Assembly (NCBI GenBank): GCA_030429545.1
Contig: JAUIFF010000001.1
Coordinates: forward strand, 467,599-531,598
Reading direction: 5' to 3'
Source: Polyangia bacterium
Lineage (GTDB): Bacteria; Myxococcota_A; Polyangia; Nannocystales; Nannocystaceae
Length of the DNA stretch: 64,000 bases
In this document: one piece after another, positions 1 through 64,000 of the stretch
Layout: every line of letters starts with the position of its first letter
Position numbering within the stretch: position 1 is the first letter of the stretch
Notes under the pieces: generated by a model
What the model was told of the DNA's origin: nothing
Database searches by the model: none
The model's input: only the letters and a program-made list of their open reading frames with translations
Program-made: the position numbers and the translations under genes

Positions 1-1243
1 GAGCCCCAAGGCGTTTACGGCCTTCACCGGACTTCCGTCGTTGCGACCGACCTCGGCACCCGGCGACGACGACCCGTTTTTGGCCCACGCCGGCGGGGTG
101 GGTTCGGCCAACCTAGGGCTCGACGAAGAACCCGAGCCCAAGCCCGAGCCAGAGCCCGAGCCAGACAAGCCCGATACCGACGAAGACGACTTCGATGACG
201 AGGACGACTTCGACGACGACAGCATGTTTGAGGAGGACCCGCGGTTTGTCGAGCTCGGCAAAAAGGCCGAGGAGCTCAACCAGCTCGATCCCGAGGTTGC
301 CCGCCAGCTAAAGGCCTACGGCCCAGAGCGCTTGCAGATCATGCACGATCGAATTATCGACGTCGCCTCGATCCACGCGTTTGTCCCCGAACACCAGGAA
401 CTCAAGCTCGAGGTCATCCGCGACATTCGCAAGTGGATCGACCGCAAGCGTGGTGCCTTCAAGGGGGAGGCGGCCAAGAAGCTCGAGCAGTGGGAGCCCT
501 ACCTCAAGGTCGACCGACCGATCACGATCGGCGACCTGCCCGAGTGGGTGCGGGTGCAATTTCAAGACGCCAACGGTGAACTCGGCAAGTTTGTGGTGGT
601 GTGGTCGCGCGGGACCAAGGCCGATTACCGCGAGTCGCAGTACATCTACCGCGGCTTTATTTCGCTCGAGACAAGCTCTGGGACGGTTCCGGTTGCCGCC
701 GACTACTTTGTGATTACCGAGGTGTTCGACACCCTCAAGGCCGATGGCCCGGTGGTGGTCGGGCTTGCACTGATCGCCCTAGTTATCAGCGTGACCGTGT
801 TGTTTCGCAGCTTTGCCGCTCCGGTCGTCGTTCTCGTGACCGTTGTATGTGCATTGTTATGGCTGACCGGAGTGATGGCTGTCCAAGGATGGAAGTTTCA
901 CTTTCTCAACATCATCGCGCTGCCACTACTCATCGGCATGGGGCAGGACGATGCGATCCACCTGCTGCATCGGAAAAACGAGCTTGGCTCGGTCCGTGGG
1001 GCACTGCGCAAAACTAGCGGGGTGCTGGTGTTCACCACGGTCACAACCCAGATCGGATTTGGCGGGATGCTAGGAGTCGACCATCCCGGGCTTTCGTCGC
1101 TCGGCTGGGTTGCCGTTGTCGGGATGCTCTTGTGTCTTATCGCCTCGGTGAGTGTTGTGCCAATCCTGCTCGGCCTCGGGCAGCTTCTTGCCAAACAACT
1201 TGGTTTCTCGTCACGTCAGCGCCCAAGTGGGCCGCCCAAGTAG
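1..1243 (+). CDS. MMPL/RND-superfamily transporter, C-terminal half; the 5' end lies outside the window
   Basis: The ORF 41..1243 is open from the window edge. Its C-terminus has a run of TM helices with an RND/MMPL-like TM-bundle motif (LALIALVISVTVLFRSF...PLLIGMGQDDAIHLL). An acidic low-complexity stretch ([27 protein letters not shown]) precedes it. Confidence 0.55.
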   Translation, partial: SPKAFTAFTGLPSLRPTSAPGDDDPFLAHAGGVGSANLGLDEEPEPKPEPEPEPDKPDTDEDDFDDEDDFDDDSMFEEDPRFVELGKKAEELNQLDPEVARQLKAYGPERLQIMHDRIIDVASIHAFVPEHQELKLEVIRDIRKWIDRKRGAFKGEAAKKLEQWEPYLKVDRPITIGDLPEWVRVQFQDANGELGKFVVVWSRGTKADYRESQYIYRGFISLETSSGTVPVAADYFVITEVFDTLKADGPVVVGLALIALVISVTVLFRSFAAPVVVLVTVVCALLWLTGVMAVQGWKFHFLNIIALPLLIGMGQDDAIHLLHRKNELGSVRGALRKTSGVLVFTTVTTQIGFGGMLGVDHPGLSSLGWVAVVGMLLCLIASVSVVPILLGLGQLLAKQLGFSSRQRPSGPPK

Positions 1244-1345
1244 CCTCGAGAAGACCTGCCTCACCTGGGGTAAACGGCCCCAGATGTGCAAATAAACAGG
1301 GTTTTCGAGAAAAATAGTGATAAAACAGGAGCCGTAGGTTTCGCC

Positions 1346-1756
1346 ATGATCATGATGGTTGAAGATAGCCCGGAAGATGTGGAGGCTGCGCGTCGAGTGC
1401 TCACGCAACTCGGGCTGGCCGATCGGCTCAAGCATTTTTGGGATGGCGAGTCAGCACTCACGTTCCTCCATCAGTTCGACCAAAACGACAGACGTCCCGA
1501 GCTGATCCTGCTCGACCTCAACTTGCCTGGGGCCGAGGGTCGTGATGTGCTTGCGGAGATCAAAAGCCATCCGAATCTGCGCAGCATTCCAGTTGTTGTG
1601 TTTACATCGTCCGACGAACCCGCGGATATCGAGGCTTGTTATGCCCGTGGGGCCAACAGCTACATTCGCAAACCCATCCATCTCGAGGGTTTTCGGGCGA
1701 CACTTCGGCAGCTGAGCGACTACTGGCTCAACACGGTTTCGCTACCCGCGAGGTAA
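1346..1756 (+). CDS. single-domain response regulator (CheY-like receiver)
   Basis: Receiver motifs are present: IMMVEDSPEDV, the phospho-acceptor context LILLDLNLPG, VVVFTSSDEP and YIRKPI. The start was chosen at the MIMMVED Met inside ORF 1286..1756. Confidence 0.75.
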   Translation: MIMMVEDSPEDVEAARRVLTQLGLADRLKHFWDGESALTFLHQFDQNDRRPELILLDLNLPGAEGRDVLAEIKSHPNLRSIPVVVFTSSDEPADIEACYARGANSYIRKPIHLEGFRATLRQLSDYWLNTVSLPAR

Positions 1757-1781
1757 AAGACCGCGGTAGGGTGGCGCTTGC

Positions 1782-3245
1782 ATGCAAGGCGCCATCCAGT
1801 TTGAGCTCAACGGCGAGCCTGTGGTTGTCGAGGGATTGTCCCCGACGACGACATTGCTCAACTATTTGCGGGATACACGGCGACTCGTCGGGACCAAAGA
1901 GGGCTGTGCAGAGGGCGATTGCGGGGCCTGTACCGTTGTTGTGGTTGAGCGCGGCGGGCCCCAAGGGCCGGGTTTTCGCGCGGTTAACTCCTGCCTGTTG
2001 CTCCTGCCACTTTGTCACGGCAAGCAGGTGTTTACGGTCGAAGCCCTACGCGACAGCGACTACCACCCGGTTCAGCACGCCCTTGTTGCCGCCCTCGGCT
2101 CGCAGTGCGGGTACTGCACGCCCGGCGTTATCATGTCGATGTTTGAGGCCTGCTACCGCACCGACCTCGATGCCGGGTGGAAGCTCGACGACCAGATGTG
2201 CGGCAATCTGTGCCGTTGCACGGGCTACCGGCCGATCCGTGATGCGACCACGCAAATCGCCGGTACCCGTCCGCCCGGGCGGTTTTTGAAGGTGCTGTCG
2301 AGCACGGGGCCAACCCCGCAGGCTCTCGACTACCGGCATCAGCAGCAGCGCTTTAGCGTGCCCACCAGCTTTACCGAATTGTTTGATGTGTTGCGCGAGT
2401 GCCCCGACGCGCGGCTTGTGTGTGGTGCGACCGACCTTGGCCTCGACGTCACCAAAAAGCACGTCACCTTTGCCTCGCTGGTCTCGCTGCACGGTCTGCC
2501 CGAGTTGGCCAAGCTCGAAGTCCGCGACAACCACCTGCTGATCGGCGCGACCGTGAACCTCGCCGATCTCGAAGATGTGTGTACAACAACATGCCCGCCG
2601 CTCGCCCGCATGCTGCGGTTTTTTGGGGCCCGGCAAATCAAAAACCGGGCGACGATTGGCGGCAACCTGTGCAATGCCTCGCCAATCGGCGACCTCGCCC
2701 CGGTACTGCTGGCCCTGGGCGCGCGGGTGGTCGCCCGCTCACACCGCGGGGAGCGGGTGATACCCATTGCCGAGTTTTTTGTTGGCTACCGCCAAACAGC
2801 GCTCGAGCCCGGTGAAATTCTGGCCCGGGTCGACTGTCCGCTACCGCCAAAAAATGCCCGGGTTGGTGCCTACAAAGTCTCGCGCCGGCGTGAGCTCGAC
2901 ATCAGCGCGGTCGCGGCCGGTATGTATGTCGAACTCGATGATGCCGGGCTCGTGAGCTGTGCGCGGATAGGTTTTGGGGGGATGGCAGCCACGCCGGCCC
3001 GGGCCGCGAACGTTGAAGCTGCATTGATTGGCCAGCCCTGGACCGCCGAGACCTGTACCCGGGCATCGCAGGCGGTCACTACCGATTTTCAGCCGATCGA
3101 CGACCACCGCAGCAGTGCATGGTTTCGCCGCAAGGTCGCTCAGAACCTCGTTGCCGGTTTTTATGCAGATACATTAGATTCGCCCCAACCCAACCTACCA
3201 GATCGGCCCGTCAGCACGCTGCTTCACGCCGGAGGTCAGCCATGA
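1782..3245 (+). CDS. xdhA: xanthine dehydrogenase small subunit ([2Fe-2S] + FAD-binding), Rhodobacter-type XdhA
   Basis: The N-terminal 2Fe-2S ferredoxin motifs are GCAEGDCGACTV and CGYCTPG. A FAD-binding/CO-dehydrogenase flavoprotein-like middle and C-terminus follows. The stop overlaps the next start (ATGA). Confidence 0.85.
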   Translation: MQGAIQFELNGEPVVVEGLSPTTTLLNYLRDTRRLVGTKEGCAEGDCGACTVVVVERGGPQGPGFRAVNSCLLLLPLCHGKQVFTVEALRDSDYHPVQHALVAALGSQCGYCTPGVIMSMFEACYRTDLDAGWKLDDQMCGNLCRCTGYRPIRDATTQIAGTRPPGRFLKVLSSTGPTPQALDYRHQQQRFSVPTSFTELFDVLRECPDARLVCGATDLGLDVTKKHVTFASLVSLHGLPELAKLEVRDNHLLIGATVNLADLEDVCTTTCPPLARMLRFFGARQIKNRATIGGNLCNASPIGDLAPVLLALGARVVARSHRGERVIPIAEFFVGYRQTALEPGEILARVDCPLPPKNARVGAYKVSRRRELDISAVAAGMYVELDDAGLVSCARIGFGGMAATPARAANVEAALIGQPWTAETCTRASQAVTTDFQPIDDHRSSAWFRRKVAQNLVAGFYADTLDSPQPNLPDRPVSTLLHAGGQP

Positions 3246-5551
3246 CTGTCAAACCGTCCCCAAGCCCGCTACACCAGCCCGGCCCCCACGAAAGTGGCTA
3301 CCGCCATGCCTCCGGCGAGGCCCGCTATGTCGACGACCTGCCGATGTTGCCGGGAACACTTGTATGTACAATATTTACCTCGCCGATCGCCCGCGGCAAG
3401 ATTTCCTCACTCGATGTCTCGCGCGCCCGCACAAGCCCAGGAGTTGCGGCCGTTTTGACCGCGGCGGAGCTTCCGGGTAGCAACCGCATTGGTCCGATCT
3501 TCCACGACGAGCCGCTGCTCGCCGAGGCGCAGCTCGACTATGTCGGCCAGCCGATAGCGCTGGTTGTTGGCGAGTCCTACGCGGCCTGTCGCGCCGCGGC
3601 GGCGCAGATCGAGTTCGAGTGCGAGGCTCACAAACCGATCCTCAACATCGCCGAGGCGATTGCCGCCGAGTCGTTTCACGGTGAGCCCCACACGATTGCC
3701 CGCGGGGATGTTGAGCAAGCCCTGGCCGGGGCGGCCCATGTGCTCGAAGGGCAGTTTGAAAGCGGGGCCCAGGACCACTTTTATTTGGAAACCCAGGCCG
3801 CGCTCGCGCTCCCGCTCGAGGACGGCAATTTCCATGTCTATGCATCGACCCAACACCCGTCCGAGGTCCAGCACATGGTCGCGGAGATCCTCGGAATCGG
3901 GCAGCAGCGGGTGGTGTGCGAAGTTCCGCGGATGGGTGGGGGCTTTGGCGGGAAGGAGTCGCAGGCGACCGGTGTGGCCGTGCTCGCGGCCGTCGCTGCC
4001 CAAACCACCGGGCGGCCTGTCAAGGTTTGGCTCAACCGCGAGCAGGACATGTTGATCACCGGCAATCGCCATCCGTTTGCCACCCGCTACCGCGCCGGGT
4101 TTGACGAGGACGGGCGGTTTGTCGCCCTCGACATCGAAATTTTTAGCGACGGGGGATTTAGCTCCGACCTGTCGTTGCCGGTGCTCGACCGGGCATTGTT
4201 TCACCTCGACAATGCCTACTACCTGCCCAACCTGCGGTTTGTCGGGCGTGCATGCAAAACAAACCTCGCGTCGAACACCGCGTTTCGCGGGTTTGGTGGC
4301 CCCCAGGGGATGTTGGCAACCGAGGTCATCCTCGACCGCCTCAGCGAGCAACTCGGGCGCGACCCGGCCGACCTCCGGGCCCTCAATTTTTATGGAGATG
4401 CGCCGCGCAACCGCACCCCCTACGGGCAGGAAGTCCGTGACAATCGGCTGCCGCGGGTGTTTTCGGAGTTGATGGCCACCAGCGAGTACCGAGCTCGCCG
4501 CGACGCAATTGCGACCTTCAACCGCAACTCGGTGTGGCGTAAACGCGGGATCGGCTTCGCCCCGGTCAAGTTTGGCATTTCGTTTACCAAGAGTGTGCTG
4601 AACCAGGCCGGTGCGCTTGTACTTGTGTATACAGATGGTTCGGTCCAACTCAACCACGGCGGGACCGAGATGGGGCAGGGGCTCCACACCAAAATGCTCG
4701 CGGTGTGTTGCCACGAACTCGGCGTGGTGCCTGAGCAGGTGCGGGTGATGCAGACCGCAACCGACAAGGTGCCCAACACCTCGGCAACGGCGGCCTCGTC
4801 GGGTTCGGACCTCAATGGTCAGGCCGTGCGTCAGGCCTGCGCGACAATCCGTGAACGCCTGCGCCCGGTCGCTGCCACCATGCTCGGTTGCGACGGTCAA
4901 CAAATTGTATTTACACAGGGGATGGTGCGCGGCAACGGCCGACAGTTGCCATTTTCCGAGGTCGTCGGCCAGGCCTACCTCGAGCAGGTCAGCCTCTCGG
5001 CAACCGGTTACTACCGTACCCCCGGGATCCACTACGATCACGCCAGCGGCCAGGGAGAGCCGTTTTATTACTTTGCCTACGGTGCTGCCGTGTGCGAGGT
5101 CGAAGTCGACGGGGCAACCGGCGAGCATCGCTTGTTGCGTGTCGATATCCTCCACGACGTTGGCACGTCGCTGGTGCCGACCATCGACATCGGCCAGGTC
5201 GAGGGTGGGTTTGTCCAGGGGGTCGGTTGGCTGACCTGCGAGCAGATGGTGAACGACAGCAAGGGCAGGCCACTGACGCTCGGGCCCTCGACCTACAAGG
5301 TGCCGGCGATCGGCGACGTGCCTGTGGATATGCATGTAAAACTGCTCGAGCGGGCGCCCCAGGCCGGGGTGATCCACGGGAGTAAGGCCGTCGGTGAGCC
5401 CCCGTTTATGCTGGCGATCGGTGTGGTGCATGCCCTTCGCCACGCGATTCACGGGTTTGGTGGCCGGGTCGTCGAGTTGGCAATTCCGGCGACGCCCGAG
5501 GCGATTTTGCGGGCGGTCGAACACCAAAAAACCGGTGCTTTGCCGGGCTAA
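3242..5551 (+). CDS. xdhB: xanthine dehydrogenase molybdopterin-binding subunit
   Basis: The product starts MTVKPSP..., with the ATG overlapping the xdhA stop. It has aldehyde oxidase/xanthine dehydrogenase a/b-hammerhead and MoCo-binding motifs (GGGFGGKE, FRGFGGPQG). The track ORF 3119..5551 extends upstream in-frame inside xdhA. Confidence 0.85.
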   Translation: MTVKPSPSPLHQPGPHESGYRHASGEARYVDDLPMLPGTLVCTIFTSPIARGKISSLDVSRARTSPGVAAVLTAAELPGSNRIGPIFHDEPLLAEAQLDYVGQPIALVVGESYAACRAAAAQIEFECEAHKPILNIAEAIAAESFHGEPHTIARGDVEQALAGAAHVLEGQFESGAQDHFYLETQAALALPLEDGNFHVYASTQHPSEVQHMVAEILGIGQQRVVCEVPRMGGGFGGKESQATGVAVLAAVAAQTTGRPVKVWLNREQDMLITGNRHPFATRYRAGFDEDGRFVALDIEIFSDGGFSSDLSLPVLDRALFHLDNAYYLPNLRFVGRACKTNLASNTAFRGFGGPQGMLATEVILDRLSEQLGRDPADLRALNFYGDAPRNRTPYGQEVRDNRLPRVFSELMATSEYRARRDAIATFNRNSVWRKRGIGFAPVKFGISFTKSVLNQAGALVLVYTDGSVQLNHGGTEMGQGLHTKMLAVCCHELGVVPEQVRVMQTATDKVPNTSATAASSGSDLNGQAVRQACATIRERLRPVAATMLGCDGQQIVFTQGMVRGNGRQLPFSEVVGQAYLEQVSLSATGYYRTPGIHYDHASGQGEPFYYFAYGAAVCEVEVDGATGEHRLLRVDILHDVGTSLVPTIDIGQVEGGFVQGVGWLTCEQMVNDSKGRPLTLGPSTYKVPAIGDVPVDMHVKLLERAPQAGVIHGSKAVGEPPFMLAIGVVHALRHAIHGFGGRVVELAIPATPEAILRAVEHQKTGALPG

Positions 5552-5586
5552 AAGGTCACGGCGAGGGCCTGGCTCACGGGGTGGCT

Positions 5587-5678
5587 GGCCTGGGTGGTCG
5601 AGTTGGCGATGCCGGTGATAGCGGTCGATTTGCGGGCGGGCGGTCGAACACCAAATAACCTGGGCTTTACCGAGCGAA
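5587..5678. repeat. degenerate direct duplicate of the last ~90 bp of xdhB
   Basis: Positions 5462-5551 (ggccgggtcgtcgagttggcaattccggcgacg...ggtcgaacaccaaaaaaccggtgctttgccgggc) recur at 5587-5678 (ggcctgggtggtcgagttggcgatgccggtgatagcggtcgatttgcgggcgggcggtcgaacaccaaataacctgggctttaccgagc). Identity is about 80% with small indels. Confidence 0.5.
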
Positions 5679-6114
5679 CCAGTCTCGGTGAGGGCACTGC
5701 ACGCGACCGGAATGGAGCGTGTGTTGCTTTCGCGTTATCTGTTGCTGATACATGAAAATCAGGGTGCCGTCGGTCGAGCTGAGATCGGACGGGCGACTGT
5801 GCGCAGGTGCGCAGCGATCGGTGCGTCTACATCCACTTGGAGGGTGGGGGTTGCGGACATGTGACCGTGGCTTTCGCAGCGTAAGCTTCGCCGGGTCCTC
5901 ACGGCCCCAATGACGGTCAGGATTCACGGAGGCGTAAAACACTGTCTACGCGGGTTGTTGTGATGTGCGTGAAATCGGTCTGGCTCGAATCGCGCAGTGT
6001 GCTAAGACGACGCGCAACAACGGCCCATGACAGCGGCGAGTGCGGGCGATAGACTGCCGAATCGTTCCGCCCCGCCACGGGGCCAACCTGTTTCCAACAC
6101 TGAGAGCGCTCCCA

Positions 6115-7368
6115 ATGACCGTACAGTTAAAGCTGGGCAATTCCACCATTGCAGTCGACCAATCCAACCCCCGTGTGTTGATTGGCCGCGACGAAAACAC
6201 CTGTGAGCTCGCAGCTCCAGACGCGAGTATTTCCCGGCGTCACGCCGAGGTCTACCTCGAAGGCGGCAATGTCTTTTTGCGCGACCTAGGCTCGTCCAAC
6301 GGTACCTGGGTCGACGGTGCGCCGGTGGGTCAGCGACCTGTGCAGCTACAAGCAAATATGCAGGTGTTTATTGGGCACGCACCGCTCGGTGTCGAGTGGA
6401 CCGGTGGCGGTGCCCAGGGAGCCACCGTCATGGGCGCGGTTCCGCCGGAGATCAAAGCCCTCATGGAGGCGCGGCGCAAGCAAATCGCTTCGGGCGGATC
6501 GGTTGCGGTCCAACCCGTGGCCCAACGTGCCCCGCAACAAACCTTCGCCCCGTCGGGTTCGCCCGCCGCCCAGGCCCAAGCCAACGCCGCGCAAAGTACC
6601 GTGGGTGGCAATGCCGGTGGCCTGGGAGTCGGTGGCACCGTGGCGCCGATGCCCTCGGACCTGTCCTACCGGCGTCAGGGGTCTAACAACAACGGCGTGC
6701 TGTTGATTGCGCTCAACGGCGACACGTTTAGCAACGACTCCGACCTAGAGGGGTACTTGGAGTTCACGGCCACCGACAAAGAGACAGTCGCATCGATCTT
6801 TATCGAGTTGGTCGAGAAGCACAAAAAAGGCCCCAAGAAGGGTCATGTCTGGGATCGTCACCTGGTGCGCCAGGGGCCGTGGCGCACGGCCAAGGGCGAC
6901 GTGTTGCCGATGCCGTTCAAGTTGCGGATTCCCCCGGGCACCTCGATTTCGGGGCCCGATTGCCACTGGGAGCTGCGCGGCTACGTCGACATCGACTGGG
7001 CGCTCGACATCGAGGCCAAGTGCCCGATCAACATTCGCAACCGCGACATCGAGAAAATCCGCGATGCCCTGGGTGCGCTCGACTACCGCGTGGTCAACCT
7101 CGACTCCAAGCCGCTGGGCCAAAGCTTCAAGGGCAAGTTCCAGCCGCCCACCCAACTGCGCAAGCAGGTCGGGATCACCGATATCAACCTCCTCATCGAG
7201 TATTTGGGCACCAACCTCAAAATGACGCTCGAGGTCGAGAAGACCAAGCTGTTCAAGTTCGACAAGAAAAACGAGTTTGTCTTCGACATCAACAAGCTCC
7301 GGGCAGCGTCCAATGCCCAGCTCAGCAGCCTGTTCCAAGAAGAGATCAACAAGCTCATGAACAAGTGA
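6115..7368 (+). CDS. FHA-domain protein with a Lys-rich C-terminal domain of unknown function
   Basis: The N-terminal FHA signature is IGRDENTCEL...SRRHAEV...LRDLGSSNGTWV. An Ala/Gln/Gly-rich linker follows. The ~250-aa C-terminal domain has no motif I recognise. The start is taken at MTVQLKLG inside ORF 6040..7368. Confidence 0.7.
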   Translation: MTVQLKLGNSTIAVDQSNPRVLIGRDENTCELAAPDASISRRHAEVYLEGGNVFLRDLGSSNGTWVDGAPVGQRPVQLQANMQVFIGHAPLGVEWTGGGAQGATVMGAVPPEIKALMEARRKQIASGGSVAVQPVAQRAPQQTFAPSGSPAAQAQANAAQSTVGGNAGGLGVGGTVAPMPSDLSYRRQGSNNNGVLLIALNGDTFSNDSDLEGYLEFTATDKETVASIFIELVEKHKKGPKKGHVWDRHLVRQGPWRTAKGDVLPMPFKLRIPPGTSISGPDCHWELRGYVDIDWALDIEAKCPINIRNRDIEKIRDALGALDYRVVNLDSKPLGQSFKGKFQPPTQLRKQVGITDINLLIEYLGTNLKMTLEVEKTKLFKFDKKNEFVFDINKLRAASNAQLSSLFQEEINKLMNK

Positions 7369-7385
7369 GCCGGTTGTCGTCGCGC

Positions 7386-7420
7386 ACAGGCGGTCTTTGT
7401 GGGCCGCCTGTTGTGTTTAA
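7386..7420 (+). terminator. putative intrinsic terminator after the FHA gene
   Basis: The stem acaggcgg/ccgcctgt (8 bp) has a 10-nt loop and is followed by ttgtgttt. Confidence 0.4.
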
Positions 7421-7544
7421 TAGTGATTGTATAGACAAGCAGCCTGTTGCTAAGACTTATTGTCTATACATTTAGGTGGCACTCACGGCTTTCGAATTTG
7501 TCGAATAGTGTGTGTTTGCGAGTGAGATGACGTAGAATTGCCAG

Positions 7545-8435
7545 GTGCCCCGCCACTCCAACCAGCCTCCGCGCCGGCTTTCGGGCCTGCTCCCGGGCCT
7601 TTGCCTAGCATGGGGGCTGTCGGTGAGTGGGTGTGCAGGTCCTAACCTGTGGACGGATGGCACCAGCGTGTCGACTGGCAAAACCAACCGTGGAAGGACG
7701 CGGCATCCGGCGAAGTTGCCGTACAAGGGCCGTGGATTCGTCGTCCCCAAGCGCTGGAAAGACCGTGGGTTTCAGTACGGTGTCGATGAGTTGGTCGCGG
7801 CGATTCAGCGTGCAGCTGCCCGGGTCCGGGGCAGGGCGGCCAGGATCAAACTCGGGGTGGCGGACATCAGTCCAAAGCGCGGCGGCAAAAGTCAGTGGCA
7901 TGCGAGCCACCAAAGCGGCCGCGATGTCGACCTGATTTTTTATACGGTCGACGAAAAGGGACGCCCGCTCGGCCCGCCCGAAGAAATGATCCACTTCGAT
8001 GACGAGGGCAAACCCTACGAGAAACCCCGGCAGACATACGACGATGCTTCGTGGTCCTCGCGGCGGTTTGACACGGCCCACAACTGGAAGTTGATCGAGT
8101 CGCTGTTGACCGACCCAACCATCCGCTTGCAGTGGGTGTTTGTGTCGGAGGGGCTCAAGCAACGCCTGCTGGCCTACGCGGTTCGCGAAAAACGTCCGGC
8201 CTGGGTGATTGCCTACGCCAAGGTGGTGCTCCGCCAGCCGCGGGATGCTCCGCCCCACGACGATCACTTTCACATCCGGATCTACTGCAATCGCGGCGAT
8301 CGGTTTTACGGCTGCGTCGACCGTGGTGTGGTCTGGCACCACGAAAAGAAGAGTTTTCGCTACGAGGGGCTCGAGCGCTACGACCCGGTGATGTGGCGGC
8401 TGATGACAGGTCTGCCGCTACTCACAGCCGGGTGA
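7545..8435 (+). CDS. mepA: penicillin-insensitive murein endopeptidase (peptidase M74) lipoprotein
   Basis: A lipoprotein signal (LSVSGC) is present. The MepA-like metal-ligand motifs are WHASHQSGRDVDL and HDDHFHIRIY. Confidence 0.7.
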   Translation: MPRHSNQPPRRLSGLLPGLCLAWGLSVSGCAGPNLWTDGTSVSTGKTNRGRTRHPAKLPYKGRGFVVPKRWKDRGFQYGVDELVAAIQRAAARVRGRAARIKLGVADISPKRGGKSQWHASHQSGRDVDLIFYTVDEKGRPLGPPEEMIHFDDEGKPYEKPRQTYDDASWSSRRFDTAHNWKLIESLLTDPTIRLQWVFVSEGLKQRLLAYAVREKRPAWVIAYAKVVLRQPRDAPPHDDHFHIRIYCNRGDRFYGCVDRGVVWHHEKKSFRYEGLERYDPVMWRLMTGLPLLTAG

Positions 8436-8469
8436 TGGTTGGCGAGTAGGGTCGCTGAGACAGGTTTGC

Positions 8470-8608
8470 GATCTCCTAGCGAGGCTCGCTCCTCGTTGGC
8501 GGGCGATCTTATTTCGCATCGAAATCGCGATCTATTGAAACGATCGGTTGGCGATCTCGATTGAGGTCAGATTGCCGATTGAGATCTCCCGAACACCGAG
8601 ATCAGATC
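8470..8608. promoter_or_regulatory. GATC-dense repeat cluster ((G/A)(C/A)GATCT x ~6-8) in a low-GC intergenic island
   Basis: Eight GATC sites fall within ~140 bp: gcgatctcc, gcgatctta, gcgatctat, cgatcgg, gcgatctcg, gagatctcc, gagatcagatctc. A visibly AT-richer stretch follows, to ~8880. Confidence 0.3.
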
Positions 8609-8969
8609 TCTTTGCTTGCACGGCCAAAGACTTCTGTGAGTGTGTTCAGGTCTCCGCGTAATTCGTCTCATAGTTGCAAAATACATTGAACCACGCGGGG
8701 GAGAGTTGATGACGCGTGACGCTTTAATAGGCGTGTACGGTCGGTCAGCACTGAACGAGAAGTCAGGAAACGAATCAAAAAAACTTGCTTGTACGAGTAG
8801 AAACTGCTTCCTGAAATCTACTGAATAGAATACATTCGTTTTCGAAGCATGATGCTGATCTCCTTGATGGATCGCTCAGCGCTTGTTTCCACCAGCGAAG
8901 CTATTTGAGATGCTCGTTCGGCAGTCTCTGCCCACGCCGTCTCCCATGCGATCCCAGCAGTCAGCCACC

Positions 8970-9515
8970 ATGTCCGTTTCCCTCACCGAAGCTCAGATCC
9001 GCGAGATCGAAGCAGCGCACCCCGAAGGATTGAGTTCCCAGGAATTGGTGGCTGTGTTCGCGAACAATCGCGTCCGGTTTAGCGAGGCAAACCTGCGGCG
9101 GTACGTCCAGCTCGGGCTGGTCCCGCGCTCGCGCAGGGTGGGGCGCAAGGGCAAGCACCTAGGCTCGCGCGGGGTCTATCCGGTTCGCTCGGTCCGTCGC
9201 ATCAACACCATCAAACGCCTGATGGCCGATCGCTACACGATCGAGGAAATCCAGGCGAAGTTGCTCGTCTTCAAAGACAGCATCGAGACCCTCGACGAAG
9301 CTGTCGACGAGCTGGTCCGGGTGTTTGAGAACCGTGTGGCTGCGGAACCTCCGTCGCCACGAAAAGACCGCCTCTCCACCGAACTCCAATCGATCCGTAC
9401 AACCGCCAGTGATTTGCTCACCGGGGTTCAGCGGCTTGAAAAATTACTCGTGTCTGCGCAACAACGTCGCCGCCCTCGTGGAGGTGGCGCAGCCAGCCCA
9501 ACTGAACTGCTTTAG
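8970..9515 (+). CDS. MerR-family-like HTH transcriptional regulator
   Basis: The MerR-type HTH pattern is [32 protein letters not shown]...[29 protein letters not shown], with a C-terminal coiled coil. The start is uncertain; alternative Mets are at 8883 and 8946. Confidence 0.5.
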
Positions 9516-9571
9516 ATCTTCGCGTTTTCGCCGATTGCACACAATTCGTCAGGTATCACGGGGCCAGCCAG

Positions 9572-10069
9572 GTGGCCCCGACGGGGGACGACATGCCCAA
9601 CGCCAGCCAAACCACCACCACTGAAGCCCACAAACCACTGCCCGACCCCAAGCCGATTGTCCGGCGCGCCCGCGCCAAGACGATCGCAATGAAGCGATTG
9701 ACCAAAGAGGAATTGCGGATCGGCGCCCTGCTGTACCCCGAGCGCAGCTACTGGCGCCCGCAGACCCGGTCCGAGTGCGCCAATGTCTCGCGCCCGTGCC
9801 CGTATGTCAGCTGCAAGTACCACCTCTATATTGATGTCAACCCAACCACGGGGTCGATCAAGATCAACTTCCCCGACCTTGAGGTCTGGGAACTCAAGCA
9901 AAGCTGCGCCCTCGATGTGGCCAACAGCGGGGGGATTACCCTCGAAGAGGTCGGCGAGATCCTAAACCTGACCCGCGAACGTATCCGCCAGGTCGAGGTC
10001 CGCGGGCTGCTCAAGCTCAAAGAAGAGGGCGGCGAGGATATGCTTTCGTATCTGTCCCGCAATGGTTGA
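9572..10069 (+). CDS. small sigma-70 region-4-like HTH protein with an N-terminal Cys cluster
   Basis: The C-terminus [29 protein letters not shown] resembles the sigma-70 region 4 HTH. The Cys/His cluster [18 protein letters not shown] sits upstream. The start is uncertain; an alternative Met is at 9593. Confidence 0.5.
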
Positions 10070-10080
10070 CCATACGGAAC

Positions 10081-10622
10081 GCGCGGGCCTTTTTGGCCCT
10101 GAAAACGGCCCTGCGAGGTTTGCAGTGTTTTGTCGGCAAACGGAGTGCGCGGGCCTTTTTGGCCCTGAAACGGTCCTGCGAGGTTTGCAGTAGCCCACTA
10201 CAGCGGCACCTCGCAGGCCTCGTTTCAGGGCCAAAAATTCACCGCGCTCCTTGGGAGGGACTTGGTCGAGTCGAAGCGTGGGCCTGCAGTCCGGCGAGGT
10301 TTGCAGTAGCGGCACCTTTCAGGGCCAAAAATTCACCTCGCTCCTTGGGAGGGACTTGGTCGAGTCGAAGAGCGAAACGGTCCTGCGAGGTTTGCAGTAG
10401 CGGCACCTCGCAGGCCTCGTTTCAGGGCCAAAAATTCACCGCGCTCCTCGGGAGGAAGTGGTCGAGTCGAAGCGCGGGCCTGAAGTCCTGCGAGGTTTGC
10501 GGTAGCCCACTACAGCGGCACCTCGCAGGCCTCGTTTCAGGGTCAAAAATTCACCGCGCTCCCTCGGGAAGAAGTTGGTCGCGTCGAAGCGCGGACCTGA
10601 AAGTCCTGCGAGGTTTGCAGTA
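10081..10622. repeat. tandem array of ~5.5 palindromic repeat units, period ~90-118 bp
   Basis: The core cctgcgaggtttgcagt recurs at about 10110, 10176, 10292, 10382, 10486 and 10603. Each core is followed by ggcacctcgcagg, its inverted complement, and is flanked by tttcagggccaaaaa or its inverse gggcctttttggccc. Unit 10147-10250 is an almost perfect ~24-bp-stem hairpin. The connectors ttgggagggacttggtcgagtcgaagcg are also conserved. Confidence 0.8.
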
Positions 10623-10971
10623 ATGGCTGCAAGAGACGATTGCGCCCTTTGTTCAGCACGCAAACTCCGAGGTGCGTGGGGCTGCAGCGTTGAGCTTGGG
10701 ACACGTCGCTCGCTTGCATCAAAGCCTGGATCTCGAGACCGTGCTTCCTACTTGCAACAACTTTTGCGTGACCCAACAACCCGTGGTCGGGCCGAAGCTG
10801 CTCTCGAGGACATCGCGGTATTCGTGTACGGGAAACGAAAATAGACTCATAAATTTTCAATATTTCAAAAAGATAAAGGTGTTTCTTAAAGAACAAGACC
10901 AAGTTTGGAACGTGACCAAACCGCCCGCGGATGTGGTTGACCTGCCGAGTTCGCGTTGATACGGGTGGCCC

Positions 10972-12555
10972 GTGACCGCACAAGGGGGAGGCCCTATCCG
11001 TCGCGCACTCGTGAGCGTGAGCGACAAATCCCAACTCGATGTCCTCGCCGACATCCTGATCGAGAGCAAGGTCGAGGTGCTGTCGACGGGTGGCACGGCC
11101 AGGGCCTTGCGCAAGCTCGGGGTCGAAGTTGTGCCGGTCAGCGATTACACCGGCTCGCCCGAAATCCTCGATGGCCGGGTCAAAACGCTCCATCCCAAAA
11201 TCCACGGCGGGATCCTGGCGTTGCCGACCGAGGACCATCAGGCCCAGTTGCAGCTTCATGGGATCGCGCCGATCGATTTGGTCGTGGTCAACCTCTATCC
11301 ATTTCAACGGGTCACCGCCAATCCCGACTGCCCGTTCGACGAGGCGATCGAGAACATCGACATCGGCGGGCCGACGATGGTGCGGGCCTCGGCCAAGTCG
11401 TGGCAGCGGGTCGGGGTTGTGGTCGATCCAAACGACTACGCCGCCCTCGGCGAGGCCCTGCGCGCCAACAACTTTACGTTGCCCAAAGCGACCCGGCTGG
11501 CGTTTGCCCGCAAGGCATTTGCCCACACCGCGGCCTACGATGCTGCGATCGCCACCTATCTCCAGGGCGAGTTGCCCTCGGCTGAGAGCCTCCACGTCGC
11601 CGCACCCGCGCGCCAGGAGCTTCGCTACGGGGAAAACCCGCACCAAAAAGCCCACTTTTATCGGCTCGAGGTGCCCGCACCCCAACCGGGCGGGCTGGCC
11701 ACAGCCGTGCAACTCCAGGGCAAGCCGCTTAGCTACAACAATTTCCTCGATGCCGACGGTGCGCTCAATGTCATCCGCGATCTCGCTGGCCTGGGAACGG
11801 CCGCCGCGGTGCTCAAACACGTGTCACCATGCGGTGCCGCCTATGCGCCCGTCGAGGCCAAGGCCAAGATCGCCGATGTGTTTGTGCGGGCCCGCCAAGC
11901 CGATGCCGAGAGTGCGTTTGGTGGCATTGTGGCGGTGACCGAGCCGGTCGACGAAGCCCTGGCCAAGCACCTGGTCGAGACCTTTTTAGAAGTTGTGTTG
12001 GCGACCTCGTACACACCCGAGGCCCGGGCGATCCTCAAAAAGAAGAAAAACCTGCGGCTGTTCGAGATTCCGGACATGTTTGCCGAGCACACCGCAGCTC
12101 CGTTGCGGATCCGTTCGGTCGCCGGCGGGCTGTTGGCCCAACGCGAAGATGTCATTGGCGTGCGCGTGGGCGAGGGCAAGGTCGTCACCAAGCGGGCGCC
12201 GACTGCCGCAGAACTCAAGGACCTCGAACTCGCGCTCGTCGTCGGCAAACACGTGCGGTCCAATGCGATCGTGCTGTGTCGCGACGGGGTGACGGTTGGG
12301 ATCGGCGGCGGACAGACGTCGCGGGTCGAGGCTTCGCGCCAGGCAAGTCGGCGGGCAGGGGACCGCGCCCGCGGGGCTGTGCTCGGGTCGGATGCATTTT
12401 TCCCCTTCCGCGACGGTGTCGATGCGGCGGCGCAGGCTGGGGTAACCGCGATCGTGCAACCCGGGGGCTCACGCCGCGATGGCGAAGTTATCGCCGCCGC
12501 CGATGAGCACGGCCTGGCGATGGTGTTTACCGGCGAACGGCACTTTCGACATTAG
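10972..12555 (+). CDS. purH: bifunctional AICAR transformylase / IMP cyclohydrolase
   Basis: Conserved PurH N-terminus ALVSVSDKSQL...LSTGGTA...GRVKTLHPKIHGGILA. Start is a GTG read as Met (as in the track). Confidence 0.9.
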   Translation: MTAQGGGPIRRALVSVSDKSQLDVLADILIESKVEVLSTGGTARALRKLGVEVVPVSDYTGSPEILDGRVKTLHPKIHGGILALPTEDHQAQLQLHGIAPIDLVVVNLYPFQRVTANPDCPFDEAIENIDIGGPTMVRASAKSWQRVGVVVDPNDYAALGEALRANNFTLPKATRLAFARKAFAHTAAYDAAIATYLQGELPSAESLHVAAPARQELRYGENPHQKAHFYRLEVPAPQPGGLATAVQLQGKPLSYNNFLDADGALNVIRDLAGLGTAAAVLKHVSPCGAAYAPVEAKAKIADVFVRARQADAESAFGGIVAVTEPVDEALAKHLVETFLEVVLATSYTPEARAILKKKKNLRLFEIPDMFAEHTAAPLRIRSVAGGLLAQREDVIGVRVGEGKVVTKRAPTAAELKDLELALVVGKHVRSNAIVLCRDGVTVGIGGGQTSRVEASRQASRRAGDRARGAVLGSDAFFPFRDGVDAAAQAGVTAIVQPGGSRRDGEVIAAADEHGLAMVFTGERHFRH

Positions 12556-12565
12556 GGACCAGCGC

Positions 12566-13852
12566 ATGAGCAAGGCAAAACGGATCCTGATCGTCGGTGG
12601 TGGTGGTCGCGAGCATGCGCTCGCGTGGCGGTGCGCCCACGAAGGCCACGAAGTCCATGTCGCCCCCGGAAATGCGGGGATTGCCCTCGATGCGACCTGC
12701 CATGCCGTTTCGGCCGGTGACATCGATGGCCTGCTGCAGCTGAGCATGCAGCTCGGTGTCGATTTGGTGGTGATAGGTCCTGAGCAGCCGCTGGTCGATG
12801 GCCTGGCCGATCGCCTGCACCACTTGGGCGTGCCGACGGTTGGTCCGTCGTCGGCGGCGGCCGAGTTGGAGGGTAGCAAAGCCGCGGCCAAGGCTTTTAT
12901 GGCCCGGCACAACATCCCGACCGCGGCCTATCGCACGGTTGCCCACCTCGAAGATGGGTTGGCCGCCGTCCGTTCGTTTGAACAGCCGCCGGTGGTCAAG
13001 GCCAGCGGTTTGGCCGGTGGCAAGGGCGTGACCGTTCCCGACACGATGGAGGAGGCCGAGGCCGCCGTGCGCGAGTGTCTCGACGGAGGCCGGTTTGGCA
13101 CCGCGGGCTCCACGGTTGTCCTCGAGCAACGGCTGTACGGCCAAGAGGTGTCGCTGTTTGTTCTGAGCGACGGCACCAACTACATGACGATGGCCGCGGC
13201 CCAGGATCACAAGCGCCTACTCGATGGTGACAAGGGGCCCAACACCGGCGGGATGGGTGCTTACTGTCCGGCACCGATCTTCACGAGCGAGCTGCGCGAG
13301 CGGGTGAGCCGTGAAATCGTTGCGCCTACGCTTGCGGGGTTGCGCGGGGAAGGGCGCCCGTTTGTCGGGGTGTTGTTCATCGGCCTCATGCTGACTGCGC
13401 AGGGACCCTCGGTGATCGAGTACAACTGCCGATTTGGCGACCCCGAAACCCAACCTTTATTGTTTGGTTTGCGCGAACCGTTGGTGCCACACCTCGCCGC
13501 CTTGGCCAGCGGTCAGCTGTCGCCAGGGCACCTCGCATGCGACCCCGCTGTAACCGTGGTGCTCGCCAGCGAGGGCTATCCGCGAAGCCCGGTGAAGGGG
13601 GTGGCGATCCGCGGGCTCGATCGCGTCGCCGATATGCCGGGTGTCAAAGTGTTCCACGCCGGAACCGCGCGCGACGACGAGGATGGCAAATGGATCACCG
13701 CCGGCGGTCGTGTGCTCGGTGTGTGTGCCAAGGGCAATGACCTGCAGACCGCGATCAAACGCGCCTACGCGGCCTGCGAGCACCTCGAGTTTGAGGGGAT
13801 GCACCACCGCTCAGACATTGGCGTGCGCGCACTCACCCCTCCTTTGACGTGA
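12566..13852 (+). CDS. purD: phosphoribosylamine--glycine ligase
   Basis: The PurD N-terminus is MSKAKRILIVGGGGREHALAW, followed by an ATP-grasp body. The ATG is at 12566; track ORF 12479 extends upstream in-frame over the purH end. Confidence 0.9.
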   Translation: MSKAKRILIVGGGGREHALAWRCAHEGHEVHVAPGNAGIALDATCHAVSAGDIDGLLQLSMQLGVDLVVIGPEQPLVDGLADRLHHLGVPTVGPSSAAAELEGSKAAAKAFMARHNIPTAAYRTVAHLEDGLAAVRSFEQPPVVKASGLAGGKGVTVPDTMEEAEAAVRECLDGGRFGTAGSTVVLEQRLYGQEVSLFVLSDGTNYMTMAAAQDHKRLLDGDKGPNTGGMGAYCPAPIFTSELRERVSREIVAPTLAGLRGEGRPFVGVLFIGLMLTAQGPSVIEYNCRFGDPETQPLLFGLREPLVPHLAALASGQLSPGHLACDPAVTVVLASEGYPRSPVKGVAIRGLDRVADMPGVKVFHAGTARDDEDGKWITAGGRVLGVCAKGNDLQTAIKRAYAACEHLEFEGMHHRSDIGVRALTPPLT

Positions 13853-13884
13853 CGCCGGGACCGGGCCCGCGGTATAGGCCAGCA

Positions 13885-15174
13885 ATGGCGAAGATCCGTC
13901 CGTTCTGCGCATTTCGCTACGACCTCCCACGCGCCGGGAAGGCCAGCGACTTACTCGCGCCGCCCTACGATGTTGTCGACGCGACCTATCGAGCGGAGCT
14001 CGGTGCCCGCTCGGCCGATAACTGCATCCACGTGATCCTCCCCGAGGGTGAGGGCGATGCTCGCTACACGCGTGGTGCCCAGGAGTTCAAGCGGCTGATC
14101 GACTCTGCACTCGTCCGCGACGACGAGCCCGGGCTGTACGTGTACCACCAACGGTTCGAGGTTGGCGGCCAGACCTACGTGCGCAAGGGGTTCATCTGTC
14201 TGGTCGAGCTCACCCACTTCGGCAACGGGCCAGTGCTGCCGCACGAGCGCACCCTCGCCGGGCCCAAGGCCGACCGGCTCAAGTTGATGCAGGCCTGCCG
14301 CGCTCACTTGGAGTTGGTGTTTGGCCTGTTCTCCGACCCCGAGCGCAAGTGGGAGCAAGCTGTCGGTGGGCAGCTGCAAAACCCAGTGCTCGAAGCCGAC
14401 TACGACGGCTCGCACCACACCCTTTACCGCGTGAGCGACAGGGCGGCCGTCGATGCGGTCGTTGGCCTGCTCGCCGATCGCAACATCTATATGGCGGATG
14501 GTCACCACCGCTACGAAACGATGTGTACATACAGCGATGAGCTGGTCGCCGCCGGTGCGAGTGACGACGCCCGCTACGGCATGATCTACCTGTCGAACTT
14601 GGATGACCCCGGGCTGTTGGTGCTGCCGACCCACCGCCTGATCCACGACGTCAAGGGCCTCGATTTGGCCCGCACGCTTCAGGACCTCGCGGCCTACTTC
14701 GACATTGTGCGTGAGCCTTTGCCGGCGACCTCCACCGACCTACTTGCGCGGATGCAACAGGCCGGGAGCGAGCGGGCAGCCTTTGGCCTCACGGTTCCGG
14801 GGTCGGGCGAGCTTTCAATTCTGACGCTCAAAGCCGACTTCGACCCGGCGAGCGCAGGGCTCGGCGATTTGCCGCCGGCGCTTCAGCGGCTTGACGTGGC
14901 GCTTTTGCACGAGCTTGTGCTCGACCGCGGGTTTGGCATTACCCGCGAGGCCCAGGCGGCCAAGACCAACATCGACTACTACAAATCGACCGACAAAACC
15001 CTTGCAGTTGCAAATGGTAGCGACGTTGGCAACACCCAGCTGGTGTGTGTGATGAACGCGACGCCGGTGGCCGATGTCATGGCCGTGTGTGACAGCGGCG
15101 AGGTCATGCCGCAAAAGAGCACGTTCTTCTATCCGAAGATTCCCACCGGCCTGACCTTTCGCGCCATCGACTGA
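13885..15174 (+). CDS. DUF1015-family conserved hypothetical protein
   Basis: The family-typical motifs are LLAPPYDVV and LPHERT. The length is ~430 aa. The start is taken at MAKIRPF. Confidence 0.6.
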   Translation: MAKIRPFCAFRYDLPRAGKASDLLAPPYDVVDATYRAELGARSADNCIHVILPEGEGDARYTRGAQEFKRLIDSALVRDDEPGLYVYHQRFEVGGQTYVRKGFICLVELTHFGNGPVLPHERTLAGPKADRLKLMQACRAHLELVFGLFSDPERKWEQAVGGQLQNPVLEADYDGSHHTLYRVSDRAAVDAVVGLLADRNIYMADGHHRYETMCTYSDELVAAGASDDARYGMIYLSNLDDPGLLVLPTHRLIHDVKGLDLARTLQDLAAYFDIVREPLPATSTDLLARMQQAGSERAAFGLTVPGSGELSILTLKADFDPASAGLGDLPPALQRLDVALLHELVLDRGFGITREAQAAKTNIDYYKSTDKTLAVANGSDVGNTQLVCVMNATPVADVMAVCDSGEVMPQKSTFFYPKIPTGLTFRAID

Positions 15175-15233
15175 CCGAGCCACTGCAACCACCGCGTGAC
15201 TGCGGGTGACGACTTTTTTGCGAGGTACCAAGC

Positions 15234-16517
15234 ATGGCCGCATCGAACTTTCCAGGGCGTGGGTTTGCCCCGTTACCGACGGGCTCGCGCGACCTGTTGC
15301 CCGACGCCTGCCGTCGTCGCGAACAGCTGCTGCACACCCTGGTGACGACCTTCGATCGCTGGGGCTATGAGCCTGTGCAAACCCCCGCGGTCGAGTACTT
15401 CGACGTGCTCGGGCGAGGGCTTGCCCCTTCGGAGCGCGAGCGCTGTGTCCGGTTTATCGAATCGGGGTCGGGCGAGGTGGTGTCCCTTCGGCCAGATGTG
15501 ACCCCGCAGATCGCCCGCATGGTCGCCCAACGCGGGGGTCATCGCGTCGACGAAGGTAAGGTGTTGCGCCTGCGCTATGCCGCCGATGTAATTCGCATTC
15601 CGCGGGCGCGTCACGACCATCCCGAGGTCCACCAACTCGGTGTTGAGTTGGTCGGTGATGCCCATCCAACCGCCGATGCCGAGTTGTTGGTGATGTGCCA
15701 CGAGGCGTTGGCGGCAATCGGCCTCGACGGTGCCCAATTCGATGTCACCCACGCCGGGGTCGGACGGGCCCTGTTCGCCCAGGCCGGGCTCGAACCGACC
15801 GACGAAGATGGGCTGCGGGCTGCGATCGAGCGCAAGGACGCGGTCGCCGTCGAGCACATGTTGACCACCCTTGGCGTCGAGAAAAACCTTGCAGATACAT
15901 TCAAGTCGATCTGCGAGTTGTACGGCCCGCCCGAGGTGGTGGTGCGCGCCCGCGAAATCCTCCCGGCGTCGACGCACCGGGCCCTGCACGACCTCGGGCA
16001 AACCCTGCAAGCGGTTGCCTCGCAGGCCCCAGCCTGCCACGCCCGGCTCAGTGTCGACCTCGGCGAGTTGCGGGGCTTCGACTACTACACCGGGATGCGG
16101 TTGCGCGTGTGGGCGCCCAAGGTTCCCGGTCCGGTTGTCCGCGGTGGTCGCTACGACACACTCTTGCGGCACTACGGCCACGACTGTCCGGCATCGGGGT
16201 TTGCCATCGACCTCGACCAGCTCGACGCCGCCTGCGACCAACAGGTTGAGCAACTACGGCCCCACGGCGTGATGGTAACCGTCCCCCGCGAAGCCGAAGC
16301 TTTGCGCACGCCGGCACAGTCGCAAGCTCGAGCCCTGCGGGATGTTGGTGTGCGGGCCTGGGTGCAGGTTGTGACCGACCTCGACCACGCCCAAAGACTT
16401 GCAGATACAATGAAGATTGGCGAGGTCTGCCACCTGTCGCCAGGTCAACCCGCAACCTGTTCCCACTACGTGCGTGGTGCCTTGGGATGGGTTCGCAGCA
16501 AATCGGAGAGGTTATGA
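15234..16517 (+). CDS. hisZ: ATP phosphoribosyltransferase regulatory subunit (HisRS paralogue)
   Basis: Class-II aaRS/HisZ-like motifs are SLRPDVTPQIAR, LRLRYAADVIR and GRYD. It overlaps the purA start by 4 bp; hisZ-purA adjacency is common. Confidence 0.75.
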   Translation: MAASNFPGRGFAPLPTGSRDLLPDACRRREQLLHTLVTTFDRWGYEPVQTPAVEYFDVLGRGLAPSERERCVRFIESGSGEVVSLRPDVTPQIARMVAQRGGHRVDEGKVLRLRYAADVIRIPRARHDHPEVHQLGVELVGDAHPTADAELLVMCHEALAAIGLDGAQFDVTHAGVGRALFAQAGLEPTDEDGLRAAIERKDAVAVEHMLTTLGVEKNLADTFKSICELYGPPEVVVRAREILPASTHRALHDLGQTLQAVASQAPACHARLSVDLGELRGFDYYTGMRLRVWAPKVPGPVVRGGRYDTLLRHYGHDCPASGFAIDLDQLDAACDQQVEQLRPHGVMVTVPREAEALRTPAQSQARALRDVGVRAWVQVVTDLDHAQRLADTMKIGEVCHLSPGQPATCSHYVRGALGWVRSKSERL

Positions 16518-17800
16518 GTACACTCGTCGTCGTCGGTGCCCAGTGGGGTGATGAAGGCAAGGGCAAGGTTGTCGATGCGCTGGCCAAGTCGGCCCAGGTG
16601 GTCGCTCGCTACGCGGGGGGCAACAACGCCGGACACACGCTGGTGGTCGGCGACCGCAAAATCGTCACCCACCTCGTTCCCTCCGGATGTGCCTACCGGG
16701 GTACCCTGTGCGTCTTGGGAGCGGGCATGGTGATCGACCTCGACGTCTTTCACGACGAGGTCGCCGATCTACAAAAGGGCGGGATGCTGCAAAACGGCGA
16801 GCTGCGAGTCTCGCTCGACGCCCACCTGATTTTCCCGTTTCACCGCCTGCTCGACGGTGCCCGCGAGGACAAGGCCAAGGGGGGTGCCCGCGAAATCGGG
16901 ACGACGCGTCGGGGCATCGGCCCGGCCTACGAAGCCAAGGCCGCGCGCCGGGGAATTCGCGTGCGCGACATCTTCAACCCCGAGCGGCTGCGGGCCCGCC
17001 TCGAGCACAACCTCGCCAGCCTTGGGCCCGAGCTTGCGCGTTTAGGTGTACAAGCAATTGATATCGAGGCCGAAATGTCGCGTGCGGCGTCGTGGGCAAC
17101 CTGGCTGCAACCACTTTGTTGCGACACCGGCGAGTTGGTCTACAGCGCCACCCGCGGCGGCCAGTCTGTGCTCATCGAAGGTGCCCAGGGGGCGTTACTC
17201 GACCTCGATCACGGCACCTATCCCTATGTCACCTCGTCCAACACGATCGCCGGTGGGGCCTGCACGGGGCTCGGCATCGGGCCGACGGCCATCGACGCGG
17301 TTTGGGGGATCACCAAGGCGTACACAACGAGGGTTGGGGCGGGGCCGTTTCCCACCCGGCTGACCTGTGAGACAGGTGACCTGATCCGCAAGCACGGGGC
17401 CGAGTTTGGGGCGACCACCGGCCGCCCACGTGACTGCGGGTGGCTCGACTTGCCGGCGCTTCGCCACGCCGCCCGCCGCAACGGCCTCACCGGACTATGT
17501 GTGACCAAGCTCGATGTTCTCGCCCATTTGCCCAGGGTTGAGGTGTGCACCGGTTATGTCGACGACTGTATGCCCGGCGTCCACGATTTTTCCGAATGTC
17601 GACCGGTGTATCGCGCACTCGAAGGGTGGGGCGATCCCTCTTTGCCCAAACAAATTGGTGCGGCCCGCAAGCTCACCGAGTTGCCGGCTCCGGCGCGGGC
17701 GTACCTGGACATGATCTCGGAGTTCACGGGTGTCGAGATCACGCTCGTTTCGGTCGGGCCAAAAAGAAGCCAAACCATTCCGATCCGCGACGCGTTCTGA
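16514..17800 (+). CDS. purA: adenylosuccinate synthetase
   Basis: The N-terminal P-loop is MSTLVVVGAQWGDEGKGKVVD. GGNNAGHT and the GTP-binding motifs follow. Confidence 0.9.
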   Translation: MSTLVVVGAQWGDEGKGKVVDALAKSAQVVARYAGGNNAGHTLVVGDRKIVTHLVPSGCAYRGTLCVLGAGMVIDLDVFHDEVADLQKGGMLQNGELRVSLDAHLIFPFHRLLDGAREDKAKGGAREIGTTRRGIGPAYEAKAARRGIRVRDIFNPERLRARLEHNLASLGPELARLGVQAIDIEAEMSRAASWATWLQPLCCDTGELVYSATRGGQSVLIEGAQGALLDLDHGTYPYVTSSNTIAGGACTGLGIGPTAIDAVWGITKAYTTRVGAGPFPTRLTCETGDLIRKHGAEFGATTGRPRDCGWLDLPALRHAARRNGLTGLCVTKLDVLAHLPRVEVCTGYVDDCMPGVHDFSECRPVYRALEGWGDPSLPKQIGAARKLTELPAPARAYLDMISEFTGVEITLVSVGPKRSQTIPIRDAF

Positions 17801-18090
17801 GCACACGACCCCCCTCGCACCGCCCATGTTCAGTCCTCCAATTTTCGGCGTACCTGCCGTTGGGTTCCTTTACTCGACCAACTCGCCCAACGGGATCGCC
17901 TCCGGACATGGGGCCGGGCGTCGGGAGTCTCCCGAGCAACGAGCGTATTTACCGCGTCGTCTGGCCGGCCAAAACAGCACACAGGTTTGGCTCAGGGCGC
18001 GGGAATGCGTGACTTTGAGAGAAGTTACCGCTCGGGTATGCCCCCGCGAATGTGTTGGCCATGAGGCCATTGCCCCACGGCCGGTGGCTG

Positions 18091-18119
18091 TTGTACCCAC
18101 TTCGTGGATTCCCTATACT
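18091..18119 (+). promoter_or_regulatory. sigma-70-like promoter candidate (TTGTAC-N17-TATACT)
   Basis: The -35 ttgtac is at 18091-18096 and the -10 tatact at 18114-18119, with a 17-bp spacer. It lies ~70 nt upstream of the 18191 start codon. Confidence 0.25.
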
Positions 18120-18190
18120 GGCGGCCCCGCGGACCTTGTAATTTGCAGGGAACCGCTCCGCTGCGGAGAAACCTCCCAGGAAGCAGGCTC

Positions 18191-20002
18191 ATGAAGATCG
18201 AATGCGACAATTGCGGAGCCAAGTACTCTATCGCGGACGAAAAGGTTCGCGGAAAGACCTTCAAGATACGCTGTAAAAAATGCAGCAACGTCATCATCGT
18301 GCGAGACAAAGCGTCGGCCGAGGCCGAGGCAGAGGCCGACGGCGGTGAAGAAGACGGAGCTGCAGGATGGCACTTGGCCATCGACGGCGAGACCGTTGGC
18401 CCATTGTCCGAGCAGGACGTGCGCGACCGGTTCTCCCGCGGCGAGATCGATCGCGACACGTCGGTGTGGCAAGAAGGTTTTGACGACTGGCTGTTGCTTG
18501 GTGATGTCAGTACCTTCAGTGATTTAGTTGCAACAGCAAGCGTCCCGGCCAGCGCACCACTCGGCGACCTCGGTGGTGGCGGCGAAGACGACGATCCCTT
18601 CAAGGGAACCGGCATCGGTGAAAGCGACGACTACGGCGGTAGCAGCGAAGCAGCCGCGTCCTCGTCGTCGTCTGGGTTTGGTGACTCCGGTTCCGACTTC
18701 GGTGCAGATACATCCTCACCGGGGCTCGACAGCGGTAGCTCCGAGCCCGCCTCGCCGCGTGTCAACCAGCTCAGCGGTGCACGCAACGAGAACTCGGTGT
18801 TGTTCTCGCTCGACAGCCTGTCGTCGGTTGCCATGGGTGGCGCAGCGAAGTCGACCACAGCCAATGCATCTACACCTTTAGGTGGCGGTGGCCTTGGCGG
18901 CGGCCTCGGTGGCGACCTCGGCGGAGGAGGAGGCCTCGGTGGCGGTGGCGGTGGCGCAGCAGCTCCGTCAGCCACCGGCAACAGCGAAGGTTCTGGCCTC
19001 ATCGATATTCGGGCCATGGGTGCCATGCTCGGTGCTCAAGGGGCCGCGGCCGATCCGGGAGCAGACCTCGATCAAGACCCGGCCATGGGCGCTCCACTTC
19101 CGTCTTTCGGTGGGTTTACTGGGCTTGCCGAGGCCAAGATGGACATCGGTCCGAGTGCCGAGGAGCAACAAGAGCGCCTGGTCGCAGAGGCAGCAGCAGC
19201 AGCAGCCGCCGCCGCGAGCTCCCAACCCAAGCAGTCGAACGCACCGCTGTACATCATCATTGCGTTGCTGACCGTCGGCCTAGGTGGCATCGCTTGGTAC
19301 GTCCTCAACATGGAGCCGCCCGAGGGTAAGGAGACGATCGTCTACAAACCTGGCGAGTCCAAAACCATCATCGAGTATCGCGACCGTCCAGGTGGCGAAG
19401 CAGCCGGCGACGAAGCCGACGATGGCGGCGAGGAGACCGAGGGTGATACCGAGGAAGAGGTCAGCGACAGCGCCGGTGGAACCATCAAGCGCAAGCGCTC
19501 TGGCAAGAAAAAGAAGTCGACCAAGTCTGGCGACAGTGGCAGCGACCCGCTCGCCAACGTCGACAAACCTGTAGATACAAAGGCCGAAGACAAAAAGAAG
19601 AAGGACCAAGCCAAAAAGTCCGAGTCGGTCGAGTGTCTACTGAACCCCAAAGCACCCGGCTGCAGCGTCGGCGGCGGTGGTGGTGGCGGAAGCTCCAAGC
19701 CCAAGGACAAGCCGCCCGCAGGCAACCTGCCTGAAAGCTTGACCATGGCCGACATCAAGGCTGGGTTCTCCGGACCGAAGGCCTCTGCAAAGAGCAAGTG
19801 CAGCAGCAAGGGCAAGGCTGGCGACAAGGTCAAGGTCAAGGTCTCGATCGCTGGCTCCACCGGCAAGGTCACCAAGGCCGATGCACAAGCACCTTTCGCT
19901 GGGACAGCCGCGGGTACTTGCGTCGCCAACGAACTCAAGAAGGCCACCTTCAAGAAATTCAAGAAGACGTCGATGGGCGCCATCACCTCGGTCAAGTTCT
20001 AG
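18191..20002 (+). CDS. zinc-ribbon (MJ0042-type) + GYF-like (DUF4339) domain bitopic membrane protein with a Gly-rich region and a Lys-rich C-terminus
   Basis: It starts MKIECDNCGAKYSI...FKIRCKKCSN (a double CxxC ribbon). WHLAIDGETVGPLSEQDVRDRF...WQEGFDDW is DUF4339/GYF-like. (GGGLGG)n low complexity follows, then one TM helix (LYIIIALLTVGLGGIAWYV) and a KK-rich tail. Confidence 0.65.
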   Translation: MKIECDNCGAKYSIADEKVRGKTFKIRCKKCSNVIIVRDKASAEAEAEADGGEEDGAAGWHLAIDGETVGPLSEQDVRDRFSRGEIDRDTSVWQEGFDDWLLLGDVSTFSDLVATASVPASAPLGDLGGGGEDDDPFKGTGIGESDDYGGSSEAAASSSSSGFGDSGSDFGADTSSPGLDSGSSEPASPRVNQLSGARNENSVLFSLDSLSSVAMGGAAKSTTANASTPLGGGGLGGGLGGDLGGGGGLGGGGGGAAAPSATGNSEGSGLIDIRAMGAMLGAQGAAADPGADLDQDPAMGAPLPSFGGFTGLAEAKMDIGPSAEEQQERLVAEAAAAAAAAASSQPKQSNAPLYIIIALLTVGLGGIAWYVLNMEPPEGKETIVYKPGESKTIIEYRDRPGGEAAGDEADDGGEETEGDTEEEVSDSAGGTIKRKRSGKKKKSTKSGDSGSDPLANVDKPVDTKAEDKKKKDQAKKSESVECLLNPKAPGCSVGGGGGGGSSKPKDKPPAGNLPESLTMADIKAGFSGPKASAKSKCSSKGKAGDKVKVKVSIAGSTGKVTKADAQAPFAGTAAGTCVANELKKATFKKFKKTSMGAITSVKF

Positions 20003-20025
20003 GCAACCGAGCGTCCACAAAAGGT

Positions 20026-20056
20026 CGGGAGTGCTATGTAGCGCTCCCGATTTTTT
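20026..20056 (+). terminator. intrinsic terminator
   Basis: The stem cgggagtgc/gcgctcccg has loop tatgta, then a-ttttttaa. Confidence 0.5.
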
Positions 20057-20332
20057 AATGGTTGCAATGACCAAATAGTCATGGTGATGGGAAGCCACCC
20101 ATTGGGGGATAGAATCCTCGGATACATGTAGGGACATCCCCGCCTGTAGTCATTCGCAACAAAATCGAGAAAATGGGCTAGGCAATCGTAAAATCTTGGG
20201 GCAACGTAGAGGGGGCGATTTATCGCGGGCGACATTTGCTAAAAACCAAGGCCGTCGCTGTGCGTTGCGAAGTCCGAGTTGGGTTGTGTGGACCCCAGCC
20301 ATCTCGCTTACTGAGTCCGAGGAGCTTCCAAA

Positions 20333-21121
20333 ATGAGTGAAGAAAATTCAGCACTAATTGCTCTCAATGAGCTGCGAAACCTCGAAGAGGAGCGGCGCGC
20401 CGAAGAAGAGGCGGAACGCCGAGCAAAAGAGGAAGCAGAACGTAGAGCGCGTGAAGAAGCCGAGCGCAAAGCTCGCGAAGAAGCCGAGCGGATCGCCCGT
20501 GAAAAGGCCGAACGCGAAGCTGCCGAGCAGGCCGAACGTGAGGCCAAAGAACGTGAGGAACGCATCCGCCTGCAAGAGGCCGAGTTGCGTGCCCGTTCGG
20601 AGCAAGAGGCACTCCTGAAGCAGGAGCAGATGCGCCTCGATGCCAAGATGAAGCTCGAAGAGAAAAAAGCACGGCCGGTGTGGTTGTACGCCGTCGTCGG
20701 TATCCTCATCATCTCGATCGGCGGCATCAGCTACTACGGTTACGATCAGTTGCAACAGCAAGAAGCTGCCCGCAAGGCCGAGCAGGAGCGCAACGAAAAA
20801 CGCGAGGCCGAACGCCAAAAAGAACTCGAGAAGCTACGTGGCGAGCTCAGCAAACTCAGTGCCGAGCAGGAGCGCCTCGAGTCTGAGAAGGCCAAACTCG
20901 ACGAGAAGCTCGCCTCGGTTGAGGACGAGACCGAACGCCAGCGCCTGATGGCCGAGAAGGCCCGCCTCGATGCCGAACTTGCCGAGAACAAAAACAAGCA
21001 AAGCCGCAACAAAAAGCGTCGCAAAGGCGGAAGCAGCGGTGGCGGTGGTGGCGAGGAGCCCAAGAAGAAAAAACTCGTCGACATCAAGAAGGACGTCGAT
21101 GATCCGCTGGATGGTCTATAG
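20333..21121 (+). CDS. coiled-coil single-pass membrane protein (ER/K-rich); paralogue of 21272..22033
   Basis: It starts MSEENSALIALNELRNLEEERR. A charged EAERRA... helix is followed by RLDAKMKLEEKKARPVWLYAVV, a TM helix, a coiled coil and DPLDGL. There is no catalytic motif. Confidence 0.6.
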   Translation: MSEENSALIALNELRNLEEERRAEEEAERRAKEEAERRAREEAERKAREEAERIAREKAEREAAEQAEREAKEREERIRLQEAELRARSEQEALLKQEQMRLDAKMKLEEKKARPVWLYAVVGILIISIGGISYYGYDQLQQQEAARKAEQERNEKREAERQKELEKLRGELSKLSAEQERLESEKAKLDEKLASVEDETERQRLMAEKARLDAELAENKNKQSRNKKRRKGGSSGGGGGEEPKKKKLVDIKKDVDDPLDGL

Positions 21122-21145
21122 GACATAAAGCCAAGACAAGCGAGA

Positions 21146-21174
21146 GCGCCGGGTTTTTCCCGGCGTTTTTGTTT
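21146..21174 (+). terminator. intrinsic terminator between the two paralogues
   Basis: gcgccggg-ttttt-cccggcg followed by tttttgttt. Confidence 0.6.
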
Positions 21175-21271
21175 AACGCAGGATTGAGTGTTGATACAAA
21201 TAAAAAACCATAGACCAACAATCTAGCTGTTGCGTTTTGCTCGAGGGACGAACCCTATCGGAGTCGTTTAG

Positions 21272-22033
21272 ATGCCCTCAGAAAACTCAACACTCATTGC
21301 CCTCGATGAACTCCAACAACTCGAGCAGGAACGGGTTGCCACGGAACATGCACGCCTGCTCGCCCAACAACAGGCCGCCCGTGCAGCCCGCGAACGCGCC
21401 GAGCAACACGCGCGAGAGCTGCAACGCAGGCGCGAGCAGGAGCGACAAATCCGCGAAGCTCAGGAGCTTGCGCAGCGCCAGGCCCGAGCTCGCGAAGAGC
21501 GCCTGCGACTACAAGAAGCCGCGTTACGGCTGCAGGCCGAGCAGCAGCGTTTGCTCGAGCAAGAACGCCTACGGCTCGATGCCAAGATGAAACTCGAAGC
21601 CAAACGCGTCCGACCGGTGGGCTTGTATGCAGTGGTTGCAGGGCTGGTGCTGGCGATGGCCGGGTTGAGTACGGTCGGTATCAAAAAGTTGCAACAGCAA
21701 CGTTCCCAGTTTGCAAGCTCGCAACAGGCCCATGCGCAAGTTGAACGTGAGCGGCAGCAGGAGCTCGCCCAGTTGCGCGACGACTTGGGCAAGTTGAGTG
21801 CCGAGCAGCTTCGCCTTGAAGCACAAAAGCAACAACTCGATACCAAGCTCGCTGAGGTTGAAGATGCCGCGAGTCGGCAGGCCCTCATCGCCGAGAAACA
21901 GGTGATCGACAAAAAACTGCGGGACAACCGGCGCAAGCAGTCGCGCAAGACCCCAAAGTCCAAGCCCAAACCCGAAAAGCCGCGTATCGAAATCGTCACC
22001 AACCCCGAGGATCCCTTGGAGGGGATCAGTTAG
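21272..22033 (+). CDS. coiled-coil single-pass membrane protein (Q/R-rich); paralogue of 20333..21121
   Basis: It starts MPSENSTLIALDELQQLEQER and continues ...RLDAKMKLEAKRVRPVGLYAVV, a TM helix, KLSAEQLRLE and DPLEGIS. The architecture and motifs match the upstream gene. Confidence 0.6.
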   Translation: MPSENSTLIALDELQQLEQERVATEHARLLAQQQAARAARERAEQHARELQRRREQERQIREAQELAQRQARAREERLRLQEAALRLQAEQQRLLEQERLRLDAKMKLEAKRVRPVGLYAVVAGLVLAMAGLSTVGIKKLQQQRSQFASSQQAHAQVERERQQELAQLRDDLGKLSAEQLRLEAQKQQLDTKLAEVEDAASRQALIAEKQVIDKKLRDNRRKQSRKTPKSKPKPEKPRIEIVTNPEDPLEGIS

Positions 22034-22149
22034 ACGACCGCCCGAAGAGGGCCTTAGGTCGCCAGTTTTCCTGGCAGCGATGGTCGTCGGCGAAGTTGCC
22101 AATCAGGGCTTGTGTCGGCTCGCTCAGCGTGATAGGTAGCGTGTCCCAC

Positions 22150-22221
22150 GGCCTGGTGGCCAAGTGGTAAGGCAGAGCTCTGCAAAAGCTCTATTCGCCG
22201 GTTCGATTCCGGCCCAGGCCT
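22150..22221 (+). tRNA. tRNA-Cys (anticodon GCA)
   Basis: A cloverleaf was folded by eye. The acceptor is GGCCTGG/CCAGGCC, the anticodon stem GAGCT/AGCTC and the loop CTGCAAA (anticodon GCA). The T-arm is GCCGG-TTCGATT-CCGGC. The discriminator is U73, typical of tRNA-Cys. No CCA is encoded. Confidence 0.8.
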
Positions 22222-22223
22222 CT

Positions 22224-22254
22224 GAGCCCCGAGTTTCTCGGGGCTCTTTTTTTG
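22224..22254 (+). terminator. intrinsic terminator after tRNA-Cys
   Basis: gagccccgag-tttc-ctcggggctc followed by ttttttt. Confidence 0.7.
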
Positions 22255-22316
22255 GATATCACCCACATCCTCCCAAGGCCGTCTTCGCGCGAAGTCCCGG
22301 GTTATGCTTGCGCCAG

Positions 22317-23966
22317 ATGTCTGCCGGAGAGGGGTCGACACCGACAGGTGGGGAGTTCGTCGAGGCCGAGCTCCTAGAAGACGAGCAGGAGCTTGCGTCT
22401 GCATCGAGAGGTCCCACTCCGGTCGGGGTTGGGTCAATGCTCGCGCGCCGGTACCAACTGACCCGCCAGCTCGGAGAGGGCGGGATGGGCCAGGTGTTCG
22501 AGGCCAAGGATACCGTTTTGGGGCGCAAGGTCGCGGTCAAGTTGATCTCGCCTCATCATCAGATGGTCGATCCCCAGGCGGTCAAACGCATGTTTCGCGA
22601 GGCGCGAGCGGCCGCCAAAATTCGTCACGAAAATGTTGTGGAGATCATCGATTTTGTCGCCGACGAGCCTGCGTTTTTGCTCATGGAGCTACTCGAAGGC
22701 AAATCGTTGCGGGGGCTGTTGCGGGAGTTTCGTAGCGCGCGGCAGCTGATCCCCTGGAAACGTGTGTGTACATTTGTTGCCCAGGTGCTGGCAGCCCTCG
22801 ATGCCGCCCACCGTGCGGGCATCATCCACCGCGATATCAAGCCGTCCAACTGCTTTTTGGTGGACGACCCGTTGCGACCCGATCGGATCAAAGTTGTCGA
22901 CTTTGGCGTTGCCCGGGTTGAGCGTTCGGGCAATACCAACGAACACGGTGAGTCGCCGACGATTTCACTGGCGACCCGGCCGGGCCTGATTGTCGGGACC
23001 TCGCCGTACCTCGCCCCCGAGTTGTGGCTTGGCGATCCGGCGGATGCACGCTCGGATCTCTATGCCGTCGGCGTGATGACCTACGAATTGCTGCTCGGCG
23101 TTCGACCATTTCGCGGCTCGAACATGGAGCTCCAGCTCAAGCACACCACCCAGGAGCCAAAGTCCCCCCGCGAGCGCAAGCCCGGAGCCGGGATTCCGGA
23201 GTGGCTCAACGCGTTTGTCATGCGGCTGCTCGCCAAGCAGCCGGCCGACCGATTTGAGAGCGCACGCGAAGCATTGATGTTGTTGACCCAAGTCGCTCGA
23301 GATGAGGGGCTCGAAGTTGGTGTCGCTGCAAGTCTTGTGGCACCGGTTGTGGTCAAGCCTTCGCGCTGGCCGATTTGGGTGGCCGCGGGCTTGGGAGTTG
23401 CAGGGGTTGCCATTACCTGGCTGGTTGCCACCTCGGCGGGGGATAGGGGTGCACAACCCCAAGCTAGCGGACCCACGACGGAACTTACAGCTCGCTCCTC
23501 GGCGACCACGGGGGCGAGCCCTATCGCCGCCACGGGCTCGCAGACGGACACCGCGGTGAGCTCAACGATTGCAGATACAACTGGTGCGCAGCCCACAGAT
23601 GCAAGCACGACCGACTCCGACACAGACCTCACCGAGGGCGCCACCGAAGCTGCACAGGAAGATCCAGGGAGCGAGCCTGCGGAGGCGACGCACGGGCCAA
23701 AGTTTTCGGTGACCACGGTACGGCGCAAACTCTTGGCCACGTTTCGCACCTGTGCAAAGGAGCAAAAACTCTGGGACCCGCTCAAACTGAGTGTTTCTGG
23801 GGTCGTCACTCGACGCGGGGGGATCGAGCAGCTCGCCGTGCAACCATCGGACCGGCGAGCCTATGGGGTGATCAGTAGCTGCTTCTTGGCACGTACCAAA
23901 AAGCTTCGGGTGCCTGGGCCGCGACGCGAACATAAATTCCAGTCGCTCAAGCTCTCGTTGAAGTAG
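22317..23966 (+). CDS. Hanks-type Ser/Thr protein kinase with a TM segment and an extracytoplasmic Thr/Ser-rich C-terminal region
   Basis: Kinase motifs are LGEGGMGQVFEAKD, VAVK, HRDIKPSN, DFGVAR and SPYLAPE. One TM helix is WPIWVAAGLGVAGVAITWLVA. The track ORF begins inside the tRNA, so the true start must be downstream of 22254. The first Met is at 22317; an alternative is at 22437. Confidence 0.8.
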   Translation: MSAGEGSTPTGGEFVEAELLEDEQELASASRGPTPVGVGSMLARRYQLTRQLGEGGMGQVFEAKDTVLGRKVAVKLISPHHQMVDPQAVKRMFREARAAAKIRHENVVEIIDFVADEPAFLLMELLEGKSLRGLLREFRSARQLIPWKRVCTFVAQVLAALDAAHRAGIIHRDIKPSNCFLVDDPLRPDRIKVVDFGVARVERSGNTNEHGESPTISLATRPGLIVGTSPYLAPELWLGDPADARSDLYAVGVMTYELLLGVRPFRGSNMELQLKHTTQEPKSPRERKPGAGIPEWLNAFVMRLLAKQPADRFESAREALMLLTQVARDEGLEVGVAASLVAPVVVKPSRWPIWVAAGLGVAGVAITWLVATSAGDRGAQPQASGPTTELTARSSATTGASPIAATGSQTDTAVSSTIADTTGAQPTDASTTDSDTDLTEGATEAAQEDPGSEPAEATHGPKFSVTTVRRKLLATFRTCAKEQKLWDPLKLSVSGVVTRRGGIEQLAVQPSDRRAYGVISSCFLARTKKLRVPGPRREHKFQSLKLSLK

Positions 23967-24545
23967 TCCCCACGCGCTTTTTAGATGCGCCAGCAACGAA
24001 CTCGAAATCTTCGGTAGCTCCGTCGACTCTCGGCCGTCGGGCCCACGGTCGAAGTGGTCGGCTTGGCGGTTGCCGGCTCGGTATCTCTCAGGTCAGACGT
24101 CGATTGTGGTCATTGGCTCCGTATCGCGACCGTTCCGGCCGGTGGCGTCGTTTGATGAAGCTACAGCGACAGCACAGTCCGGGCGGCAAGTTGTTCGCGG
24201 CGACACACAAGGACTTCGCCAGCAAATGCTGGCACCGGCTTCTTTAGGGCTCTCGTCGCAAGATGTACACGCGGTGCGCGGGCTATTTTTCCCGAGGAGC
24301 CGGCCCGAAGAGGCTTGCAGTAGGCAACGAAAGCGGCGCCTCTTCAGTCTCGGTCCTCGGCCAAATCTCACCGCGACTCTTTTGGTGGGGCTTGGCTGTC
24401 TTGGCTGGGCGAGCTCCAGCCCGACGAGGCCACACAAACCTGACCAAAAGGCCCACTTGCCTTCGAGTTTGCGCGAAAGCAAGGTCAAGCGCCGAGTCGG
24501 AACAAAGCCGCGCCACGCCACGGTTGCTAGGCAGGCGTTGGCGCG

Positions 24546-25703
24546 ATGGCGCGACCTAGGATGCTCGCAAGTGGTGACAGCCCCGGTGATTTCCGGCAAG
24601 CTGCGGAGACAGTTTTGAGGATGGGCAACGATCTGACAGTCTCAAAGCGGCGCGGTGCCGTCGCCCGTACGATTGCTAATACATGTTTTGCGGGGCAAGG
24701 CTGGGCCCTCACGGCTGGCCTGTGGGTTGTGTGTCTATCGCCGGTTGCAGCGGCGGAAGAGCCTGCGTGTATCGAGGCTCGTGACTGTTACGAACTCGGT
24801 CAGGCATTTGCCGACAAGGGGGACCACAGCGAGGCGATTGCAGCATATGAGCGGGCACTCGCGCGTCTCGACGGGGCGGCCCAGGGTCCTGGAGTGCTGA
24901 TCCGACTGCGCTTGGCCGATGCCTACGCCGCGCGGTTTGACGAGAGCAACGACGTTGCCGACTTGGAGCAGGCCTGCCGTCACCAGGCTGCTGGCTTGCA
25001 GCTGTTGGTCAAGAGCCAGGCGGTCAATACTGCTGAGGTCCGTGCGGACTTATTAAGGCTTCTTGTGCATACACTAAAATCATTGGCCGCGACAAATGAG
25101 CCACGCTCGCTCGATCACGGGTGGCGACTGGTGAATGAGCTCGAAGCGATGGTGGCCCAGCCCGTGGCTGAGTTGCCCACCGAAACCCGCGAGTCCCTTG
25201 CATTTGCAATTGTCGAGCTGGCCGAGGCTGAGCTGGTGGTCGAGTACCTACCGACCCGACGTGCACGGGTGGCAGATGAGCTCGAAGCCATCACCTGGAT
25301 CCCCGTGGGGGCCGCCAGCGACCAGCTTCGTGTGTTGGTCGAGAAGCTGCGGGCGCCGCCCAAACGTGAGCCGCCAACGCCAAAAAAGCCGCCACCGGTT
25401 GAGCCTGAAAAACGGCCAAGCCCGCTCAAGTGGGCGGGTGTTGGGCTCATGGCCACCGGTGGCGTGGCCGTGGGTGTCGGCACTGGGCTCGTGATTCCCC
25501 CGCCGAAGTTGCTCGACGAATGTTGCCTCTACCGCTCCACCCGGGTGCCGGGTGCTATCGTCCTCGCCGGTGGCGTTGCGACACTTGTCACCGGGGCCAT
25601 CTTGTATGTCGTGGGTAAGCGGCGACAACAGCAAACCGTGGCGATGCTGTCCCCGGTGATCGGCGAACGTCACACCGGGTTCCAGCTCGTCGGCCGATTT
25701 TAG
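24546..25703 (+). CDS. TPR-like repeat protein with C-terminal transmembrane helices
   Basis: TPR-like helices (ELGQAFADKGDHSEAIAAYERALARL). Two C-terminal hydrophobic segments. Start uncertain; Met at 24621 gives a signal-peptide-like N-terminus. Confidence 0.45.
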   Translation: MARPRMLASGDSPGDFRQAAETVLRMGNDLTVSKRRGAVARTIANTCFAGQGWALTAGLWVVCLSPVAAAEEPACIEARDCYELGQAFADKGDHSEAIAAYERALARLDGAAQGPGVLIRLRLADAYAARFDESNDVADLEQACRHQAAGLQLLVKSQAVNTAEVRADLLRLLVHTLKSLAATNEPRSLDHGWRLVNELEAMVAQPVAELPTETRESLAFAIVELAEAELVVEYLPTRRARVADELEAITWIPVGAASDQLRVLVEKLRAPPKREPPTPKKPPPVEPEKRPSPLKWAGVGLMATGGVAVGVGTGLVIPPPKLLDECCLYRSTRVPGAIVLAGGVATLVTGAILYVVGKRRQQQTVAMLSPVIGERHTGFQLVGRF

Positions 25704-25705
25704 TG

Positions 25706-27895
25706 TCACTTGGCGGCAGGTTGACGGGCCTTGGCCGGTAGATCGTCCCAGCGCAGGTAGCTGCGGGCCATCTCGTACTCAAAAAAGCCCATCATCTTGG
25801 TCCCCAGAACTTTTTGCATGAGCGCCTTGGCGTCGGCAGCCTGTCCTTGACGCCACTTGGCCAGCCCCACGTAAAAGTATGCCTCGGCCTTTTCACCGGT
25901 GTCCTTGGCCGTGTTGAGCAGCTCATCTTCGGTGAGCTTGCCGGTTGCGTGGGCGGCGAGTTGCTGCTCCCACGACGAGCCCCGGTAGTTGGTGAGGTAG
26001 GTGACAGCTTGTTCGTCGGGCTGTTGACCCTGGCGTTGGGCCAGCTCGGTAATCCACAGGCAAAAGTAGAGTTTGAGCGAATCTTCGAGGGCATCACTCA
26101 ACACCGCGGCCCGAAACAGTTCACGGGCCTGGTTGTAAAACCCGTGGCTCACCATAAACATCATTGGCTCGGTGTAGACCTCGGGGTTTGCCGGTTGCAG
26201 CGTTCGAGCCTGGCGAAAGTCGGCGGTGCTGCGGCCCAAGTCCCCGAGCATAAACAGCAGCTTGCCGCGTTCGACGTAGTGGTGGGCGCGCTCACCCGAA
26301 CTCAGTCCGGGATATAGCAGCAGGGCGTTGAGTTGCCGCAGGGCCGTTTGAAACTGTGCGGTGGCTTCAGCTTTGTCGCCGCGCTCGTGGGCGACTTGCC
26401 CGAGGGTGAGGTGGGTCGAAGCTTCCCAACGCATGCGGTGGACTTGGTGCTCAAACGTCAGTTGCAGCAGCCGCTCAAAGTGCTGGCGTGCGAGCTCCGG
26501 GTTGCCACCCTTGTGTTCGATGGTGCCGAGCAGGTCGAGGGCAGCCGCCTGCGGTTCTAGCTCGATCGAGCGGGTCAGCAGGGTACGGGCGCGCTCGATT
26601 TTTCCGGCCTCAAACAACACCCGCGAGACGGTGAGGTAGGCCTGTGGAATCCCGGGAGAGATCGGCCGGTCGCGCCAGATTTCGGCCGCCTGGGCGTGAA
26701 AGGCCTCGATCTCTTTGAGTTCTTCGACCGCGCGCTTGGGACTGCGGCGGGCGTGGTACGAAAGTTGTTGCTGATGCAACAATGCCAGGAGCTGCCACGC
26801 CTCAAAGATATCTTTTTTGTAGGCGATGGTCCGTTCGAGCTCGGTGATCGCCGCTTCGTTGAGCCCACTCATCCGCAGGCTGCGGGCGAGCAGCAGGTGG
26901 GCATAGGGGCTGTCGGGGTAGCGGGCGATCGCCCGGCGAGCGAGGTTTTCGACAATGCCCCAGGACTGGGTCTCGTACCACGGGGCAACCGGTGAATATG
27001 CATCGGTCCGCTCCTCGGGAATAAACTGGTTGGCGAGGTCGAGCAGGGGACCGGCGGTTTTAGCTTCCCCCCCGGCACTCTCGACAAACTCCACGAGGCG
27101 CCGGGTTGGCACACTCATGTCGATCCGCTCGATGACCTTGAGGACACCACCGATGTCGTCGGCACGCAGGTACAGGCGAATCAGCATGTAACCGGTGATC
27201 TCAGCCCGGTTGCGGGCTTCGATGCCCGCCTCCGACGAACCTCCACTGAGCCGCACAGCCTGCTCGTAGCGTGCGAGGTAGAGCTCCGTGAGTCGCTCGA
27301 CCAAAAACGGCGAGGGGAACACCGCGGCGATTTCTTCAAACGACTCCTCGAGCTCCTCGTGGCGCAGCAGTGGCTCAGTTGCAAATACACTATTTTTGAG
27401 GACCCAACCCTCGATCTCCTGCCACCGCTCGAGCGCAGATGTTTTGACAGCCTCGTCGCCGACTTGGATTTGGATGGCGAGGGCAAACAGGGCCGGGCGC
27501 TCGTGGCCCTTGCGGGCAGCGAGCTTGTACACACGCTCTGCGAGGGTGGCGAGCTTTGGGTCGCTGGTGTCAATGGTTCGCAACTCGCCCGGGGTGTAAA
27601 GCGTCAACGCGTATTCGAGGCCCGAAAGCGCCTCCGCGGGATCGCCGGCCTTGAGCTGCTCTGCGATGTACCCCCGCAGGTAGCGATGCAGCCGTGCACG
27701 AAACGCGGCGCGCTGGGGGTGATCGAGGGGAATGAGCCAGTAGTTGTTCAGCGCGTCGGCAAAGTCGTCGAGATCGGCAACTTTGGCGGGAACCTCGGGA
27801 ACCTTTACCTCAGGGGGGCGCTGGGTCGCACATCCGCTTCCGGGGACCGCTGCGCAGAGGAGAAAGGCCGCAAACAGGCCTAGTTTGAATCGCAC
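25706..27895 (-). CDS. large TPR-repeat protein, probably secreted or a lipoprotein
   Basis: The N-terminus MRFKLGLFAAFLLCAAVPGSGC is signal-like. Many TPR-like helical repeats follow (YYVERGKLLFMLGDLGRSTADFRQARTL...). Confidence 0.65.
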   Translation of the reverse strand: MRFKLGLFAAFLLCAAVPGSGCATQRPPEVKVPEVPAKVADLDDFADALNNYWLIPLDHPQRAAFRARLHRYLRGYIAEQLKAGDPAEALSGLEYALTLYTPGELRTIDTSDPKLATLAERVYKLAARKGHERPALFALAIQIQVGDEAVKTSALERWQEIEGWVLKNSVFATEPLLRHEELEESFEEIAAVFPSPFLVERLTELYLARYEQAVRLSGGSSEAGIEARNRAEITGYMLIRLYLRADDIGGVLKVIERIDMSVPTRRLVEFVESAGGEAKTAGPLLDLANQFIPEERTDAYSPVAPWYETQSWGIVENLARRAIARYPDSPYAHLLLARSLRMSGLNEAAITELERTIAYKKDIFEAWQLLALLHQQQLSYHARRSPKRAVEELKEIEAFHAQAAEIWRDRPISPGIPQAYLTVSRVLFEAGKIERARTLLTRSIELEPQAAALDLLGTIEHKGGNPELARQHFERLLQLTFEHQVHRMRWEASTHLTLGQVAHERGDKAEATAQFQTALRQLNALLLYPGLSSGERAHHYVERGKLLFMLGDLGRSTADFRQARTLQPANPEVYTEPMMFMVSHGFYNQARELFRAAVLSDALEDSLKLYFCLWITELAQRQGQQPDEQAVTYLTNYRGSSWEQQLAAHATGKLTEDELLNTAKDTGEKAEAYFYVGLAKWRQGQAADAKALMQKVLGTKMMGFFEYEMARSYLRWDDLPAKARQPAAK

Positions 27896-28100
27896 CGTGC
27901 CAGTGTACTTCGGTCGGTGGCAGAGGCAAAACCCGATTGCCGCCCGAACAGATCGAAGTCACCGAGTACGCGTGTGTGCACCACGGAGCGCGGGAGTCCT
28001 GTCCGGTGCTCGGGGATCTATTGCTTTTTTGAAATCAGGCCAGAACAGCCCCAAATAGGGCGAATCAAGCCGAATCAAGCTAAATCAGAATCACGCCAGG

Positions 28101-29675
28101 TTAGTTGAGGCCGAGTGAACGCGGTTGCCAACGCAGCGCCAAGCTTACGCTGTGGACCAGTCCGGTGTAGCGCCCCGCGTTGGTTGGGCGACCACGGCCT
28201 TCGAGGATCGCCTGGGCATCTGCGGAGTTGATATCGCTGTGGGCCGCGGCAAATCGCTCCGCCGCCCCGGGATCGAAGGCAGCCTGGGTCGCCGAGACCG
28301 AGGTCGGGAAGTAGAAGTCGGCGCCGTAACCGGGAACGAGCAAAAAATTACTTTGCCGAACCCGCCAGGCAGTGCCCAGCGAAAGCCCGGTGCGCCAACC
28401 ATCGGCGTGACTGGCCGACATCGCCGCCCGCTGCACCGAGGGCGAGGCAGCGTGTCCCGCAAAACTGATCGAGAGGTTCGATGCGACCTGGTAGGTCGTG
28501 TAGACGTCGAGCCCAAACATGTCCTGCAGCCCGCGGTAGCGCACACTGTCCGAGAGCAGCACGCGACTTTGCTCGAGTCCGACGAGGTTGAGTTGCTGCC
28601 CCCCGGGATCGCCGCAGTTTGCGATCCCGGGATCGCCGTTGACGTCGTGGCAGTTGTCGACCCACAACAGGGTGCTGTCGATCCGCCATTGTTTACCGCG
28701 GCCGAGGACGACCCCAAATCCGAGCGCGAGCTCCTGCGGGATCCGCTCGCGCAGTGTTGCGTCGAGGGGCTGCGCCACCGAGCACGACGGGGCATCTCCG
28801 GGTTGGGGTTCGGTGTCGTTGGGGCGGCAGATCACAACCTGGCCGCTGAGCTGCATGTTGCCGCCGCGCAGCAGCGGACGCGTGCGATAGCGGACGCCAA
28901 ACGTCACCCGCGAGGTAATTTCGTAGGCGAGGCCGAGCGTGAGGGCGAGGTCGAAGCCAGCGAGTCGAGTACCCGATGCGGGGAGCCACCGGTTGACCCC
29001 CGAAAACGCGATCCGCTCACTACAGGCCGGATCTTCGAGGTTGGTGCAGTCGCCCTTGCGTTCGCTGTCGCTGAGCACCGAGCTGTTGTCAAACGAGAAC
29101 CGCGAGCGCAGGCGTGGGAAGTGGACGCCCAAACCGATGTTGAGGTTCGACAGCACACTCCACGCGAACGCCAGCGAAAAGTCGGTGCGGTAGGTCGCCG
29201 CCCCTCCGAGGGCGCAGGCTCGTTCACTGCGTCCGACACACTGCCCGGGCAGGTTTTCGATCCCCGGCGCGAGGTGGTAGCGCAGACCGTCACTGCTTGT
29301 CAGCTGCAGCGAATTGTTGAGGGTATAGACCGCGGCACCGAGCGCGAATGGCTCGAGGTAGACCGTCGCCCCGGCGAAGTAATCGAACATTGGGTTGAGC
29401 AGCGAGACCCGGTCGCCGCTGTCCTCGGTCGGAAAACCGCTGGCATCGAGACCAGTGCGGCGCACCCATCGCTGGTCGAGCCCTGAACGCACCGACGTGT
29501 GAAATTGCGCGCCAACAAGGGAGCCCAGCATCGCCGGGTTGTGGTGGATCGCAGTCACCGAACGAGCCGTTACTCCCTGGGCATCGACACCCCCCAACCG
29601 ATGTGCCTCACCCGGTGCAGCCGCGGCGAGGGCCGGGATGAGCCCGAGGACAAGCGCAACCGGGGGCACCGACAT
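28101..29675 (-). CDS. putative outer-membrane beta-barrel protein (FadL/OmpP1-like)
   Basis: The start is taken at MSVPPVALVLGLIPALAAAAP, a signal peptide, within ORF 28101..29882. There is an NPA(M/G)L hatch-like motif (IHHNPAMLGSL) and alternating amphipathic strands. The C-terminus does not end in an aromatic residue, which lowers confidence. Confidence 0.4.
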   Translation of the reverse strand: MSVPPVALVLGLIPALAAAAPGEAHRLGGVDAQGVTARSVTAIHHNPAMLGSLVGAQFHTSVRSGLDQRWVRRTGLDASGFPTEDSGDRVSLLNPMFDYFAGATVYLEPFALGAAVYTLNNSLQLTSSDGLRYHLAPGIENLPGQCVGRSERACALGGAATYRTDFSLAFAWSVLSNLNIGLGVHFPRLRSRFSFDNSSVLSDSERKGDCTNLEDPACSERIAFSGVNRWLPASGTRLAGFDLALTLGLAYEITSRVTFGVRYRTRPLLRGGNMQLSGQVVICRPNDTEPQPGDAPSCSVAQPLDATLRERIPQELALGFGVVLGRGKQWRIDSTLLWVDNCHDVNGDPGIANCGDPGGQQLNLVGLEQSRVLLSDSVRYRGLQDMFGLDVYTTYQVASNLSISFAGHAASPSVQRAAMSASHADGWRTGLSLGTAWRVRQSNFLLVPGYGADFYFPTSVSATQAAFDPGAAERFAAAHSDINSADAQAILEGRGRPTNAGRYTGLVHSVSLALRWQPRSLGLN

Positions 29676-30042
29676 CCGCACCAGTGCCGTGCAAACGCGG
29701 ATGTGGGAGACCCGACGGGCGGAGCTGATGGGGAGATCGGACACGTGGATTGTGCAGTCCGGTCCTGCCATGAGGACCCGCCGGAGGATACCCACTCCCT
29801 GCAGCCTCTCACAGATATTTTGCGGTACAGCCCACGATTTCTCGGCTCCGCCGCGGGATTGCCAAGTCAGGGCCCCGCGCACGCGAGAAAAGCCACTGAG
29901 TCGGGCATCGGGGGCGGAGGACCTGTGCCGATGTCTACGGTTGACCCACCGCCCGCAGTAACACTAGGATTCGTGGGCATCGCAGCGTGTGCGCGATCCA
30001 AAGCAGGATCGGCCATCGGAGCGAGTCCTTGCGGGGGAGTGC

Positions 30043-30702
30043 ATGAGCAAGACACGGCGCGAGTTTTTGTGCAGAGACGATTTGTGGGCACGGGTCCAGG
30101 CGCTGGCAAAACGCCGTGGGATCAGCACGGACGACGTCGTCCAGGCGGCGTTGCTCCAACTCTTTAAGGGTGGCTCCAAAAAGAAAAAAGCCGACAGCAA
30201 GCCCGACAGCAAGCCGGTTCCTCGGCCGACTCCTCCGCGTCCGCGATCGGGTCCGAGCCCGACCACCAAACCGCCGGGTCCTCCATCCCTCAAGTCGACG
30301 CGCACGCGTTTGCCCCATCCGTCGGGTGGCAGCAGCAAGCCCTCGCTGCCCCGTCCCAAGACAGGTTCGGCACGGTTACCTCCGCCGTCCTCGCGCAAGG
30401 TTCCCAAGCAGCCGCGCAAGCTCTACCTCTGTTATCAGGACAATTGGTACGTGGTCGAGCAGGACGAGTTTGTGATTGGGCGCGGCGCAAAGTACTCGGA
30501 CCTACCGATCAAAGACGCCAACATTTCCCGGCGTCACTGCTCGATTGTTCGCCGGGGCGACGACTACTTCATCAAGGACCTAGGGTCGACCAACGGGGTC
30601 GAGTACGAGGGTGAGCGCGTCGACGATCACAAAGTCACCGAGGGCGCCCACTACTACCTGTGCGACCACGAGTTGAAGTTCTCGTTTAGCGAGCCCAAGT
30701 AA
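30043..30702 (+). CDS. FHA-domain protein with an RHH-like N-terminus and a Pro/Lys-rich linker
   Basis: The C-terminal FHA is FVIGRGAKYSDLPIKDANISRRHCSIV...LGSTNGV. The N-terminus DDLWARVQALAKRRGISTDDVVQAALLQLF is CopG/RHH-like. The linker is PRPTPPRPRSGPSPTTKPPGPP. Confidence 0.65.
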   Translation: MSKTRREFLCRDDLWARVQALAKRRGISTDDVVQAALLQLFKGGSKKKKADSKPDSKPVPRPTPPRPRSGPSPTTKPPGPPSLKSTRTRLPHPSGGSSKPSLPRPKTGSARLPPPSSRKVPKQPRKLYLCYQDNWYVVEQDEFVIGRGAKYSDLPIKDANISRRHCSIVRRGDDYFIKDLGSTNGVEYEGERVDDHKVTEGAHYYLCDHELKFSFSEPK

Positions 30703-30752
30703 CGAGCCCCGGATTGCGTGCAGATACACGCAATCGGACAAGATAAGACGCC

Positions 30753-32864
30753 GTGGATTGGTCGACACCTGTTACGCAGCTTGCGGGTGTCGGCCAAAAA
30801 ACGTCGGACAAGCTCGCCGCTGCCGGCTACCGAACCATTGGTGAGCTCGCCTTGCATGTGCCCAGCCACTACGAGGATCGGCGTGGCAGCTGTTCGCTCG
30901 AGCAGGCCGAGGTCGGTCAGGACGTGCTTGTGGAGGGCGTTGTTCGGCGTTTTCGTCAGCGTTACTTTCGCGGGCGCTACCGGGCCCAGGTCGAGCTTGC
31001 GGTCGCAGCTCAGGACGGTAGCGCCATACCCCTCGTCGCCCAGTGGTTTCACCGCGTTGGTGGCTTGGCCGAGCGTGCCGGTGAAGGCATGCGCATACAA
31101 CTTTATGGCACCCTCAAGCGCGGTGGCAAGCAAGGTCGCGGCCGTCGTGAACTCGTCCACCCGAGGATTTCCCAGCCCGGGGCGGAGGCGCCCGCCATTG
31201 TCACCCGTTACCCGGCGATAGCTGGGCTCGGTGATAGTTCGGTTGCCAAGTACTGTCGCGCCGCAGCCGAGCACATGGTCGCGGCATGGAAGCAACACGG
31301 TGAGTGGCTCGTGCCCCAGGTCGTTGCCCGTCATCGCTTACCGAGCCCGGCAAAGGCGCTCACGCAACTCCACTTTCCAAGCCCAGAGCTCAGCGCCCAG
31401 GATCTCGAGCAGCTTCGCCAACGGACCAGCCCGGCCCACCGCAGGCTGACATTTGAAAACCTGTTGGCCATGCAACTAAAGATCGCCGCCCGCCGTCGGC
31501 AGTACCTCGCCCGGCCCCAGGGGCTTTACGTGGCGGCGCAGGCCAGCAGTCGCGAGCAGGTTCGGGCGGTGTTGCCATTTGAGCCGACCGCCGGGCAATG
31601 GGCGGCCATCGACGACATCGAGGCCGACTTGCAGGCTCCGCGTCCGATGCTGCGCCTGCTCCAAGGGGATGTCGGCTGTGGAAAAACCGCGGTCGCGTTT
31701 GCGGCGTGTATGACCGTGGTCCAGGCGCGCGGGCAGGTTGCGTGGATGGTGCCCACCGAGCTGCTCGCCAATCAACATGCCGAGACGGTCGCCGATTGGT
31801 GCCGCCGGGCTGGGATTCGCTGTGCCGTGTTGACCGCTCGCATGCCGGCGGCCAAGCGCCGTACGGTTCGCCAAAAAATTGCAGATGCACAGATAGACCT
31901 GGTGATCGGCACCCATGCGCTGCTCGGCGAGGGCATACGATTTGCCCGCCTAGGGCTCTCGATCATCGACGAGCAGCACCGGTTTGGGGTCGCCCAACGG
32001 GCCTTGCTGCGCGACAAAGGCACGGCCGTCCATCTGCTGGTGATGACCGCCACGCCGATCCCCCGGACCCTCGCCCTTACGACCTACGGCGAGCTCGACG
32101 TTTCGGTCATCCGCGAGCTCCCCCCCGGCCGCCAACGGCCCAATACCGAGCTAATTGCAGGTACAAAGGCCCTGGTCAAAGCCCGCCAAGCGTTGGCCGC
32201 ACGCATTGAGCAGGGAGCCCAGGCATTTGTCGTATGCCCGCGTATCGAAAAGTCTGGTGCACTCGACATCAGCCATGTCGAGGGAGCTGCCGAGTGGTTT
32301 AGTGAGCATTTGCCCCGGCACCGGGTTGCGGTTGTCCACAGCAAGTGCCCCGCCCACGAGATCGCCCGATGTGTGCAGGCATTCGCCGCCGGAAAACTTG
32401 CCCTGATCGTCGCCACCACCGTCATCGAGGTCGGCATTGATCTTCCCAGTGCCGGGGCGATGTTGATCGAACACGCCGATCGATTTGGCCTGGCCCAGCT
32501 CCACCAGCTACGTGGCAGGGTAGGGCGTGGCACCCAGGCTTCGGTGTGTTACCTGCACACGCAAAAAACCCGAAAAGACGAGGCCCATACCCGGCTGCAG
32601 GTGCTTGTGGAAGCCCGAGATGGCTTTGCGGTTGCCGAGCAGGACCTCGCCCTGCGCGGACCGGGTGAAATTTTTGGTACTCGCCAGGCCGGCACACCCG
32701 GCCTATTTGCGGCCTGTCTCATTGGCGCAGGGATCGAGTTATTGCTCGAAGCCCGCAAACTCGCCCGTAGCTGGATGGCTGAGCCGACATTGCCGTGTTC
32801 CCCGGGGGTTCACGCCTACCTGCGAAGGCTCGCGGCCCCCGAGCACGCCGGCGAGGTCGGGTAA
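30753..32864 (+). CDS. recG: ATP-dependent DNA helicase RecG
   Basis: It has a wedge domain, Walker A GDVGCGKT, DEQHRFGV, and helicase C motifs (QLHQLRGRVGRG). Confidence 0.85.
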   Translation: MDWSTPVTQLAGVGQKTSDKLAAAGYRTIGELALHVPSHYEDRRGSCSLEQAEVGQDVLVEGVVRRFRQRYFRGRYRAQVELAVAAQDGSAIPLVAQWFHRVGGLAERAGEGMRIQLYGTLKRGGKQGRGRRELVHPRISQPGAEAPAIVTRYPAIAGLGDSSVAKYCRAAAEHMVAAWKQHGEWLVPQVVARHRLPSPAKALTQLHFPSPELSAQDLEQLRQRTSPAHRRLTFENLLAMQLKIAARRRQYLARPQGLYVAAQASSREQVRAVLPFEPTAGQWAAIDDIEADLQAPRPMLRLLQGDVGCGKTAVAFAACMTVVQARGQVAWMVPTELLANQHAETVADWCRRAGIRCAVLTARMPAAKRRTVRQKIADAQIDLVIGTHALLGEGIRFARLGLSIIDEQHRFGVAQRALLRDKGTAVHLLVMTATPIPRTLALTTYGELDVSVIRELPPGRQRPNTELIAGTKALVKARQALAARIEQGAQAFVVCPRIEKSGALDISHVEGAAEWFSEHLPRHRVAVVHSKCPAHEIARCVQAFAAGKLALIVATTVIEVGIDLPSAGAMLIEHADRFGLAQLHQLRGRVGRGTQASVCYLHTQKTRKDEAHTRLQVLVEARDGFAVAEQDLALRGPGEIFGTRQAGTPGLFAACLIGAGIELLLEARKLARSWMAEPTLPCSPGVHAYLRRLAAPEHAGEVG

Positions 32865-32938
32865 TCAAGTTGTGCATACACTTATATTGACGTGATCCGG
32901 CCTGCCTTTACGCGCCGCTACCGGTTACAATCTCCGCG

Positions 32939-33388
32939 ATGGACGATGCACTCACCCAGCGAGTGACCCGCGAGATCAAGGGCCTCCACGAATTTTTTGT
33001 CGACTGGTTCACCGGCCGTACCCCCAACACTGCCAGCGAGTTTGCGGAGCGGTTCGAGGCCCGGTTTTGCCCGGATTTTTTGATTATACAACCAGCGGGA
33101 GAGGTTGGGACATTGGCAGGTTTAACCGGCGCGATTCGGCAAAACTATGGCTGCAGCCCAGGGTTTGCCATCGCCATTCGCCGGGTCAACGTGCGTTGGC
33201 GCCATGGGGACGTGGTACTCGCAACCTACGAAGAGTGGCAGCGCAACGCGCGAAAATCGAATCCTCCCGACAACGGGCGGACGGCCACGGTGGTGTTTGT
33301 CGACCGCGGCGACTGCCTCCAGTGGTTGCATGTGCATGAGACATGGTTGCCACCCCAGGTAATGGCCGCCGGACCCTTCGACTTTTAG
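32939..33388 (+). CDS. hypothetical protein (possible NTF2-like fold)
   Basis: A 149-aa soluble ORF with good start context, tightly coupled to the downstream DoxX gene (3-nt gap). The family assignment is weak. Confidence 0.4.
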   Translation: MDDALTQRVTREIKGLHEFFVDWFTGRTPNTASEFAERFEARFCPDFLIIQPAGEVGTLAGLTGAIRQNYGCSPGFAIAIRRVNVRWRHGDVVLATYEEWQRNARKSNPPDNGRTATVVFVDRGDCLQWLHVHETWLPPQVMAAGPFDF

Positions 33389-33390
33389 CC

Positions 33391-33834
33391 ATGCAACAGG
33401 CCTCCCGTTTACGTCGAACGTTTCGCTGGGTACTCGCGATCGCCTTGATCGCCCAGGGCATCAACCACTTCATCATGGACGAGGGGATGATCAAAATGAT
33501 CCCCGACTACCTCCCAAAGCCCGCGCTGATGGTCTACCTCAGCGGCGTAGCCGAGGTTGTCCTCGGGGCCCTGATCTTTGTGCCGCGCCTACGTGTCCTG
33601 GCTGGCTGGGGGATCATCGCCCTGTTGTTTGCGGTGTTTCCCGCAAATCTCGAGATGGCGAGACACGCCGAAGCCTGGCCCGTACCCGAGTGGGCACTGT
33701 GGGCCAGGCTACCGTTTCAACTGGTGTTTATGTATTGGGCCTACGCGACCTGTATCGCCGCGGTCAACCGTCCGACTCAGCCGGAGACATTGAGGGTTGC
33801 TGAAGCATCAAACCCGCACACCGTACCCGAGTAG
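33391..33834 (+). CDS. DoxX-family membrane protein
   Basis: It has four TM helices and the FPANLEM motif typical of DoxX_2-like proteins. Confidence 0.6.
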   Translation: MQQASRLRRTFRWVLAIALIAQGINHFIMDEGMIKMIPDYLPKPALMVYLSGVAEVVLGALIFVPRLRVLAGWGIIALLFAVFPANLEMARHAEAWPVPEWALWARLPFQLVFMYWAYATCIAAVNRPTQPETLRVAEASNPHTVPE

Positions 33835-34334
33835 GTCGCGCTGACCGAGGTTGGGCCGGTTTCGACGCTGGCCGTCATGTCGATGACACAGCTGCCATTG
33901 ACGTCGCCGCTCCAGGTCACCTCGCCCGAATAGGCATAGTTGACCGAGGCCGAGCCATCGCCACTTGTTGAGGTCATCAGCTGGTAGTCGAGTGCACCGT
34001 CGATGGTCACGCCCTGGGTGGTACAGCCACTAAAGGTCGTTGTGTAGTCAAAGTTTGTCGAGTTGCCCGCGGTCGGGTTTTCGAGGTCGACCGTGGTTTC
34101 TAGGGTGCCTTTGAAGTGGGCGGAGCCGCCGTTTAGGCAATCGGCACTGGCATCGATATTTACCGTGGTGTCGGCGGCACGTGTCTGCACACTGTTGCTG
34201 CCATTTTCTAGCGCCGACTGGGTCGCAACCCAGCCCTTGGCCGCATCGTCTTCACTATTGACGGCCTCGGCCGAGTCACAGGCGGCCAGCAAGAGCATGC
34301 CGGCACACAGGCAAAACATGGGGGATGTTCGCAT
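33777..34334 (-). CDS. secreted Thr/Ser/Gly-rich lipoprotein
   Basis: It starts MRTSPMFCLCAGMLLLAACDS with a lipobox; 185 aa with several Cys. This is the C-terminal part of track ORF 33777..34886, whose upstream part looks non-coding. It overlaps the DoxX 3' end by 58 bp (convergent). Confidence 0.5.
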   Translation of the reverse strand: MRTSPMFCLCAGMLLLAACDSAEAVNSEDDAAKGWVATQSALENGSNSVQTRAADTTVNIDASADCLNGGSAHFKGTLETTVDLENPTAGNSTNFDYTTTFSGCTTQGVTIDGALDYQLMTSTSGDGSASVNYAYSGEVTWSGDVNGSCVIDMTASVETGPTSVSATYSGTVCGFDASATLNVSG

Positions 34335-34572
34335 GATGAACCTCTTTTGTTGTCTCGAAGGACAGGTAGTTTCAGCGCGACTGTAACATCTGTAGAAGGT
34401 CTGCGGGCGCGGGTGTGCTCGCGCAAGAAAATAGATATGGAGGTGTAAGGAGTGTGCGCCAGCCCGCGTTCGGCCCCTGAACCGAAAACCGGTGGCATTC
34501 GTTGGTCTGCCCAGCCGCCAATAACCCCACATTTTCACCAATCCTCCTGGTTCGCCTAAGTTTGCTCCGCGC

Positions 34573-37392
34573 ATGTACCTCGCTCCGCTCCTGTTGTTGC
34601 TAGGCATCACGCCACCCGACGCCGTTGAGCTTTCGGGCGAGCGTTGGCGCGAAATGGTGGCTGCAACCCAGACCGACGACGGGGTCCATGTGGCCTGGCC
34701 GGCTGCCCGCGATGTAGTGGTAACCCGGGTCGAAGCCGACGGCGGCCTGCTTGTCCGCGCCACGTGGAAATTGCGGGCACTCGGCAAGCGTCCATACGCC
34801 GACCGCCTGCTGGGGCCAGGAGGCCGGGTGTTGTCCGCGACCTTCAACGGCAAGCCGGCGACCTTGGCCAACACAGGCTCGGGCATCTACATTTTTGGCG
34901 AGGTCGATCGAGAGGCCACGGTTGCGCTCGAGGCCTTCGTTGAAGCCGATCCCCTGCGTGAGGCGGTGACCCTCGAGCTACTTCCAGCAGTGCGCGGACA
35001 GGTCCGTGTCGAGGCCGAGGGCTACCGGCCAAAACTCCTTGCTGGTGCATCCAATCGCCCAGCCATTCGGGTTGCCCGCGGGTTTTTGGCCGGTGACGAA
35101 CGCCTATCGCTTGAACTCGAGGCGAACACCAGCCACCAGCCGGCCGACACCCAGGCACTTGCGGTCGCCCGGGTGGGGATGGGATTGACGGTTGGCGACG
35201 CAGCGATCCGCGGACGCGCGCGGGTTTTGTGGGAGGTGCGTCGGGGCGAGCTTTCCCAGATTTCGTTGAACCTGCAAGGACTAGGAGACGACCTCGAGGT
35301 TCGCGGGACTGCGATTCGTGAGACACGGCGCGCGGGGGACCAACTCACAATCGTCCTCCAAGCGCCGAGCCGCGATCGGATTGAAGTTGAGCTGCAGTGG
35401 TCGACGCCGGTTGGCAGTGGTACCGAGACCCGGGCCGAGCTCCCCAAAATTGAACCGACGCAGAGCTACCGCACCCAAACGGCCGTCCAGCTCGCGCGCA
35501 GTGGCGAGGTCGAAGCCCTCCCGCAGCTTCCCGGTTGGCAGCCACAACCAGCCGCCCAATTGCCAGACTGGGCCCAGGGACTTGTCGAGGGTACGCCAAC
35601 GAGTGCCTATACAACATCTGCGCGGAGCGAGGGCCACCTCGACCTCCTCCGGTTTGTGCCCGTCGCCGGACCGCCAGTGGTTGTCGATGTCGCCGATTAC
35701 ACGATTGCCACCTCCCACGAAGGTCGCACGCTGACGACCGCACGCTACGAAATTCGCAACGAGCAGGCGGCGTTTTTAACGGTCACACCGCCGCCGGGAA
35801 GTCGGATTATTGGCGCCCGTGTTGCCGGCGAAACGGCCCTGCCGTCGCGCGGGCCAAACGGTGCCTGGCGGATCCCGCTGCAGCGCTCGGTCGAAACCGT
35901 CGAAGGCCTGTTGAGCTTTGCCGTTGAGGTTTCGCTGCTGGGGGAGACCACCTCCTGGCGCCGACGGGAGAAACGTGAACTCCCACTACCGGTTGTAGAT
36001 GCACCCATCGCCGTCGGTCGGGTCACGCTCTACCTCCCGCCCGGCTATCGCAGCAAACTCGGGCGCGGGGACGCGGGGACAGTTGTCGACTTCGACCGCG
36101 GTGAGGGCATCACCTATGGCTTTGCGGTGGGCGACACCAATGCCGTGCGGGCCGATGCCGTTTACCAACGTGCAGTCCGCAACTGGCTCGAAAACGACTT
36201 TGATGCCGCCCAAAACGACCTCGACGAACTTCGCAACTTAGGGGCGAGCAACGACAACATCGAGCGCTTGCAGTCCAACCTCGATGTGGTCGACGGGCGC
36301 TCGAGCGGCAAGGACAAAACCCTCGAGCGCAGGGTGAAAGAACAGGCGCGGGCACGGGCCCTAGCTGACCAGACCAAGCAGGAGCAGAAGCGACGCAAGG
36401 CCGAGGAGTACTACCGAGCCGGCGACTACGAACAGGCAGGGCGCGAGTACAAGGCCGCCCTAGAACTCGGCAAAAACCTCGAGCGCCTCGAAAACAGCGA
36501 GTCGGTCGAGCAACAGGTCGCCAATGAGTCGCTGCGGCAGCAGCTCGTGGTGACCGAAAAACAGGCCAAACGCACCAAACGGCGACGGCGGTGGGGCAAG
36601 TCGAAGGCCAAGGGCAAGAAGGTGCTAGCGAGCAAGGATGCGGGCCCGAGCTTCAGTGAGCGGACGATGGGCAAGACCCAAGCGGTTGACAAAGTCACCA
36701 CAACAGCGACTTCTACAGCGACGGTAACGGCTACCAAGCCAGACGCGGCAGCAACGAGTTTTGCCGGTGATGAGGCCGGTGGCGAACTCGTGGATGAGCC
36801 GGTCTCCGGAGTCGATGTGGATACAACCATTGCTGTGCGGGACCCGTCGCCCAAACCTCCCGACACTTCGAGTCCGCGCCAATCTGTCGTGAACGGGGCT
36901 GGTCTTGTGCAGGACGAAACCGTCGCCGACGAGCTTACCAAGGTATACGCTGGTACTGCCGGAGGGCAGGCTGGGGCGGGCACGGCCAATCCGGAACCCG
37001 TGAATGCACCCCAGGACGACGCTGAGGCCGAACCTATGGCACCGCCAGAGATGGCACCACCCGCGCCACCTCGGCTCTTGAGCCGCGATGCTCCCGCGAG
37101 TTCGTCGCGGTTTCGCAGGCGAGACCTGCGGAAGTCTCGCAGACGTGGGCGGGGAAGATTTGACCGCAAAAAGCGAGCCAAAAACTCTGACCTCGCCCGC
37201 GGGCCAGCAAAAGCACCCGCCGACCCCAACCAGGCACTCGCCAAACCCCAGGTCACCGCATCGGCGATGTCGGTGGTCATCCCGAGCTCGGGGCAACGCG
37301 TGCGCTACCAAAAAGTGCTGATACAACCTTCTGAGTCGACCACCGTCACCATCGACGCCCGGCTCCCCCTCTTTCGTCGATTTCGGAGATAA
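34573..37392 (+). CDS. large secreted protein of unknown function with a coiled-coil/TPR-like segment and an Ala/Pro-rich tail; paralogue of 37396..39273
   Basis: A signal-like N-terminus. The central region aligns with the next gene (TLTTARYEIRNEQAAFLTVTPPPGSRIIGARVAGE... versus RLTSVKYQIRNNRRQFLRLSLPKGAELWSASVGGR...). A 3-nt gap separates it from the next gene. Confidence 0.6.
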   Translation: MYLAPLLLLLGITPPDAVELSGERWREMVAATQTDDGVHVAWPAARDVVVTRVEADGGLLVRATWKLRALGKRPYADRLLGPGGRVLSATFNGKPATLANTGSGIYIFGEVDREATVALEAFVEADPLREAVTLELLPAVRGQVRVEAEGYRPKLLAGASNRPAIRVARGFLAGDERLSLELEANTSHQPADTQALAVARVGMGLTVGDAAIRGRARVLWEVRRGELSQISLNLQGLGDDLEVRGTAIRETRRAGDQLTIVLQAPSRDRIEVELQWSTPVGSGTETRAELPKIEPTQSYRTQTAVQLARSGEVEALPQLPGWQPQPAAQLPDWAQGLVEGTPTSAYTTSARSEGHLDLLRFVPVAGPPVVVDVADYTIATSHEGRTLTTARYEIRNEQAAFLTVTPPPGSRIIGARVAGETALPSRGPNGAWRIPLQRSVETVEGLLSFAVEVSLLGETTSWRRREKRELPLPVVDAPIAVGRVTLYLPPGYRSKLGRGDAGTVVDFDRGEGITYGFAVGDTNAVRADAVYQRAVRNWLENDFDAAQNDLDELRNLGASNDNIERLQSNLDVVDGRSSGKDKTLERRVKEQARARALADQTKQEQKRRKAEEYYRAGDYEQAGREYKAALELGKNLERLENSESVEQQVANESLRQQLVVTEKQAKRTKRRRRWGKSKAKGKKVLASKDAGPSFSERTMGKTQAVDKVTTTATSTATVTATKPDAAATSFAGDEAGGELVDEPVSGVDVDTTIAVRDPSPKPPDTSSPRQSVVNGAGLVQDETVADELTKVYAGTAGGQAGAGTANPEPVNAPQDDAEAEPMAPPEMAPPAPPRLLSRDAPASSSRFRRRDLRKSRRRGRGRFDRKKRAKNSDLARGPAKAPADPNQALAKPQVTASAMSVVIPSSGQRVRYQKVLIQPSESTTVTIDARLPLFRRFRR

Positions 37393-37395
37393 CCC

Positions 37396-39273
37396 ATGAC
37401 CACGTCCAAACCTCCCATTCGCACGCTTTCGCAACGCCTGCCCGGCCTTGTGGTGGTTGCCCTCCTCGCCCTGTCAACCACCGCCGCGGCTGCGCCCGAG
37501 GACCCGGCCGAGCGCGTGGTGATGAAGCTCGACGAGTTTTTAAAGCTCTACGAGGCCAACAAAAAAGCCGAGTCGCCCGAGCAGACGCCGCGTGACCATG
37601 CCCTGAGTTCGGCCCATTACACCGGGACGGTCGTGCTCGACGAGGGCAAACCGGTGTCGGCGGTTTTTACCGCGAAGATGCGGGTGGAGGTGCTCAAAAA
37701 CAAGGGCTGGGCACGGGTGCCGATTTTGCCGGCGACGGTGGCCCTGCAGTCGGCGACGATCGGCAAGACCGAGGCGCCGATCGTCATCGAAAATGGCTTC
37801 TATACGTTGGTGACCAATCGGCCAGGTGCGGTCGACCTTGACGTTTCGTTTGCCGTTGCTGTGACCACCTCCGAGGGGAAAAGCGAAATCACCTTTGAGC
37901 TGGCACCCTCGGGCGCGACCTCGGCCACGCTGTCGGTACCGGCCAAGGAAAACCTCGACTTCACCGTACCCGGGGCCAAACTCAAGTCCGACCGGGTCGA
38001 GGCCGAAAATCGGGTTGTCGAGGCCACCATGCCGGCAACCGGCTCCCTGTCGATCCAATGGCAACGCGAGATTCCCGAGGCGGCCAAACAGTCGTCGCGG
38101 GTGTACAGCGAAGTCTACACATTGGTCGGGCTCGGCGACGGCCTGATGAAGGCAACTACCACCATTCACAACACCATTTTGTTTCGCGGCGTCGACAAGT
38201 TCAGTGTCAAGCTGCCCGAAAAGATGACCCTGCTCGATGTCTCCGGTGTCGGCATTCGCGATTGGAAGCAGACGCCCGATGGCCACCTCAATGTCGTGCT
38301 CAACTACGCCGCCGAGGGCACCTACACCCTCAAGTTGGAGCTCGAGCGCGTGGTGCCGGAGGGTGAAAAACAGCTCAAGGCACCGATCGTGGTGCCCGAG
38401 GGGGTCGAGCGCTCGAAGGGCTGGGTTGGCGTCGAGTCGCGTGGCAACATCGAAATCGGGGCGGGCGACGTTTCGGGGGCAACCACGGTCGATGTCCGCA
38501 GTTTGCCGGCGGCGATTTTGGGCATTACGCCGCAGCCGGTGTTGCTCGGCTACAAATATTTAGGTGCAGATGCAAAGGTTCCCCTGAAAATTGCCCACCA
38601 CGAAGACGTCGACGTGCTGGTGACCCTGCTCGACCAAACCCGGGCGCGGACCATGTGGACCCGCGAAGGTCGGCGGCTGACCTCGGTCAAATACCAAATT
38701 CGCAACAATCGCCGGCAGTTTCTCCGCCTCTCTCTGCCCAAGGGCGCGGAGTTGTGGAGTGCCTCGGTGGGTGGCCGCGCGGTCCAACCGGCGCGAGCTT
38801 CAGACGGGCGCACCCTGGTGCCACTGGTCCGCTCACAGGCGGCAGGTGGGGCACTGGCGGCGTTTGAAGTCGAGGTTGTCTATGTCGAAAATGGTCAGGC
38901 GGTCTCGGACCGTGGGCGCGGCACATTCAAGGCAACCCTGCCAACCGCCGACGCACCGAGCACATATGTCGCTTGGACCATCTACGCACCCGAGCGCGCC
39001 AAGGTGATCAAGCGTACCGTCGATGGCAACCTTCAGTTGGTCCGCCGCCTGACCAATCCGATTCCCACCGAGGACATGAACTACATCGAAACAGCGACCC
39101 CCGAGGTGCAAAACGTCGCCAATGTACAGGCCGACGACGGTGGGATGGGCGAGGGGGCGGTGCCGGTACCGGTGAGCCTTCCGCTGCAGGGCAAAGAGGT
39201 CAACTTTGAAAAGCTGCTCGCCCTCGACGAAACCCTCGAAGTTGAATTTCGCTTTCGCGGCTTACGCAAGTAG
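37396..39273 (+). CDS. secreted protein of unknown function; paralogue of 34573..37392
   Basis: The signal peptide is LVVVALLALSTTAAAAP. The paralogous block is described under the previous feature. A 2-nt gap separates it from the vWA gene. Confidence 0.6.
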   Translation: MTTSKPPIRTLSQRLPGLVVVALLALSTTAAAAPEDPAERVVMKLDEFLKLYEANKKAESPEQTPRDHALSSAHYTGTVVLDEGKPVSAVFTAKMRVEVLKNKGWARVPILPATVALQSATIGKTEAPIVIENGFYTLVTNRPGAVDLDVSFAVAVTTSEGKSEITFELAPSGATSATLSVPAKENLDFTVPGAKLKSDRVEAENRVVEATMPATGSLSIQWQREIPEAAKQSSRVYSEVYTLVGLGDGLMKATTTIHNTILFRGVDKFSVKLPEKMTLLDVSGVGIRDWKQTPDGHLNVVLNYAAEGTYTLKLELERVVPEGEKQLKAPIVVPEGVERSKGWVGVESRGNIEIGAGDVSGATTVDVRSLPAAILGITPQPVLLGYKYLGADAKVPLKIAHHEDVDVLVTLLDQTRARTMWTREGRRLTSVKYQIRNNRRQFLRLSLPKGAELWSASVGGRAVQPARASDGRTLVPLVRSQAAGGALAAFEVEVVYVENGQAVSDRGRGTFKATLPTADAPSTYVAWTIYAPERAKVIKRTVDGNLQLVRRLTNPIPTEDMNYIETATPEVQNVANVQADDGGMGEGAVPVPVSLPLQGKEVNFEKLLALDETLEVEFRFRGLRK

Positions 39274-39275
39274 GG

Positions 39276-40856
39276 ATGCCAATGAAAACCCATGTATCGG
39301 CATGTATTCGGCGGCAAGTCGGGCGACTGGCCTGCCTGGGGCTGCTGCTGCCGATGTCGGTCGCCGCCCAGCCCGAGGATGACGAAGATGACGAGCTGAA
39401 AATCGTCGACATGGGGATGGAGGTCGAAGCCAGTGTTGAGCCAGCCCCGCGAACCATGGTGTTTGAATTCGATGCGGATATGGCCGCTCCGGAGATGCCA
39501 GATGTTGCGGTCGACACCCCGGGCGTGGCGGTTGGAGGGGCACGCGACGTCGATTTGGTACGCAGCCGGCTCGAATCGGGAAGAATTCCCGAGCCCGCGC
39601 TCTTAGCCAGTGAAGGGTTTTTGGCCGAATACGACCTGCCGCTGACGCCCGCACCGCGGTGCTCGCAAAAACTATGTATCAACACACAAACCGTGGCGAC
39701 GTCGTTGATTGCTCGGCCCGCAGTCCACTACCTGACGCAACTTGGGTTTGGCAGCAACCTCGACATGTCGACGTTTCAGCGCCCGCCGCTTTATGCCGTT
39801 GTCGTGCTTGACCTCTCGCCGTCGATGCGAGGCTCACCATTGGCGACCGCGCAAGCTGCGATTATTGAGGTTGCGAACCAGCTGCGACCCGGCGACCAAC
39901 TGACGATTGTTGGCTTTGGTGTGAAGCCTGTGGTGTTACTGCCGGCCACGCCGATGCCCAATGTTTCGGCCGTTCATCAAGCGGTTGCCTACACGGAGGT
40001 CGGTGGTGGTACAGCACTCGAGCGAGGGCTGCATGCCGGGGTCCAGCTCGCCCGTCGTGCCCCTGCTGGCTATGCCACCCGCGTGTTCTTGATCACCGAC
40101 GATCGACCCACCGTGGGGCGTACGAGCGGCTCACCGTTTGTCAACCTGGCGAAACGGTCAGCTTCGCAGGGAGTTTCACTGACGACCATTGGTGTTGGTC
40201 CGCACTTTCAGGCCCCGCTGGCCCGCGCGTTGGCGGCGGTTCGCGGGGGCAACACCATGTATGTCCGCGATCCGCTCCACGCCAGCTCTCGTATTGCCGA
40301 GGAGTTCCCCGCCCTGGTAACAGAGCTTGCATATGCACTCGAAGTAGTGATTGATCCCGCGCCCGGAATGGCGATTGAAGGGGTGTTTGGTGTGCCTGGG
40401 GACATGTTGGTGCGCGACGGCGACAAGGTATCTTTGCGCGTCGAGACCCTGTTTTTGAGCAAAAAGCGCGGCGCCATTTTTTTGGCCCTGGCACCAAAGG
40501 GGCGGGCCAATCTGCCACGTGGGGCGATGAGAACCGGCGCCCACCTGGGGACCGTGCATATGCAATACCGCGACCTCGACGGCTCGCTCGACACCGGGCG
40601 TTCACAACTGCGAAACATCCATCCCGGGCGCACTGGCAAGGGCCTGCAACGGGGCGCGCTGCTGATTGAGCAAATAGAGGTTCTGCGGGCGATTTCAGAA
40701 CGTTCGACCACCGGTGTCGGTCGCGAGGCGAGGGCGATGGCCGAGAAGTTGAGTGCCCGGTTTACCGACATACATGACCCGGAGCTCACGCCCGCAGTCG
40801 AGCTGACCCAAATGTTGAACGATGTTGTTGGCCGGTCGACCACTGCCCCGCGCTAG
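39276..40856 (+). CDS. von Willebrand factor type A (vWA) domain protein
   Basis: A signal peptide is present. The MIDAS motif is DLSPSMRG, with ...TDD... and TIGVG vWA strands. Confidence 0.7.
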   Translation: MPMKTHVSACIRRQVGRLACLGLLLPMSVAAQPEDDEDDELKIVDMGMEVEASVEPAPRTMVFEFDADMAAPEMPDVAVDTPGVAVGGARDVDLVRSRLESGRIPEPALLASEGFLAEYDLPLTPAPRCSQKLCINTQTVATSLIARPAVHYLTQLGFGSNLDMSTFQRPPLYAVVVLDLSPSMRGSPLATAQAAIIEVANQLRPGDQLTIVGFGVKPVVLLPATPMPNVSAVHQAVAYTEVGGGTALERGLHAGVQLARRAPAGYATRVFLITDDRPTVGRTSGSPFVNLAKRSASQGVSLTTIGVGPHFQAPLARALAAVRGGNTMYVRDPLHASSRIAEEFPALVTELAYALEVVIDPAPGMAIEGVFGVPGDMLVRDGDKVSLRVETLFLSKKRGAIFLALAPKGRANLPRGAMRTGAHLGTVHMQYRDLDGSLDTGRSQLRNIHPGRTGKGLQRGALLIEQIEVLRAISERSTTGVGREARAMAEKLSARFTDIHDPELTPAVELTQMLNDVVGRSTTAPR

Positions 40857-40956
40857 GTGCTGAACACCGTGCAGCGAGGTGTCCCTACGGTCAGTAGAAG
40901 TGATTGGGCAATGGCCAAGCGACGCAGCTAGGACGGTTTGATACGATCTCCTGCTG

Positions 40957-42162
40957 ATGGGGACGATTGCCACCACCGCAGGGTTTTATCGTGACCTCCC
41001 GGTCCTCCAAGACTTTGCCACGATCGCCGACGTACAGACGTACCAACCTGTTCCTGACGACTGGTATGTGGTGATCACAGATGTTGTTGGTTCGACCCGG
41101 GCGATCGAAGCAGGCCGCTACAAGCAGGTCAATATCGCCGGTGGGATCGCGGCGATGGCCATTTCAAATGCTCTCGACGACATGGAATACCCGTTTGTGT
41201 TTGGCGGGGATGGCATCACGATCTTGGTGTACAGCGATTGGACCGATCGGGTGCGCGATGTGCTTGCTGATACACAAAAAATGGTGGCAGAGATGTTCGA
41301 GCTGCACCTGCGGGTCGGGCTGGTCCCGGTTGGGGATGTACGGGCGGCGGGGTTTGACATTCGCGTCGCCCGGGTGGAAATCAGTCCGTACTATAGCCAA
41401 GCCATGATCGAGGGCGAGGGGCTCGATTGGGCCGAGGAGCAGATCAAGGCCACGCGAGCCATCAACCCCTACCTGGTACCAGCGACCCATAAGGCCAAAC
41501 ACCGGGCCGATTTCAGCGGGTTTTCTTGCCGCTGGGAGGATGTCAAAAGTCCGCGGGGCGAGACGCTGGCCCTGATCGTCAAGCCCCAAAGCACCGAAGT
41601 CGACCGCGCACGGGCGACAATCCAGTCGGTTTTGCAGGTTATCGAGGACCATCTCGGTGACGACTACCATCCATTGCGCGAGGACAAACTCAAACCGACG
41701 CTGCGGGCCAACTACCTCAACAACGAAATCGGCGTCACCAGTCATCGCAGCTCGTCGGTTCGCCGCGTGCTCACACGTATTCGTGTATACGCAGAGGTTT
41801 CGGTGCTCAAGCTCGTGCTCAAGCTTGGGTTGAAAACGAACATTCGCGTCAACGGTTACGAACTCGACAAGCTACCGGCCGAGAATGTGCGCTCGGCCGA
41901 CTTTCGCAAGTTCGACAACACGCTCAAGATGATCGTTGCTTGTACACCGAGCCAGCGCGAGGGGCTGGTCGCCCAGTTTGAGCAGATGTATCGCGCGGGG
42001 CAGGTGTTCTACGGCGTTCACGTGTCCGACCGGGCGCTGACGACCTGTATGATGCACGAAGGCTCGGCCCGGGAGGTGCACTTTGTCGATGCGGCTGGCG
42101 GCGGGTATGCGTTGGCGGCCAAACAACTCAAGGCGCAGCTTCGGCGCGCCCGCGGTGGCTAG
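40957..42162 (+). CDS. DUF3095-family protein with a nucleotidyl-cyclase-like N-terminal motif
   Basis: The ~400-aa length fits DUF3095. The N-terminus YVVITDVVGSTRAIEAGRYKQVN...FVFGGDGITIL resembles the class III cyclase (F/Y)xDIVG(F/S)T ... GDG core. Confidence 0.55.
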   Translation: MGTIATTAGFYRDLPVLQDFATIADVQTYQPVPDDWYVVITDVVGSTRAIEAGRYKQVNIAGGIAAMAISNALDDMEYPFVFGGDGITILVYSDWTDRVRDVLADTQKMVAEMFELHLRVGLVPVGDVRAAGFDIRVARVEISPYYSQAMIEGEGLDWAEEQIKATRAINPYLVPATHKAKHRADFSGFSCRWEDVKSPRGETLALIVKPQSTEVDRARATIQSVLQVIEDHLGDDYHPLREDKLKPTLRANYLNNEIGVTSHRSSSVRRVLTRIRVYAEVSVLKLVLKLGLKTNIRVNGYELDKLPAENVRSADFRKFDNTLKMIVACTPSQREGLVAQFEQMYRAGQVFYGVHVSDRALTTCMMHEGSAREVHFVDAAGGGYALAAKQLKAQLRRARGG

Positions 42163-42188
42163 CAACCACTTTCACTGACGGCCAAACA

Positions 42189-42216
42189 AAACACCGCGAC
42201 CGAGGCCGCGGTGTTT
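42189..42216. terminator. bidirectional intrinsic terminator between convergent genes
   Basis: The 10-bp stem aaacaccgcg/cgcggtgttt has an 8-nt loop. An A-tract lies upstream and a T-tract downstream. Confidence 0.5.
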
Positions 42217-42232
42217 GACGCTCACACAGCGT

Positions 42233-43921
42233 CTAGTTTGAGCGCACGCGGATGGCGTCGGCGATCACAACGTCACCGGCCGCAGCCCAACACGAGAGGT
42301 CCACTCGGTTCCACCCCTGGTTGAAGTTGTAGGTCCCGAGGTTATTCCACTTGCCGCCATTTTGTTTCATGTTCGCGTGGACCGTGGCGAGCTTGGTGTT
42401 GTTAGAGTCGTAGACCAAAAACGGTGCGGCCGACGAACGGTTGTTACCCGAAACCCACCAGGCGTCGACCGTGAGGGTTTGCGCCGATTCGAGGTAGAAC
42501 TCAAACGAAGCCGGGTCGGATACGGCACCGGTTGAGCGCCACCAGTAGCCAGTGTTCCAATCGGTTGGACCACTCGACGAAACCCAGGTGTTCGAGACCG
42601 AGATTTTGGCATCGTCGCCGTTGTACGACTGATTGCTATCGACAATGATCTCGAGGTTGGGATCGGGCTCGGGCTCAGGCTCGGGCTCAGGCTCAGGCTC
42701 GGGCTCAGGCTCAGGCTCGGGCTCGGGCTCGGGCTCAGGCTCGGGCTCAGGAACGTTGTCGTTACAAAAATCGTTGATCAAGCCGATGTAGTTGTTCCAC
42801 GGCCAGTTGGCACCGGGGTCAACGCGGTTGTACGGCTGCAGCTGCCCGTGACCAACAATGTGGTACTTGTCGCGCGGGATGCCTTGGTCGCGGGTGATGT
42901 CACAGACCAACTCGGCCGACGCGTGGATCAGGCCCTTTTCCCACGAACCCTGGCTGGAGTAGCCCGCGTGCTCGATGCCGACGGTAAAGTTGTTGCTCCC
43001 CGAGCCGTTGCGCCAGCAGTCTTTGTCAGAGTTGAGCGAACACTTGTAGCTCGCGCCGATGTGCCAGGCCTTGCGGTTCTCGGCCACCAGTTGGGAGATT
43101 TCCGAGCCGTTGTTGTTGATGACGTAGTGGGCACTTACGCCTGAGTTGGGGTTTTTGAGCCAACTCCAGCAACCGCTGTAAGAACCTTCGCAGGTGTGGA
43201 TGATGACCATGTCCGCACCCCACGAGCCGCGTGAGCTGTTGTTGGGGGAGGGCCGCCAAATTGAGGGGGCGTAGTCCGGGCCAGAACCGAGTTGGACGTC
43301 GGGGAGGGCAGTGATGTCGAGGTCGAGATCGAGTGCGGTCGGGACCGGGCCATTTTCCATGGCCGGGTAGATTTCGTCGAGGACGTACGCGGCACGTCCC
43401 TCGTCGCCTTCAATGCCACTGTACTCGGCGACGATGTTGCCCCAGGCGTTGAGATCGTCGCGGTTGGCGATGCCTTCTCCATCGGCCTGTACCGAAAGCC
43501 AGGCGGCGGCGGCCCGAATATTTGCAAATGCATCGGTTTTGGCTTCGAGCTCGTCAACCCCCGCGAGTGAGGCACCCTCGCGCAGGATGTCGCCGCGTAG
43601 GGCCATCAGGCCGTAGGCAAGTTGCTGGCCGTCAAACTCCTCGGTGCCAACGACCATCTGCCAGCGGGTTTCGACCAGGGCGATTGATTTGAGCAGGTCG
43701 ACGGGAACGCTGAACTCGTCGGCAGCGTCGTCAAACATGCCGGCCAAATCGTCGGGGCTTGGGGTCTCGGGGGTGTCGAGCCCAGGGTTGTCATCGTCAT
43801 CGTCTCCACTTTCGCCATCGATGCCGGCACTGTCGCCGGGACCCCGGTCCTCACCAGTACAGCCAGGGGCCATGGCAAGTGCGAGCAGAAACACAGGGAT
43901 GCGTGGGTATGTAGCTTTCAT
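42233..43921 (-). CDS. N-acetylmuramoyl-L-alanine amidase (Amidase_2/PGRP) lipoprotein with a (PE)n linker and a C-terminal beta-rich domain
   Basis: The start is taken at [21 protein letters not shown] (lipobox) within ORF 42233..44089. The Amidase_2 motifs are AHYVI...AWHIGAS...GIEHAG. A (PE)14 linker and a W/N-rich C-terminal domain follow. Confidence 0.7.
42664..42750 (-). repeat. coding hexanucleotide repeat (gggctc/aggctc) encoding a (Pro-Glu)n linker
   Basis: About 15 tandem GGSTCR hexamers on the + strand encode [32 protein letters not shown] on the - strand. Confidence 0.8.
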
Positions 43922-44194
43922 GGAGGAACTTCCCGAGTTCAGGTGTCGGTGTTCTAACACACCATGCGACAGCAACGGGAAGCGGTTTTCTGTGCACCGG
44001 TGCACAAGTCTTCGTGTGTAGATGTGTGCGAATACAACGTTTACTATGCAAATGGTTACATCGTTGGGGACATCGTCTACAGGCCTCATTCCGCACGTGG
44101 GAGCTGTCCCAGTAGCCAGGGAATCTCCAGTCGATGTATGAACACGCTCCCGCGACCAACCGCTTGATCAAAATACGGCGAATGCTGGGAAAGT

Positions 44195-45874
44195 TTGGAC
44201 TCGATGCGCAACGACCTCAATCGTAAGTATGTTCTCCCGCTCCTTGGCGTGGTCCTAGCGGCTGCGTGCGGCGAAAGTTCGAGTACGACGACCGACGCGA
44301 CACAGACCGCTGGGACCGCACAAAGCACCACGGCCGAGCCAACTGGCGAAAGCGATAGCGATGCCACTTCGACGGGCGGGCCCACTTCGGGAACATCTTC
44401 GGTAACATCTTCGGTCACCGAATCCAGCTCCTCTGCGTCGACAGATGTGAGCGAGACTTCGCAGACGACCGGCGAGCCCCCACCAGAACTCACGTCGGTT
44501 GGCCATGCCAGGGAGTTCCGCGGGGCCTGGGTGGCGACCGTTTACAACATCAATTACCCAAGTGCGACGGGGCTGAGCCGCGCCGAGCTAGAGGCCGAAA
44601 TCGTCGACATGCTCGATACCCTCGAGCAGCTCAACTTTAATGCAATTGTGTTTCAGGTACGCCCAGAGTCGGATGCATTGTATGTATCTGCAATCGAGCC
44701 GTGGTCGCGGTTTGTCAGCGGGACCCAGGGCGTTGCCCCTGCCGATGGGTTTGACCCCCTTCAGTTTGTCACCGAGCAGGCCCATGCGCGCAACATCGAG
44801 GTTCATGCATGGTTCAACCCGTACCGCGCCAAGGTCAACAACCAGCTCGGAGCTGACCCTTCGCACATATCCGAAATCTATCCCGAGGCCGCCCACAACT
44901 ACGGCACCCTGTTGTGGATGGACCCGGGGGCCGAGGAGGTCAGCGGGTGGTTTGTCGATGTCATCGCCGATGTGGTCAGCAACTACGACATCGACGGCGT
45001 CCACTTTGACGACTACTTCTACCCGTACCCCGATGGCAGCCCGTTTCCCGACGATGCAACCTGGAGCGCGTACCAGCAAAATGGTGGGATGCTGTCGCGC
45101 GACGATTGGCGCCGCGACAACGTCAACCGCCTAGTTGAGGATGTATCGGCAACAATTTCAGCACTACGTCCGGACGTGCGCTTTGGCATCAGCCCGTTTG
45201 GAATTTACCGACCCGGGATGCCGGAGGGGATTACTGGCCTCGACCAATATGCCGAGTTGTTTTCAGACCCGGTGGCATGGATGGCCGCGGGGTGGGTCGA
45301 CTACCTCGCGCCCCAGCTGTACTGGCCATCGACCCAAGCGCCCCAGGCCTACGGCCCGTTGATCGCGTGGTGGTCGGAGCTGACTGCGGGTGACCAGGGC
45401 TATATTTTTGCCGGCAACTATTTGGCCAAGGTTGGGTCCGAACCCAAGTGGTCGGTCGATGAGTTCCTCACCCAGGTCGACCTCAGTCGGGGACAGCGGC
45501 CGAATGGTTCGTTTGGCAACATCTACTACCACATCGACCCGTTGATGAGCGACGCCGAGGGCGTTGCCACGGCGCTGTTTGAACATGCCTACACCGAGCC
45601 GGCATTGACTCCGGTGTTGATCTCCGCCCAGGGCGAAGAAATTCCCTACCCAGAGATTTCGGTGACTGGCGAGACCATCGAGCTGAGCCCGCCCGACGGC
45701 CTGGAGTCGACGGATTTACGTGCGTATACAATCTATACGTTTGTCGAGGGCGAATGGCAGCTCCACCAGGTCGTCGGCGGCGAAGCAACCTCGGTCGCGC
45801 TACCGGCCGGCCAGGTTGCGGTTGCCGCGGTCGATAGGCGTGGTGTGGAAAGCCTCGGGGTTGTTATCGAATAA
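44195..45874 (+). CDS. GHL10 (DUF187/YddW-like) glycoside-hydrolase-like lipoprotein with a Ser/Thr-rich linker
   Basis: It has a lipobox (LAAAC) and an STT-rich linker. The GHL10 signature is FRGAWVATVYNINYPS; the TIM-barrel-like body has DGVHFDDYFYP. Confidence 0.7.
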   Translation: MDSMRNDLNRKYVLPLLGVVLAAACGESSSTTTDATQTAGTAQSTTAEPTGESDSDATSTGGPTSGTSSVTSSVTESSSSASTDVSETSQTTGEPPPELTSVGHAREFRGAWVATVYNINYPSATGLSRAELEAEIVDMLDTLEQLNFNAIVFQVRPESDALYVSAIEPWSRFVSGTQGVAPADGFDPLQFVTEQAHARNIEVHAWFNPYRAKVNNQLGADPSHISEIYPEAAHNYGTLLWMDPGAEEVSGWFVDVIADVVSNYDIDGVHFDDYFYPYPDGSPFPDDATWSAYQQNGGMLSRDDWRRDNVNRLVEDVSATISALRPDVRFGISPFGIYRPGMPEGITGLDQYAELFSDPVAWMAAGWVDYLAPQLYWPSTQAPQAYGPLIAWWSELTAGDQGYIFAGNYLAKVGSEPKWSVDEFLTQVDLSRGQRPNGSFGNIYYHIDPLMSDAEGVATALFEHAYTEPALTPVLISAQGEEIPYPEISVTGETIELSPPDGLESTDLRAYTIYTFVEGEWQLHQVVGGEATSVALPAGQVAVAAVDRRGVESLGVVIE

Positions 45875-45876
45875 TG

Positions 45877-45894
45877 ACTACATGGACATGTAGT
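45877..45894. promoter_or_regulatory. perfect 8-2-8 palindrome actacatg-ga-catgtagt
   Basis: It sits immediately after the GHL10 stop and ~110 bp upstream of the small ORF. It may be an operator or a short hairpin. Confidence 0.3.
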
Positions 45895-46003
45895 TAGAGA
45901 CATGTTTTTGAGCGATTGCTTCGACTCGCTGAACGATTTGAGTTGCTCAGGCGGCAACGATTCTGGAAACTGCCCCTGCTAGAGTTCTTTTTAGGAGGAA
46001 GCA

Positions 46004-46147
46004 ATGACAGACGAGCCAACAAGCGAAGAAGAGACCCCTGAGACTGACGCAGAGCCTGCCGCCGAGGAGCGACCAACGCAGACGCCTCCGTCGTCAGGTA
46101 ACCGCCTCAATGACCAAGATATCACGCTGGGATTTATCCTGAAGTAA
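46004..46147 (+). CDS. unannotated 47-aa acidic small protein (MTDEPTSEEETPETDAEPAAEERPTQTPPSSGNRLNDQDITLGFILK)
   Basis: A strong SD (taggagga) sits 5-8 nt upstream of the ATG. The frame is open for 47 codons. A GC hairpin plus T-run terminator follows ~30 nt downstream. It is not in the supplied track (below 60 aa). Confidence 0.4.
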   Translation: MTDEPTSEEETPETDAEPAAEERPTQTPPSSGNRLNDQDITLGFILK

Positions 46148-46178
46148 TCCATGAGTGGCCGTTTGGTCGAAATCACCT

Positions 46179-46200
46179 CGGGGCGGCATGCCCCGTTTTT
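46179..46200 (+). terminator. intrinsic terminator after the small ORF
   Basis: cggggc-ggcat-gccccg followed by ttttt. Confidence 0.55.
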
Positions 46201-46250
46201 GATCGCCCGCAGGGAAATGTAGGGGAAATGTGCAAATACACAGTGAGTGT

Positions 46251-46281
46251 TTGACACTACGACGGTTTCGCCATGTGTAAA
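46251..46281 (+). promoter_or_regulatory. weak sigma-70-like promoter candidate (TTGACA ... TGTAAA) upstream of the cytochrome gene
   Basis: ttgaca is at 46251-46256, with tgtgta/tgtaaa 17-19 bp downstream. The -10 match is poor. Confidence 0.2.
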
Positions 46282-46341
46282 CCCATAGGTCTGGACGGAG
46301 AAATATCCCCGCGAGTCGCCTGGCCCGGGTATGCTGGCGAT

Positions 46342-46752
46342 ATGCGCAGGTGCTTGCTCGCTGGTGTCGTCGTGTTCGGTTGCTCGGCTGAACCGAAGAC
46401 TTGGGCGCAGCGCGATCGCGACGAACGGATGGCCTACATGCAAGAAGTTGTGTTGCCGACGATGCGCGAGATTTTTATTGCCTACGACCCAGACCGCTAT
46501 GCCGACTTTTCGTGTGCGACCTGTCATGGCAACGATGCCGCTGCGGTCGACTACGCCATGCCCAACGCCCTCGGCCCCCTACCGCTCGATGGCACCCTTG
46601 AGGTTGCGATGGCCCGCAATCCCGAGATGACGGCATTTATGCTCGACGAGGTGTTCCCAACCATGGTCGAGCTACTCGACGAGCAAAAGTACAATCCGCA
46701 ATCGGCTCCCAACGGCTACCGATGTGTCGGGTGCCACCTCGTGGCCGAGTGA
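46342..46752 (+). CDS. small dihaem c-type cytochrome lipoprotein
   Basis: There are two CxxCH motifs (CATCHG, CVGCHL) and a lipobox (VVVFGCSA). The start is at MRRCLLAG within ORF 46273..46752. Confidence 0.55.
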   Translation: MRRCLLAGVVVFGCSAEPKTWAQRDRDERMAYMQEVVLPTMREIFIAYDPDRYADFSCATCHGNDAAAVDYAMPNALGPLPLDGTLEVAMARNPEMTAFMLDEVFPTMVELLDEQKYNPQSAPNGYRCVGCHLVAE

Positions 46753-46862
46753 GATCTGCCGCCAGCAACATGCAGGTACACCGGGTCTGGGCTTGATCGG
46801 GTGCCCCAACGTGCAGATGTCGGTAGACGCTTTCGCACGCGGGCGCGATACTGCCGGCGCCG

Positions 46863-48281
46863 ATGACCGATTCAGCCAAGCCCAAGTTTTCCAGCGCATT
46901 TTGGACGGCCAACGCAGTCGAGTTGCTCGAGCGCGCCGCCTGGTACGGGGTGTTTGTTGCCATCACCCTGTACCTCAGCCGGATTCTTGGGTTTTCGGAC
47001 ATCGAGGCGGCAACGCTTTCGGGGGTGTTCTCGGCCGGGCTTTACCTGTTGCCGACATTTTCGGGGGCACTTGCCGACAAGCTCGGGTTTCGCAACTCGC
47101 TTTTACTTGCATTTGCATTGTTAACCATCGGCTACACCGGGATGTGGCTGTTGCCCACGTTGCTTTCGTCGGCTGGGCTAGTCACCTACGGGCGCGAGGT
47201 GGTGTTTACCGGCCTGGAGGCGAGCGGCTACAAGTGGCTGTTTATCCCGGTGATGCTGGTGGTGATGGTCGGCGGCTCGTTTATCAAGTCGGTGATCACC
47301 GGCACGGTCGCCCGCGAGACCACGGTCGAAACCCGGGCCCGTGGCTATTCGATTTTCTATGCGATGGTCAACATCGGGGCGTTTGGTGGCAAGACCCTGG
47401 TCAAGCCCCTGCGCGAGAGTATGGGTAACGAGGGGCTGGTGGTCCTCAACCTGTTTGCAGCCGGGATGACGGCACTCGCGTTTGTCCTGGTATATACACT
47501 TTATAAGGGCAACCGCGGCGAGGGCGAGGGCAAGTCGCTCGACGAGATTTGGCAGGCCCTGTTGGCGGTGCTTTCGCGCGGACGCCTCGTTTTACTCATT
47601 GTCATTATCACCGGGTTTTGGATGGTTCAGCACCAGCTCTACGCGACCATGCCCAAGTACGTGCTGCGGATGGCCGGGGAGGGGGCTTCGCCTTCGTGGT
47701 ACGCCAACGTCAACCCGGCGGTCGTTGTGCTCACGGTTGGCGCGGTGACGTCGATGATGCGGCGAACCTCGGCCCTCACGTCGATGACGGTGGGGATGTT
47801 CATCATGCCGGTCTCGGCGTTTTGCATGGCGGCCGGCAACCTCGTGGGCGGGAGCGAAATTCTCGGGCTCCACCCGGTGGCGTTTATGATGATCATCGGC
47901 ATCGCGTTTCAGGGGTTTGCCGAGAGCTTTATTTCGCCGCGATTTTTGCAGTACTTCTCGGTCCAGGCGCCCAAGGGCGAGGAGGGGCTGTACCTCGGGT
48001 TTAGCCACCTCCACTCGTTTTTGTCGTCGCTGTTGGGTTTTATTACCTCGGGGTTTTTGCTCGAGGCCTACTGCCCCAACCCGCGCACACTGTCGGCCGC
48101 TGAGCAGGCCCAGCGGGTGGCGGCACTGGAGGGCAATGGCCCGATGCCCGAGGCCTACGCCCATGCCCACTACATCTGGTATGTGTTTGTCGGGATTGCG
48201 CTTGTATCTGCAATCGCTTTGGTGGTCTACGGCAAGGTCTATGGCCACGGCGATGCCAAGCCGGCTGATGAGCCTAGCTAG
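46863..48281 (+). CDS. POT/PTR2-family (di/tripeptide:proton symporter-like) MFS transporter
   Basis: The ExxER(F)xYYG-like motif is VELLERAAWYGV. The PTR2 motif is FSGALADKLGFR. There are about 12 TM helices. Confidence 0.6.
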   Translation: MTDSAKPKFSSAFWTANAVELLERAAWYGVFVAITLYLSRILGFSDIEAATLSGVFSAGLYLLPTFSGALADKLGFRNSLLLAFALLTIGYTGMWLLPTLLSSAGLVTYGREVVFTGLEASGYKWLFIPVMLVVMVGGSFIKSVITGTVARETTVETRARGYSIFYAMVNIGAFGGKTLVKPLRESMGNEGLVVLNLFAAGMTALAFVLVYTLYKGNRGEGEGKSLDEIWQALLAVLSRGRLVLLIVIITGFWMVQHQLYATMPKYVLRMAGEGASPSWYANVNPAVVVLTVGAVTSMMRRTSALTSMTVGMFIMPVSAFCMAAGNLVGGSEILGLHPVAFMMIIGIAFQGFAESFISPRFLQYFSVQAPKGEEGLYLGFSHLHSFLSSLLGFITSGFLLEAYCPNPRTLSAAEQAQRVAALEGNGPMPEAYAHAHYIWYVFVGIALVSAIALVVYGKVYGHGDAKPADEPS

Positions 48282-48299
48282 GTTTCGGCCGCCTGCGTG

Positions 48300-48403
48300 C
48301 AATCGCTTTGGTGGTCTACGGAAAGGTCTATGGCCACGGCGATGCCAAGCCGGCTGATGAAGCCGGCTTGGGCCGGCTAGCGGCTAGGTTTCGGCTGCCT
48401 GCG
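48300..48403. repeat. tandem degenerate duplicate of the last ~85 bp of the POT transporter gene
   Basis: Positions 48211-48296 (caatcgctttggtggtctacggcaaggtctatggccacggcgatgccaagccggctgatgagcctagctaggtttcggccgcctgcg) recur immediately at 48300-48403. The copy has a ~20-bp insertion containing an aagccggct/agccggctt inverted repeat. Confidence 0.5.
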
Positions 48404-49421
48404 GCGTTGCTTGTTCTTCTGCATGGGGGAATCGCCCGGGCTCGGCGAGTTGCCCCAGGTGCACAATCCGAGAGCCGGTGGGGCTGACCGGGTCGATGCT
48501 CTTGCCGATCACAACGCCGCGATTGGGGGCTCGATACTCGCGCACGAGGTCGCCAAAAATGTCGACTTGGCGGGCGATAAGCTCCCCCTCTTCGACAACC
48601 TGGGCAAGCTCGGGAATGACCTGCAAAAGCCCACCGCGATCGGTGTATAGCCACCGAGATTTCGCACACAGGATGGGCGCCGGGCCCTTTTTGAGGGGGC
48701 GCTTGGGCAACATTTTCATTTGCGAAAACAGGGCCCGCAGGCCGCCGAGCGTGCGCCGGATCTTTTGTGGCTGAAACACATGTGGGTCGCCGATCTCCAC
48801 CGTGATCGAAGGCTTGCCCACTGACGACACATAGCCGCGCAGGGTGTGGTCGGCCGGCGGGTTATGGAGGATGATCGTCGGTCGCTGCGACATGGCCATG
48901 CGGGCCGTCAGCGGGTCGTCGAGGTCAGCCCGGACATACAGGGTGTTGACCCGGCCAAAGCTGGCGGTGTGGAGGTCGGCGAGGTAGTCGAGGCAGCCCA
49001 TCAACCGCGAGGTCAGCCGGTAGGCATAGGCATTGGGCTCGTTGCCGTCGGCGATGCCCGGCATGATGTGGTTGAGGTCGGTACCGTCACGAAATTCCCG
49101 CTCGCGGCGGACAAGCCCCGGGACATTGAGCACGGGCATCGCCACAATCGCCCCGCGGATCGCCGAAGCTTGGATGTTTTCGACGAGTTTGTGGATCACG
49201 GGGATCCCGTTGAGTTCGTTGCCGTGCAGCGCTGCCGTGACCCCGAACACCGGTCCCGCGCGGTTGCCCTTGATCACGATCACCGGGATCCGGGTTGCCC
49301 GGCCGATGCCGTCGTGCACCAAACTCACCAGAAGCCGGGTGGTGCGGCCGTTGGGTAACTCGGAGATATCGAGCTGGTCGATACAGCGGATATTGGGGTC
49401 CTGGTAGCTCGAGGATTGCAT
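48384..49421 (-). CDS. succinylglutamate desuccinylase/aspartoacylase (AstE/AspA) family zinc hydrolase
   Basis: The family N-terminal pattern is IPVIVIKGNRAGPVFGVTAALHGNELNG, with His/Glu metal ligands. Its 3' end overlaps the duplicated segment. Confidence 0.65.
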   Translation of the reverse strand: MQSSSYQDPNIRCIDQLDISELPNGRTTRLLVSLVHDGIGRATRIPVIVIKGNRAGPVFGVTAALHGNELNGIPVIHKLVENIQASAIRGAIVAMPVLNVPGLVRREREFRDGTDLNHIMPGIADGNEPNAYAYRLTSRLMGCLDYLADLHTASFGRVNTLYVRADLDDPLTARMAMSQRPTIILHNPPADHTLRGYVSSVGKPSITVEIGDPHVFQPQKIRRTLGGLRALFSQMKMLPKRPLKKGPAPILCAKSRWLYTDRGGLLQVIPELAQVVEEGELIARQVDIFGDLVREYRAPNRGVVIGKSIDPVSPTGSRIVHLGQLAEPGRFPHAEEQATPQAAET

Positions 49422-49522
49422 TGTGGAGCGTTAGAGGCGGGCTTGCTGGCGATGGATGCACAAATCGAATTTTCTGCACCCATTGGCCGGCCGCTCGCTT
49501 CCAACCAGGTGAGACTGACGGC

Positions 49523-50536
49523 ATGTCTATCCGCATCGGCATTTTGATCAACGACTTTGATTCGCTCGTTCCGTCCCAGGCGACGGCTTCGATCATCTCA
49601 ACGCTCGCCGCCGAAGATGGCGAAACATGGGTATTTGGGGTGGCCGATTTGGGGGTCAATGCCCGCGGCCGGGTGGTCGCGCGTGGGCGACGATTGTCGC
49701 GTGGCATGTGGCACCCGCAGTCGGCTGTCGACGAACTGCGCAAGGCCAGTAGCGAGACCGTTGTAGTCGAGCAACTACATGGCGTGCTGGTGCGCACCAA
49801 TCCACCCCGGGATCCGCGGATTGGCTTACACGCGACTGCGCTGCAACTGTTGCGGTTTGTCCGCGACACTGGCGTGGTCGTGATCAATGACCCCGACGGC
49901 CTCAAGCTCGCCAGCTCCAAGTTGTATTTGGCACTGCTGCCACCGTTCGCCCGGCCACACACAATCGCCTCGGCGGACCCCAAGGAACTTCGCCAGTTTG
50001 TCCGCGGACGTGAGGGCCCGTCGGTGCTCAAGCCTGCTGTTGGCACCCGGGGACGTCGGGTTTTTCGGGTTGGTCCCGACGAGCAAAACCTCAATGAAAT
50101 TGTCGAAGGACTACTCGAGCACGGCACCGTTGTCGCCCAGGAGTTTGTCCCGGCGGCGACGCTGGGCGACACGCGGGTCATTGTTGTTGGCGGAGAAGTT
50201 TTGGCGATCGACGGGGTTGCGGCAGCGGTCCATCGCGTGCCGAGCCGGGATGATTTTCGCAGCAACATTCACGCCGGTGGCGAGGCCCAGCCCGGCCATG
50301 TCACGCCCGCGATGCAGCGGGTGATCGACGCCATCGGCCCGTTGTTTGTCCGCCACGGCCTGTTCATGGTGGGGCTCGACTTTATCGGCGACGTGGTGTG
50401 CGAGATCAATGCGTTTAGTGCCGGGGGCTTTCCCGACTTCGAGCGGTTTACCGGAAAGCCATTCACCCGGGAGTTCGTAAAACGTGTGCGTACACATATC
50501 GAAGACTCGGTGATGGCGCGCGCACAGGCGGGATAG
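49523..50536 (+). CDS. ATP-grasp enzyme, glutathione synthetase (GshB)/RimK-like
   Basis: ATP-grasp motifs are VVINDPDGLKLASSKLY, SVLKPAVGTRGRRVFRV, EFVP and FMVGLDFIGD...EINAFSAGG. The start is at MSIRIGILIND (49523) within ORF 49295..50536. Confidence 0.7.
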   Translation: MSIRIGILINDFDSLVPSQATASIISTLAAEDGETWVFGVADLGVNARGRVVARGRRLSRGMWHPQSAVDELRKASSETVVVEQLHGVLVRTNPPRDPRIGLHATALQLLRFVRDTGVVVINDPDGLKLASSKLYLALLPPFARPHTIASADPKELRQFVRGREGPSVLKPAVGTRGRRVFRVGPDEQNLNEIVEGLLEHGTVVAQEFVPAATLGDTRVIVVGGEVLAIDGVAAAVHRVPSRDDFRSNIHAGGEAQPGHVTPAMQRVIDAIGPLFVRHGLFMVGLDFIGDVVCEINAFSAGGFPDFERFTGKPFTREFVKRVRTHIEDSVMARAQAG

Positions 50537-50660
50537 TGTGTGTGGGTACAACTATTGTGATGGCTAGAAGCTGATAAAATCCAGAGGATAGTGAACGGGC
50601 CAGTGTGTGCTGGCCCGTTCTTTTACGTGCGAGTCGCTGCCGATTTGTCACGCAAAGCTT

Positions 50661-51494
<834 letters not shown>

Positions 51495-51619
51495 ACCCCG
51501 AGCATAGTCGTCGTGAATTATTTGCGCAGGGGTGGGTGGGCGACACTTTTTGCCAGGTTGTCGGTAAAAGGCCTCATGCCAGCTCACAGTGAGCGAGGCA
51601 AAACTTGCCTGTACACTGT

Positions 51620-52573
51620 TTAGCTGAGGCTGGCAAACCCGACCTTGCCGTGGCCGGGTTGGGCTTGAAGTCGCCGGATAAGCTCTGCTTGGCCCTCTGC
51701 GTGGTAGCTGCTGCGCACCAAAGGTCCGCTTTCAATGTGGTCGATACCGCGACGTTCGGCGTAGCTCTTGAGTTCGGCAAACTCGTCGGGATGGACGTAG
51801 CGGTCGATCCCGAGGTGTTTTTTGCTCGGTTGCAGGTATTGCCCGAGCGTCAAAATCGTGAGCCCGAGGTCGGCGAGTTGGTCGATGACTTCGCGGACTT
51901 CGTCGAGGTGCTCGCCAAGCCCGAGCATGATGCCGGTTTTGGTGAGGGCGCCGGCCTTGTGCGCGTGTCGCAGCACGGCAAATGAGCGGTCGTAGCGGGC
52001 CTGAACCCGGACTTGGCGACTGAGCCGGGGCACGGTTTCGAGGTTGTGTGCAAATACATCTGGGCCGGCATCGAGCACGGTATCGACGTCGCCTAGGTTG
52101 CCCTTAAAGTCAGGTACGAGGACCTCGATGGTCATGTCCGGCGCTTCGCGGTGGCAGGCATAGAGGGTCTCGGCCCAGATGCGGGCGCCACCGTCTTTGA
52201 GGTCGTCGCGGTCGACCGAGGTAATCACGGTGTGGTTGAGGTCGAGCTCGGCGAGAATCTCGGCCACGCGGCGGGGCTCGTCTTCGTCGACGGGCAACGG
52301 GCGGCCAGTCTTGACGTCGCAAAACCGGCACGAACGCGTACAGATGTCGCCCAAAATCATGATGGTGAGGGCCCGGTTGTTCCAGCACTCACCGATGTTG
52401 GGGCAGCTGGCGCTTTGGCAGACCGTGTGCAGCCCGAGCTCGCGAACCATCTTGAACAGGTCGCGGTAACCGTCGCCGGCGGGCATGGGCACGCGCAGCC
52501 ACTTGGGGTGTCGGCGCCTGGGCTGTGGGGCCTCGGTGCGTTGCTCAGAAACCACTGGAAGACGGATCGTCAC
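51620..52573 (-). CDS. lipA: lipoyl synthase
   Basis: The radical-SAM cluster is CTRSCRFCDV, with the auxiliary cluster CQSASCPNIGEC. Confidence 0.85.
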   Translation of the reverse strand: MTIRLPVVSEQRTEAPQPRRRHPKWLRVPMPAGDGYRDLFKMVRELGLHTVCQSASCPNIGECWNNRALTIMILGDICTRSCRFCDVKTGRPLPVDEDEPRRVAEILAELDLNHTVITSVDRDDLKDGGARIWAETLYACHREAPDMTIEVLVPDFKGNLGDVDTVLDAGPDVFAHNLETVPRLSRQVRVQARYDRSFAVLRHAHKAGALTKTGIMLGLGEHLDEVREVIDQLADLGLTILTLGQYLQPSKKHLGIDRYVHPDEFAELKSYAERRGIDHIESGPLVRSSYHAEGQAELIRRLQAQPGHGKVGFASLS

Positions 52574-52645
52574 GCCCGTGCAGGGTAGCGAAGATTGCCG
52601 TGGGTGGCACCCGAGGTCGACTCACACACGCGGCATCGCAACAGC

Positions 52646-55600
52646 TCACAGGCCGGCAAACCTGCGAAATCTGGCGATCCCGGCGAGTGAGATGTCCTCG
52701 ATAATGCAGTAAATCGCCGGCAAAAATACGAGGGTGACAAGCGTGCTGGTGACGAGGCCGCCGGAAATGATGATGGCGATGGCGTGATAGTAGACACCCG
52801 CGAGGGTGGGGTGGTGCAGCAGCATCGGGAGCAGCCCGAGGACCGTGGTTGTGGCCGTCATCAGGATGGGCCGCAGGCGGTCTCGACCGGCACGTTCGAG
52901 GGCCTCGGCCCGGCTCATGCCGGCGTTGCGCAGCTGCAGTACCCGGTCGATCAACATAATGCCGTTGTTGACGACGATCCCGATCAGGATAAACAGCCCG
53001 ATCATGGCTACGGTGTCGACTGTTGTCCCCGTCAACCACATGGCCCAGGGCGCACCAAAACACCCGAGCAGGCAGGTGGCGAGGATGGCAAAGGGTTGCA
53101 GGAAGCTCTCGAACAACGAGGCCATCACTGCATATACAAGCAGCATGCACATGCCGAGGTTCACGAGCATGGCGTTTTGGCCCTTGCGGCGTTGCCTCCA
53201 CGGGGTCGGGTCGCCCGAGCGATAGCCCGGGGGAAACGTGAACGCGGCCATGGCCTTGTCGACCTGCTCGCGATTGACATCGGCTTCGGCGCTGAAGAAC
53301 CGGATTTTGACGGTGACTTGGGTTTCCCGGTCGACCCGCTGAATGAAGAACGGGCTGCGGGCAGTTTCAAAATGGGCGAGGCTACCGAGCGTGACATTGC
53401 CGCCCTCGGGGAGGTTGACCCGGAGGTCCCGGAGGTTTTGCAGCTCGGTGGCCTGGCCCTCATCGAGCGCATCTCGCCGGCTTACAGTACCCGCGCTCAG
53501 GCGCAGCTCGATCTCGCCGTCGGTGGTGTGAACTTGTCCCAGGGACATGCCCTGAAAGGCAGTCGAAACAGTTTGCGCGATCACATCGCTGCGTAGGCCG
53601 AGCCTGCGCAACCGGCTCGGGTCGAGCTTGATGTGGAGCTCCTGGCTGCCTTCGTCGGCCGGGCCGGTCACGGTGTCGTAACCTCCGGCTTCGGGGTTGT
53701 CGACCGAGCCGCGGGGCAGGTTTTTGCGCAGGTGTTCGGCCACCCGGTTGGCGAGGGCCATGAGCTCGCCCATGTCTTCGCCCATGATCGCGATTTGAAC
53801 TTCCTTGCGGTCGCGCGAACGGTTGCGTCGCCAACGGTCCTCACCCACGCGGTAACGCACCCCGGCCTGCTCGGGGAGGGCCTGCTTGACGGCATCTTTG
53901 AGGGCTTCGACCTCGGCTTCACTTTGGGCCGGGGTTTCGGGATGGGCCGAGCAGTGCGCCCACCAGTCGCTGTAACTACAACTGACGTGTTCGAGGCCAA
54001 GCGCGTCGCGCTTTTGCAGCAGGGCCTGCTCGACGCGTTCGAGGTGGATTTTGATCCGCCGATGGCCAGGGCTGCCGACAAACTCAAAGCCTATCGGGAT
54101 GTCGTCGGGTTGTTCTTCGACATCGCCCAAGTTGTAGTTGGCCTGCATGCCCGGGACGATGGCGGAGCCGGCAATGATCAGCGCGAGCAGCAGGGTGGTC
54201 CGGCGAAATCGCAGGCTCACCCGGATCAGGCGGGCGTAGGCGTTGGACAGGATGTCGAGCAGCGGGGTGGGGCGAGGTTTGCTCGGGCGCCGCAGGACCC
54301 ACCGCATACACAGCGGGACCGCGGTTTGGCTGATCACCAAACTGCACAGCAAGACCGTGGCAAACGTGGCTCCTAGTGGCCGCAAAAACGCACTCATCGG
54401 ATCGGCTGGGTCGCCGAACACGAGCGGCAAAAACACGATCACGCTCGAGAGGGTCGAGGCGATGGTGGCGAGTCCGACTTCGCGGCTGCCAAACAGGATG
54501 GCGCGGTGGTTGGGCTCACCGGCACGGGCGTGCTGCTCGATCGCTTCGACGATTACGACTGCGTTGTCGATCAGCATCCCAACCCCGAGCACGAGGCCGA
54601 GCAAGACGATGCAGTTGAGCTCCTCGCCGCGCAGCAACAACACGCCACAGGTGGCCAGGATCGTCAGGGGAATGCAGGCGGCAGCGACCAGGGTGATGAG
54701 CAGGCGCCGGAGAAACAAAAACAGGACGATGACGCCGAGGATGCCCCCGTAGATGCCGGTGTTGCGCAGGTCGCGAAGGGTGTCGGTAATGACTTCGCCC
54801 TGGTCAAAAAAGATCGCGGTCTCGATCCCGGCGAGGGCCGGGTCGTTGCCGAGTTCGGCCAGGACTTCGCGCAGGGCTTCGCTGACTTCGACCGGGCTCG
54901 AGCCGGCCCGTCCGTAGACATCGAGGTTGATTCCACCCTTGCCGTCGAGGCGGCGAAAGGCCCGAACCTCGCGGGGGTGGATACTCAGGTCAGCGATGTC
55001 GCGAAGCCGCGCTGGCGCCGGGGTGCTAGTTGTGGTTGTCGGTGTAGCTGCAAGTGTCTCGGCAGGAGGTGCAACACCCGAGGCCGTGCCGACCGTCGCA
55101 TCGGGGCTTGCGGTTGGCACATCCGCACCGCGGTTGAGCGGGAGCTCGGCGTAGGTCGAAAGTTCGGTCGCCAGCGCGGGGCTGCGCAGGCCCGGGGTGT
55201 CGCGCGAGGATTGGAGCACGCCGAGGCTGCGATTGCGCCGGGCATCGGTCAAAACCCCACTGACGTCGGTGGGGGCGATGCCGTTGCGGACCAGGGCTTC
55301 GAGGTCGAGCGCGATCTCAAATTCGTTGGATTCGGCGCCGTTAAACTCGACGCGGCCGACACCTTCAATGCGCTCGAGCGGGCGCACGATGTGCCGCAGG
55401 ATGTCGTTGTAGCGGGCCGAGAGGTCTTGGTTGCTGGCGATCCGCAGCGACATCACGGGCGCGTCGTCGTCGCGGGCGCTGTCGATTTCGATGGTTCGCA
55501 GGTTGTCGGGGAGATCCGGGCGCAGGCGATCGATGCGTTCACGGACTTCGACCTTGCGAGCATCGATGTCGGTCCCGGCGGCGAACTCCAAGTTGACGCG

Positions 55601-55921
55601 AACCCCCCAGGCGCCACTGCCCACCTGAATCCGCGAAAGTCCTCGCAGGCCCGCAACCTGCTCCTCGATCGGTCGAATGATATCGCGCTCGAGGATTTCG
55701 GGACTTGTCCGGGGCAAGCGAAAGCGAATCGAAACCCGGGGTGAGCTGCGACTTGGCATGAACGCCAGCGGGAGCTCGAACGTCGCGAGCAGTCCCAACA
55801 AGAAGACGGCGATCAGCAACATCCCGACCATCACGGGCCGGGACAGGGCGAGGTCGGCGAGACTCCAGTTGTGGGTCGCCGCCCGCTTGGCATCGGGCTG
55901 CACGTCGAGAGGGTATCCCAT
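52646..55921 (-). CDS. RND efflux transporter permease (AcrB/HAE family)
   Basis: A 1091-aa protein with 12 predicted TM helices, large periplasmic loops and an AcrB-like N-terminus (SRPVMVGMLLIAVFLLG). Confidence 0.85.
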   Translation of the reverse strand: MGYPLDVQPDAKRAATHNWSLADLALSRPVMVGMLLIAVFLLGLLATFELPLAFMPSRSSPRVSIRFRLPRTSPEILERDIIRPIEEQVAGLRGLSRIQVGSGAWGVRVNLEFAAGTDIDARKVEVRERIDRLRPDLPDNLRTIEIDSARDDDAPVMSLRIASNQDLSARYNDILRHIVRPLERIEGVGRVEFNGAESNEFEIALDLEALVRNGIAPTDVSGVLTDARRNRSLGVLQSSRDTPGLRSPALATELSTYAELPLNRGADVPTASPDATVGTASGVAPPAETLAATPTTTTSTPAPARLRDIADLSIHPREVRAFRRLDGKGGINLDVYGRAGSSPVEVSEALREVLAELGNDPALAGIETAIFFDQGEVITDTLRDLRNTGIYGGILGVIVLFLFLRRLLITLVAAACIPLTILATCGVLLLRGEELNCIVLLGLVLGVGMLIDNAVVIVEAIEQHARAGEPNHRAILFGSREVGLATIASTLSSVIVFLPLVFGDPADPMSAFLRPLGATFATVLLCSLVISQTAVPLCMRWVLRRPSKPRPTPLLDILSNAYARLIRVSLRFRRTTLLLALIIAGSAIVPGMQANYNLGDVEEQPDDIPIGFEFVGSPGHRRIKIHLERVEQALLQKRDALGLEHVSCSYSDWWAHCSAHPETPAQSEAEVEALKDAVKQALPEQAGVRYRVGEDRWRRNRSRDRKEVQIAIMGEDMGELMALANRVAEHLRKNLPRGSVDNPEAGGYDTVTGPADEGSQELHIKLDPSRLRRLGLRSDVIAQTVSTAFQGMSLGQVHTTDGEIELRLSAGTVSRRDALDEGQATELQNLRDLRVNLPEGGNVTLGSLAHFETARSPFFIQRVDRETQVTVKIRFFSAEADVNREQVDKAMAAFTFPPGYRSGDPTPWRQRRKGQNAMLVNLGMCMLLVYAVMASLFESFLQPFAILATCLLGCFGAPWAMWLTGTTVDTVAMIGLFILIGIVVNNGIMLIDRVLQLRNAGMSRAEALERAGRDRLRPILMTATTTVLGLLPMLLHHPTLAGVYYHAIAIIISGGLVTSTLVTLVFLPAIYCIIEDISLAGIARFRRFAGL

Positions 55922-56024
55922 GGTGGACGTACTGTGTTTAACAGACTCGCGCCCGAGGTTTGTTGACCCCGGGCGGTTGTCGGAACGTGTCGACCCATGA
56001 ACTGGTACGTTTGGGCCGGCTTCG

Positions 56025-59000
56025 ATGGGCGACGGCGTTCAGGATTTTGATTCGAAGGGCCCCGAAAGTTCGTGGGGCGCGATCGCTGGCGTCGAGCTGC
56101 GAAAAGTGCTGTGGCGTGGCTCGCGGTGGCGGGTGTTCGATGGAGCTCGCGGGCTTTTGCGAGTGGCGGTGACGGTCGGCGAGGTGCTCAGCGACGAGGA
56201 TGTCCGAACGTTTCATCGCGCGGTGGCAAATCGAGCCCGTGTCGTCCATCCGGGGCTTTCGCGGGTACTTGCCTGCGGCGTTGAAGACGGATTGTTCTAC
56301 CAGGTTTCGGCCTTGCCCGACGGCCCGCGACTGAGCCAACGGGTGCGTTCGGGCGCGATGCTCGAGCCCGAGATTCGCGATGTCATTCGCCAGCTCGCCG
56401 GGGCGTTACACGCCGCCCATCGACTCGGTGTCATCGTCGGCCAGGTGACACCAGACACGCTGTTGCTGACCCCCTCGGGCATCAAGATCTGCGACATCTT
56501 TCCGTTGCTGCATCAACAATCGGGTCCGTTTACAGCGCCCGAGGTGCTCGGCGATGCCCCGGACATGCCCGATGAGCGCGTCGACATCTTTGCGGTTGGC
56601 GCAATCGCGTGGTTTGCCGTCACCGGGCGTCCGCCGCCGGCCTCGGGGAGCCGTGATAGCCGGCGTTTGCACCCCGATACCTACGGTATTTCCCGCGGTT
56701 TGGCCTGGCTTATCGGACATCTCCTCGAAGATGATCCGCGGCGCCGATTTCAGAACATGGTCGAGGTGCTCGATGCCCTCGACCAGGTTGAAGTTGCCGA
56801 CGAACAGGAGCCCGAAGTTCGGCGCAGCGAAAAAAAGGCCCAGGTCGCCGCGGGGTTTGACATCCCGTTGGTCGGGCGAGAGCAGACGCTCGCCGCCCTC
56901 GAACGCTTTCGCGTGGCCGCGCGCGAGGGCAACGGCTGTTCGGTCGTGGTCACCGGGCCTCCCGGAGCCGGGCGAAGTCGGTTGCTCTACGAGATGGCCC
57001 GTAGGTCGCGTGTGGCCGGGGACACCGTACTGTTCGCACGCTGCGAGGCGGACGATCACACTCCGTTGGGGGTGTGCCGCGAACTGGTCGAGGCCTACCT
57101 CGCCCAGGCGACCCGACATGAAGGATTTGGCGAAAGCTTACGGGCAGCAACGGTTGGTATCGATGACCTCATCCGTGGGCTGAGCCCCGAACTCGACCGG
57201 TTTTTGCCCGAACTTGAAAGCGAGGCCGGCCTCCACGAACACCATGCGTTTCACGGGGCGCTGGCCAGTTTTCTGATTCGCCTGGGTTCGGTGCGTGAGG
57301 AGCTGGTGTCTGAGCGTCTACAGGGCGTCGTACATGGCGGTGCGGTGTCGCAGGTGCGCACCGGGTCGTTGGTGGTGGTGATCGACGATGCCCAGTGGCT
57401 CGACCTCGCCAGTATCCAAGTGTTGCGCCATCTCGCGGTCGAGTTGCAGTCCAACCCGGTGTTGCTGCTGCTCGCCGTGCGTGAGCCACCCAGCGACGTG
57501 CTGTGGCAAGAGCAACTCGCACCTGCACCCGTGCAGACACTCGCACTCAGCCCGATGACCGCGACCGAGGTGGGTGCCCTGTGTCGGGCGATGGTTTGGT
57601 ACCCGTTGGCACCCCGGATCGTCGCGCTGATCATCGCCCGGACCGGAGGTCACGCCCGCTCCGTCGTCGCGTTTGTCCAGGTGATGCTCGACGAGGGGGT
57701 GATGCTGCCCAACTGGGGCGAGTGGGATGTCGACATGGGCCGCTTTGGCGCGCTCGCTTTGCCCGGGAGTGCCGACGCGTTGATCAGTCGCCGGGTCGCC
57801 TCGCTCGAACCACAGATCCGCGAAGTCATGGCCACAGCCGCCTGCATCGGCCGTCGGATCGATGTGGATATTTTGTCGTCGCTGTGTGGCAGCGAGCTGG
57901 TCCAGGCCGCCCTGCAATCATGTATAAGCAATCGAATTGTGGGCCGGCGGGGTCGCCTCGTCGCGTTTTTACACCAACAGGTGGTCGACATTTTACGGGC
58001 CTCGTTGCAACCGGGGGAACGTGCACGGATCCATGGGCTGATTGCCCGCCAGCTGCGGTTGGCCGGTCTCGATCGCCCGGAGAATCTACATCGGGCGGCC
58101 CATCACGCCTGGCAGTCGGCGCCGGCGACCAAGGAGCCTGAGTTTGTCATCGAGCTCCTGCTGCAGGCTGGACGCTCGGTCAGTCGTTACGCGCCCGAGG
58201 CCACGCGGATGTACCTCCAGTCGGCCGCGGAGTTGTTGGAGGGCATCGGCAAACAGTTGACGCGGCAGGATGCTCTTGCGCTCGGTCTTGCCTATGCAAA
58301 TTGTGGGGAGCTCGAACAGGCCTGTCAGGCGATCGAGTCGGCCCTTGCGCGGGCGACCTCACCCATGCAGCGTGCCAAGTTGCGGGTTGAGCTCGGGCGC
58401 ATTCACCTGCTCGAACTCGATGCTGACAAAATTCGGCGAGAGGTCGAGCAGGGGTTGGCCGAACTCAAGCTGCCGCCCCTGCGCGGGCACTTTACGCGGC
58501 GGGCCCGGGCCCTGCTCGCCCGTACGTTACGTCCCCGGTCGCGCCGTCCCCACGACGCCGTCCCAGAGCTCGACCGGGGAAAGTTGTTGCTGCAACTTTT
58601 AGAGCTCGGGGGACAGTTCGCCTACCTCCAGGGCAAGATCGTCCTTGGCATGCAACTCGCCTCGCGGGCCTTCCACGAGGCCCAACGCTTGCACCCGTGT
58701 GCGGAGCAGGCCAAGGCGATCATGTCCTACAGTGTTGGCTTGGCGCTGACGGGGCGTCGCGCGGGATTTGTGTCGGAGTCCGAGCGAGCCCTCGAGATCG
58801 CCAGGCGGGTCGGGGGCCAGGGGCTAGAGGCCACGCTGATGGCGGCGCGGGCAATGGGCCACGAAATCCTCGGTGACATCCAAAAAAACGAGCTTGATCT
58901 GCGGGCCGCGCTTTCGCGTGGACGCCTGCGGTTTCCGGTCGAGATGTACGCGAGTTGTGCCCTGACGTTGGCGCGAAATCTCGACCAACGGGGCTATCCC

Positions 59001-61379
59001 AACGAGGCGACGACGTGGGTGTCCCAGGCATGCTTGCGTCTACAACTAGCGACCCGTGACGGGCTGCCACACTTTCACAGCGTACTGGCCTATGTCGCGT
59101 GTCTCGATGCCGCCTGCGGGCGCCGAGAACAGGCCCAGGAGTCCCTGGCCTTTGCCCGGCAAGCACTCAAGGGAGTGACCGCACGGGCCGATGCTGCCCG
59201 CAACTACCTGGCTGCATGTGACCTGAGAGTCCTGTTTGAGCTGCGGCGCTTCGATGCCGAGTTTGAGCGGGCGGCCGAGCAATTCCTGCTCGATGTGACT
59301 GCCCCCGACCCGGCGATGCAGTTTACCCACGACGGCTTTATCTTGCTGGCCCACTACGAGCTCGAACGCCTCGTGGCACAGCGGCGAATGGGTCAGGCCC
59401 ACCCCGATCCCGATGTCACAAACTTGAAGACCGCGATCAGTCGCTTGCACCCGTTGCGGCATATTCCACTGATCTCCCTGCAGATCGCGTTTGTCGAGGC
59501 GACGTTGCGCTGGCTTCGCGGGGAGACAGCGTCGGCCCACCGGCGCTGGAGTGACACCGCCAAGCGGGCCCATCAACTCGACTGCCCCCGGGTGCTCGCG
59601 GCGATTTCAAGGTTTCGTGCCCATGCCCTAATCGAAGAAGGTGCCCGTGAGGCAGGTCTGCGCGAGGCCAAAAATGCCGCACAGATAGCGGGAGAGCAGG
59701 GGTTGAGCAATCTCGAGGCTTGGATCCGCGAGGACTTCCAACTCGCCGATGTGACCCGCCGACCGGATTCTGCAGACACGCTTGTCAGTGTGGGGACCGG
59801 GGTTGAGGTGACCTCCCACCGGATTCGCCAACACTTCGATACCCTGCTGCAAATCCGTATGAGTGCACTGCGTCAGACCTCGGCAGCGGGGCAGGCCAAG
59901 GCGATTTTGCACGAGCTCATGCTGGTGTTGGGTGCGTCGCGCGGGTGGATGATTGCGTATACAGATAAATACCCCGAGTACGAGGTGGTGTACGGATGCA
60001 CCTCGGAGGGCCGCGAACTTTTAGAGCTCGATGCCGCCAGCCGCCACGTGGTTGAACAGACCCGCGATTCTGGGGAGTTGAGTATTGGCAATGGACCCGC
60101 CGGCGAGGAAGTCGAAGCCACGGCCTCGCACCTGTGGTCCACGACCTCGCGGAGTTTGATGGCCGCGCCGATTCGCCTTGGCGACAGCGATGTCGGCATT
60201 GTGTGCCTCGACAACAGACTGTCTGGGAGCACGTTTTCGCGGGCCGATGAGCAGATGTTGCAGGCGATGGCCGGGCATATCGCGCTCGCTGGTGAACTAC
60301 TGGCGGCTCGTCTCAAGGCCCAGTCGGAGGGCACCGGAGAGGTCTTGTCGGGGGTGTTGGAGCAGGCCTGCCAGGTGCTTTCGTGTGGGGTGCTGGCACT
60401 CGCACGCAACGGAAGTCTGGTGCATGTCAGCGACGCCGTCGCCGAGCTGACGGCGGCCTGGGCCGAACCCGCGGTGTGGTGGCGCTCGATCACCGAAACC
60501 GGTGTGATCGACCCGACCTGGGTAGGCTTGGGTGATGGCGCCCACCATGTGGTCAGTGTTGAACTCGTCACGCCGGGGGGCGGGGTGCGGGTGTTCGAGC
60601 TGTCGTTCACCGGCGAGGTTCACCCGCTTGTCGGTTTTGGTGATAGCCAGGTTGTACTGGTTGCAGATACAACGAGAGGAAGCAGGACGGAGCTCGAGTT
60701 GCGGGCCAAACGCAATGCGGTGGAAGCCGAACGCGAGCTTGCGGCGGCCGAGTTGCGCAGCCGCAAGTCCCTACGTGAACAGCTCGTAGCCCTGCTGACG
60801 ACCGCCACCGATGAACTCACAACCATCGACGACCCCCGCGAACGCGAGGCTCGCCTCGCCGGTCTGCTCGATGTTGTCAAACGCGTGTCGAGGGTTGCCC
60901 GTATCGAAAGTGGCGAGTTGCCCCTGCCGGCCAATCCGATCGAACTCACGGGCCTCGTCAATCAGATCTACAGCGACGTCTCTGGCGAGCTCTCAGCCCG
61001 CGGCGGCGACCTATTGATCGACCTACGGACCCGCGATGCGATCGCTTCAGATCGGGTGTTGTTGCGCCAGATCCTCGGAGAGCTCGTTGGCTTTATCGCC
61101 GGGGGCTGCGAGCGACCAGATGTCCTGCTCGAGGTTTGGATCGATCGCCATGGTGCCCACCCGGTGTGTGTCTTTGAAATCTCGCGGCCCCAGCAAACCG
61201 AAGTGTCCGGGGCGATCCGCGACGAGATCGGTCAGTTGGCGTTGTCGGTGACACAGCATGCGGTCGGCTTGCTGCGGGGAACGTTGCAGCTACATGCAAA
61301 TGACGAGGCGCGACGGGTGTTGACGTTTACCTTGCCCGTTGGCGACGCACCCGATGATATCGCCATGATTCGCCGGTGA
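56025..61379 (+). CDS. 1784-aa multidomain signalling protein: pseudokinase-like N-terminus, AAA/STAND-like NTPase, TPR/helical region, GAF, and a C-terminal histidine-kinase-like region lacking the H-box His
   Basis: The kinase-like N-lobe has HRLGVIVGQVTPDTLL in place of HRDxKxxN and IKICDIFPL in place of DFG. The P-loop is VVVTGPPGAGRSRLL (Walker A Lys replaced by Arg), with Walker B VVVIDDAQWLD. A GAF-like segment (IVCLDNRLSGSTFSRADEQMLQAMAGHIALA) follows. The HisKA-like region is LVALLTTATDELTTI (His replaced by Asp), followed by an HATPase_c-like tail without clear N, G1 or G2 boxes. Confidence 0.7.
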   Translation: MGDGVQDFDSKGPESSWGAIAGVELRKVLWRGSRWRVFDGARGLLRVAVTVGEVLSDEDVRTFHRAVANRARVVHPGLSRVLACGVEDGLFYQVSALPDGPRLSQRVRSGAMLEPEIRDVIRQLAGALHAAHRLGVIVGQVTPDTLLLTPSGIKICDIFPLLHQQSGPFTAPEVLGDAPDMPDERVDIFAVGAIAWFAVTGRPPPASGSRDSRRLHPDTYGISRGLAWLIGHLLEDDPRRRFQNMVEVLDALDQVEVADEQEPEVRRSEKKAQVAAGFDIPLVGREQTLAALERFRVAAREGNGCSVVVTGPPGAGRSRLLYEMARRSRVAGDTVLFARCEADDHTPLGVCRELVEAYLAQATRHEGFGESLRAATVGIDDLIRGLSPELDRFLPELESEAGLHEHHAFHGALASFLIRLGSVREELVSERLQGVVHGGAVSQVRTGSLVVVIDDAQWLDLASIQVLRHLAVELQSNPVLLLLAVREPPSDVLWQEQLAPAPVQTLALSPMTATEVGALCRAMVWYPLAPRIVALIIARTGGHARSVVAFVQVMLDEGVMLPNWGEWDVDMGRFGALALPGSADALISRRVASLEPQIREVMATAACIGRRIDVDILSSLCGSELVQAALQSCISNRIVGRRGRLVAFLHQQVVDILRASLQPGERARIHGLIARQLRLAGLDRPENLHRAAHHAWQSAPATKEPEFVIELLLQAGRSVSRYAPEATRMYLQSAAELLEGIGKQLTRQDALALGLAYANCGELEQACQAIESALARATSPMQRAKLRVELGRIHLLELDADKIRREVEQGLAELKLPPLRGHFTRRARALLARTLRPRSRRPHDAVPELDRGKLLLQLLELGGQFAYLQGKIVLGMQLASRAFHEAQRLHPCAEQAKAIMSYSVGLALTGRRAGFVSESERALEIARRVGGQGLEATLMAARAMGHEILGDIQKNELDLRAALSRGRLRFPVEMYASCALTLARNLDQRGYPNEATTWVSQACLRLQLATRDGLPHFHSVLAYVACLDAACGRREQAQESLAFARQALKGVTARADAARNYLAACDLRVLFELRRFDAEFERAAEQFLLDVTAPDPAMQFTHDGFILLAHYELERLVAQRRMGQAHPDPDVTNLKTAISRLHPLRHIPLISLQIAFVEATLRWLRGETASAHRRWSDTAKRAHQLDCPRVLAAISRFRAHALIEEGAREAGLREAKNAAQIAGEQGLSNLEAWIREDFQLADVTRRPDSADTLVSVGTGVEVTSHRIRQHFDTLLQIRMSALRQTSAAGQAKAILHELMLVLGASRGWMIAYTDKYPEYEVVYGCTSEGRELLELDAASRHVVEQTRDSGELSIGNGPAGEEVEATASHLWSTTSRSLMAAPIRLGDSDVGIVCLDNRLSGSTFSRADEQMLQAMAGHIALAGELLAARLKAQSEGTGEVLSGVLEQACQVLSCGVLALARNGSLVHVSDAVAELTAAWAEPAVWWRSITETGVIDPTWVGLGDGAHHVVSVELVTPGGGVRVFELSFTGEVHPLVGFGDSQVVLVADTTRGSRTELELRAKRNAVEAERELAAAELRSRKSLREQLVALLTTATDELTTIDDPREREARLAGLLDVVKRVSRVARIESGELPLPANPIELTGLVNQIYSDVSGELSARGGDLLIDLRTRDAIASDRVLLRQILGELVGFIAGGCERPDVLLEVWIDRHGAHPVCVFEISRPQQTEVSGAIRDEIGQLALSVTQHAVGLLRGTLQLHANDEARRVLTFTLPVGDAPDDIAMIRR

Positions 61380-61465
61380 CCTACGGGATGCGCACAAGCG
61401 GGCCAGAACCAATAAACAAACGGCCCGACTCGTGTGAGCCGGACCGTGGCGTGACCCGAAGTACG

Positions 61466-61738
61466 TTAGTTGCCAGCCTGTGCGCGGTTGACCGCAACGG
61501 TCAGGCGCGAGCTGTAACGGGCTCCGGTGTTACGGTGCAAAACACCCTTGGAAACAGCCTTGCCGATCGCCGTGAGGGCGAGGGGAAGGTTATGAACTGC
61601 GGCCTCGACATCTTTGCTGGCGAGTGCATAGCGGACGCGTTTGATATGCGTGCGCATGCGGCCGAGGTGGACGAGGTTACGTGCGCGCCGTTTGATGCGC
61701 TGACGATTGCGTTTTGCTGCCTGTTTGTGATTCGCCAC
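61466..61738 (-). CDS. rpsT: 30S ribosomal protein S20
   Basis: MANHKQAAKRNRQRIKRRARN...: a 90-aa basic protein matching the S20 N-terminus. Confidence 0.85.
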   Translation of the reverse strand: MANHKQAAKRNRQRIKRRARNLVHLGRMRTHIKRVRYALASKDVEAAVHNLPLALTAIGKAVSKGVLHRNTGARYSSRLTVAVNRAQAGN

Positions 61739-61908
61739 GGGGCTCCTACTTTCGGGTCACGTGTTTGGAGGGCGAGTATTTGCTTTGATCACGTGGTCTT
61801 GTCAAGTGGCCGGAGACCGTTATGCGTTGTTGACGCAGTTTGCGACCGTGAGATATCCGCGCTCCGAGCAGTTGGCCGAACAAACGCGCACACCGTACCC
61901 TCCCGGGA

Positions 61909-62805
61909 ATGACGTCAGCAGCCCGGATCGCAGTGCTTGTCGCACTGGTTGCCAACGCCGGATGTGTGTTTGTGCCGCCACCTCCGTTGCCGGAGGAGGT
62001 CGCAGCAGAAGAAGCAGCCCGCAAGGAGCGGATCGCTGCCCTTCGCGGAGGTCAGCCGGCGACACCGCCCGGGTCGTCTGAAGAGGCCGAGACAGGCGGG
62101 TCTGAGGCTGAGCTCACGTTCAAGCCGGGCGATCCCATCCCCGGGGGCATGACCCCCGAGCAAATCGCGGACTTTCGCGCCGCCCAGGGCGACCCGGTTG
62201 CAGGTGACTTCACGCTCGAGCAAGCGCTGGCCGGGATCGAAGGTTCCGGTGAGTTGTGGGCCCTCATTCGCACCTCTCGAGGGACGTTGCAGTGTCAACT
62301 GTTTCCCGAGCAAGCGCCCCTGACTGTGGCGAACTTTGTTGGGCTCGCCCGCGGGATCCGGCCGTTTCGCGACCCCGCCGTCCCCAACAGTCCCGACGCG
62401 CCGAACACCACGTGGGTCAAGCGCCCGTACTACGACGGGACCTCCTTTCACCGGGTCATTCCCGGGTTCATGATCCAGGGCGGCGATCCGACCGGCACCG
62501 GCGTTGGCGGGCCGGGCTATGTCATTGTCGACGAGTTTAGTCCCGAGCTCATCCACGAGCGCCCTGGGATGTTGAGCATGGCCAACCGCAACGAGCCCAA
62601 CACCGGCGGAGCCCAGTTTTTTGTCACGCTCAACCCAACCCCGCATCTCGACGGGGTCCACACTGTGTTCGGAGCCTGCGACGACGACTCGACCGCACTC
62701 GCCGACGACATCTCGCTCGTGCCCCGCGACGAGCGAAACAAGCCAGACGAGCCCGAGATCATCCAGACGATCGGGTTTGAGTTTCGTCCGGCCAAAAGCT
62801 CCTAG
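61909..62805 (+). CDS. cyclophilin-type peptidyl-prolyl cis-trans isomerase lipoprotein
   Basis: It has a lipobox (ANAGC). The cyclophilin motifs are [25 protein letters not shown] and SMAN...TGGAQFFVT. Confidence 0.8.
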
Positions 62806-62832
62806 ACTTCGCCGCTGTGATATTGGGTTTGC

Positions 62833-63219
62833 ATGGGTAGCAAACAGGTGATTGAGCGTTGGGTCGAGTGCTTCAACACCGGCGATGTCGACAAATTTAT
62901 GGCGCTGTATGCTGACGATGCGGTGCAGCATGCGGTGTTTGCCGAGCCGATGGTTGGCAAGCCTGCGATCCGCGCTCAGACCGAGGCTTATTTTGCCGCG
63001 GCAAAGCTTCATTGCATTGTCGAAAACCTGGTGGCGACCGAAGACGGTTGGGTAGTGCTCGAGTGGCTCGATCGCGTCGGGCTAAAGGGGTGCAACGTCT
63101 ACCGGATCGAAGATGGCCTTATCAAAGTCCAGCGCTCGTACTTCGACCAACTCAGCTTTTTTAAACTCAACGGGCTGCCCGTACCGCCAATGGATGCGGC
63201 GACCGAGCAAGCTACTTGA
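62833..63219 (+). CDS. SnoaL-like / NTF2-fold protein
   Basis: IERWVECFNTGDVDKFMALYADDAV is the typical SnoaL_2 N-terminus. Confidence 0.6.
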   Translation: MGSKQVIERWVECFNTGDVDKFMALYADDAVQHAVFAEPMVGKPAIRAQTEAYFAAAKLHCIVENLVATEDGWVVLEWLDRVGLKGCNVYRIEDGLIKVQRSYFDQLSFFKLNGLPVPPMDAATEQAT

Positions 63220-63307
63220 GGGGTATTTGATGTGGCTACCTCGAGGGATGCACCGTCAGGGGAACGTTGACGGTGAACGCTGCTGATGTAGCTACATCGA
63301 GTTGCAG

Positions 63308-64000
63308 TTACTCAGTCACGACAATCGCCGTGCCCTCGCCATTGCTGCGCCCGGCATAGGCTGAGTGCCAGCCCTCGGGGAGCATGGGGTTGGTGAACCC
63401 AAACAGCCAGCGGGCGTCGGCCGGCGAGAGGTTGACGCAACCGTGGCTGCGCACCAGGCCAAAACCCCCGTGCCAGAAGGCACCGTGGAGGGCGACGTTG
63501 TTGTGGAAGTACTGCGTCCACGGCACATCTTCGATCGAGTAGGCCTCGTCTTCGACGGGTTGGTCGCGCATCGACGTGGCGATGTGTTTGCTTTGGACCC
63601 GGTGGACACCAATCGGGGTCATGCCCGGTTCCTTGCCGGTCGAGACCAGGGTGGTGAACACCGGGCGATCGCCGATGTAGGCCACCAGGACCTGCTCGGA
63701 AAGGTCAACGTGGATCCAGCGCTCGTCCTTGGCGAGGCCGGCGGGGCGCCGGATCTTGCGTGCGTAACCAACTGCATATGCACGCATTACCCGGCCCTCG
63801 GCATCCTCATAGTACTCGTGGGTACCCATCATGACCTTGCGAACAAACGGGTACCGGCTGCGGCGCTCGGGGTTTTTGTCGGTGTCGATCAAAACTTCGC
63901 TGCCCTCGGCCTCCCGTTGTTTGAGCCCGGTTTCGCGGCGAATCCAATACACGGGCAAATCGTCGGCGCCGTTGGGCAACACCATCCCCTGAAACTGGGA
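63308..64000 (-). CDS. L,D-transpeptidase (YkuD domain); the N-terminus probably lies beyond the window end
   Basis: The YkuD catalytic motifs are IHVDLSEQVLVAY, HGAFWHGGFG and RSHGCVNL. The first Met (63985) has no signal peptide, so the gene probably continues past 64000. Confidence 0.7.
   Translation of the reverse strand, partial: SQFQGMVLPNGADDLPVYWIRRETGLKQREAEGSEVLIDTDKNPERRSRYPFVRKVMMGTHEYYEDAEGRVMRAYAVGYARKIRRPAGLAKDERWIHVDLSEQVLVAYIGDRPVFTTLVSTGKEPGMTPIGVHRVQSKHIATSMRDQPVEDEAYSIEDVPWTQYFHNNVALHGAFWHGGFGLVRSHGCVNLSPADARWLFGFTNPMLPEGWHSAYAGRSNGEGTAIVVTE

Follow-up and report, generated by a model that had tools for sequence, protein, structure and literature searches.

A palindromic repeat array, probably a REP/REPIN- or BIME-like cluster, in the spacer upstream of purH in a Nannocystaceae-like bacterium

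Introduction

What kind of element is the array of long palindromic repeats that lies between a gene for a sigma-70 region-4-like (sigma-r4-like) protein and purH in this Nannocystaceae-like bacterium, and how did it come to occupy that spacer? A first-pass annotation of the window, as we call the whole 64-kb stretch of DNA analysed here, had offered several candidates, among them a REP/MITE-like cluster of intergenic elements, an array of structured sRNAs and a recombination or architectural site, and had regarded the position as unusual.

Results

The array spans 10081–10622 of the window and comprises four full units of 91–129 nt and two half units (Table 1). It is set in a non-coding gap of 902 nt (10070–10971) between the Sigma70_r4 protein gene upstream and purH downstream, in agreement with the gap of about 900 bp first reported. 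Pattern counts bear out the repeats at this position: a 19-nt core, CCTGCGAGGTTTGCAGTAG, occurs six times between 10110 and 10623 when up to three mismatches are allowed, always on the + strand, against 0.03 occurrences expected; a 21-mer of the right hairpin arm, TTTCAGGGCCAAAAATTCACC, occurs four times against 0.02 expected; and a 17-mer of the connector, TTGGTCGAGTCGAAGCG, is likewise found four times against 0.29 expected. TRF describes the array as a repeat of period 115 with 81% matches and 12% indels. Successive cores lie 65, 116, 91, 105 and 118 nt apart, spacings that uphold the earlier remark that the units share no common reading frame. Because independent short-read assemblies show the same left edge, one of them 100% identical, the array is genuine and an assembly artefact is ruled out.

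Table 1. Features of the sigma-r4-like/purH spacer, its flanking genes and the second repeat locus (window positions)
Feature	Position	Strand	Description
Sigma-70 region-4-like HTH protein gene	9593–10069	+	Pfam Sigma70_r4, E 2e-9
E0	10081–10146	+	half unit: full left module GCGCGGGCCTTTTTGGCCCTGAAAACGGCCCTGCGAGGTTTGCAGT and variant loop; presence differs between strains
E1	10147–10275	+	sole intact unit; hairpin 10147–10247, apical GTAG-CCCA-CTAC, then connector TCCTTGGGAGGGACTTGGTCGAGTCGAA
E2	10276–10369	+	decayed: inner right arm deleted, short loop
E3	10370–10471	+	truncated left arm, short loop; fold z -3.2
E4	10472–10588	+	left arm with 9-nt deletion, long loop; fold z -3.8
E5	10589–10622	+	terminal half unit: left module ending right after TTTGCAGTA
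Non-repeated lineage-specific remainder	10623–10934		about 220 nt at about 60% GC, then AT-rich tract
purH promoter-like site	10937–10965	+	TTGACC, 17 nt, TACGGG
purH	10972–12555	+	Pfam AICARFT_IMPCHas, E 7e-101; 100% identical protein in NCBI
F1	24270–24411	+	solitary diverged copy, full unit (hairpin and connector)

All units are assembled from one building block, a module of about 45 nt with the layout ACCTCGCAGG-(2-3 nt)-CGTTTCAGGGCCAAAAA-(4-5 nt)-CGCGC. A full unit consists of a left arm, which is the module in inverted orientation (GCGCGGGCC[TTTTTGGCC]CTGAAACGGTCCTGCGAGGT); a loop of 14–24 nt, TTGCAGTAG(CCCACTACAG)CGGC, that carries TTGCAGTAG...AGCGGC; a right arm, which is the module in direct orientation; and a connector of about 30 nt, TCCTTGGGAGGGACTTGGTCGAGTCGAAG. 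Left and right modules are inverted copies of each other and both linkers, loop and connector, are conserved, while solitary left modules (E0 and E5), both ending right after TTTGCAGT(A), bracket the array. Every inter-core segment is itself repeated and there are no unique spacers, which confirms that the locus is not a CRISPR array. This anatomy corrects two details of the first-pass annotation. The first 1.5 units are not inverted, as had been proposed: all six cores run in the same direction, and what gave the impression of inversion is the left hairpin arm TTTTTGGCCCTGAAA. This arm, reverse-complementary to the right arm TTTCAGGGCCAAAAA of E1–E4, keeps its full length in E0 and E1 only. 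The stem, put at up to about 24 bp, was estimated too short, E1 having about 40 pairs over 10147–10247.

Folding of single units and of the whole array, proposed earlier as a check, shows that the region is far more stably folded than shuffled sequence. The whole array scores z -6.7 on the + strand and z -8.8 on the - strand, and E1 alone reaches -80.4 kcal/mol as RNA (z -5.7) and -43.7 kcal/mol as DNA (z -9.9). The fold of E2 is no better than that of shuffles (z -0.6), and the units are decaying, the full hairpin being kept by E1 only and that of E2 lost. E1 has the long loop in common with E4, with 95% identity over 83 nt, and its connector is 98% identical to that of E2; the units are thus mosaics, the pattern that is expected of unequal exchange inside an array. 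All six array copies, and the second locus described below, carry the tetranucleotide GTAG, but in the apical loop.

We compared strains using Logan short-read assemblies that contain the same species in several samples and cover the left edge of the array. Over 10.2 kb, a contig from ERR3428548 matches the window at 100% identity before it ends inside E1. Contigs from SRR24075713 (99.79% identical) and ERR3428543 (99.83%) are missing the 66-nt E0, have junctions unlike each other (GGAGTGCGCGGG vs GGAACGCGCGGG) and end slightly further into E1 than the ERR3428548 contig. Short-read contigs from three samples end within the array, and since contigs differ by E0 and stop inside the repeats, array copy number varies between near-identical strains and the array breaks short-read assemblies at this locus; in practical terms, it could also serve as a strain-typing marker.

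An ORF of 185 aa runs through the array, where unit spacings are not all multiples of three. We rejected it as a gene: in a HMMER search of 1.84 billion representative proteins, the sole matches besides the ORF itself were to two unrelated giant repeat adhesins and reflect repeat-on-repeat bias, and Pfam gave only a sub-threshold match to DUF983. The conserved protein across the array that the first-pass annotation had named as contrary evidence was not found, and neither the array gap nor the gap that holds the second locus contains a supported ORF. Among the 40-odd window genes scanned, we found no transposase, integrase, RAYT, Cas protein or reverse transcriptase. Several further readings were considered and set aside. 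For an integron attC array, the arms CTGAAAC and GTTTCAG disagree, by inspection, with the consensus RYYYAAC...GTTRRRY of the core sites, and the window holds no integrase; for a retron msr/msd, no RVT domain is present in the flanking genes; and type I toxin-antitoxin and sigma-54 promoter readings were dropped on inspection.

The first-pass annotation had suggested searching for the unit elsewhere, and such a search finds a second locus, F1, within the 64-kb window. F1 lies 13.7 kb from the array, in the 579 nt that separate a Ser/Thr kinase gene from a TPR gene. A window-wide repeat search aligns it to the array units at 64–68% ungapped identity, and in homology tests that kept F1 out of the query models it is recovered by nhmmer with E1 alone as query (E 4.7e-10 over 126 of 146 positions) and by an HMM of E1–E4 (E 2.1e-8). 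F1 retains the sequence of the hairpin base (GTGCGCGGGC and CACCGCG) and of the apical loop (TTGCAGTAG...AGCGGC), and its connector is conserved in part. The stem interior is altered yet still pairs, with TGCGAGGT/ACCTCGCA changed to GAAGAGGC/GCCTCTTC and, in a second paired stem change, GGCCCTGAAA/TTTCAGGGCC changed to CCCGAGGA/TCCTCGG. Projected onto the E1 fold through a MAFFT alignment, 89.5% of F1 cells pair and seven pairs are changed on both sides, a number reached by none of 500 shuffles, with slid controls giving 0–2. These two-sided changes, all of them contributed by F1 alone, indicate that both arms changed together, which could reflect selection for pairing or descent from a different palindromic master copy. 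In strains 99.1–99.2% identical to the window F1 is present with three substitutions, one of which adds a base pair and another of which turns the loop GTAG into GTGG. Because F1 is significantly homologous to the units and keeps the hairpin through seven two-sided changes, the array and F1 are, on this comparison, members of a small dispersed family.

A covariance model run with filters off found no further copies in the 64-kb window and 11 kb of extra sequence from the same species, so that two loci are seen in about 75 kb of this genome, and it found no unit in the loci of relatives. Short-read contigs pass through F1 unbroken, and another copy sharing a long exact stretch with F1 would therefore be unlikely elsewhere, assuming an assembler word size of about 31 nt. 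A candidate third copy at 26.9 kb (nhmmer E 0.034, covariance model E 0.36) was rejected; it lies inside a conserved TPR gene and is without the hairpin. Degenerate extra units beside F1 or in the tail at 10623–10934 were not significant.

F1 supplies evidence on both sides of the proposal that the array is a set of sibling sRNAs or another structured RNA, in which each unit would give an RNA of about 130 nt with a functional apical loop, UUGCAGUAG..AGCGGC. The RNAs would either have their own promoters or be processed from the 3′ UTR of the sigma-r4-like mRNA. We consider this quite unlikely. The array and F1 have the sequences of loop and base in common while the hairpin is kept by two-sided changes, both loci are oriented as their flanking genes are, and two invariant T.G pairs lengthen the stem on the + strand only. 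Listeria LhrC1-4 form a sibling sRNA array of this kind, with tandem structured units of about 100 nt in one intergenic region, and the present array resembles it in having several structured units of about 100 nt in tandem in one intergenic region. Unlike those of LhrC1-4, however, its units are without a recognisable promoter or terminator and some are truncated or decayed. By consensus scan and inspection no promoter- or terminator-like site recurs per unit; the scan finds no promoter within the array, and the one terminator-like site that it reports lies in E0. No Rfam family was found in the array at gathering score or at permissive E-values, the only signal being sub-threshold miRNA-precursor noise, which is typical for any long hairpin. 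The truncated and decayed units, including the unfolded E2, argue against selection on each copy; G.U and A.C counts in F1 (3 vs 4) show no strand bias; and both the array and F1 are missing in the sister species. The suggestion of an array of structured sRNAs thus lacks support in the absent per-unit promoters and terminators, the absent Rfam match and the decaying units.

Comparison with relatives identifies what the array stands in place of. The gene order M74 peptidase, MerR-like, sigma-r4-like, purH, purD, DUF1015, hisS, purA is kept in four distant relatives (L019–L022), in which the sigma-r4-like/purH gap measures 50–190 nt. The location of a sigma-r4-like gene beside purH, which had been called unusual, is therefore conserved family synteny, the novelty being confined to the inserted segment. 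In the closest available species (purH 89% identical in amino acids; locus L028, assembly GCA_964621785.1 and Logan contigs L040 and L041), the gap measures 219 nt and contains a canonical intrinsic terminator (GAGGGAGGTT...AACCTCCCTCGGCTTTTT), an AT-rich tract and a promoter-like TTGACC-N17/18-TAnnnn, and the array is absent from this gap in L028, L040 and L041. L041, 96.7% identical to the window over the upstream genes, keeps the terminator state. Homology between the window and L028 stops at the sigma-r4-like stop codon and resumes at 10935, such that 862 nt in the window (the array, about 220 unique nt and an AT-rich tract) replace 181 nt of the closest species. Because the gap in relatives is only 50–220 nt and the closest species has a canonical terminator, sequence comparison indicates that the 862 nt that include the array are a recent replacement specific to this lineage. 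F1 is likewise absent in the closest species from the corresponding gap downstream of the kinase.

The sigma-r4-like protein is on record in its 158-aa ATG form, which exists in exactly that form in NCBI and Logan, and has 7531 homologues, those named being from Nannocystaceae/Myxococcota. The purH protein is about 70% identical to those of Nannocystis, Enhygromyxa and Plesiocystis, which, with the names of homologues, marks the organism as an uncultured, marine-type and Nannocystaceae-like member of Myxococcota. The gene is followed in order by purD, a DUF1015 gene, hisS and purA. Nothing in the sister species corresponds to the stretch at 10623–10934, which also resembles no other part of the window and whose ORFs are without a Pfam match. 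The promoter-like TTGACC-N17/18-TAnnnn directly upstream of purH is found also in L019, L021, L022 and L028, by inspection of the alignments of relatives and not by a promoter predictor.

Several features of these neighbourhoods are of separate interest. The MerR-like gene and the Cys-rich sigma-r4-like gene (8883–10069) are a conserved pair directly upstream of purH-purD-hisS-purA across Nannocystaceae-like genomes, and the sigma-r4-like protein shows about 80–93% amino acid identity among loci L019–L022 and L028, against about 70% for purH. The DUF1015 gene (13849–15174) is present in the window and the four distant relatives and missing in the closest sister species, where hisS follows purD directly (L028 3752–3823). 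The neighbourhood of the kinase is also rearranged between the window species and the sister species: downstream of the kinase (24546–25703 in the window vs L032 6453–13525), the sister species has about 7 kb of other genes, encoding an ECF sigma factor, a sigma-54 activator, an RCC1-repeat protein and a large kinase-TPR protein, before the common 729-aa TPR gene.

The terminator at this site in relatives raises the possibility of a purely local minisatellite, in which a once-unique hairpin, for example the gene's own terminator, was duplicated in place with no family elsewhere. The array does sit at the site of the terminator hairpin of relatives and its copy number is polymorphic. As an ancestor of the unit the sister terminator looked plausible by eye, but it was rejected: 63–387 of 500 shuffles score at least as high in local alignment, and the terminator is thus without significant similarity to the unit. 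F1, a significant homologue 13.7 kb away, contradicts a purely local origin, which we hold to be extremely unlikely.

A MITE-type non-autonomous transposon, derived from an IS, moved by a DDE transposase through terminal inverted repeats (GCGCGG...CCGCGC) and later amplified in tandem, would agree with the absence of the sites in relatives. The inverted termini GTGCGCGGGC and CACCGCGC are conserved in the array and in F1 while the interior has diverged, and the copies are 100–140 nt long and extragenic. The palindrome, however, reaches nearly to the centre instead of occupying the termini alone; the empty sites of relatives are too diverged to align and thus define no target-site duplication; and the window holds no parent IS or transposase. 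A MITE origin in this strict sense appears quite improbable.

Exact-pattern scans for relatives of the repeat in 185,579 species genomes (one per species), JGI metagenomes and IMG/VR found none, and neither did BLAST against plasmid and phage collections. A hairpin-pattern scan returned 18 loci in MAGs of Omnitrophota, Chloroflexota and Roizmanbacteria, which have the queried stem alone in common with the array and not its flanks; we treat these, on sequence grounds, as unrelated hairpin families. Matches of the right-arm 21-mer in metagenomes and viral contigs were set aside as chance matches inside coding-like sequence. One of the Omnitrophota MAGs (L001–L017, JAZDOS01) carries a dispersed palindrome of about 60 nt, ATACAACCTGCGAGGTTTGCCGGCAGCTATCTACCNGTTAACCTCGCAGGTTGTAT, in at least 13 copies, which has only a 10-nt stem and TTGC in common with the window unit, and similar short perfect palindromes occur in the Chloroflexota MAGs. 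Hairpin families with that stem number four or five independent ones, slightly above a rough chance estimate of 1–3.

Discussion

The reading that fits best is that the array is probably a lineage-specific non-coding cluster of palindromic repeats of the REP/REPIN or BIME kind that has been amplified in tandem. The REP/MITE-like intergenic cluster among the initial candidates thus finds the most support, in the hairpins of inverted modules, the conserved linkers, the second copy, the absence from sister species and the variation between strains. In a recent ancestor, one unit may have entered the sigma-r4-like/purH spacer, or been brought in by recombination, and taken the place of an ordinary intrinsic terminator. 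Unequal recombination or replication slippage between units would then have multiplied it head to tail. Array copy number is still changing between strains, and units decay by short deletions. With the ancestral terminator lost and its own start only 12 nt past the stop codon, the array would be expected in the 3′ end of the upstream mRNA, and purH would rely on the conserved promoter of its own. An established role of REP elements in E. coli operons is at 3′ ends, as exonuclease barriers or partial terminators, and by analogy the stable hairpins of the array could shield the upstream transcript from 3′ exonucleases or act as a partial terminator. We infer mobility, the mechanism of amplification and these transcript effects.

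The array shares with REP elements and BIMEs an extragenic location, an imperfect stem-loop palindrome and units of alternating orientation with conserved linkers. E. coli BIME-2 elements consist of alternating palindromic units with two alternating conserved linkers and a variable repeat number, and the array resembles BIME-2/REP clusters in its alternating orientation, its two linkers, its co-directional flanking genes and its period of about 100 nt. REP/BIME elements have tens to hundreds of copies dispersed over the genome; of the present unit, two loci are seen in the 64-kb window and 11 kb of added sequence. The array differs from BIME-2/REP clusters in sequence, in that no related repeat was found by exact-pattern scans of genomes, metagenomes and viruses or by plasmid and phage BLAST. 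E. coli BIMEs bind gyrase or IHF, and the BIME-2-like layout, in which inverted units alternate and linkers are of two types, together with the strong cruciform potential of the region, would by analogy suit a DNA-level protein-binding or architectural array, or a recombination site. Such a role seems very improbable, since no dedicated protein co-occurs, the adjacent HTH genes are present also in relatives that have no array, copy number is variable and units are decaying.

The unit also has the defining build of a REPIN, two inverted modules and a spacer that form one long hairpin with compensatory changes. In Pseudomonas fluorescens SBW25, ordered REPIN clusters are tandem REPINs that include flanking sequence, the largest of them holding four REPINs and one REP in more than 700 bp, and compensatory hairpin changes are common in REPINs (PMC3116915). 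The array is like these clusters (Bertels & Rainey 2011) in its two inverted modules, its long hairpin of about 70–110 nt with conserved ends, its extragenic location, its head-to-tail succession of hairpin and flank and its compensatory stem changes; it has four full units and half units where the largest SBW25 cluster has four REPINs and an extra REP. SBW25 REPINs exist in hundreds of near-identical copies; of the present unit, two loci are seen in about 75 kb, and no RAYT is known here, none being among the window genes scanned. The modules of the unit are longer (about 45 nt) than those of SBW25 REPINs, and a small palindromic core, GGGCC-TTTTT-GGCCC, is present in the left module only. 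The phylum also differs, the array being in Myxococcota, and we found no description of REPINs in Myxococcota in the literature searched. REP families carry a conserved GTAG (or CGTC) tetranucleotide at one end of the REP stem (PMC3733652). Every window copy has GTAG, the tag of one set of REP families (Di Nocera et al. 2013, PMC3733652), but it lies in the apical loop between the modules and not at the stem foot, and it is GTGG in the strain variant of F1.

Membership of the REPIN-RAYT system proper cannot be claimed, as a RAYT and a high copy number would lie beyond the approximately 75 kb examined and GTAG is in the loop. F1, only 64–68% identical to the array units, gives no sign of recent transposition in its sequence, and since the connector is present in it as well, F1 could be a segmental copy of one array period instead of a transposed REPIN. 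A possible but fairly unlikely alternative is an undescribed long-hairpin family of the Nannocystaceae-like lineage, mobile through a non-RAYT enzyme or acting as a structured RNA with a functional apical loop, whose cluster has taken over the terminator or 3′-end role.

If the favoured reading of a REP/REPIN- or BIME-like cluster is true, such clusters extend to Myxococcota. The array would open no new category of system, being a known kind of bacterial repeat. The locus would offer a clean before-and-after case, with a textbook terminator in sister lineages and a growing and shrinking hairpin array in the present one, a comparison that could serve the study of how such clusters originate and how they affect the transcripts of their neighbours.

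Other repeats and features in the window

Other repeats in the window are of different kinds. A 127-nt tandem duplication at 5509–5695, with 60-nt cores 82% identical, copies the last 40 nt or so of the gene for a molybdopterin dehydrogenase large subunit (3119–5551) and the following sequence into the 488-nt downstream gap. At 48209–48371, an 89-nt tandem duplication (74-nt cores, 92% identical) of the 3′ end of an MFS/POT transporter gene (46863–48281) gives a second C-terminal coding end just past the stop codon. Inside an ORF at 50607–51389 that has no Pfam match, 44 TCGCCG hexamers (50929–51192) read on the + strand as a long (Ala-Val/Ile)n. A minus-strand amidase/Golvesin_C gene (42233–44089) contains about 15 copies of GGGCTC at 42659–42751; they encode a (Glu-Pro)n linker, which gave a spurious Pfam match to the trypanosome PARP repeat.

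A tRNA-Cys(GCA) lies at 22150–22222, overlapped by a long ORF (22164–23966) whose kinase is recorded in its 509-aa form. In Logan contigs from three samples the first 29 nt do not align, and in each the alignment with the window begins at 22255, some 30 nt past the tRNA; this common starting point suggests repeated or rearranged sequence near tRNA-Cys(GCA).

Follow-up and report, generated by a model that had tools for sequence, protein, structure and literature searches.

Do the three closely packed genes at positions 34,573–40,856 of this DNA encode a single complex built around a vWA protein, or is the conserved functional unit a smaller one? The window, a stretch of 64,000 nucleotides from a Polyangia bacterium of the family Nannocystaceae, carries here two large open reading frames, P1 and P2, followed on the same strand by a vWA gene (Table 1). 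The P1/P2 junction reads TAA-ccc-ATG and the P2/vWA junction TAG-gg-ATG, so that the genes are separated by 3 and 2 nt, exactly as an earlier note on this sequence had described. A GGAG motif is located 7 nt 5′ of the P2 start, within the 3′ end of P1. Initiation at the second ATG of the vWA gene would widen the gap to P2 to 8 nt, and the equivalent start is the one called in the near-identical contig L006. The neighbours of the operon are RecG, a SnoaL-like protein, DoxX, a small lipoprotein, a DUF3095 protein and an amidase.

Table 1. Features of the P1–P2–vWA locus (nucleotide positions refer to the window).
Feature	Nucleotides	Residues	Strand	Description
P1 gene	34573..37392	939 aa	+	ORF; large paralogue: module, helical and disordered insertion, C-terminal hairpin
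P1 beta-sandwich module	34690..36042	~40-490	+	contains VIT-like block, aa 381-489 (nt 35713-36039)
P1 helical region	36133..36618	521-682	+	TPR/MIT-like bundle, long helices
P1 disordered linker	36625..37266	685-898	+	pLDDT <50; rich in Ala, Pro, Thr (A 17%, P 11%)
P1 C-terminal beta-hairpin	37297..37362	909-930	+	pLDDT 94-96; homologous to P2 C-terminus
P2 gene	37396..39273	625 aa	+	ORF; compact paralogue; slowest-evolving gene of the neighbourhood
P2 signal peptide	37396..37494	1-33	+	read from sequence: classical, cleavage around AAA/AP
P2 three-domain beta module	37597..39045	~68-550	+	contains VIT-like block, aa 422-532 (nt 38659-38991)
P2 C-terminal beta-hairpin	39193..39258	600-621	+	pLDDT 84-87
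vWA gene	39276..40856	526 aa	+	ORF; alternative start 39282; lineage-specific neighbour of P1-P2; predicted exported vWA protein
vWA domain	39798..40265	175-330	+	Pfam VWA E=8e-13; VWA_2 and VWA_3 also match

P1 and P2 are paralogues, as the earlier note had deduced from an alignable internal block, yet their similarity is far wider than that block of 111 residues. BLASTP aligns residues 381–489 of P1 with 422–532 of P2 at 36% identity over 111 residues (E=1e-13), whereas an HMM of the P1 family matches P2 residues 23–553 (E=1.3e-42) and hhalign pairs the two modules over 484 columns (probability 99.7%, E=1.3e-25). The homology spans a module of about 500 residues, composed of three β-sandwich domains, together with a common C-terminal β-hairpin. 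The same note had assigned different tails to the two proteins. The helical, Ala/Pro-rich region of P1 is real, but it is an insertion of about 400 residues between module and hairpin rather than a tail, since P1 ends in a hairpin that matches the P2 C terminus (hhalign of P1 896–931 with P2 588–622, E=2.9e-5) and is kept in all full-length P1 orthologues. The insertion comprises TPR/MIT-like helices followed by an Ala/Pro-rich, basic disordered linker, which bears a strongly basic patch around residues 847–869 and varies greatly in length and sequence between orthologues. The AF2 model of P1 has a pLDDT of 76.2; 504 of its residues reach at least 90. In distant fused homologues, the motif GVLPVR..P..G....F.KLLV of the P2 hairpin directly precedes the TM segments.

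The strongest hydrophobic window of P2 is its signal segment (KD19 2.0 at residue 15); nothing else in the protein looks TM-like. The N terminus of P1 (MYLAPLLLLLGI) is short, uncharged and hydrophobic (KD19 1.33); of the signal peptides claimed for both proteins, that of P2 is classical, while that of P1 is weak. A canonical signal peptide is present in the Planctomycetota P1 homologue L087. A hydrophobicity scan detects no TM helix in P1 or P2. Judged from these sequence features, the P1–P2 pair is probably exported. The N terminus of the vWA protein appears signal-like by eye (basic residues, LLLPMSVAA/QPED), with modest hydrophobicity (KD19 1.28); apart from this segment the protein shows no TM anchor, its top hydrophobic window reaching 1.49.

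The P1–P2 pair is strongly conserved. Enough upstream DNA to assess P1 was available for 71 Nannocystaceae/Polyangia loci, and in 70 of them a P1 module lies directly upstream of P2 on the same strand, most commonly with a 4-nt overlap at the junction. A P1-type plus P2-type pair also occurs in two Planctomycetota loci. The close homologues all belong to Nannocystaceae or Polyangia, which agrees with the myxobacterial origin assigned to the sequence. P1 orthologues are 34–99% identical over the module and P2 orthologues 62–100% (among the 120 listed), with a mean column identity of 72% for P2 (31 sequences). Compared with the related locus L082, P2 is 92% identical, whereas the other seven shared genes reach 63–74%.

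In contrast to P1, a vWA gene follows P2 in only 4 of the 80 species-level loci (L007, L008, L009 and L082), all with a P2 at least 78% identical to that of the window; outside these 80 loci it is also present in L004, L005 and L006. The three-gene arrangement persists down to 78–79% P2 identity, and no vWA gene was found after P2 in the loci examined from Nannocystis, Enhygromyxa, Plesiocystis, Paraliomyxa and Planctomycetota. The vWA gene is hence restricted to the nearest relatives, and the synteny that the earlier note had suggested checking holds for the first two genes but not for the third. With P1–P2 kept in 70 of 71 loci against 4 of 80 for the vWA gene, the conserved unit is the two-gene pair and not a vWA-centred three-protein complex. 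The vWA gene thus looks like a recent local addition to the P1–P2 neighbourhood. From its tight 2-nt junction, P2 and the vWA protein could be functionally coupled in this lineage. For annotation, the function of the P1–P2 pair should not be inferred from the vWA gene.

The vWA domain itself is intact. The canonical MIDAS predicted for the third protein is complete (D179-x-S181-x-S183, T246 and D275/D276), its DLSPS motif corresponding to residues 179–183 (nt 39,810–39,824). Among PDB sequences, the nearest to the domain are the vWA domains of ITIH4 (E=1.5e-9) and ITIH1. The model TIGR03788 matches the vWA domain alone, with 27.5 bits against a cut-off of 551, and the segment N-terminal to the domain has no Pfam match.

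The module defines a large family that current models miss. It comprises 4731 representatives (50%-identity clusters), with named members from Myxococcota, Planctomycetota, Verrucomicrobiota, Acidobacteriota, Armatimonadota, Schekmanbacteria and Altiarchaeales, and profile searches against Pfam, NCBIfam, PADLOC and PDB sequences, the last at E up to 10, returned no match for P1/P2. The statement that the pair could not be placed in a known family is thereby confirmed. At the structural level, the fold resembles the N-domain of M1 aminopeptidases, Ost1/ribophorin I and, to a lesser degree, the VIT domain, all of which are common β-sandwich classes matched at low sequence identity (5–15%); integrin legs and Gram-positive adhesins follow at lower scores. 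It is the last domain of the module that is predicted to adopt the M1-N/Ost1/VIT-like fold, closed by the conserved C-terminal β-hairpin. M1 N-domains, Ost1 and VIT are non-catalytic, peptide- or ligand-holding domains, and no recognisable enzyme domain is present in P1/P2.

Homologues from other phyla include fused, membrane-anchored forms: 63 of the 141 best full-length representatives contain two modules in a single polypeptide, with TM segments predicted for every one of the 63. Where homologues are TM-anchored, the module is placed between an N-terminal signal-like segment and TM helices, which follow the module in most distant members. The family includes membrane proteins of 2000–2700 residues, and at one locus the giant form is split into two genes with a 4-nt overlap. 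In 9–11 of 31 fused representatives, module 1 carries an inserted LysM domain, which binds peptidoglycan; this insertion is confined to one clade and absent from P1 and P2. Around 32 loci of a fused clade, no neighbour family is common to more than six loci, and the pair or fusion therefore stands alone. Pairing is not universal, as single-module homologues exist, for example at the Armatimonadota locus L133, with no partner nearby.

On the basis of these results, we tentatively favour a model in which P1 and P2 together make up a heteromeric scaffold of the cell envelope, with the ITIH-type vWA protein as a lineage-specific accessory. The functional unit would be the gene pair, each product being exported with one three-β-sandwich module, and the two diverged modules would most likely assemble as a heteromeric, pseudo-dimeric complex with P2 as its constrained core. 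The insertion of P1 may be a looped-out arm, whose TPR/MIT-like bundle, long helices and basic disordered linker could reach or bind other envelope components. Envelope location is suggested by the signal peptides of P2 and of the Planctomycetota P1, by the placement of the module in TM-anchored homologues and by the LysM insertion. The lack of an enzyme domain and a fold class that matches non-catalytic domains point to a non-enzymatic scaffold or tether, most plausibly for an envelope polymer such as peptidoglycan/glycan or an extended peptide. A non-metabolic envelope role, in line with the earlier note, is the most reasonable reading. The vWA protein, which has a full MIDAS, is assigned an accessory part because its gene is found after P2 only in loci whose P2 is at least 78% identical to that of the window; it may dock onto the VIT-like domain or contribute a ligand contact that depends on metal.

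Several known systems offer competing readings. As the earlier note proposed, all three proteins might belong to a single extracellular or periplasmic complex for adhesion or assembly, of which the MIDAS vWA protein would be an integral part. In effect this would be a VIT–vWA protein split over genes. The short junctions, the arrangement kept down to the P2 identity given above and a vWA domain of ITIH type with complete MIDAS agree with this; the last is a feature shared with VIT–vWA proteins (ITIH1/4; bacterial examples such as TIGR03788). In ITIH proteins the VIT domain precedes the vWA domain in the same chain; here, the VIT-like domain forms part of a larger duplicated module of P1/P2, which have no vWA domain, and the vWA resides on a separate protein whose adjacency is phylogenetically shallow. 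Moreover, the gene after P2 is not a vWA gene in 76 of 80 species-level loci or in Planctomycetota and is a different one in other sub-clades, for example a GT-C glycosyltransferase, and relative to L082 the vWA protein evolves faster than P2 (65% versus 92% identity). Searches with the Pfam VIT models (PF08487; VIT_2, PF13757) listed no match in the two paralogues or in the blocks they share with the threshold raised as far as E=10, although HMMER filters drop most matches above about E 0.1; 35 diverse family members and 32 P1 orthologues, searched up to E=1, had none listed either. We therefore regard a split VIT–vWA complex as unlikely. A Bat/aerotolerance-like or MoxR–vWA system is far less credible still: the combination of a TPR element with an exported vWA protein and large, β-rich exported proteins creates a superficial likeness, but no BatD (PF13584), BatA, MoxR AAA+ (AAA_3) or DUF58 match occurs in or beside the operon or among the other large window ORFs scanned. 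In addition, the vWA protein lacks the membrane anchor of the BatA/BatB type, and the conserved unit can do without it. Pilus-tip or sortase-anchored vWA adhesins differ in that no pilin, sortase or usher genes and no cell-wall sorting signal are found at the locus. Bat/MoxR and pilus-type operons were consequently rejected.

The resemblance to Ost1/ribophorin I, a non-catalytic OST subunit, raises the alternative that P1/P2 are accessory subunits which serve a membrane GT-C glycosyltransferase by retaining its substrate or product, be it for the O-/N-glycosylation of proteins or for the assembly of envelope glycans. Ost1 has a C-terminal TM anchor. Its ectodomain faces the non-cytoplasmic side, as the module probably does, and many distant family members carry TM helices right after the ectodomain; in addition, 10 related loci have a PMT_2 (GT-C) gene downstream of P2, in most cases immediately, although the distance is about 0.7 kb in L039 and 5.4 kb in L086. 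This neighbour is, however, limited to one sub-clade and scores 26.4 bits against a PMT_2 cut-off of 26.1, and neither a GT-C gene nor an STT3-type partner is present in the operon, nor is a GT-C gene found among the larger window ORFs scanned. P1/P2 lack a TM helix, and the module has three domains and is paired, compared with two domains in Ost1. Because Ost1 scores no better than the M1 N-domains, the fold match lacks specificity; with M1 aminopeptidases, LTA4 hydrolase and TAF2 the module shares only this N-terminal accessory β domain, having neither a peptidase catalytic domain nor a zinc-binding motif (no Pfam peptidase match). No match to Pfam Ribophorin_I (PF04597) was listed for either paralogue or for 35 diverse family members. 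A 2016 survey by BLASTp found no prokaryotic sequences similar to Ost1 (PMC4973528). Taken together, a glycosyltransferase-subunit role appears improbable. Even less likely is a role as secreted adhesins of the cell surface, as matrix proteins or as factors for predation in a social myxobacterium: multi-β-sandwich export products beside a vWA gene, with integrin legs and adhesins among the lower-scoring structural matches, would fit, but such proteins should be fast-diverging and lineage-restricted, whereas P2 is the most conserved gene of its neighbourhood and the family extends to Planctomycetota, Acidobacteriota and archaea, where most members are integral membrane proteins.

Beyond the two-protein scaffold favoured here, it is conceivable, though rather doubtful at present, that P1/P2 represent an ancient envelope assembly, here soluble and encoded by two genes, which consists of two co-expressed or fused Ost1/ribophorin-like ectodomain modules. 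Such an assembly, lacking a Pfam model and with named members from six bacterial phyla and from Altiarchaeales, would serve a so far undescribed function, for instance the handling or tethering of peptidoglycan or glycan chains, and could be related to eukaryotic Ost1. Co-expression or fusion of the modules, the strong constraint on P2 and the LysM domain in one clade argue for a basic role in the cell envelope rather than for a niche adhesin. The family encompasses thousands of 50%-identity clusters across seven named lineages, yet has no curated model. A genuine relationship of the module to Ost1 or VIT domains, if there is one, would provide a prokaryotic context for folds that are discussed mainly in eukaryotic glycosylation and extracellular-matrix proteins.

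The conserved, self-sufficient unit at this locus is a pair of modules, carried either by two coupled genes or by one fused protein, and the vWA gene is a shallow addition to it. Each module is a block of ~500 residues comprising three beta-sandwich domains, and one copy is present in each of P1 and P2, the paralogous products of the first two operon genes. As the earlier note had read from the DNA, the three genes lie on the same strand with tiny gaps; the junctions are TAA-ccc-ATG (P1/P2) and TAG-gg-ATG (P2/vWA), and a GGAG is located 7 nt 5' of the P2 start. In L006, a metagenomic contig nearly identical to this stretch, the vWA gene is called from its second ATG (39282 in the window), which may be the actual start here instead of 39276. 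In the region 5' of P1, an Rfam search gave no credible RNA element, and promoter and terminator scans yielded nothing informative.

Operon genes (positions in the window) and parts of the P1 protein (residue numbers)
Feature	Coordinates	Strand	Basis
P1 gene, 939 aa	34573-37392	+	ORF
P2 gene, 625 aa	37396-39273	+	ORF
vWA protein gene, 526 aa	39276-40856	+	ORF
P1 part 1, beta module as in P2	aa 40-490		AlphaFold2 model
P1 part 2, helical region	aa 521-682		AlphaFold2 model
P1 part 3, disordered stretch	aa 685-898		AlphaFold2 model
P1 part 4, confident terminal hairpin	aa 909-930		AlphaFold2 model

The alignable block common to both paralogues was recovered by BLASTP (P1 381-489 versus P2 422-532, 36% identity, E=1e-13). 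At the level of sequence profiles, the paralogy extends far past these 111 residues: an HMM built from 32 P1 orthologues matches P2 residues 23-553 (E=1.3e-42), and hhalign aligns the two modules over 484 columns with a probability of 99.7%. P2 is modelled by AlphaFold2 (pLDDT 72.7) as an all-beta protein in which some three sandwich domains (~68-225, ~235-360 and ~380-550) are followed by a poorly predicted spacer and a confident terminal hairpin (600-621); the model of P1 has a pLDDT of 76.2, with 504 residues at or above 90. The terminal hairpins of P1 and P2 are homologous (hhalign, E=2.9e-5). Since module and hairpin are common to both proteins, P1 in essence amounts to P2 interrupted at the module/hairpin boundary by an insertion of ~400 residues. 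The different tails noted earlier thus reduce to a helical and disordered stretch that P1 does possess, which is an insertion followed by a hairpin shared with P2. The P1 linker, which is Ala-, Pro- and Thr-rich and bears a strongly basic patch, differs widely in length from one orthologue to another. Neither protein contains a cysteine or an internal TM-like segment. Signal peptides had been assigned to both; by sequence, P2 has a textbook one, and P1 only a short hydrophobic N-terminus devoid of charge. The Planctomycetota P1 homologue in locus L087 has a canonical signal peptide. In assembly GCA_020633295.1, the annotation divides the P1 orthologue (L004:6847-10004) between genes of 864 and 188 aa, which may reflect a frameshift or assembly error.

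To assess synteny, we surveyed 86 related loci, 71 of which have enough DNA 5' of P2. In 70 of these 71, the gene directly 5' of P2, in the same orientation, carries a P1 module; the junction is most commonly a 4-nt overlap. The same pair occurs in two Planctomycetota loci, where the 5' gene (1459 or 1184 aa) shares the P1 layout of module, TPR-like helices, coiled coil and terminal hairpin motif. The vWA gene follows P2 only in L004/L008, L005, L006, L007, L009 and L082, in each of which P2 is at least 78% identical; Nannocystis, Plesiocystis and the remaining loci have unrelated genes at this position. The conserved neighbourhood that the earlier note sought for all three genes therefore holds for the pair and stops short of the vWA gene. 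A search of the neighbourhood of the Nannocystaceae pair turned up nothing but clade-specific genes (vWA, GT-C, an aminotransferase). In a comparison of the window with L082, P2 shows the highest identity (92%), ahead of DoxX (74%), the P1 module (72%), DUF3095 (70%), RecG (68%), the amidase (67%), vWA (65%) and the SnoaL-like protein (63%), and is thus the slowest-evolving gene of the neighbourhood.

Outside the operon, the window looks like core chromosome (purH, purD, hisS, purA, recG, xanthine dehydrogenase), and close homologues are all from Nannocystaceae or Polyangia. A 369-aa minus-strand ORF overlapping the P1 start was discarded because the rule used to set ORF starts creates it artificially; the true gene at this place encodes a 180-aa lipoprotein (33777-34319, minus strand, lipobox LLAAC), is divergent from P1 and is kept only in L006 and L082 (72% identity), a restriction for which it was rejected as an extra subunit. 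A DUF3095 gene (40957-42162, plus strand; Pfam E=7.6e-132) begins 100 nt 3' of the vWA gene; as it adjoins that gene only in L006 and L082, it too was rejected and is probably not part of the unit. Its product has an FGGDG motif that, by eye, we take to be reminiscent of nucleotide cyclases. Beyond it lie a convergent Amidase_2 and Golvesin_C gene (42233-44089, minus strand), a GHL10 glycosyl-hydrolase-like gene (44195-45874, plus strand) and an MFS/POT transporter gene (46863-48281, plus strand), together a possible cluster for turnover or recycling of the cell wall beside the operon. Elsewhere, an A-rich stretch (18104-22033, AT skew 0.16-0.30) encodes a zinc-ribbon and GYF_2 protein (18104-20002) containing long regions of low complexity made up of Gly, Ser and Lys, followed by two tandem genes, paralogous-looking by eye (20333-21121 and 21272-22033), for charged E/R/K/A-rich helical proteins with one central hydrophobic segment each. 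A 1784-aa protein with kinase-like, AAA_16 (STAND-type NTPase) and GAF domains (56025-61379, plus strand) resembles the large signalling proteins common in myxobacteria.

In Nannocystis, Enhygromyxa, Plesiocystis and Paraliomyxa, P2 orthologues show 62-100% identity; for P1 modules the range is 34-99%. A profile from 31 P2 orthologues retrieves 4731 cluster representatives at E<=1e-3, of which 1543 are retained at E<=1e-30; named members come from Acidobacteriota, Verrucomicrobiota (including Pedosphaera), Armatimonadota, Candidatus Schekmanbacteria, Altiarchaeales and Planctomycetota (Phycisphaerae and Brocadiia). The earlier note could place the paralogues in no family it knew, and none was assigned to P1 or P2 by Pfam, NCBIfam or PADLOC. 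Pfam likewise gave no family for the blocks that the two share, for 35 diverse homologues or for the 32 P1 orthologues. LysM was the sole hit in Pfam and NCBIfam scans of 31 fused homologues, a weak TPR signal in P1 orthologues was the only other Pfam match, and literature searches on the module family found nothing. Among 141 full-length top representatives, 63 carry two modules per chain, all 63 with predicted TM segments; a single module is found in 73 (55 with TM segments, 18 without), the TM-less forms including the Myxococcota and Planctomycetota P2 type. Fused forms run from signal through module, hairpin motif and several TM helices to a second module, hairpin motif and TM helices. Their N-terminal halves are P1-like and C-terminal halves P2-like as a trend only, both being nearer the P2 profile. 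In one fused clade, LysM is inserted in the third domain of module 1 (9/31 by Pfam, 11/31 by NCBIfam); in the homologue P0265, this peptidoglycan-binding domain occupies residues 475-523. The middle domain is duplicated in giant forms of 2100-2700 aa, one of which (L134:2122-11936) is split into genes of 1960 and 1311 aa whose 4-nt overlap mirrors the P1-P2 junction. The 1960-aa gene has a faint prepilin-like N-terminal match.

In the LysM-fused clade, 32 metagenomic loci were compared, and no neighbour family is common to more than 6 of them. Nor is a common partner seen around three loci of fused or giant type in other phyla, and an Armatimonadota gene with a single module stands without a partner in its vicinity. 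In L090 (14551-16917 and 22709-23809), the gene directly 3' of the fused one is a third family member, with a Band_7 gene 8 kb beyond; in L092 (5548-9138 and 15533-16981), three Band_7 (SPFH) genes lie 5' and an M48 peptidase 3' of the fused homologue. We judge the Band_7 genes near two of the three fused or giant homologues to be anecdotal.

As proposed earlier, the third protein is a MIDAS vWA protein (Pfam VWA, E=8e-13, no other Pfam match) in which every MIDAS position is present (D179, S181, S183, T246, D275/276). A signal-like N-terminus and a ~140-residue region precede the vWA domain (175-330), and ~190 residues follow; neither flanking region matches Pfam. By eye, we take the pre-vWA segment to resemble the N-terminal region of YfbK-type vWA proteins. 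Among solved structures, the domain is closest in sequence to its counterparts in ITIH4 (E=1.5e-9) and ITIH1, proteins in which a VIT domain lies N-terminal to the vWA domain. UniRef gives one P1 orthologue the name "VIT domain-containing protein", and Pfam VIT models match no family member tested. As flagged, the operon resembles an elaborated version of the VIT-like plus ITIH-type vWA theme, split over separate genes.

The ITIH type of the vWA domain and the tight gene coupling speak for a vWA-centred three-protein complex, which the confinement of the vWA gene to the closest P2 relatives makes unlikely. A Bat/MoxR system is extremely improbable, every test of membership having been negative. 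A fast-evolving adhesin or predation factor is a very improbable reading of P1 and P2, at odds with how the genes are conserved. In Foldseek searches against the PDB, ribophorin I/Ost1 chains of OST complexes rank first (E=9e-9 to 2e-7, ~430 columns), followed by integrin alpha legs and M1 aminopeptidase N-domains; at 5-15% sequence identity, these matches are a fold-class statement and no proof of homology. Owing to this Ost1-like fold, it is noteworthy that a PMT_2/GT-C glycosyltransferase gene (E=8.9e-6; a 477-aa multi-TM protein, for example L036:11832-13265) lies just 3' of P2 in ten loci (L033-L037, L039-L041, L046, L086). These belong to one Nannocystaceae sub-clade, in which this gene takes the place of the vWA gene. 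The family profiles match no PDB sequence at E up to 10. We consider it quite improbable that P1 and P2 are Ost1-like accessory subunits of a GT-C enzyme. As a 2016 BLASTp survey found no prokaryotic sequences similar to Ost1 (PMC4973528), the fold-level link, which is not established here, deserves a rigorous test.

We are confident that the core is formed by the pair, with the vWA protein as an accessory, and find it reasonably likely that the pair forms an envelope heterocomplex; the two modules would then act together, on the non-cytoplasmic face of the membrane, as a heteromeric pseudo-dimer. That the module pair contacts the cell wall in a structural or tethering role rather than in catalysis is suggested by the LysM insertion, by the hairpin next to the membrane and by a fold class that is non-catalytic; a polymer-binding scaffold function is conceivable and on balance doubtful. 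The looped-out helical and disordered arm of P1 would give reach or additional contacts. For the ITIH-type vWA protein of this lineage, docking on the VIT-like domain is one possibility and a further, metal-dependent contact another. Taken as a whole, this is our best explanation, a tentative one slightly more apt to need revision than to stand entire. The operon core belongs to a large family that is described in no curated resource.

Follow-up and report, generated by a model that had tools for sequence, protein, structure and literature searches.

A Nannocystaceae STAND protein of dual protein kinase architecture with two degenerate phosphotransfer modules and an arginine P-loop

On balance, we favor the view that the 1784-residue product of the gene at 56025..61379 (plus strand) is a soluble, cytoplasmic member of a 'dual protein kinase' STAND family in which both phosphotransfer modules are now pseudoenzymes, the protein acting as a ligand-regulated scaffold. 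Its signalling would most likely proceed by partner binding instead of phosphorylation. From the N-terminus to the C-terminus, the protein comprises a pseudokinase domain, an AAA_16/STAND NTPase, a helical region, a GAF domain, a PAS-like domain, a DHp-like hairpin and a CA-like domain; it is an unusual variant within known protein families and not a new kind of system. A sequence-only reading of the same DNA had described the protein as a scaffold or pseudoenzyme in which all three enzymatic modules are altered at catalytic positions. For the two kinase modules, our analysis agrees with this reading: each has lost multiple catalytic residues, the losses are conserved, and the dN/dS values of the two modules are 0.10–0.14. 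For the NTPase, the same verdict proves overstated.

The gene lies in a 64,000-nucleotide stretch of DNA (hereafter the window). It is a genuine open reading frame of 1784 codons plus a stop according to the ORF list and translation, it is monocistronic, and its GC3 of 0.73 matches coding expectation. The encoded protein of ~190 kDa is predicted to be cytoplasmic, and a hydropathy scan found no transmembrane segment (maximum 1.51 in a 19-residue window). Two sequences anchor the comparisons below, namely P0001, a 99%-identical twin from an independent assembly, and P0002, a full-length Nannocystaceae orthologue of 69% identity that carries every substitution. Orthologues at 69% and ~54% identity share the catalytic losses; the clade as known comprises three or four lineages, two of them represented by C-terminal fragments only (P0121 and P0122 among these), and for the substitutions in the kinase and the P-loop, the evidence of conservation comes from P0002 together with the twin. 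Between the window gene and P0002, the overall dN/dS is 0.17, and this value and the domain values given below are approximate, as dS (~1.4) is saturated. Profile searches with an alignment of the query and P0002 recovered no further relatives from metagenome contigs and only the already-known contig from genome contigs, and a homologue search for third-lineage N-terminal fragments with residues 1–345 returned two distant kinases only and also missed the self-matches.

The AAA_16/STAND nucleotide-binding domain (residues 281–560; 56865..57704, plus strand) is defined by Pfam AAA_16 (68.7 bits; cut-off 32.6), motif alignment, an NJ tree and an AF2 model. In the tree, the NOD of the protein nests among HstK-like full-length relatives. 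As the sequence-only reading had reported, the Walker A motif G311-PPGAG-R317-S318 (nucleotides 56955–56978) carries Arg at the Lys position; the corresponding motif of P0002 is GPPGAGRT. In a P-loop survey of the family, Lys is found in 110 of the 120 homologues and Arg (GxxGxGR[ST]) in eight, and the Arg P-loops fall in at least two separate clades. The Walker B motif VVVIDD (with D454 and D455) agrees with the family consensus, as does the sensor-1 Arg (R486), and these three residues are invariant between the 1784-residue protein and P0002. The AF2 secondary structure of the domain contains a strand at residues 305–311, a helix at 317–330 and strands at 449–454 and 479–486. Because neither Walker B nor the sensor-1 Arg has been lost, the Lys-to-Arg change being the sole one, and because Arg P-loops recur in the family, this P-loop cannot be called dead.

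These features bear directly on the fully inert scaffold suggested by the sequence-only reading, in which R317 would abolish nucleotide binding and the protein would be a static platform responding to GAF and PAS ligands only. We regard this account as rather doubtful. The occurrence of Arg at the same position in P0002 and the dN/dS of the AAA_16 region (0.25, the highest among the folded domains) are in its favor, but the invariance of D454, D455 and R486 would be unexpected for an unused site, and no replacement of Lys is more conservative than Arg. Walker A Lys-to-Arg mutants are loss-of-function in many P-loop NTPases, including NLRs, and in these mutants nucleotide binding is often lost together with hydrolysis. 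By comparison, the picture of further decay is provided by the Arg-P-loop clade of P0021, P0026, P0054 and P0060, in which the sensor-1 Arg is lost. A literature search turned up nothing specific on Walker A Arg variants occurring naturally among STAND proteins.

The pseudokinase domain (residues ~18–262; 56076..56810, plus strand) retains the Hanks-type bilobal fold. Its AF2 model (pLDDT 84.1) matches Staphylococcus aureus PknB (4eqm) in Foldseek with a TM score of 0.78 and an rmsd of 3.0 Å. Pfam Pkinase (PF00069; cut-off 31.7 bits) scores 29.1 bits in the whole protein and 35.3 bits for residues 1–280 alone, in line with the Ser/Thr-kinase-like N-terminus read earlier from the sequence. In alignments with PknA and active homologues (MAFFT and HMM), the HRDxKxxN motif corresponds to V138-G139-Q140-V-T142-P-D-T145, so that the HRD Asp is replaced by Q140, and the catalytic-loop Lys and Asn by T142 and T145, respectively. 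The beta3 Lys (VAIK) and alphaC Glu positions are occupied by T50 and A66, respectively, the Gly-rich loop is replaced by WRGSRW, with Trp residues where its glycines stood, and the activation loop is ~15 residues shorter. The DFG motif reads DIF, in which the metal-binding Asp is kept as D157 ('CDIF' aligned to 'TDFG' and 'VDLG'), and the APE motif is retained. The substitutions at T50, A66, Q140 and T145 and the WRGSRW segment all recur in P0002. With the DFG Asp kept and the G-loop rich in Arg, nucleotide might still be bound in a non-canonical way. The sequence-only reading had rightly recognized the altered catalytic loop and DFG motif; its register was wrong, as the 'HRL' that it read as HRD sits 5 residues upstream of the true position, at the end of helix E. 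The kinase alignments, of the kind that it had recommended, confirmed the losses and added three that it had missed (T50, A66 and the Gly-rich loop).

The same domain could in principle be a non-canonical enzyme, as in SelO and SidJ, or a nucleotide switch, as proposed for ULK4 and the DLHK family, with ATP bound via D157 and the Arg-rich G-loop (R31, R34 and R36). Metal-independent, Arg-mediated ATP binding has been proposed for DLHK pseudokinases, and ATP binding may persist in some CP1 pseudokinases (PMC12599244); retention of the DFG Asp and of the APE motif and a dN/dS of 0.10, one of the two lowest domain values and essentially equal to that of GAF, point in the same direction. However, five separate catalytic or ATP-positioning elements are gone, Trp replaces the G-loop glycines, no compensating residues were identified, and a conserved protein-binding surface accounts equally well for the strong constraint. 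We thus consider either role of this domain improbable.

The NTPase is followed by a helical, TPR-like arm (residues 561–1270; 57705..59834, plus strand) with weak Pfam TPR_7 and RPN7 matches; this region aligns over ~80% of family members' length and has a dN/dS of 0.20. The GAF domain (residues 1292–1422; 59898..60290, plus strand), also recognized in the sequence-only reading, exceeds its Pfam cut-off (29.1 against 22.4 bits) and has a dN/dS of 0.10. Next to it is a PAS-like sensor domain (residues 1439–1549; 60339..60671, plus strand) of a type common to genuine histidine kinases, containing the motifs ELTAAWAEPAVWW, RVFELSFTGEVH and VVLVADTTR. It has no Pfam match at E ≤ 10, and AF2 predicts for it an alpha/beta PAS-like fold with a pLDDT of ~90.

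Alignment and structure prediction together indicate that the C-terminus is homologous to, and folded like, the DHp and CA domains of histidine kinases. A Pfam search of residues 1430–1784, HisKA and HATPase_c included, returned no match at E ≤ 10, so the homology was established through intermediate sequences and predicted structure. The C-terminus matches genuine PAS-HisKA-HATPase_c kinases with library-wide E-values from 4.5e-13 to 1.8e-10, and a profile built from seven genuine histidine kinase relatives scores it at 100 bits in an alignment that ends at the G1 box. The AF2 model of residues 1431–1784 (pLDDT 87.7) shows a PAS domain, a helical hairpin with DHp helices at 120–170 and 174–198 (model numbering) and an alpha/beta domain; its top Foldseek matches are WalK, YF1, RetS, HK853, NifL and the HK-related domain of phytochrome (A/B). 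Alignment with real HisKA H-boxes, both by phmmer and by profile, together with AF2, places a DHp-like helical hairpin at residues 1550–1628 (60672..60908, plus strand). Profile alignment, a motif table, AF2 and Foldseek place a degenerate CA (HATPase_c-like) domain at residues 1637–1771 (60933..61337, plus strand).

The hairpin (residues 1550–1628) contains no His residue, and the H-box His aligns to K1581 (nucleotides 60765–60767) within 'RSRKSLREQL'; this position is Lys in P0002 and, by reading its sequence, Leu in P0121. In the CA-like domain, the N-box Asn is replaced by F1690, the G1 box DxGxG by SRPQQT and the G2 box GxGLGL by IGQLAL, and the ATP lid is ~16 residues shorter. The box losses and the shortened lid are also present in P0002 and P0121, and the domain has a dN/dS of 0.14. 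Among the ~50 profile-matched relatives in the motif table, almost all keep the four histidine kinase motifs, and the four members of the query clade are without them. The absence of the phospho-accepting His and of recognizable N, G1 and G2 boxes had been anticipated in the sequence-only reading. By contrast, its placement of the H-box on the Asp of 'TATDELTTI' does not hold. This residue, D1596 (nucleotides 60810–60812), lies 15 residues downstream of K1581 and, in the AF2 model, 5 residues short of the DHp hairpin loop, it aligns with the 'GYxE' segment, and it is Glu in P0002 and, again by reading, Lys in P0121. The proposal that an acidic H-box serves as a phosphomimetic or alternative phospho-acceptor therefore falls with the mis-registered alignment on which it rests: position 1596 is acidic in two of three sequences, but the CA domain could not supply ATP anyway, and we hold the proposal to be highly improbable.

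An origin of the substitutions in pseudogene decay, or in errors of assembly or sequencing, is hardly credible, as nothing beyond their sheer number speaks for it, whereas the frame is unbroken over 1784 codons, the independently assembled twin and the 69% orthologue carry the same substitutions, pN is 0.20 against a pS of 0.64, and the AF2 models at both ends of the protein are of high confidence. The orthologue comparison suggested in the sequence-only reading thus gave a clear answer: because the substitutions recur in P0002 under a dN/dS of ~0.17, they represent neither recent decay nor sequencing error.

The source organism is an uncultured Nannocystaceae myxobacterium. Upstream, an RND permease gene (52646–55921, minus strand) points away from this gene across a 103-bp divergent intergenic region (55922..56024), in which a consensus scan found no sigma-70-like promoter. 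No MFP or OMF gene adjoins the permease gene, consistent with its earlier description as solitary. A functional tie to it was considered and dropped; since the whole lipA-RND-gene-rpsT-PPIase-YkuD block is syntenic between two close relatives, the adjacency carries no functional weight. Downstream, a 178-aa ORF (61376–61912, plus strand) overlapping the stop codon was considered as a translationally coupled partner and rejected as spurious. Its single Pfam match (E = 0.063) is at chance level, and the real neighbor is rpsT on the minus strand, which is also present at the orthologous locus. An adjacent response regulator or kinase gene is found in neither genome (that of the window gene and that of the relative). 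An anti-phage defence reading was likewise discarded: the PADLOC matches (PD-T4-6, MkoA and mad6) concern only the generic kinase domain at residues 29–291, and the locus context consists of housekeeping genes (lipA, rpsT and PPIase) as opposed to a defence island.

The module order on one polypeptide is shared with the HstK-type dual protein kinases, which combine a Hanks Ser/Thr kinase, GAF, HisKA and HATPase_c (Phalip et al. 2001; reviewed in PMC1262709). Among full-length relatives, the nearest (P0004, P0008, P0010, P0129 and P0130) are built in exactly this way, AAA_16 being placed between kinase and GAF, and they keep the VAIK Lys, HRD, DFG/DLG, GxxGxGK[ST], an H-box His and all three of the N, G1 and G2 boxes; the close active relatives all keep HRDxKPxN and GxxGxGK[ST]. 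By comparison, the query clade has lost all of these motifs except the DFG Asp, and, judged from its sequences, neither kinase module appears catalytically competent. The protein also fits by architecture (Pkinase, AAA_16, GAF and PAS-like domains and no transmembrane segment), and by family description, the CP1 family of bacterial Ser/Thr (pseudo)kinases. CP1 members are cytosolic kinases or pseudokinases joined to a predicted ATPase of the COG3899 type, frequently accompanied by GAF (FhlA-like) or PAS domains (PMC12599244; preprint 10.1101/2025.01.12.632604). They are described mainly from cyanobacteria and proteobacteria, ~40% of them are pseudokinases with variable motif loss, and the family is experimentally unstudied (PMC12599244). 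Unlike the case here, these papers describe no simultaneous degeneration of a fused histidine kinase module or of the P-loop.

Repurposed histidine kinases are represented by DivL of Caulobacter (PMC4211667) and by PsmA, a Streptomyces histidine pseudokinase (PMC12963549). As in the present protein, these two, RetS of Pseudomonas, the HK-related domain of plant phytochrome and NifL keep the DHp-CA fold. They show no His autophosphorylation, and their signalling relies on the binding of a response regulator or a second kinase; unlike the 1784-residue protein, they are without a pseudokinase or STAND NTPase. In DivL, the His site is occupied by a Tyr and a CA domain is kept, and RetS keeps a His, whereas the 1784-residue protein has Lys at this site (Leu in P0121) and a deleted ATP lid. 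A further likeness, a STAND core with a substituted yet conserved Walker A Lys position, is found in plant NLRs, among which sensor and helper NLRs include STAND NTPases with non-canonical P-loops that work P-loop-independently. The lineages are unrelated and their effector domains differ. Because Walker B and sensor-1 are intact here, nucleotide binding may persist.

In the ligand-regulated scaffold that we favor, the architecture of the family (Hanks kinase, AAA_16/COG3899 NTPase, helical arm, GAF, PAS, DHp and CA) is kept, and autophosphorylation on Ser/Thr or His would no longer be possible. The protein would act as a scaffold or allosteric regulator whose GAF and PAS domains may sense small molecules. 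Since Walker B and sensor-1 are intact, the STAND core would still bind nucleotide, and the Arg P-loop would probably slow hydrolysis, biasing the switch toward a long-lived bound state and oligomerization. The DHp/CA and pseudokinase surfaces may dock partners, whether a response regulator, a second histidine kinase or a Ser/Thr kinase that is active, much as DivL senses DivK~P or RetS blocks GacS; this step is conjectural, as no partner gene is linked in either genome. A bolder proposal, which we think unlikely, is a conserved triple-variant hub in which a STAND switch, kept for long in its nucleotide-bound state by the natural Walker A Arg, would lie between the pseudo-Hanks kinase and the pseudo-histidine kinase; these would each dock into one phosphorylation network, Ser/Thr or two-component, and the protein would non-catalytically couple the two. 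In its strongest version, the pseudokinase would bind nucleotide via D157 and the Arg-rich G-loop and serve as a second nucleotide sensor or an atypical enzyme.

Bacterial pseudokinases and pseudo-histidine kinases are each recognized, and very few have been characterized. The practical value of the present case is limited by its uncultured host and small clade. It offers a natural test of the effect of a Walker A Lys-to-Arg change in a STAND switch. Furthermore, both modules of one dual kinase have been disabled together and then held by purifying selection, which argues for a purely non-catalytic role of this ~190 kDa protein.

The gene for the signalling protein (56025–61379, +) is one unbroken reading frame of 1784 codons in the ORF listing and translation, and all peptides quoted in the sequence-only reading are found in its product. 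Its GC3 of 0.73 versus GC2 of 0.47, in a genome of 62% GC, is typical for coding DNA. An independent assembly encodes a protein of 99% identity (P0001), and a Nannocystaceae (Myxococcota) contig encodes a full-length orthologue of 1794 aa (P0002, 69% identity) in the same gene order: lipoyl synthase, RND permease, the signalling gene, rpsT, cyclophilin and YkuD. As had been proposed, the gene is divergent from a solitary AcrB-type RND permease (1091 aa; 52646–55921, –), which has no adjoining membrane-fusion (adaptor) or outer-membrane partner gene and is directly followed by lipoyl synthase, a layout repeated in the Nannocystaceae contig L001. Downstream, the 178-aa ORF overlapping the stop codon (61376–61912, +) is an artefact, as the opposite strand is occupied there by rpsT (ribosomal protein S20; 61466–61738, –), and the signalling gene is therefore monocistronic. 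A terminator-like hairpin with a 12-bp stem (61420–61447) lies between these convergent genes, 3' of rpsT. No partner gene is encoded in the surroundings.

An intact Ser/Thr kinase is encoded 32 kb away (22164–23966), and nothing connects the two. This kinase and a zinc-ribbon/GYF_2 protein (18104–20002) flank tandem paralogues of ~255 aa each (20333–21121 and 21272–22033, both +), which have no Pfam match, are rich in Glu/Arg/Lys/Gln with a central hydrophobic segment and a coiled-coil look, and explain the strong AT skew that peaks at 18–22 kb. At 34573–40856 (+), consecutive large ORFs of 939 and 625 aa without Pfam match may form an uncharacterised operon with the tightly spaced genes that come next, encoding first a VWA-domain and then a DUF3095 protein.

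Pfam assigns Pkinase (residues 71–242), AAA_16 (residues 281–481) and GAF (residues 1292–1422) domains to the protein; the C-terminal 355 residues match no model, even with a threshold of E ≤ 10, and no transmembrane segment is predicted. The Pkinase score is 29.1 bits for the whole protein, below the cut-off, and 35.3 bits for the isolated domain. Alignments with Mycobacterium tuberculosis PknA, four active full-length relatives, a profile of 20 active relatives and a set of 32 sequences all concur on the substituted positions. The glycine-rich loop GxGxxG is replaced by W30-R-G-S-R-W35, the β3 Lys by T50 (VAVTV), the αC Glu by A66, HRD by V138-G139-Q140, and the catalytic-loop Lys and Asn by T142 and T145, respectively. 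DFG reads D157-I-F, with the Asp retained; the activation loop is ~15 residues shorter, and APE is retained. The loss of HRD had been recognized correctly, but the 'HRL' equated with it lies five residues out of register. In the confident AF2 model of residues 1–560 (pLDDT 84.1), the kinase part superimposes on Staphylococcus aureus PknB (TM 0.78, rmsd 3.0 Å), and the N-terminal module is a folded pseudokinase.

An exhaustive HMMER search with residues 1431–1784 found 48 proteins. Two of them, P0121 (54% identity) and P0122 (59%), are partial sequences belonging to additional members of the clade. The others, in which Pfam recognizes HisKA and HATPase_c domains, are genuine histidine kinases (best eight, E 4.5e-13 to 1.8e-10), among which P0129 and P0130 have the full kinase–AAA_16–GAF architecture. 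The query shares with these relatives a PAS-like sensor domain (60339–60671, residues 1439–1549) that Pfam does not model (no match at E ≤ 10), with the motifs ELTAAWAxPxxWW and FELxFTG. Over 40 genuine histidine kinases conserve this domain, also with the motifs RVFELxFTGxxH and VVLVxDxTR, and it may represent an undescribed PAS subfamily. The AF2 model of the C-terminal region (pLDDT 87.7) comprises a PAS domain, a long helical hairpin and an α/β domain; its Foldseek matches include WalK, the YF1 LOV kinase, HK853 and GacS, as well as the degenerate or non-autophosphorylating RetS, NifL and plant phytochrome histidine kinase-related domain.

In pairwise alignments and a seven-kinase profile (100 bits), the H-box 'mSHELRTPLnaI' falls on 'RSRKSLREQLVAL' of the query. 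The phospho-acceptor position is taken by K1581; P0002 likewise has Lys there and P0121 has Leu, and the dimerisation hairpin (DHp) contains no His. The acceptor His is indeed absent, as first read, but at K1581 rather than at D1596. The latter aligns with the downstream 'GYxE', lies five residues ahead of the hairpin loop in the AF2 model, and corresponds to Glu in P0002 and to Lys in P0121; the suggestion of a phosphomimetic Asp is therefore refuted. In the HATPase_c-like (CA) tail, the reported lack of N, G1 and G2 boxes holds: the N-box Asn is F1690 in all three clade sequences, the histidine kinase profile alignment ends at the G1 box with SRPQQT in place of DxGxG, and G2 reads IGQLAL versus GxGLGL, with an ATP lid ~16 residues shorter. 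Nearly all of ~50 related histidine kinase modules keep the four motifs, whereas the query clade keeps none. Other, independent degenerate modules occur in the wider family: P0018 (Myxococcales) has a pseudokinase with HGS for HRD and GFG for DFG, next to an ordinary Lys P-loop; in P0148 the N, G1 and G2 boxes are degenerate and the His is retained; and P0149 is without the H-box His.

The NTPase module presents a different picture. Its Walker A motif reads G311-PPGAG-R317-S (GPPGAGRT in P0002), while the Walker B motif VVVID454D455 and R486, the sensor-1 Arg, agree with the family consensus and are unchanged between the query and P0002, leaving R317 as the sole lesion. Among 120 homologues, 110 carry GxxGxGK[ST] and eight carry Arg. 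In a neighbour-joining tree of the NTPase domain, the query clade falls among Lys-bearing kinase–AAA_16–GAF–output proteins, and the Arg carriers P0021, P0026, P0054 and P0060 form a separate clade; therefore, the Lys-to-Arg change arose at least twice and is recurrent in this NTPase family. These four, the Arg carriers aligned for the sensor-1 call, have lost the sensor-1 Arg and retain the HRD Asp. In this separate clade of kinase–AAA_16 proteins, GxxGxGRS and the HRD Asp also occur in P0070 and P0074. Judging by P-loop enzymes in general, we would expect the query site to be competent in nucleotide binding and slow in hydrolysis. In our view, the NTPase, unlike the two kinase modules, should not be called dead.

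A defence role was rejected, as PADLOC gave no matches other than generic kinase ones and the context is housekeeping. Decay or sequencing error as the source of the substitutions is excluded by pN 0.20 versus pS 0.64 against the Nannocystaceae orthologue, a difference that is unambiguous despite saturated dS. Nei–Gojobori dN/dS values for this pair, approximate because of that saturation, are 0.17 for the whole gene, 0.10 for the pseudokinase, 0.25 for the AAA_16 region, 0.10 for GAF, 0.13 for the PAS-like domain and 0.14 for the CA-like domain. Both phosphotransfer modules are shown to lack the residues for catalysis and ATP positioning, with their folds kept under constraint.

The query has the architecture of the HstK-type 'dual protein kinases' (PMC1262709), and, in combining a pseudokinase with COG3899 and GAF/PAS, it matches the CP1 family, a recent description in which pseudokinases make up ~40% of the members (PMC12599244; preprint 10.1101/2025.01.12.632604). 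DivL, RetS and PsmA (PMC12963549) are already known as pseudo-histidine kinases, and DivL (PMC4211667) and RetS are working precedents for the binding role proposed here. In the papers searched, we found no description of one conserved protein combining the simultaneous loss of both kinase activities with an Arg P-loop.

We suggest that the query acts through binding instead of catalysis. GAF and PAS would serve as ligand inputs and the STAND core as a nucleotide-dependent oligomerisation switch, whose bound state is probably lengthened by the Arg P-loop; the DHp/CA and pseudokinase surfaces may be docking sites for a partner, either a response regulator or a kinase (an active Ser/Thr kinase or another histidine kinase). 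The earlier observation, two register errors (HRD and H-box) aside, is largely right, and its scaffold reading is supported for both kinase modules but not established for the NTPase. The protein offers a tidy natural case of a doubly dead dual kinase, in a small uncultured clade.
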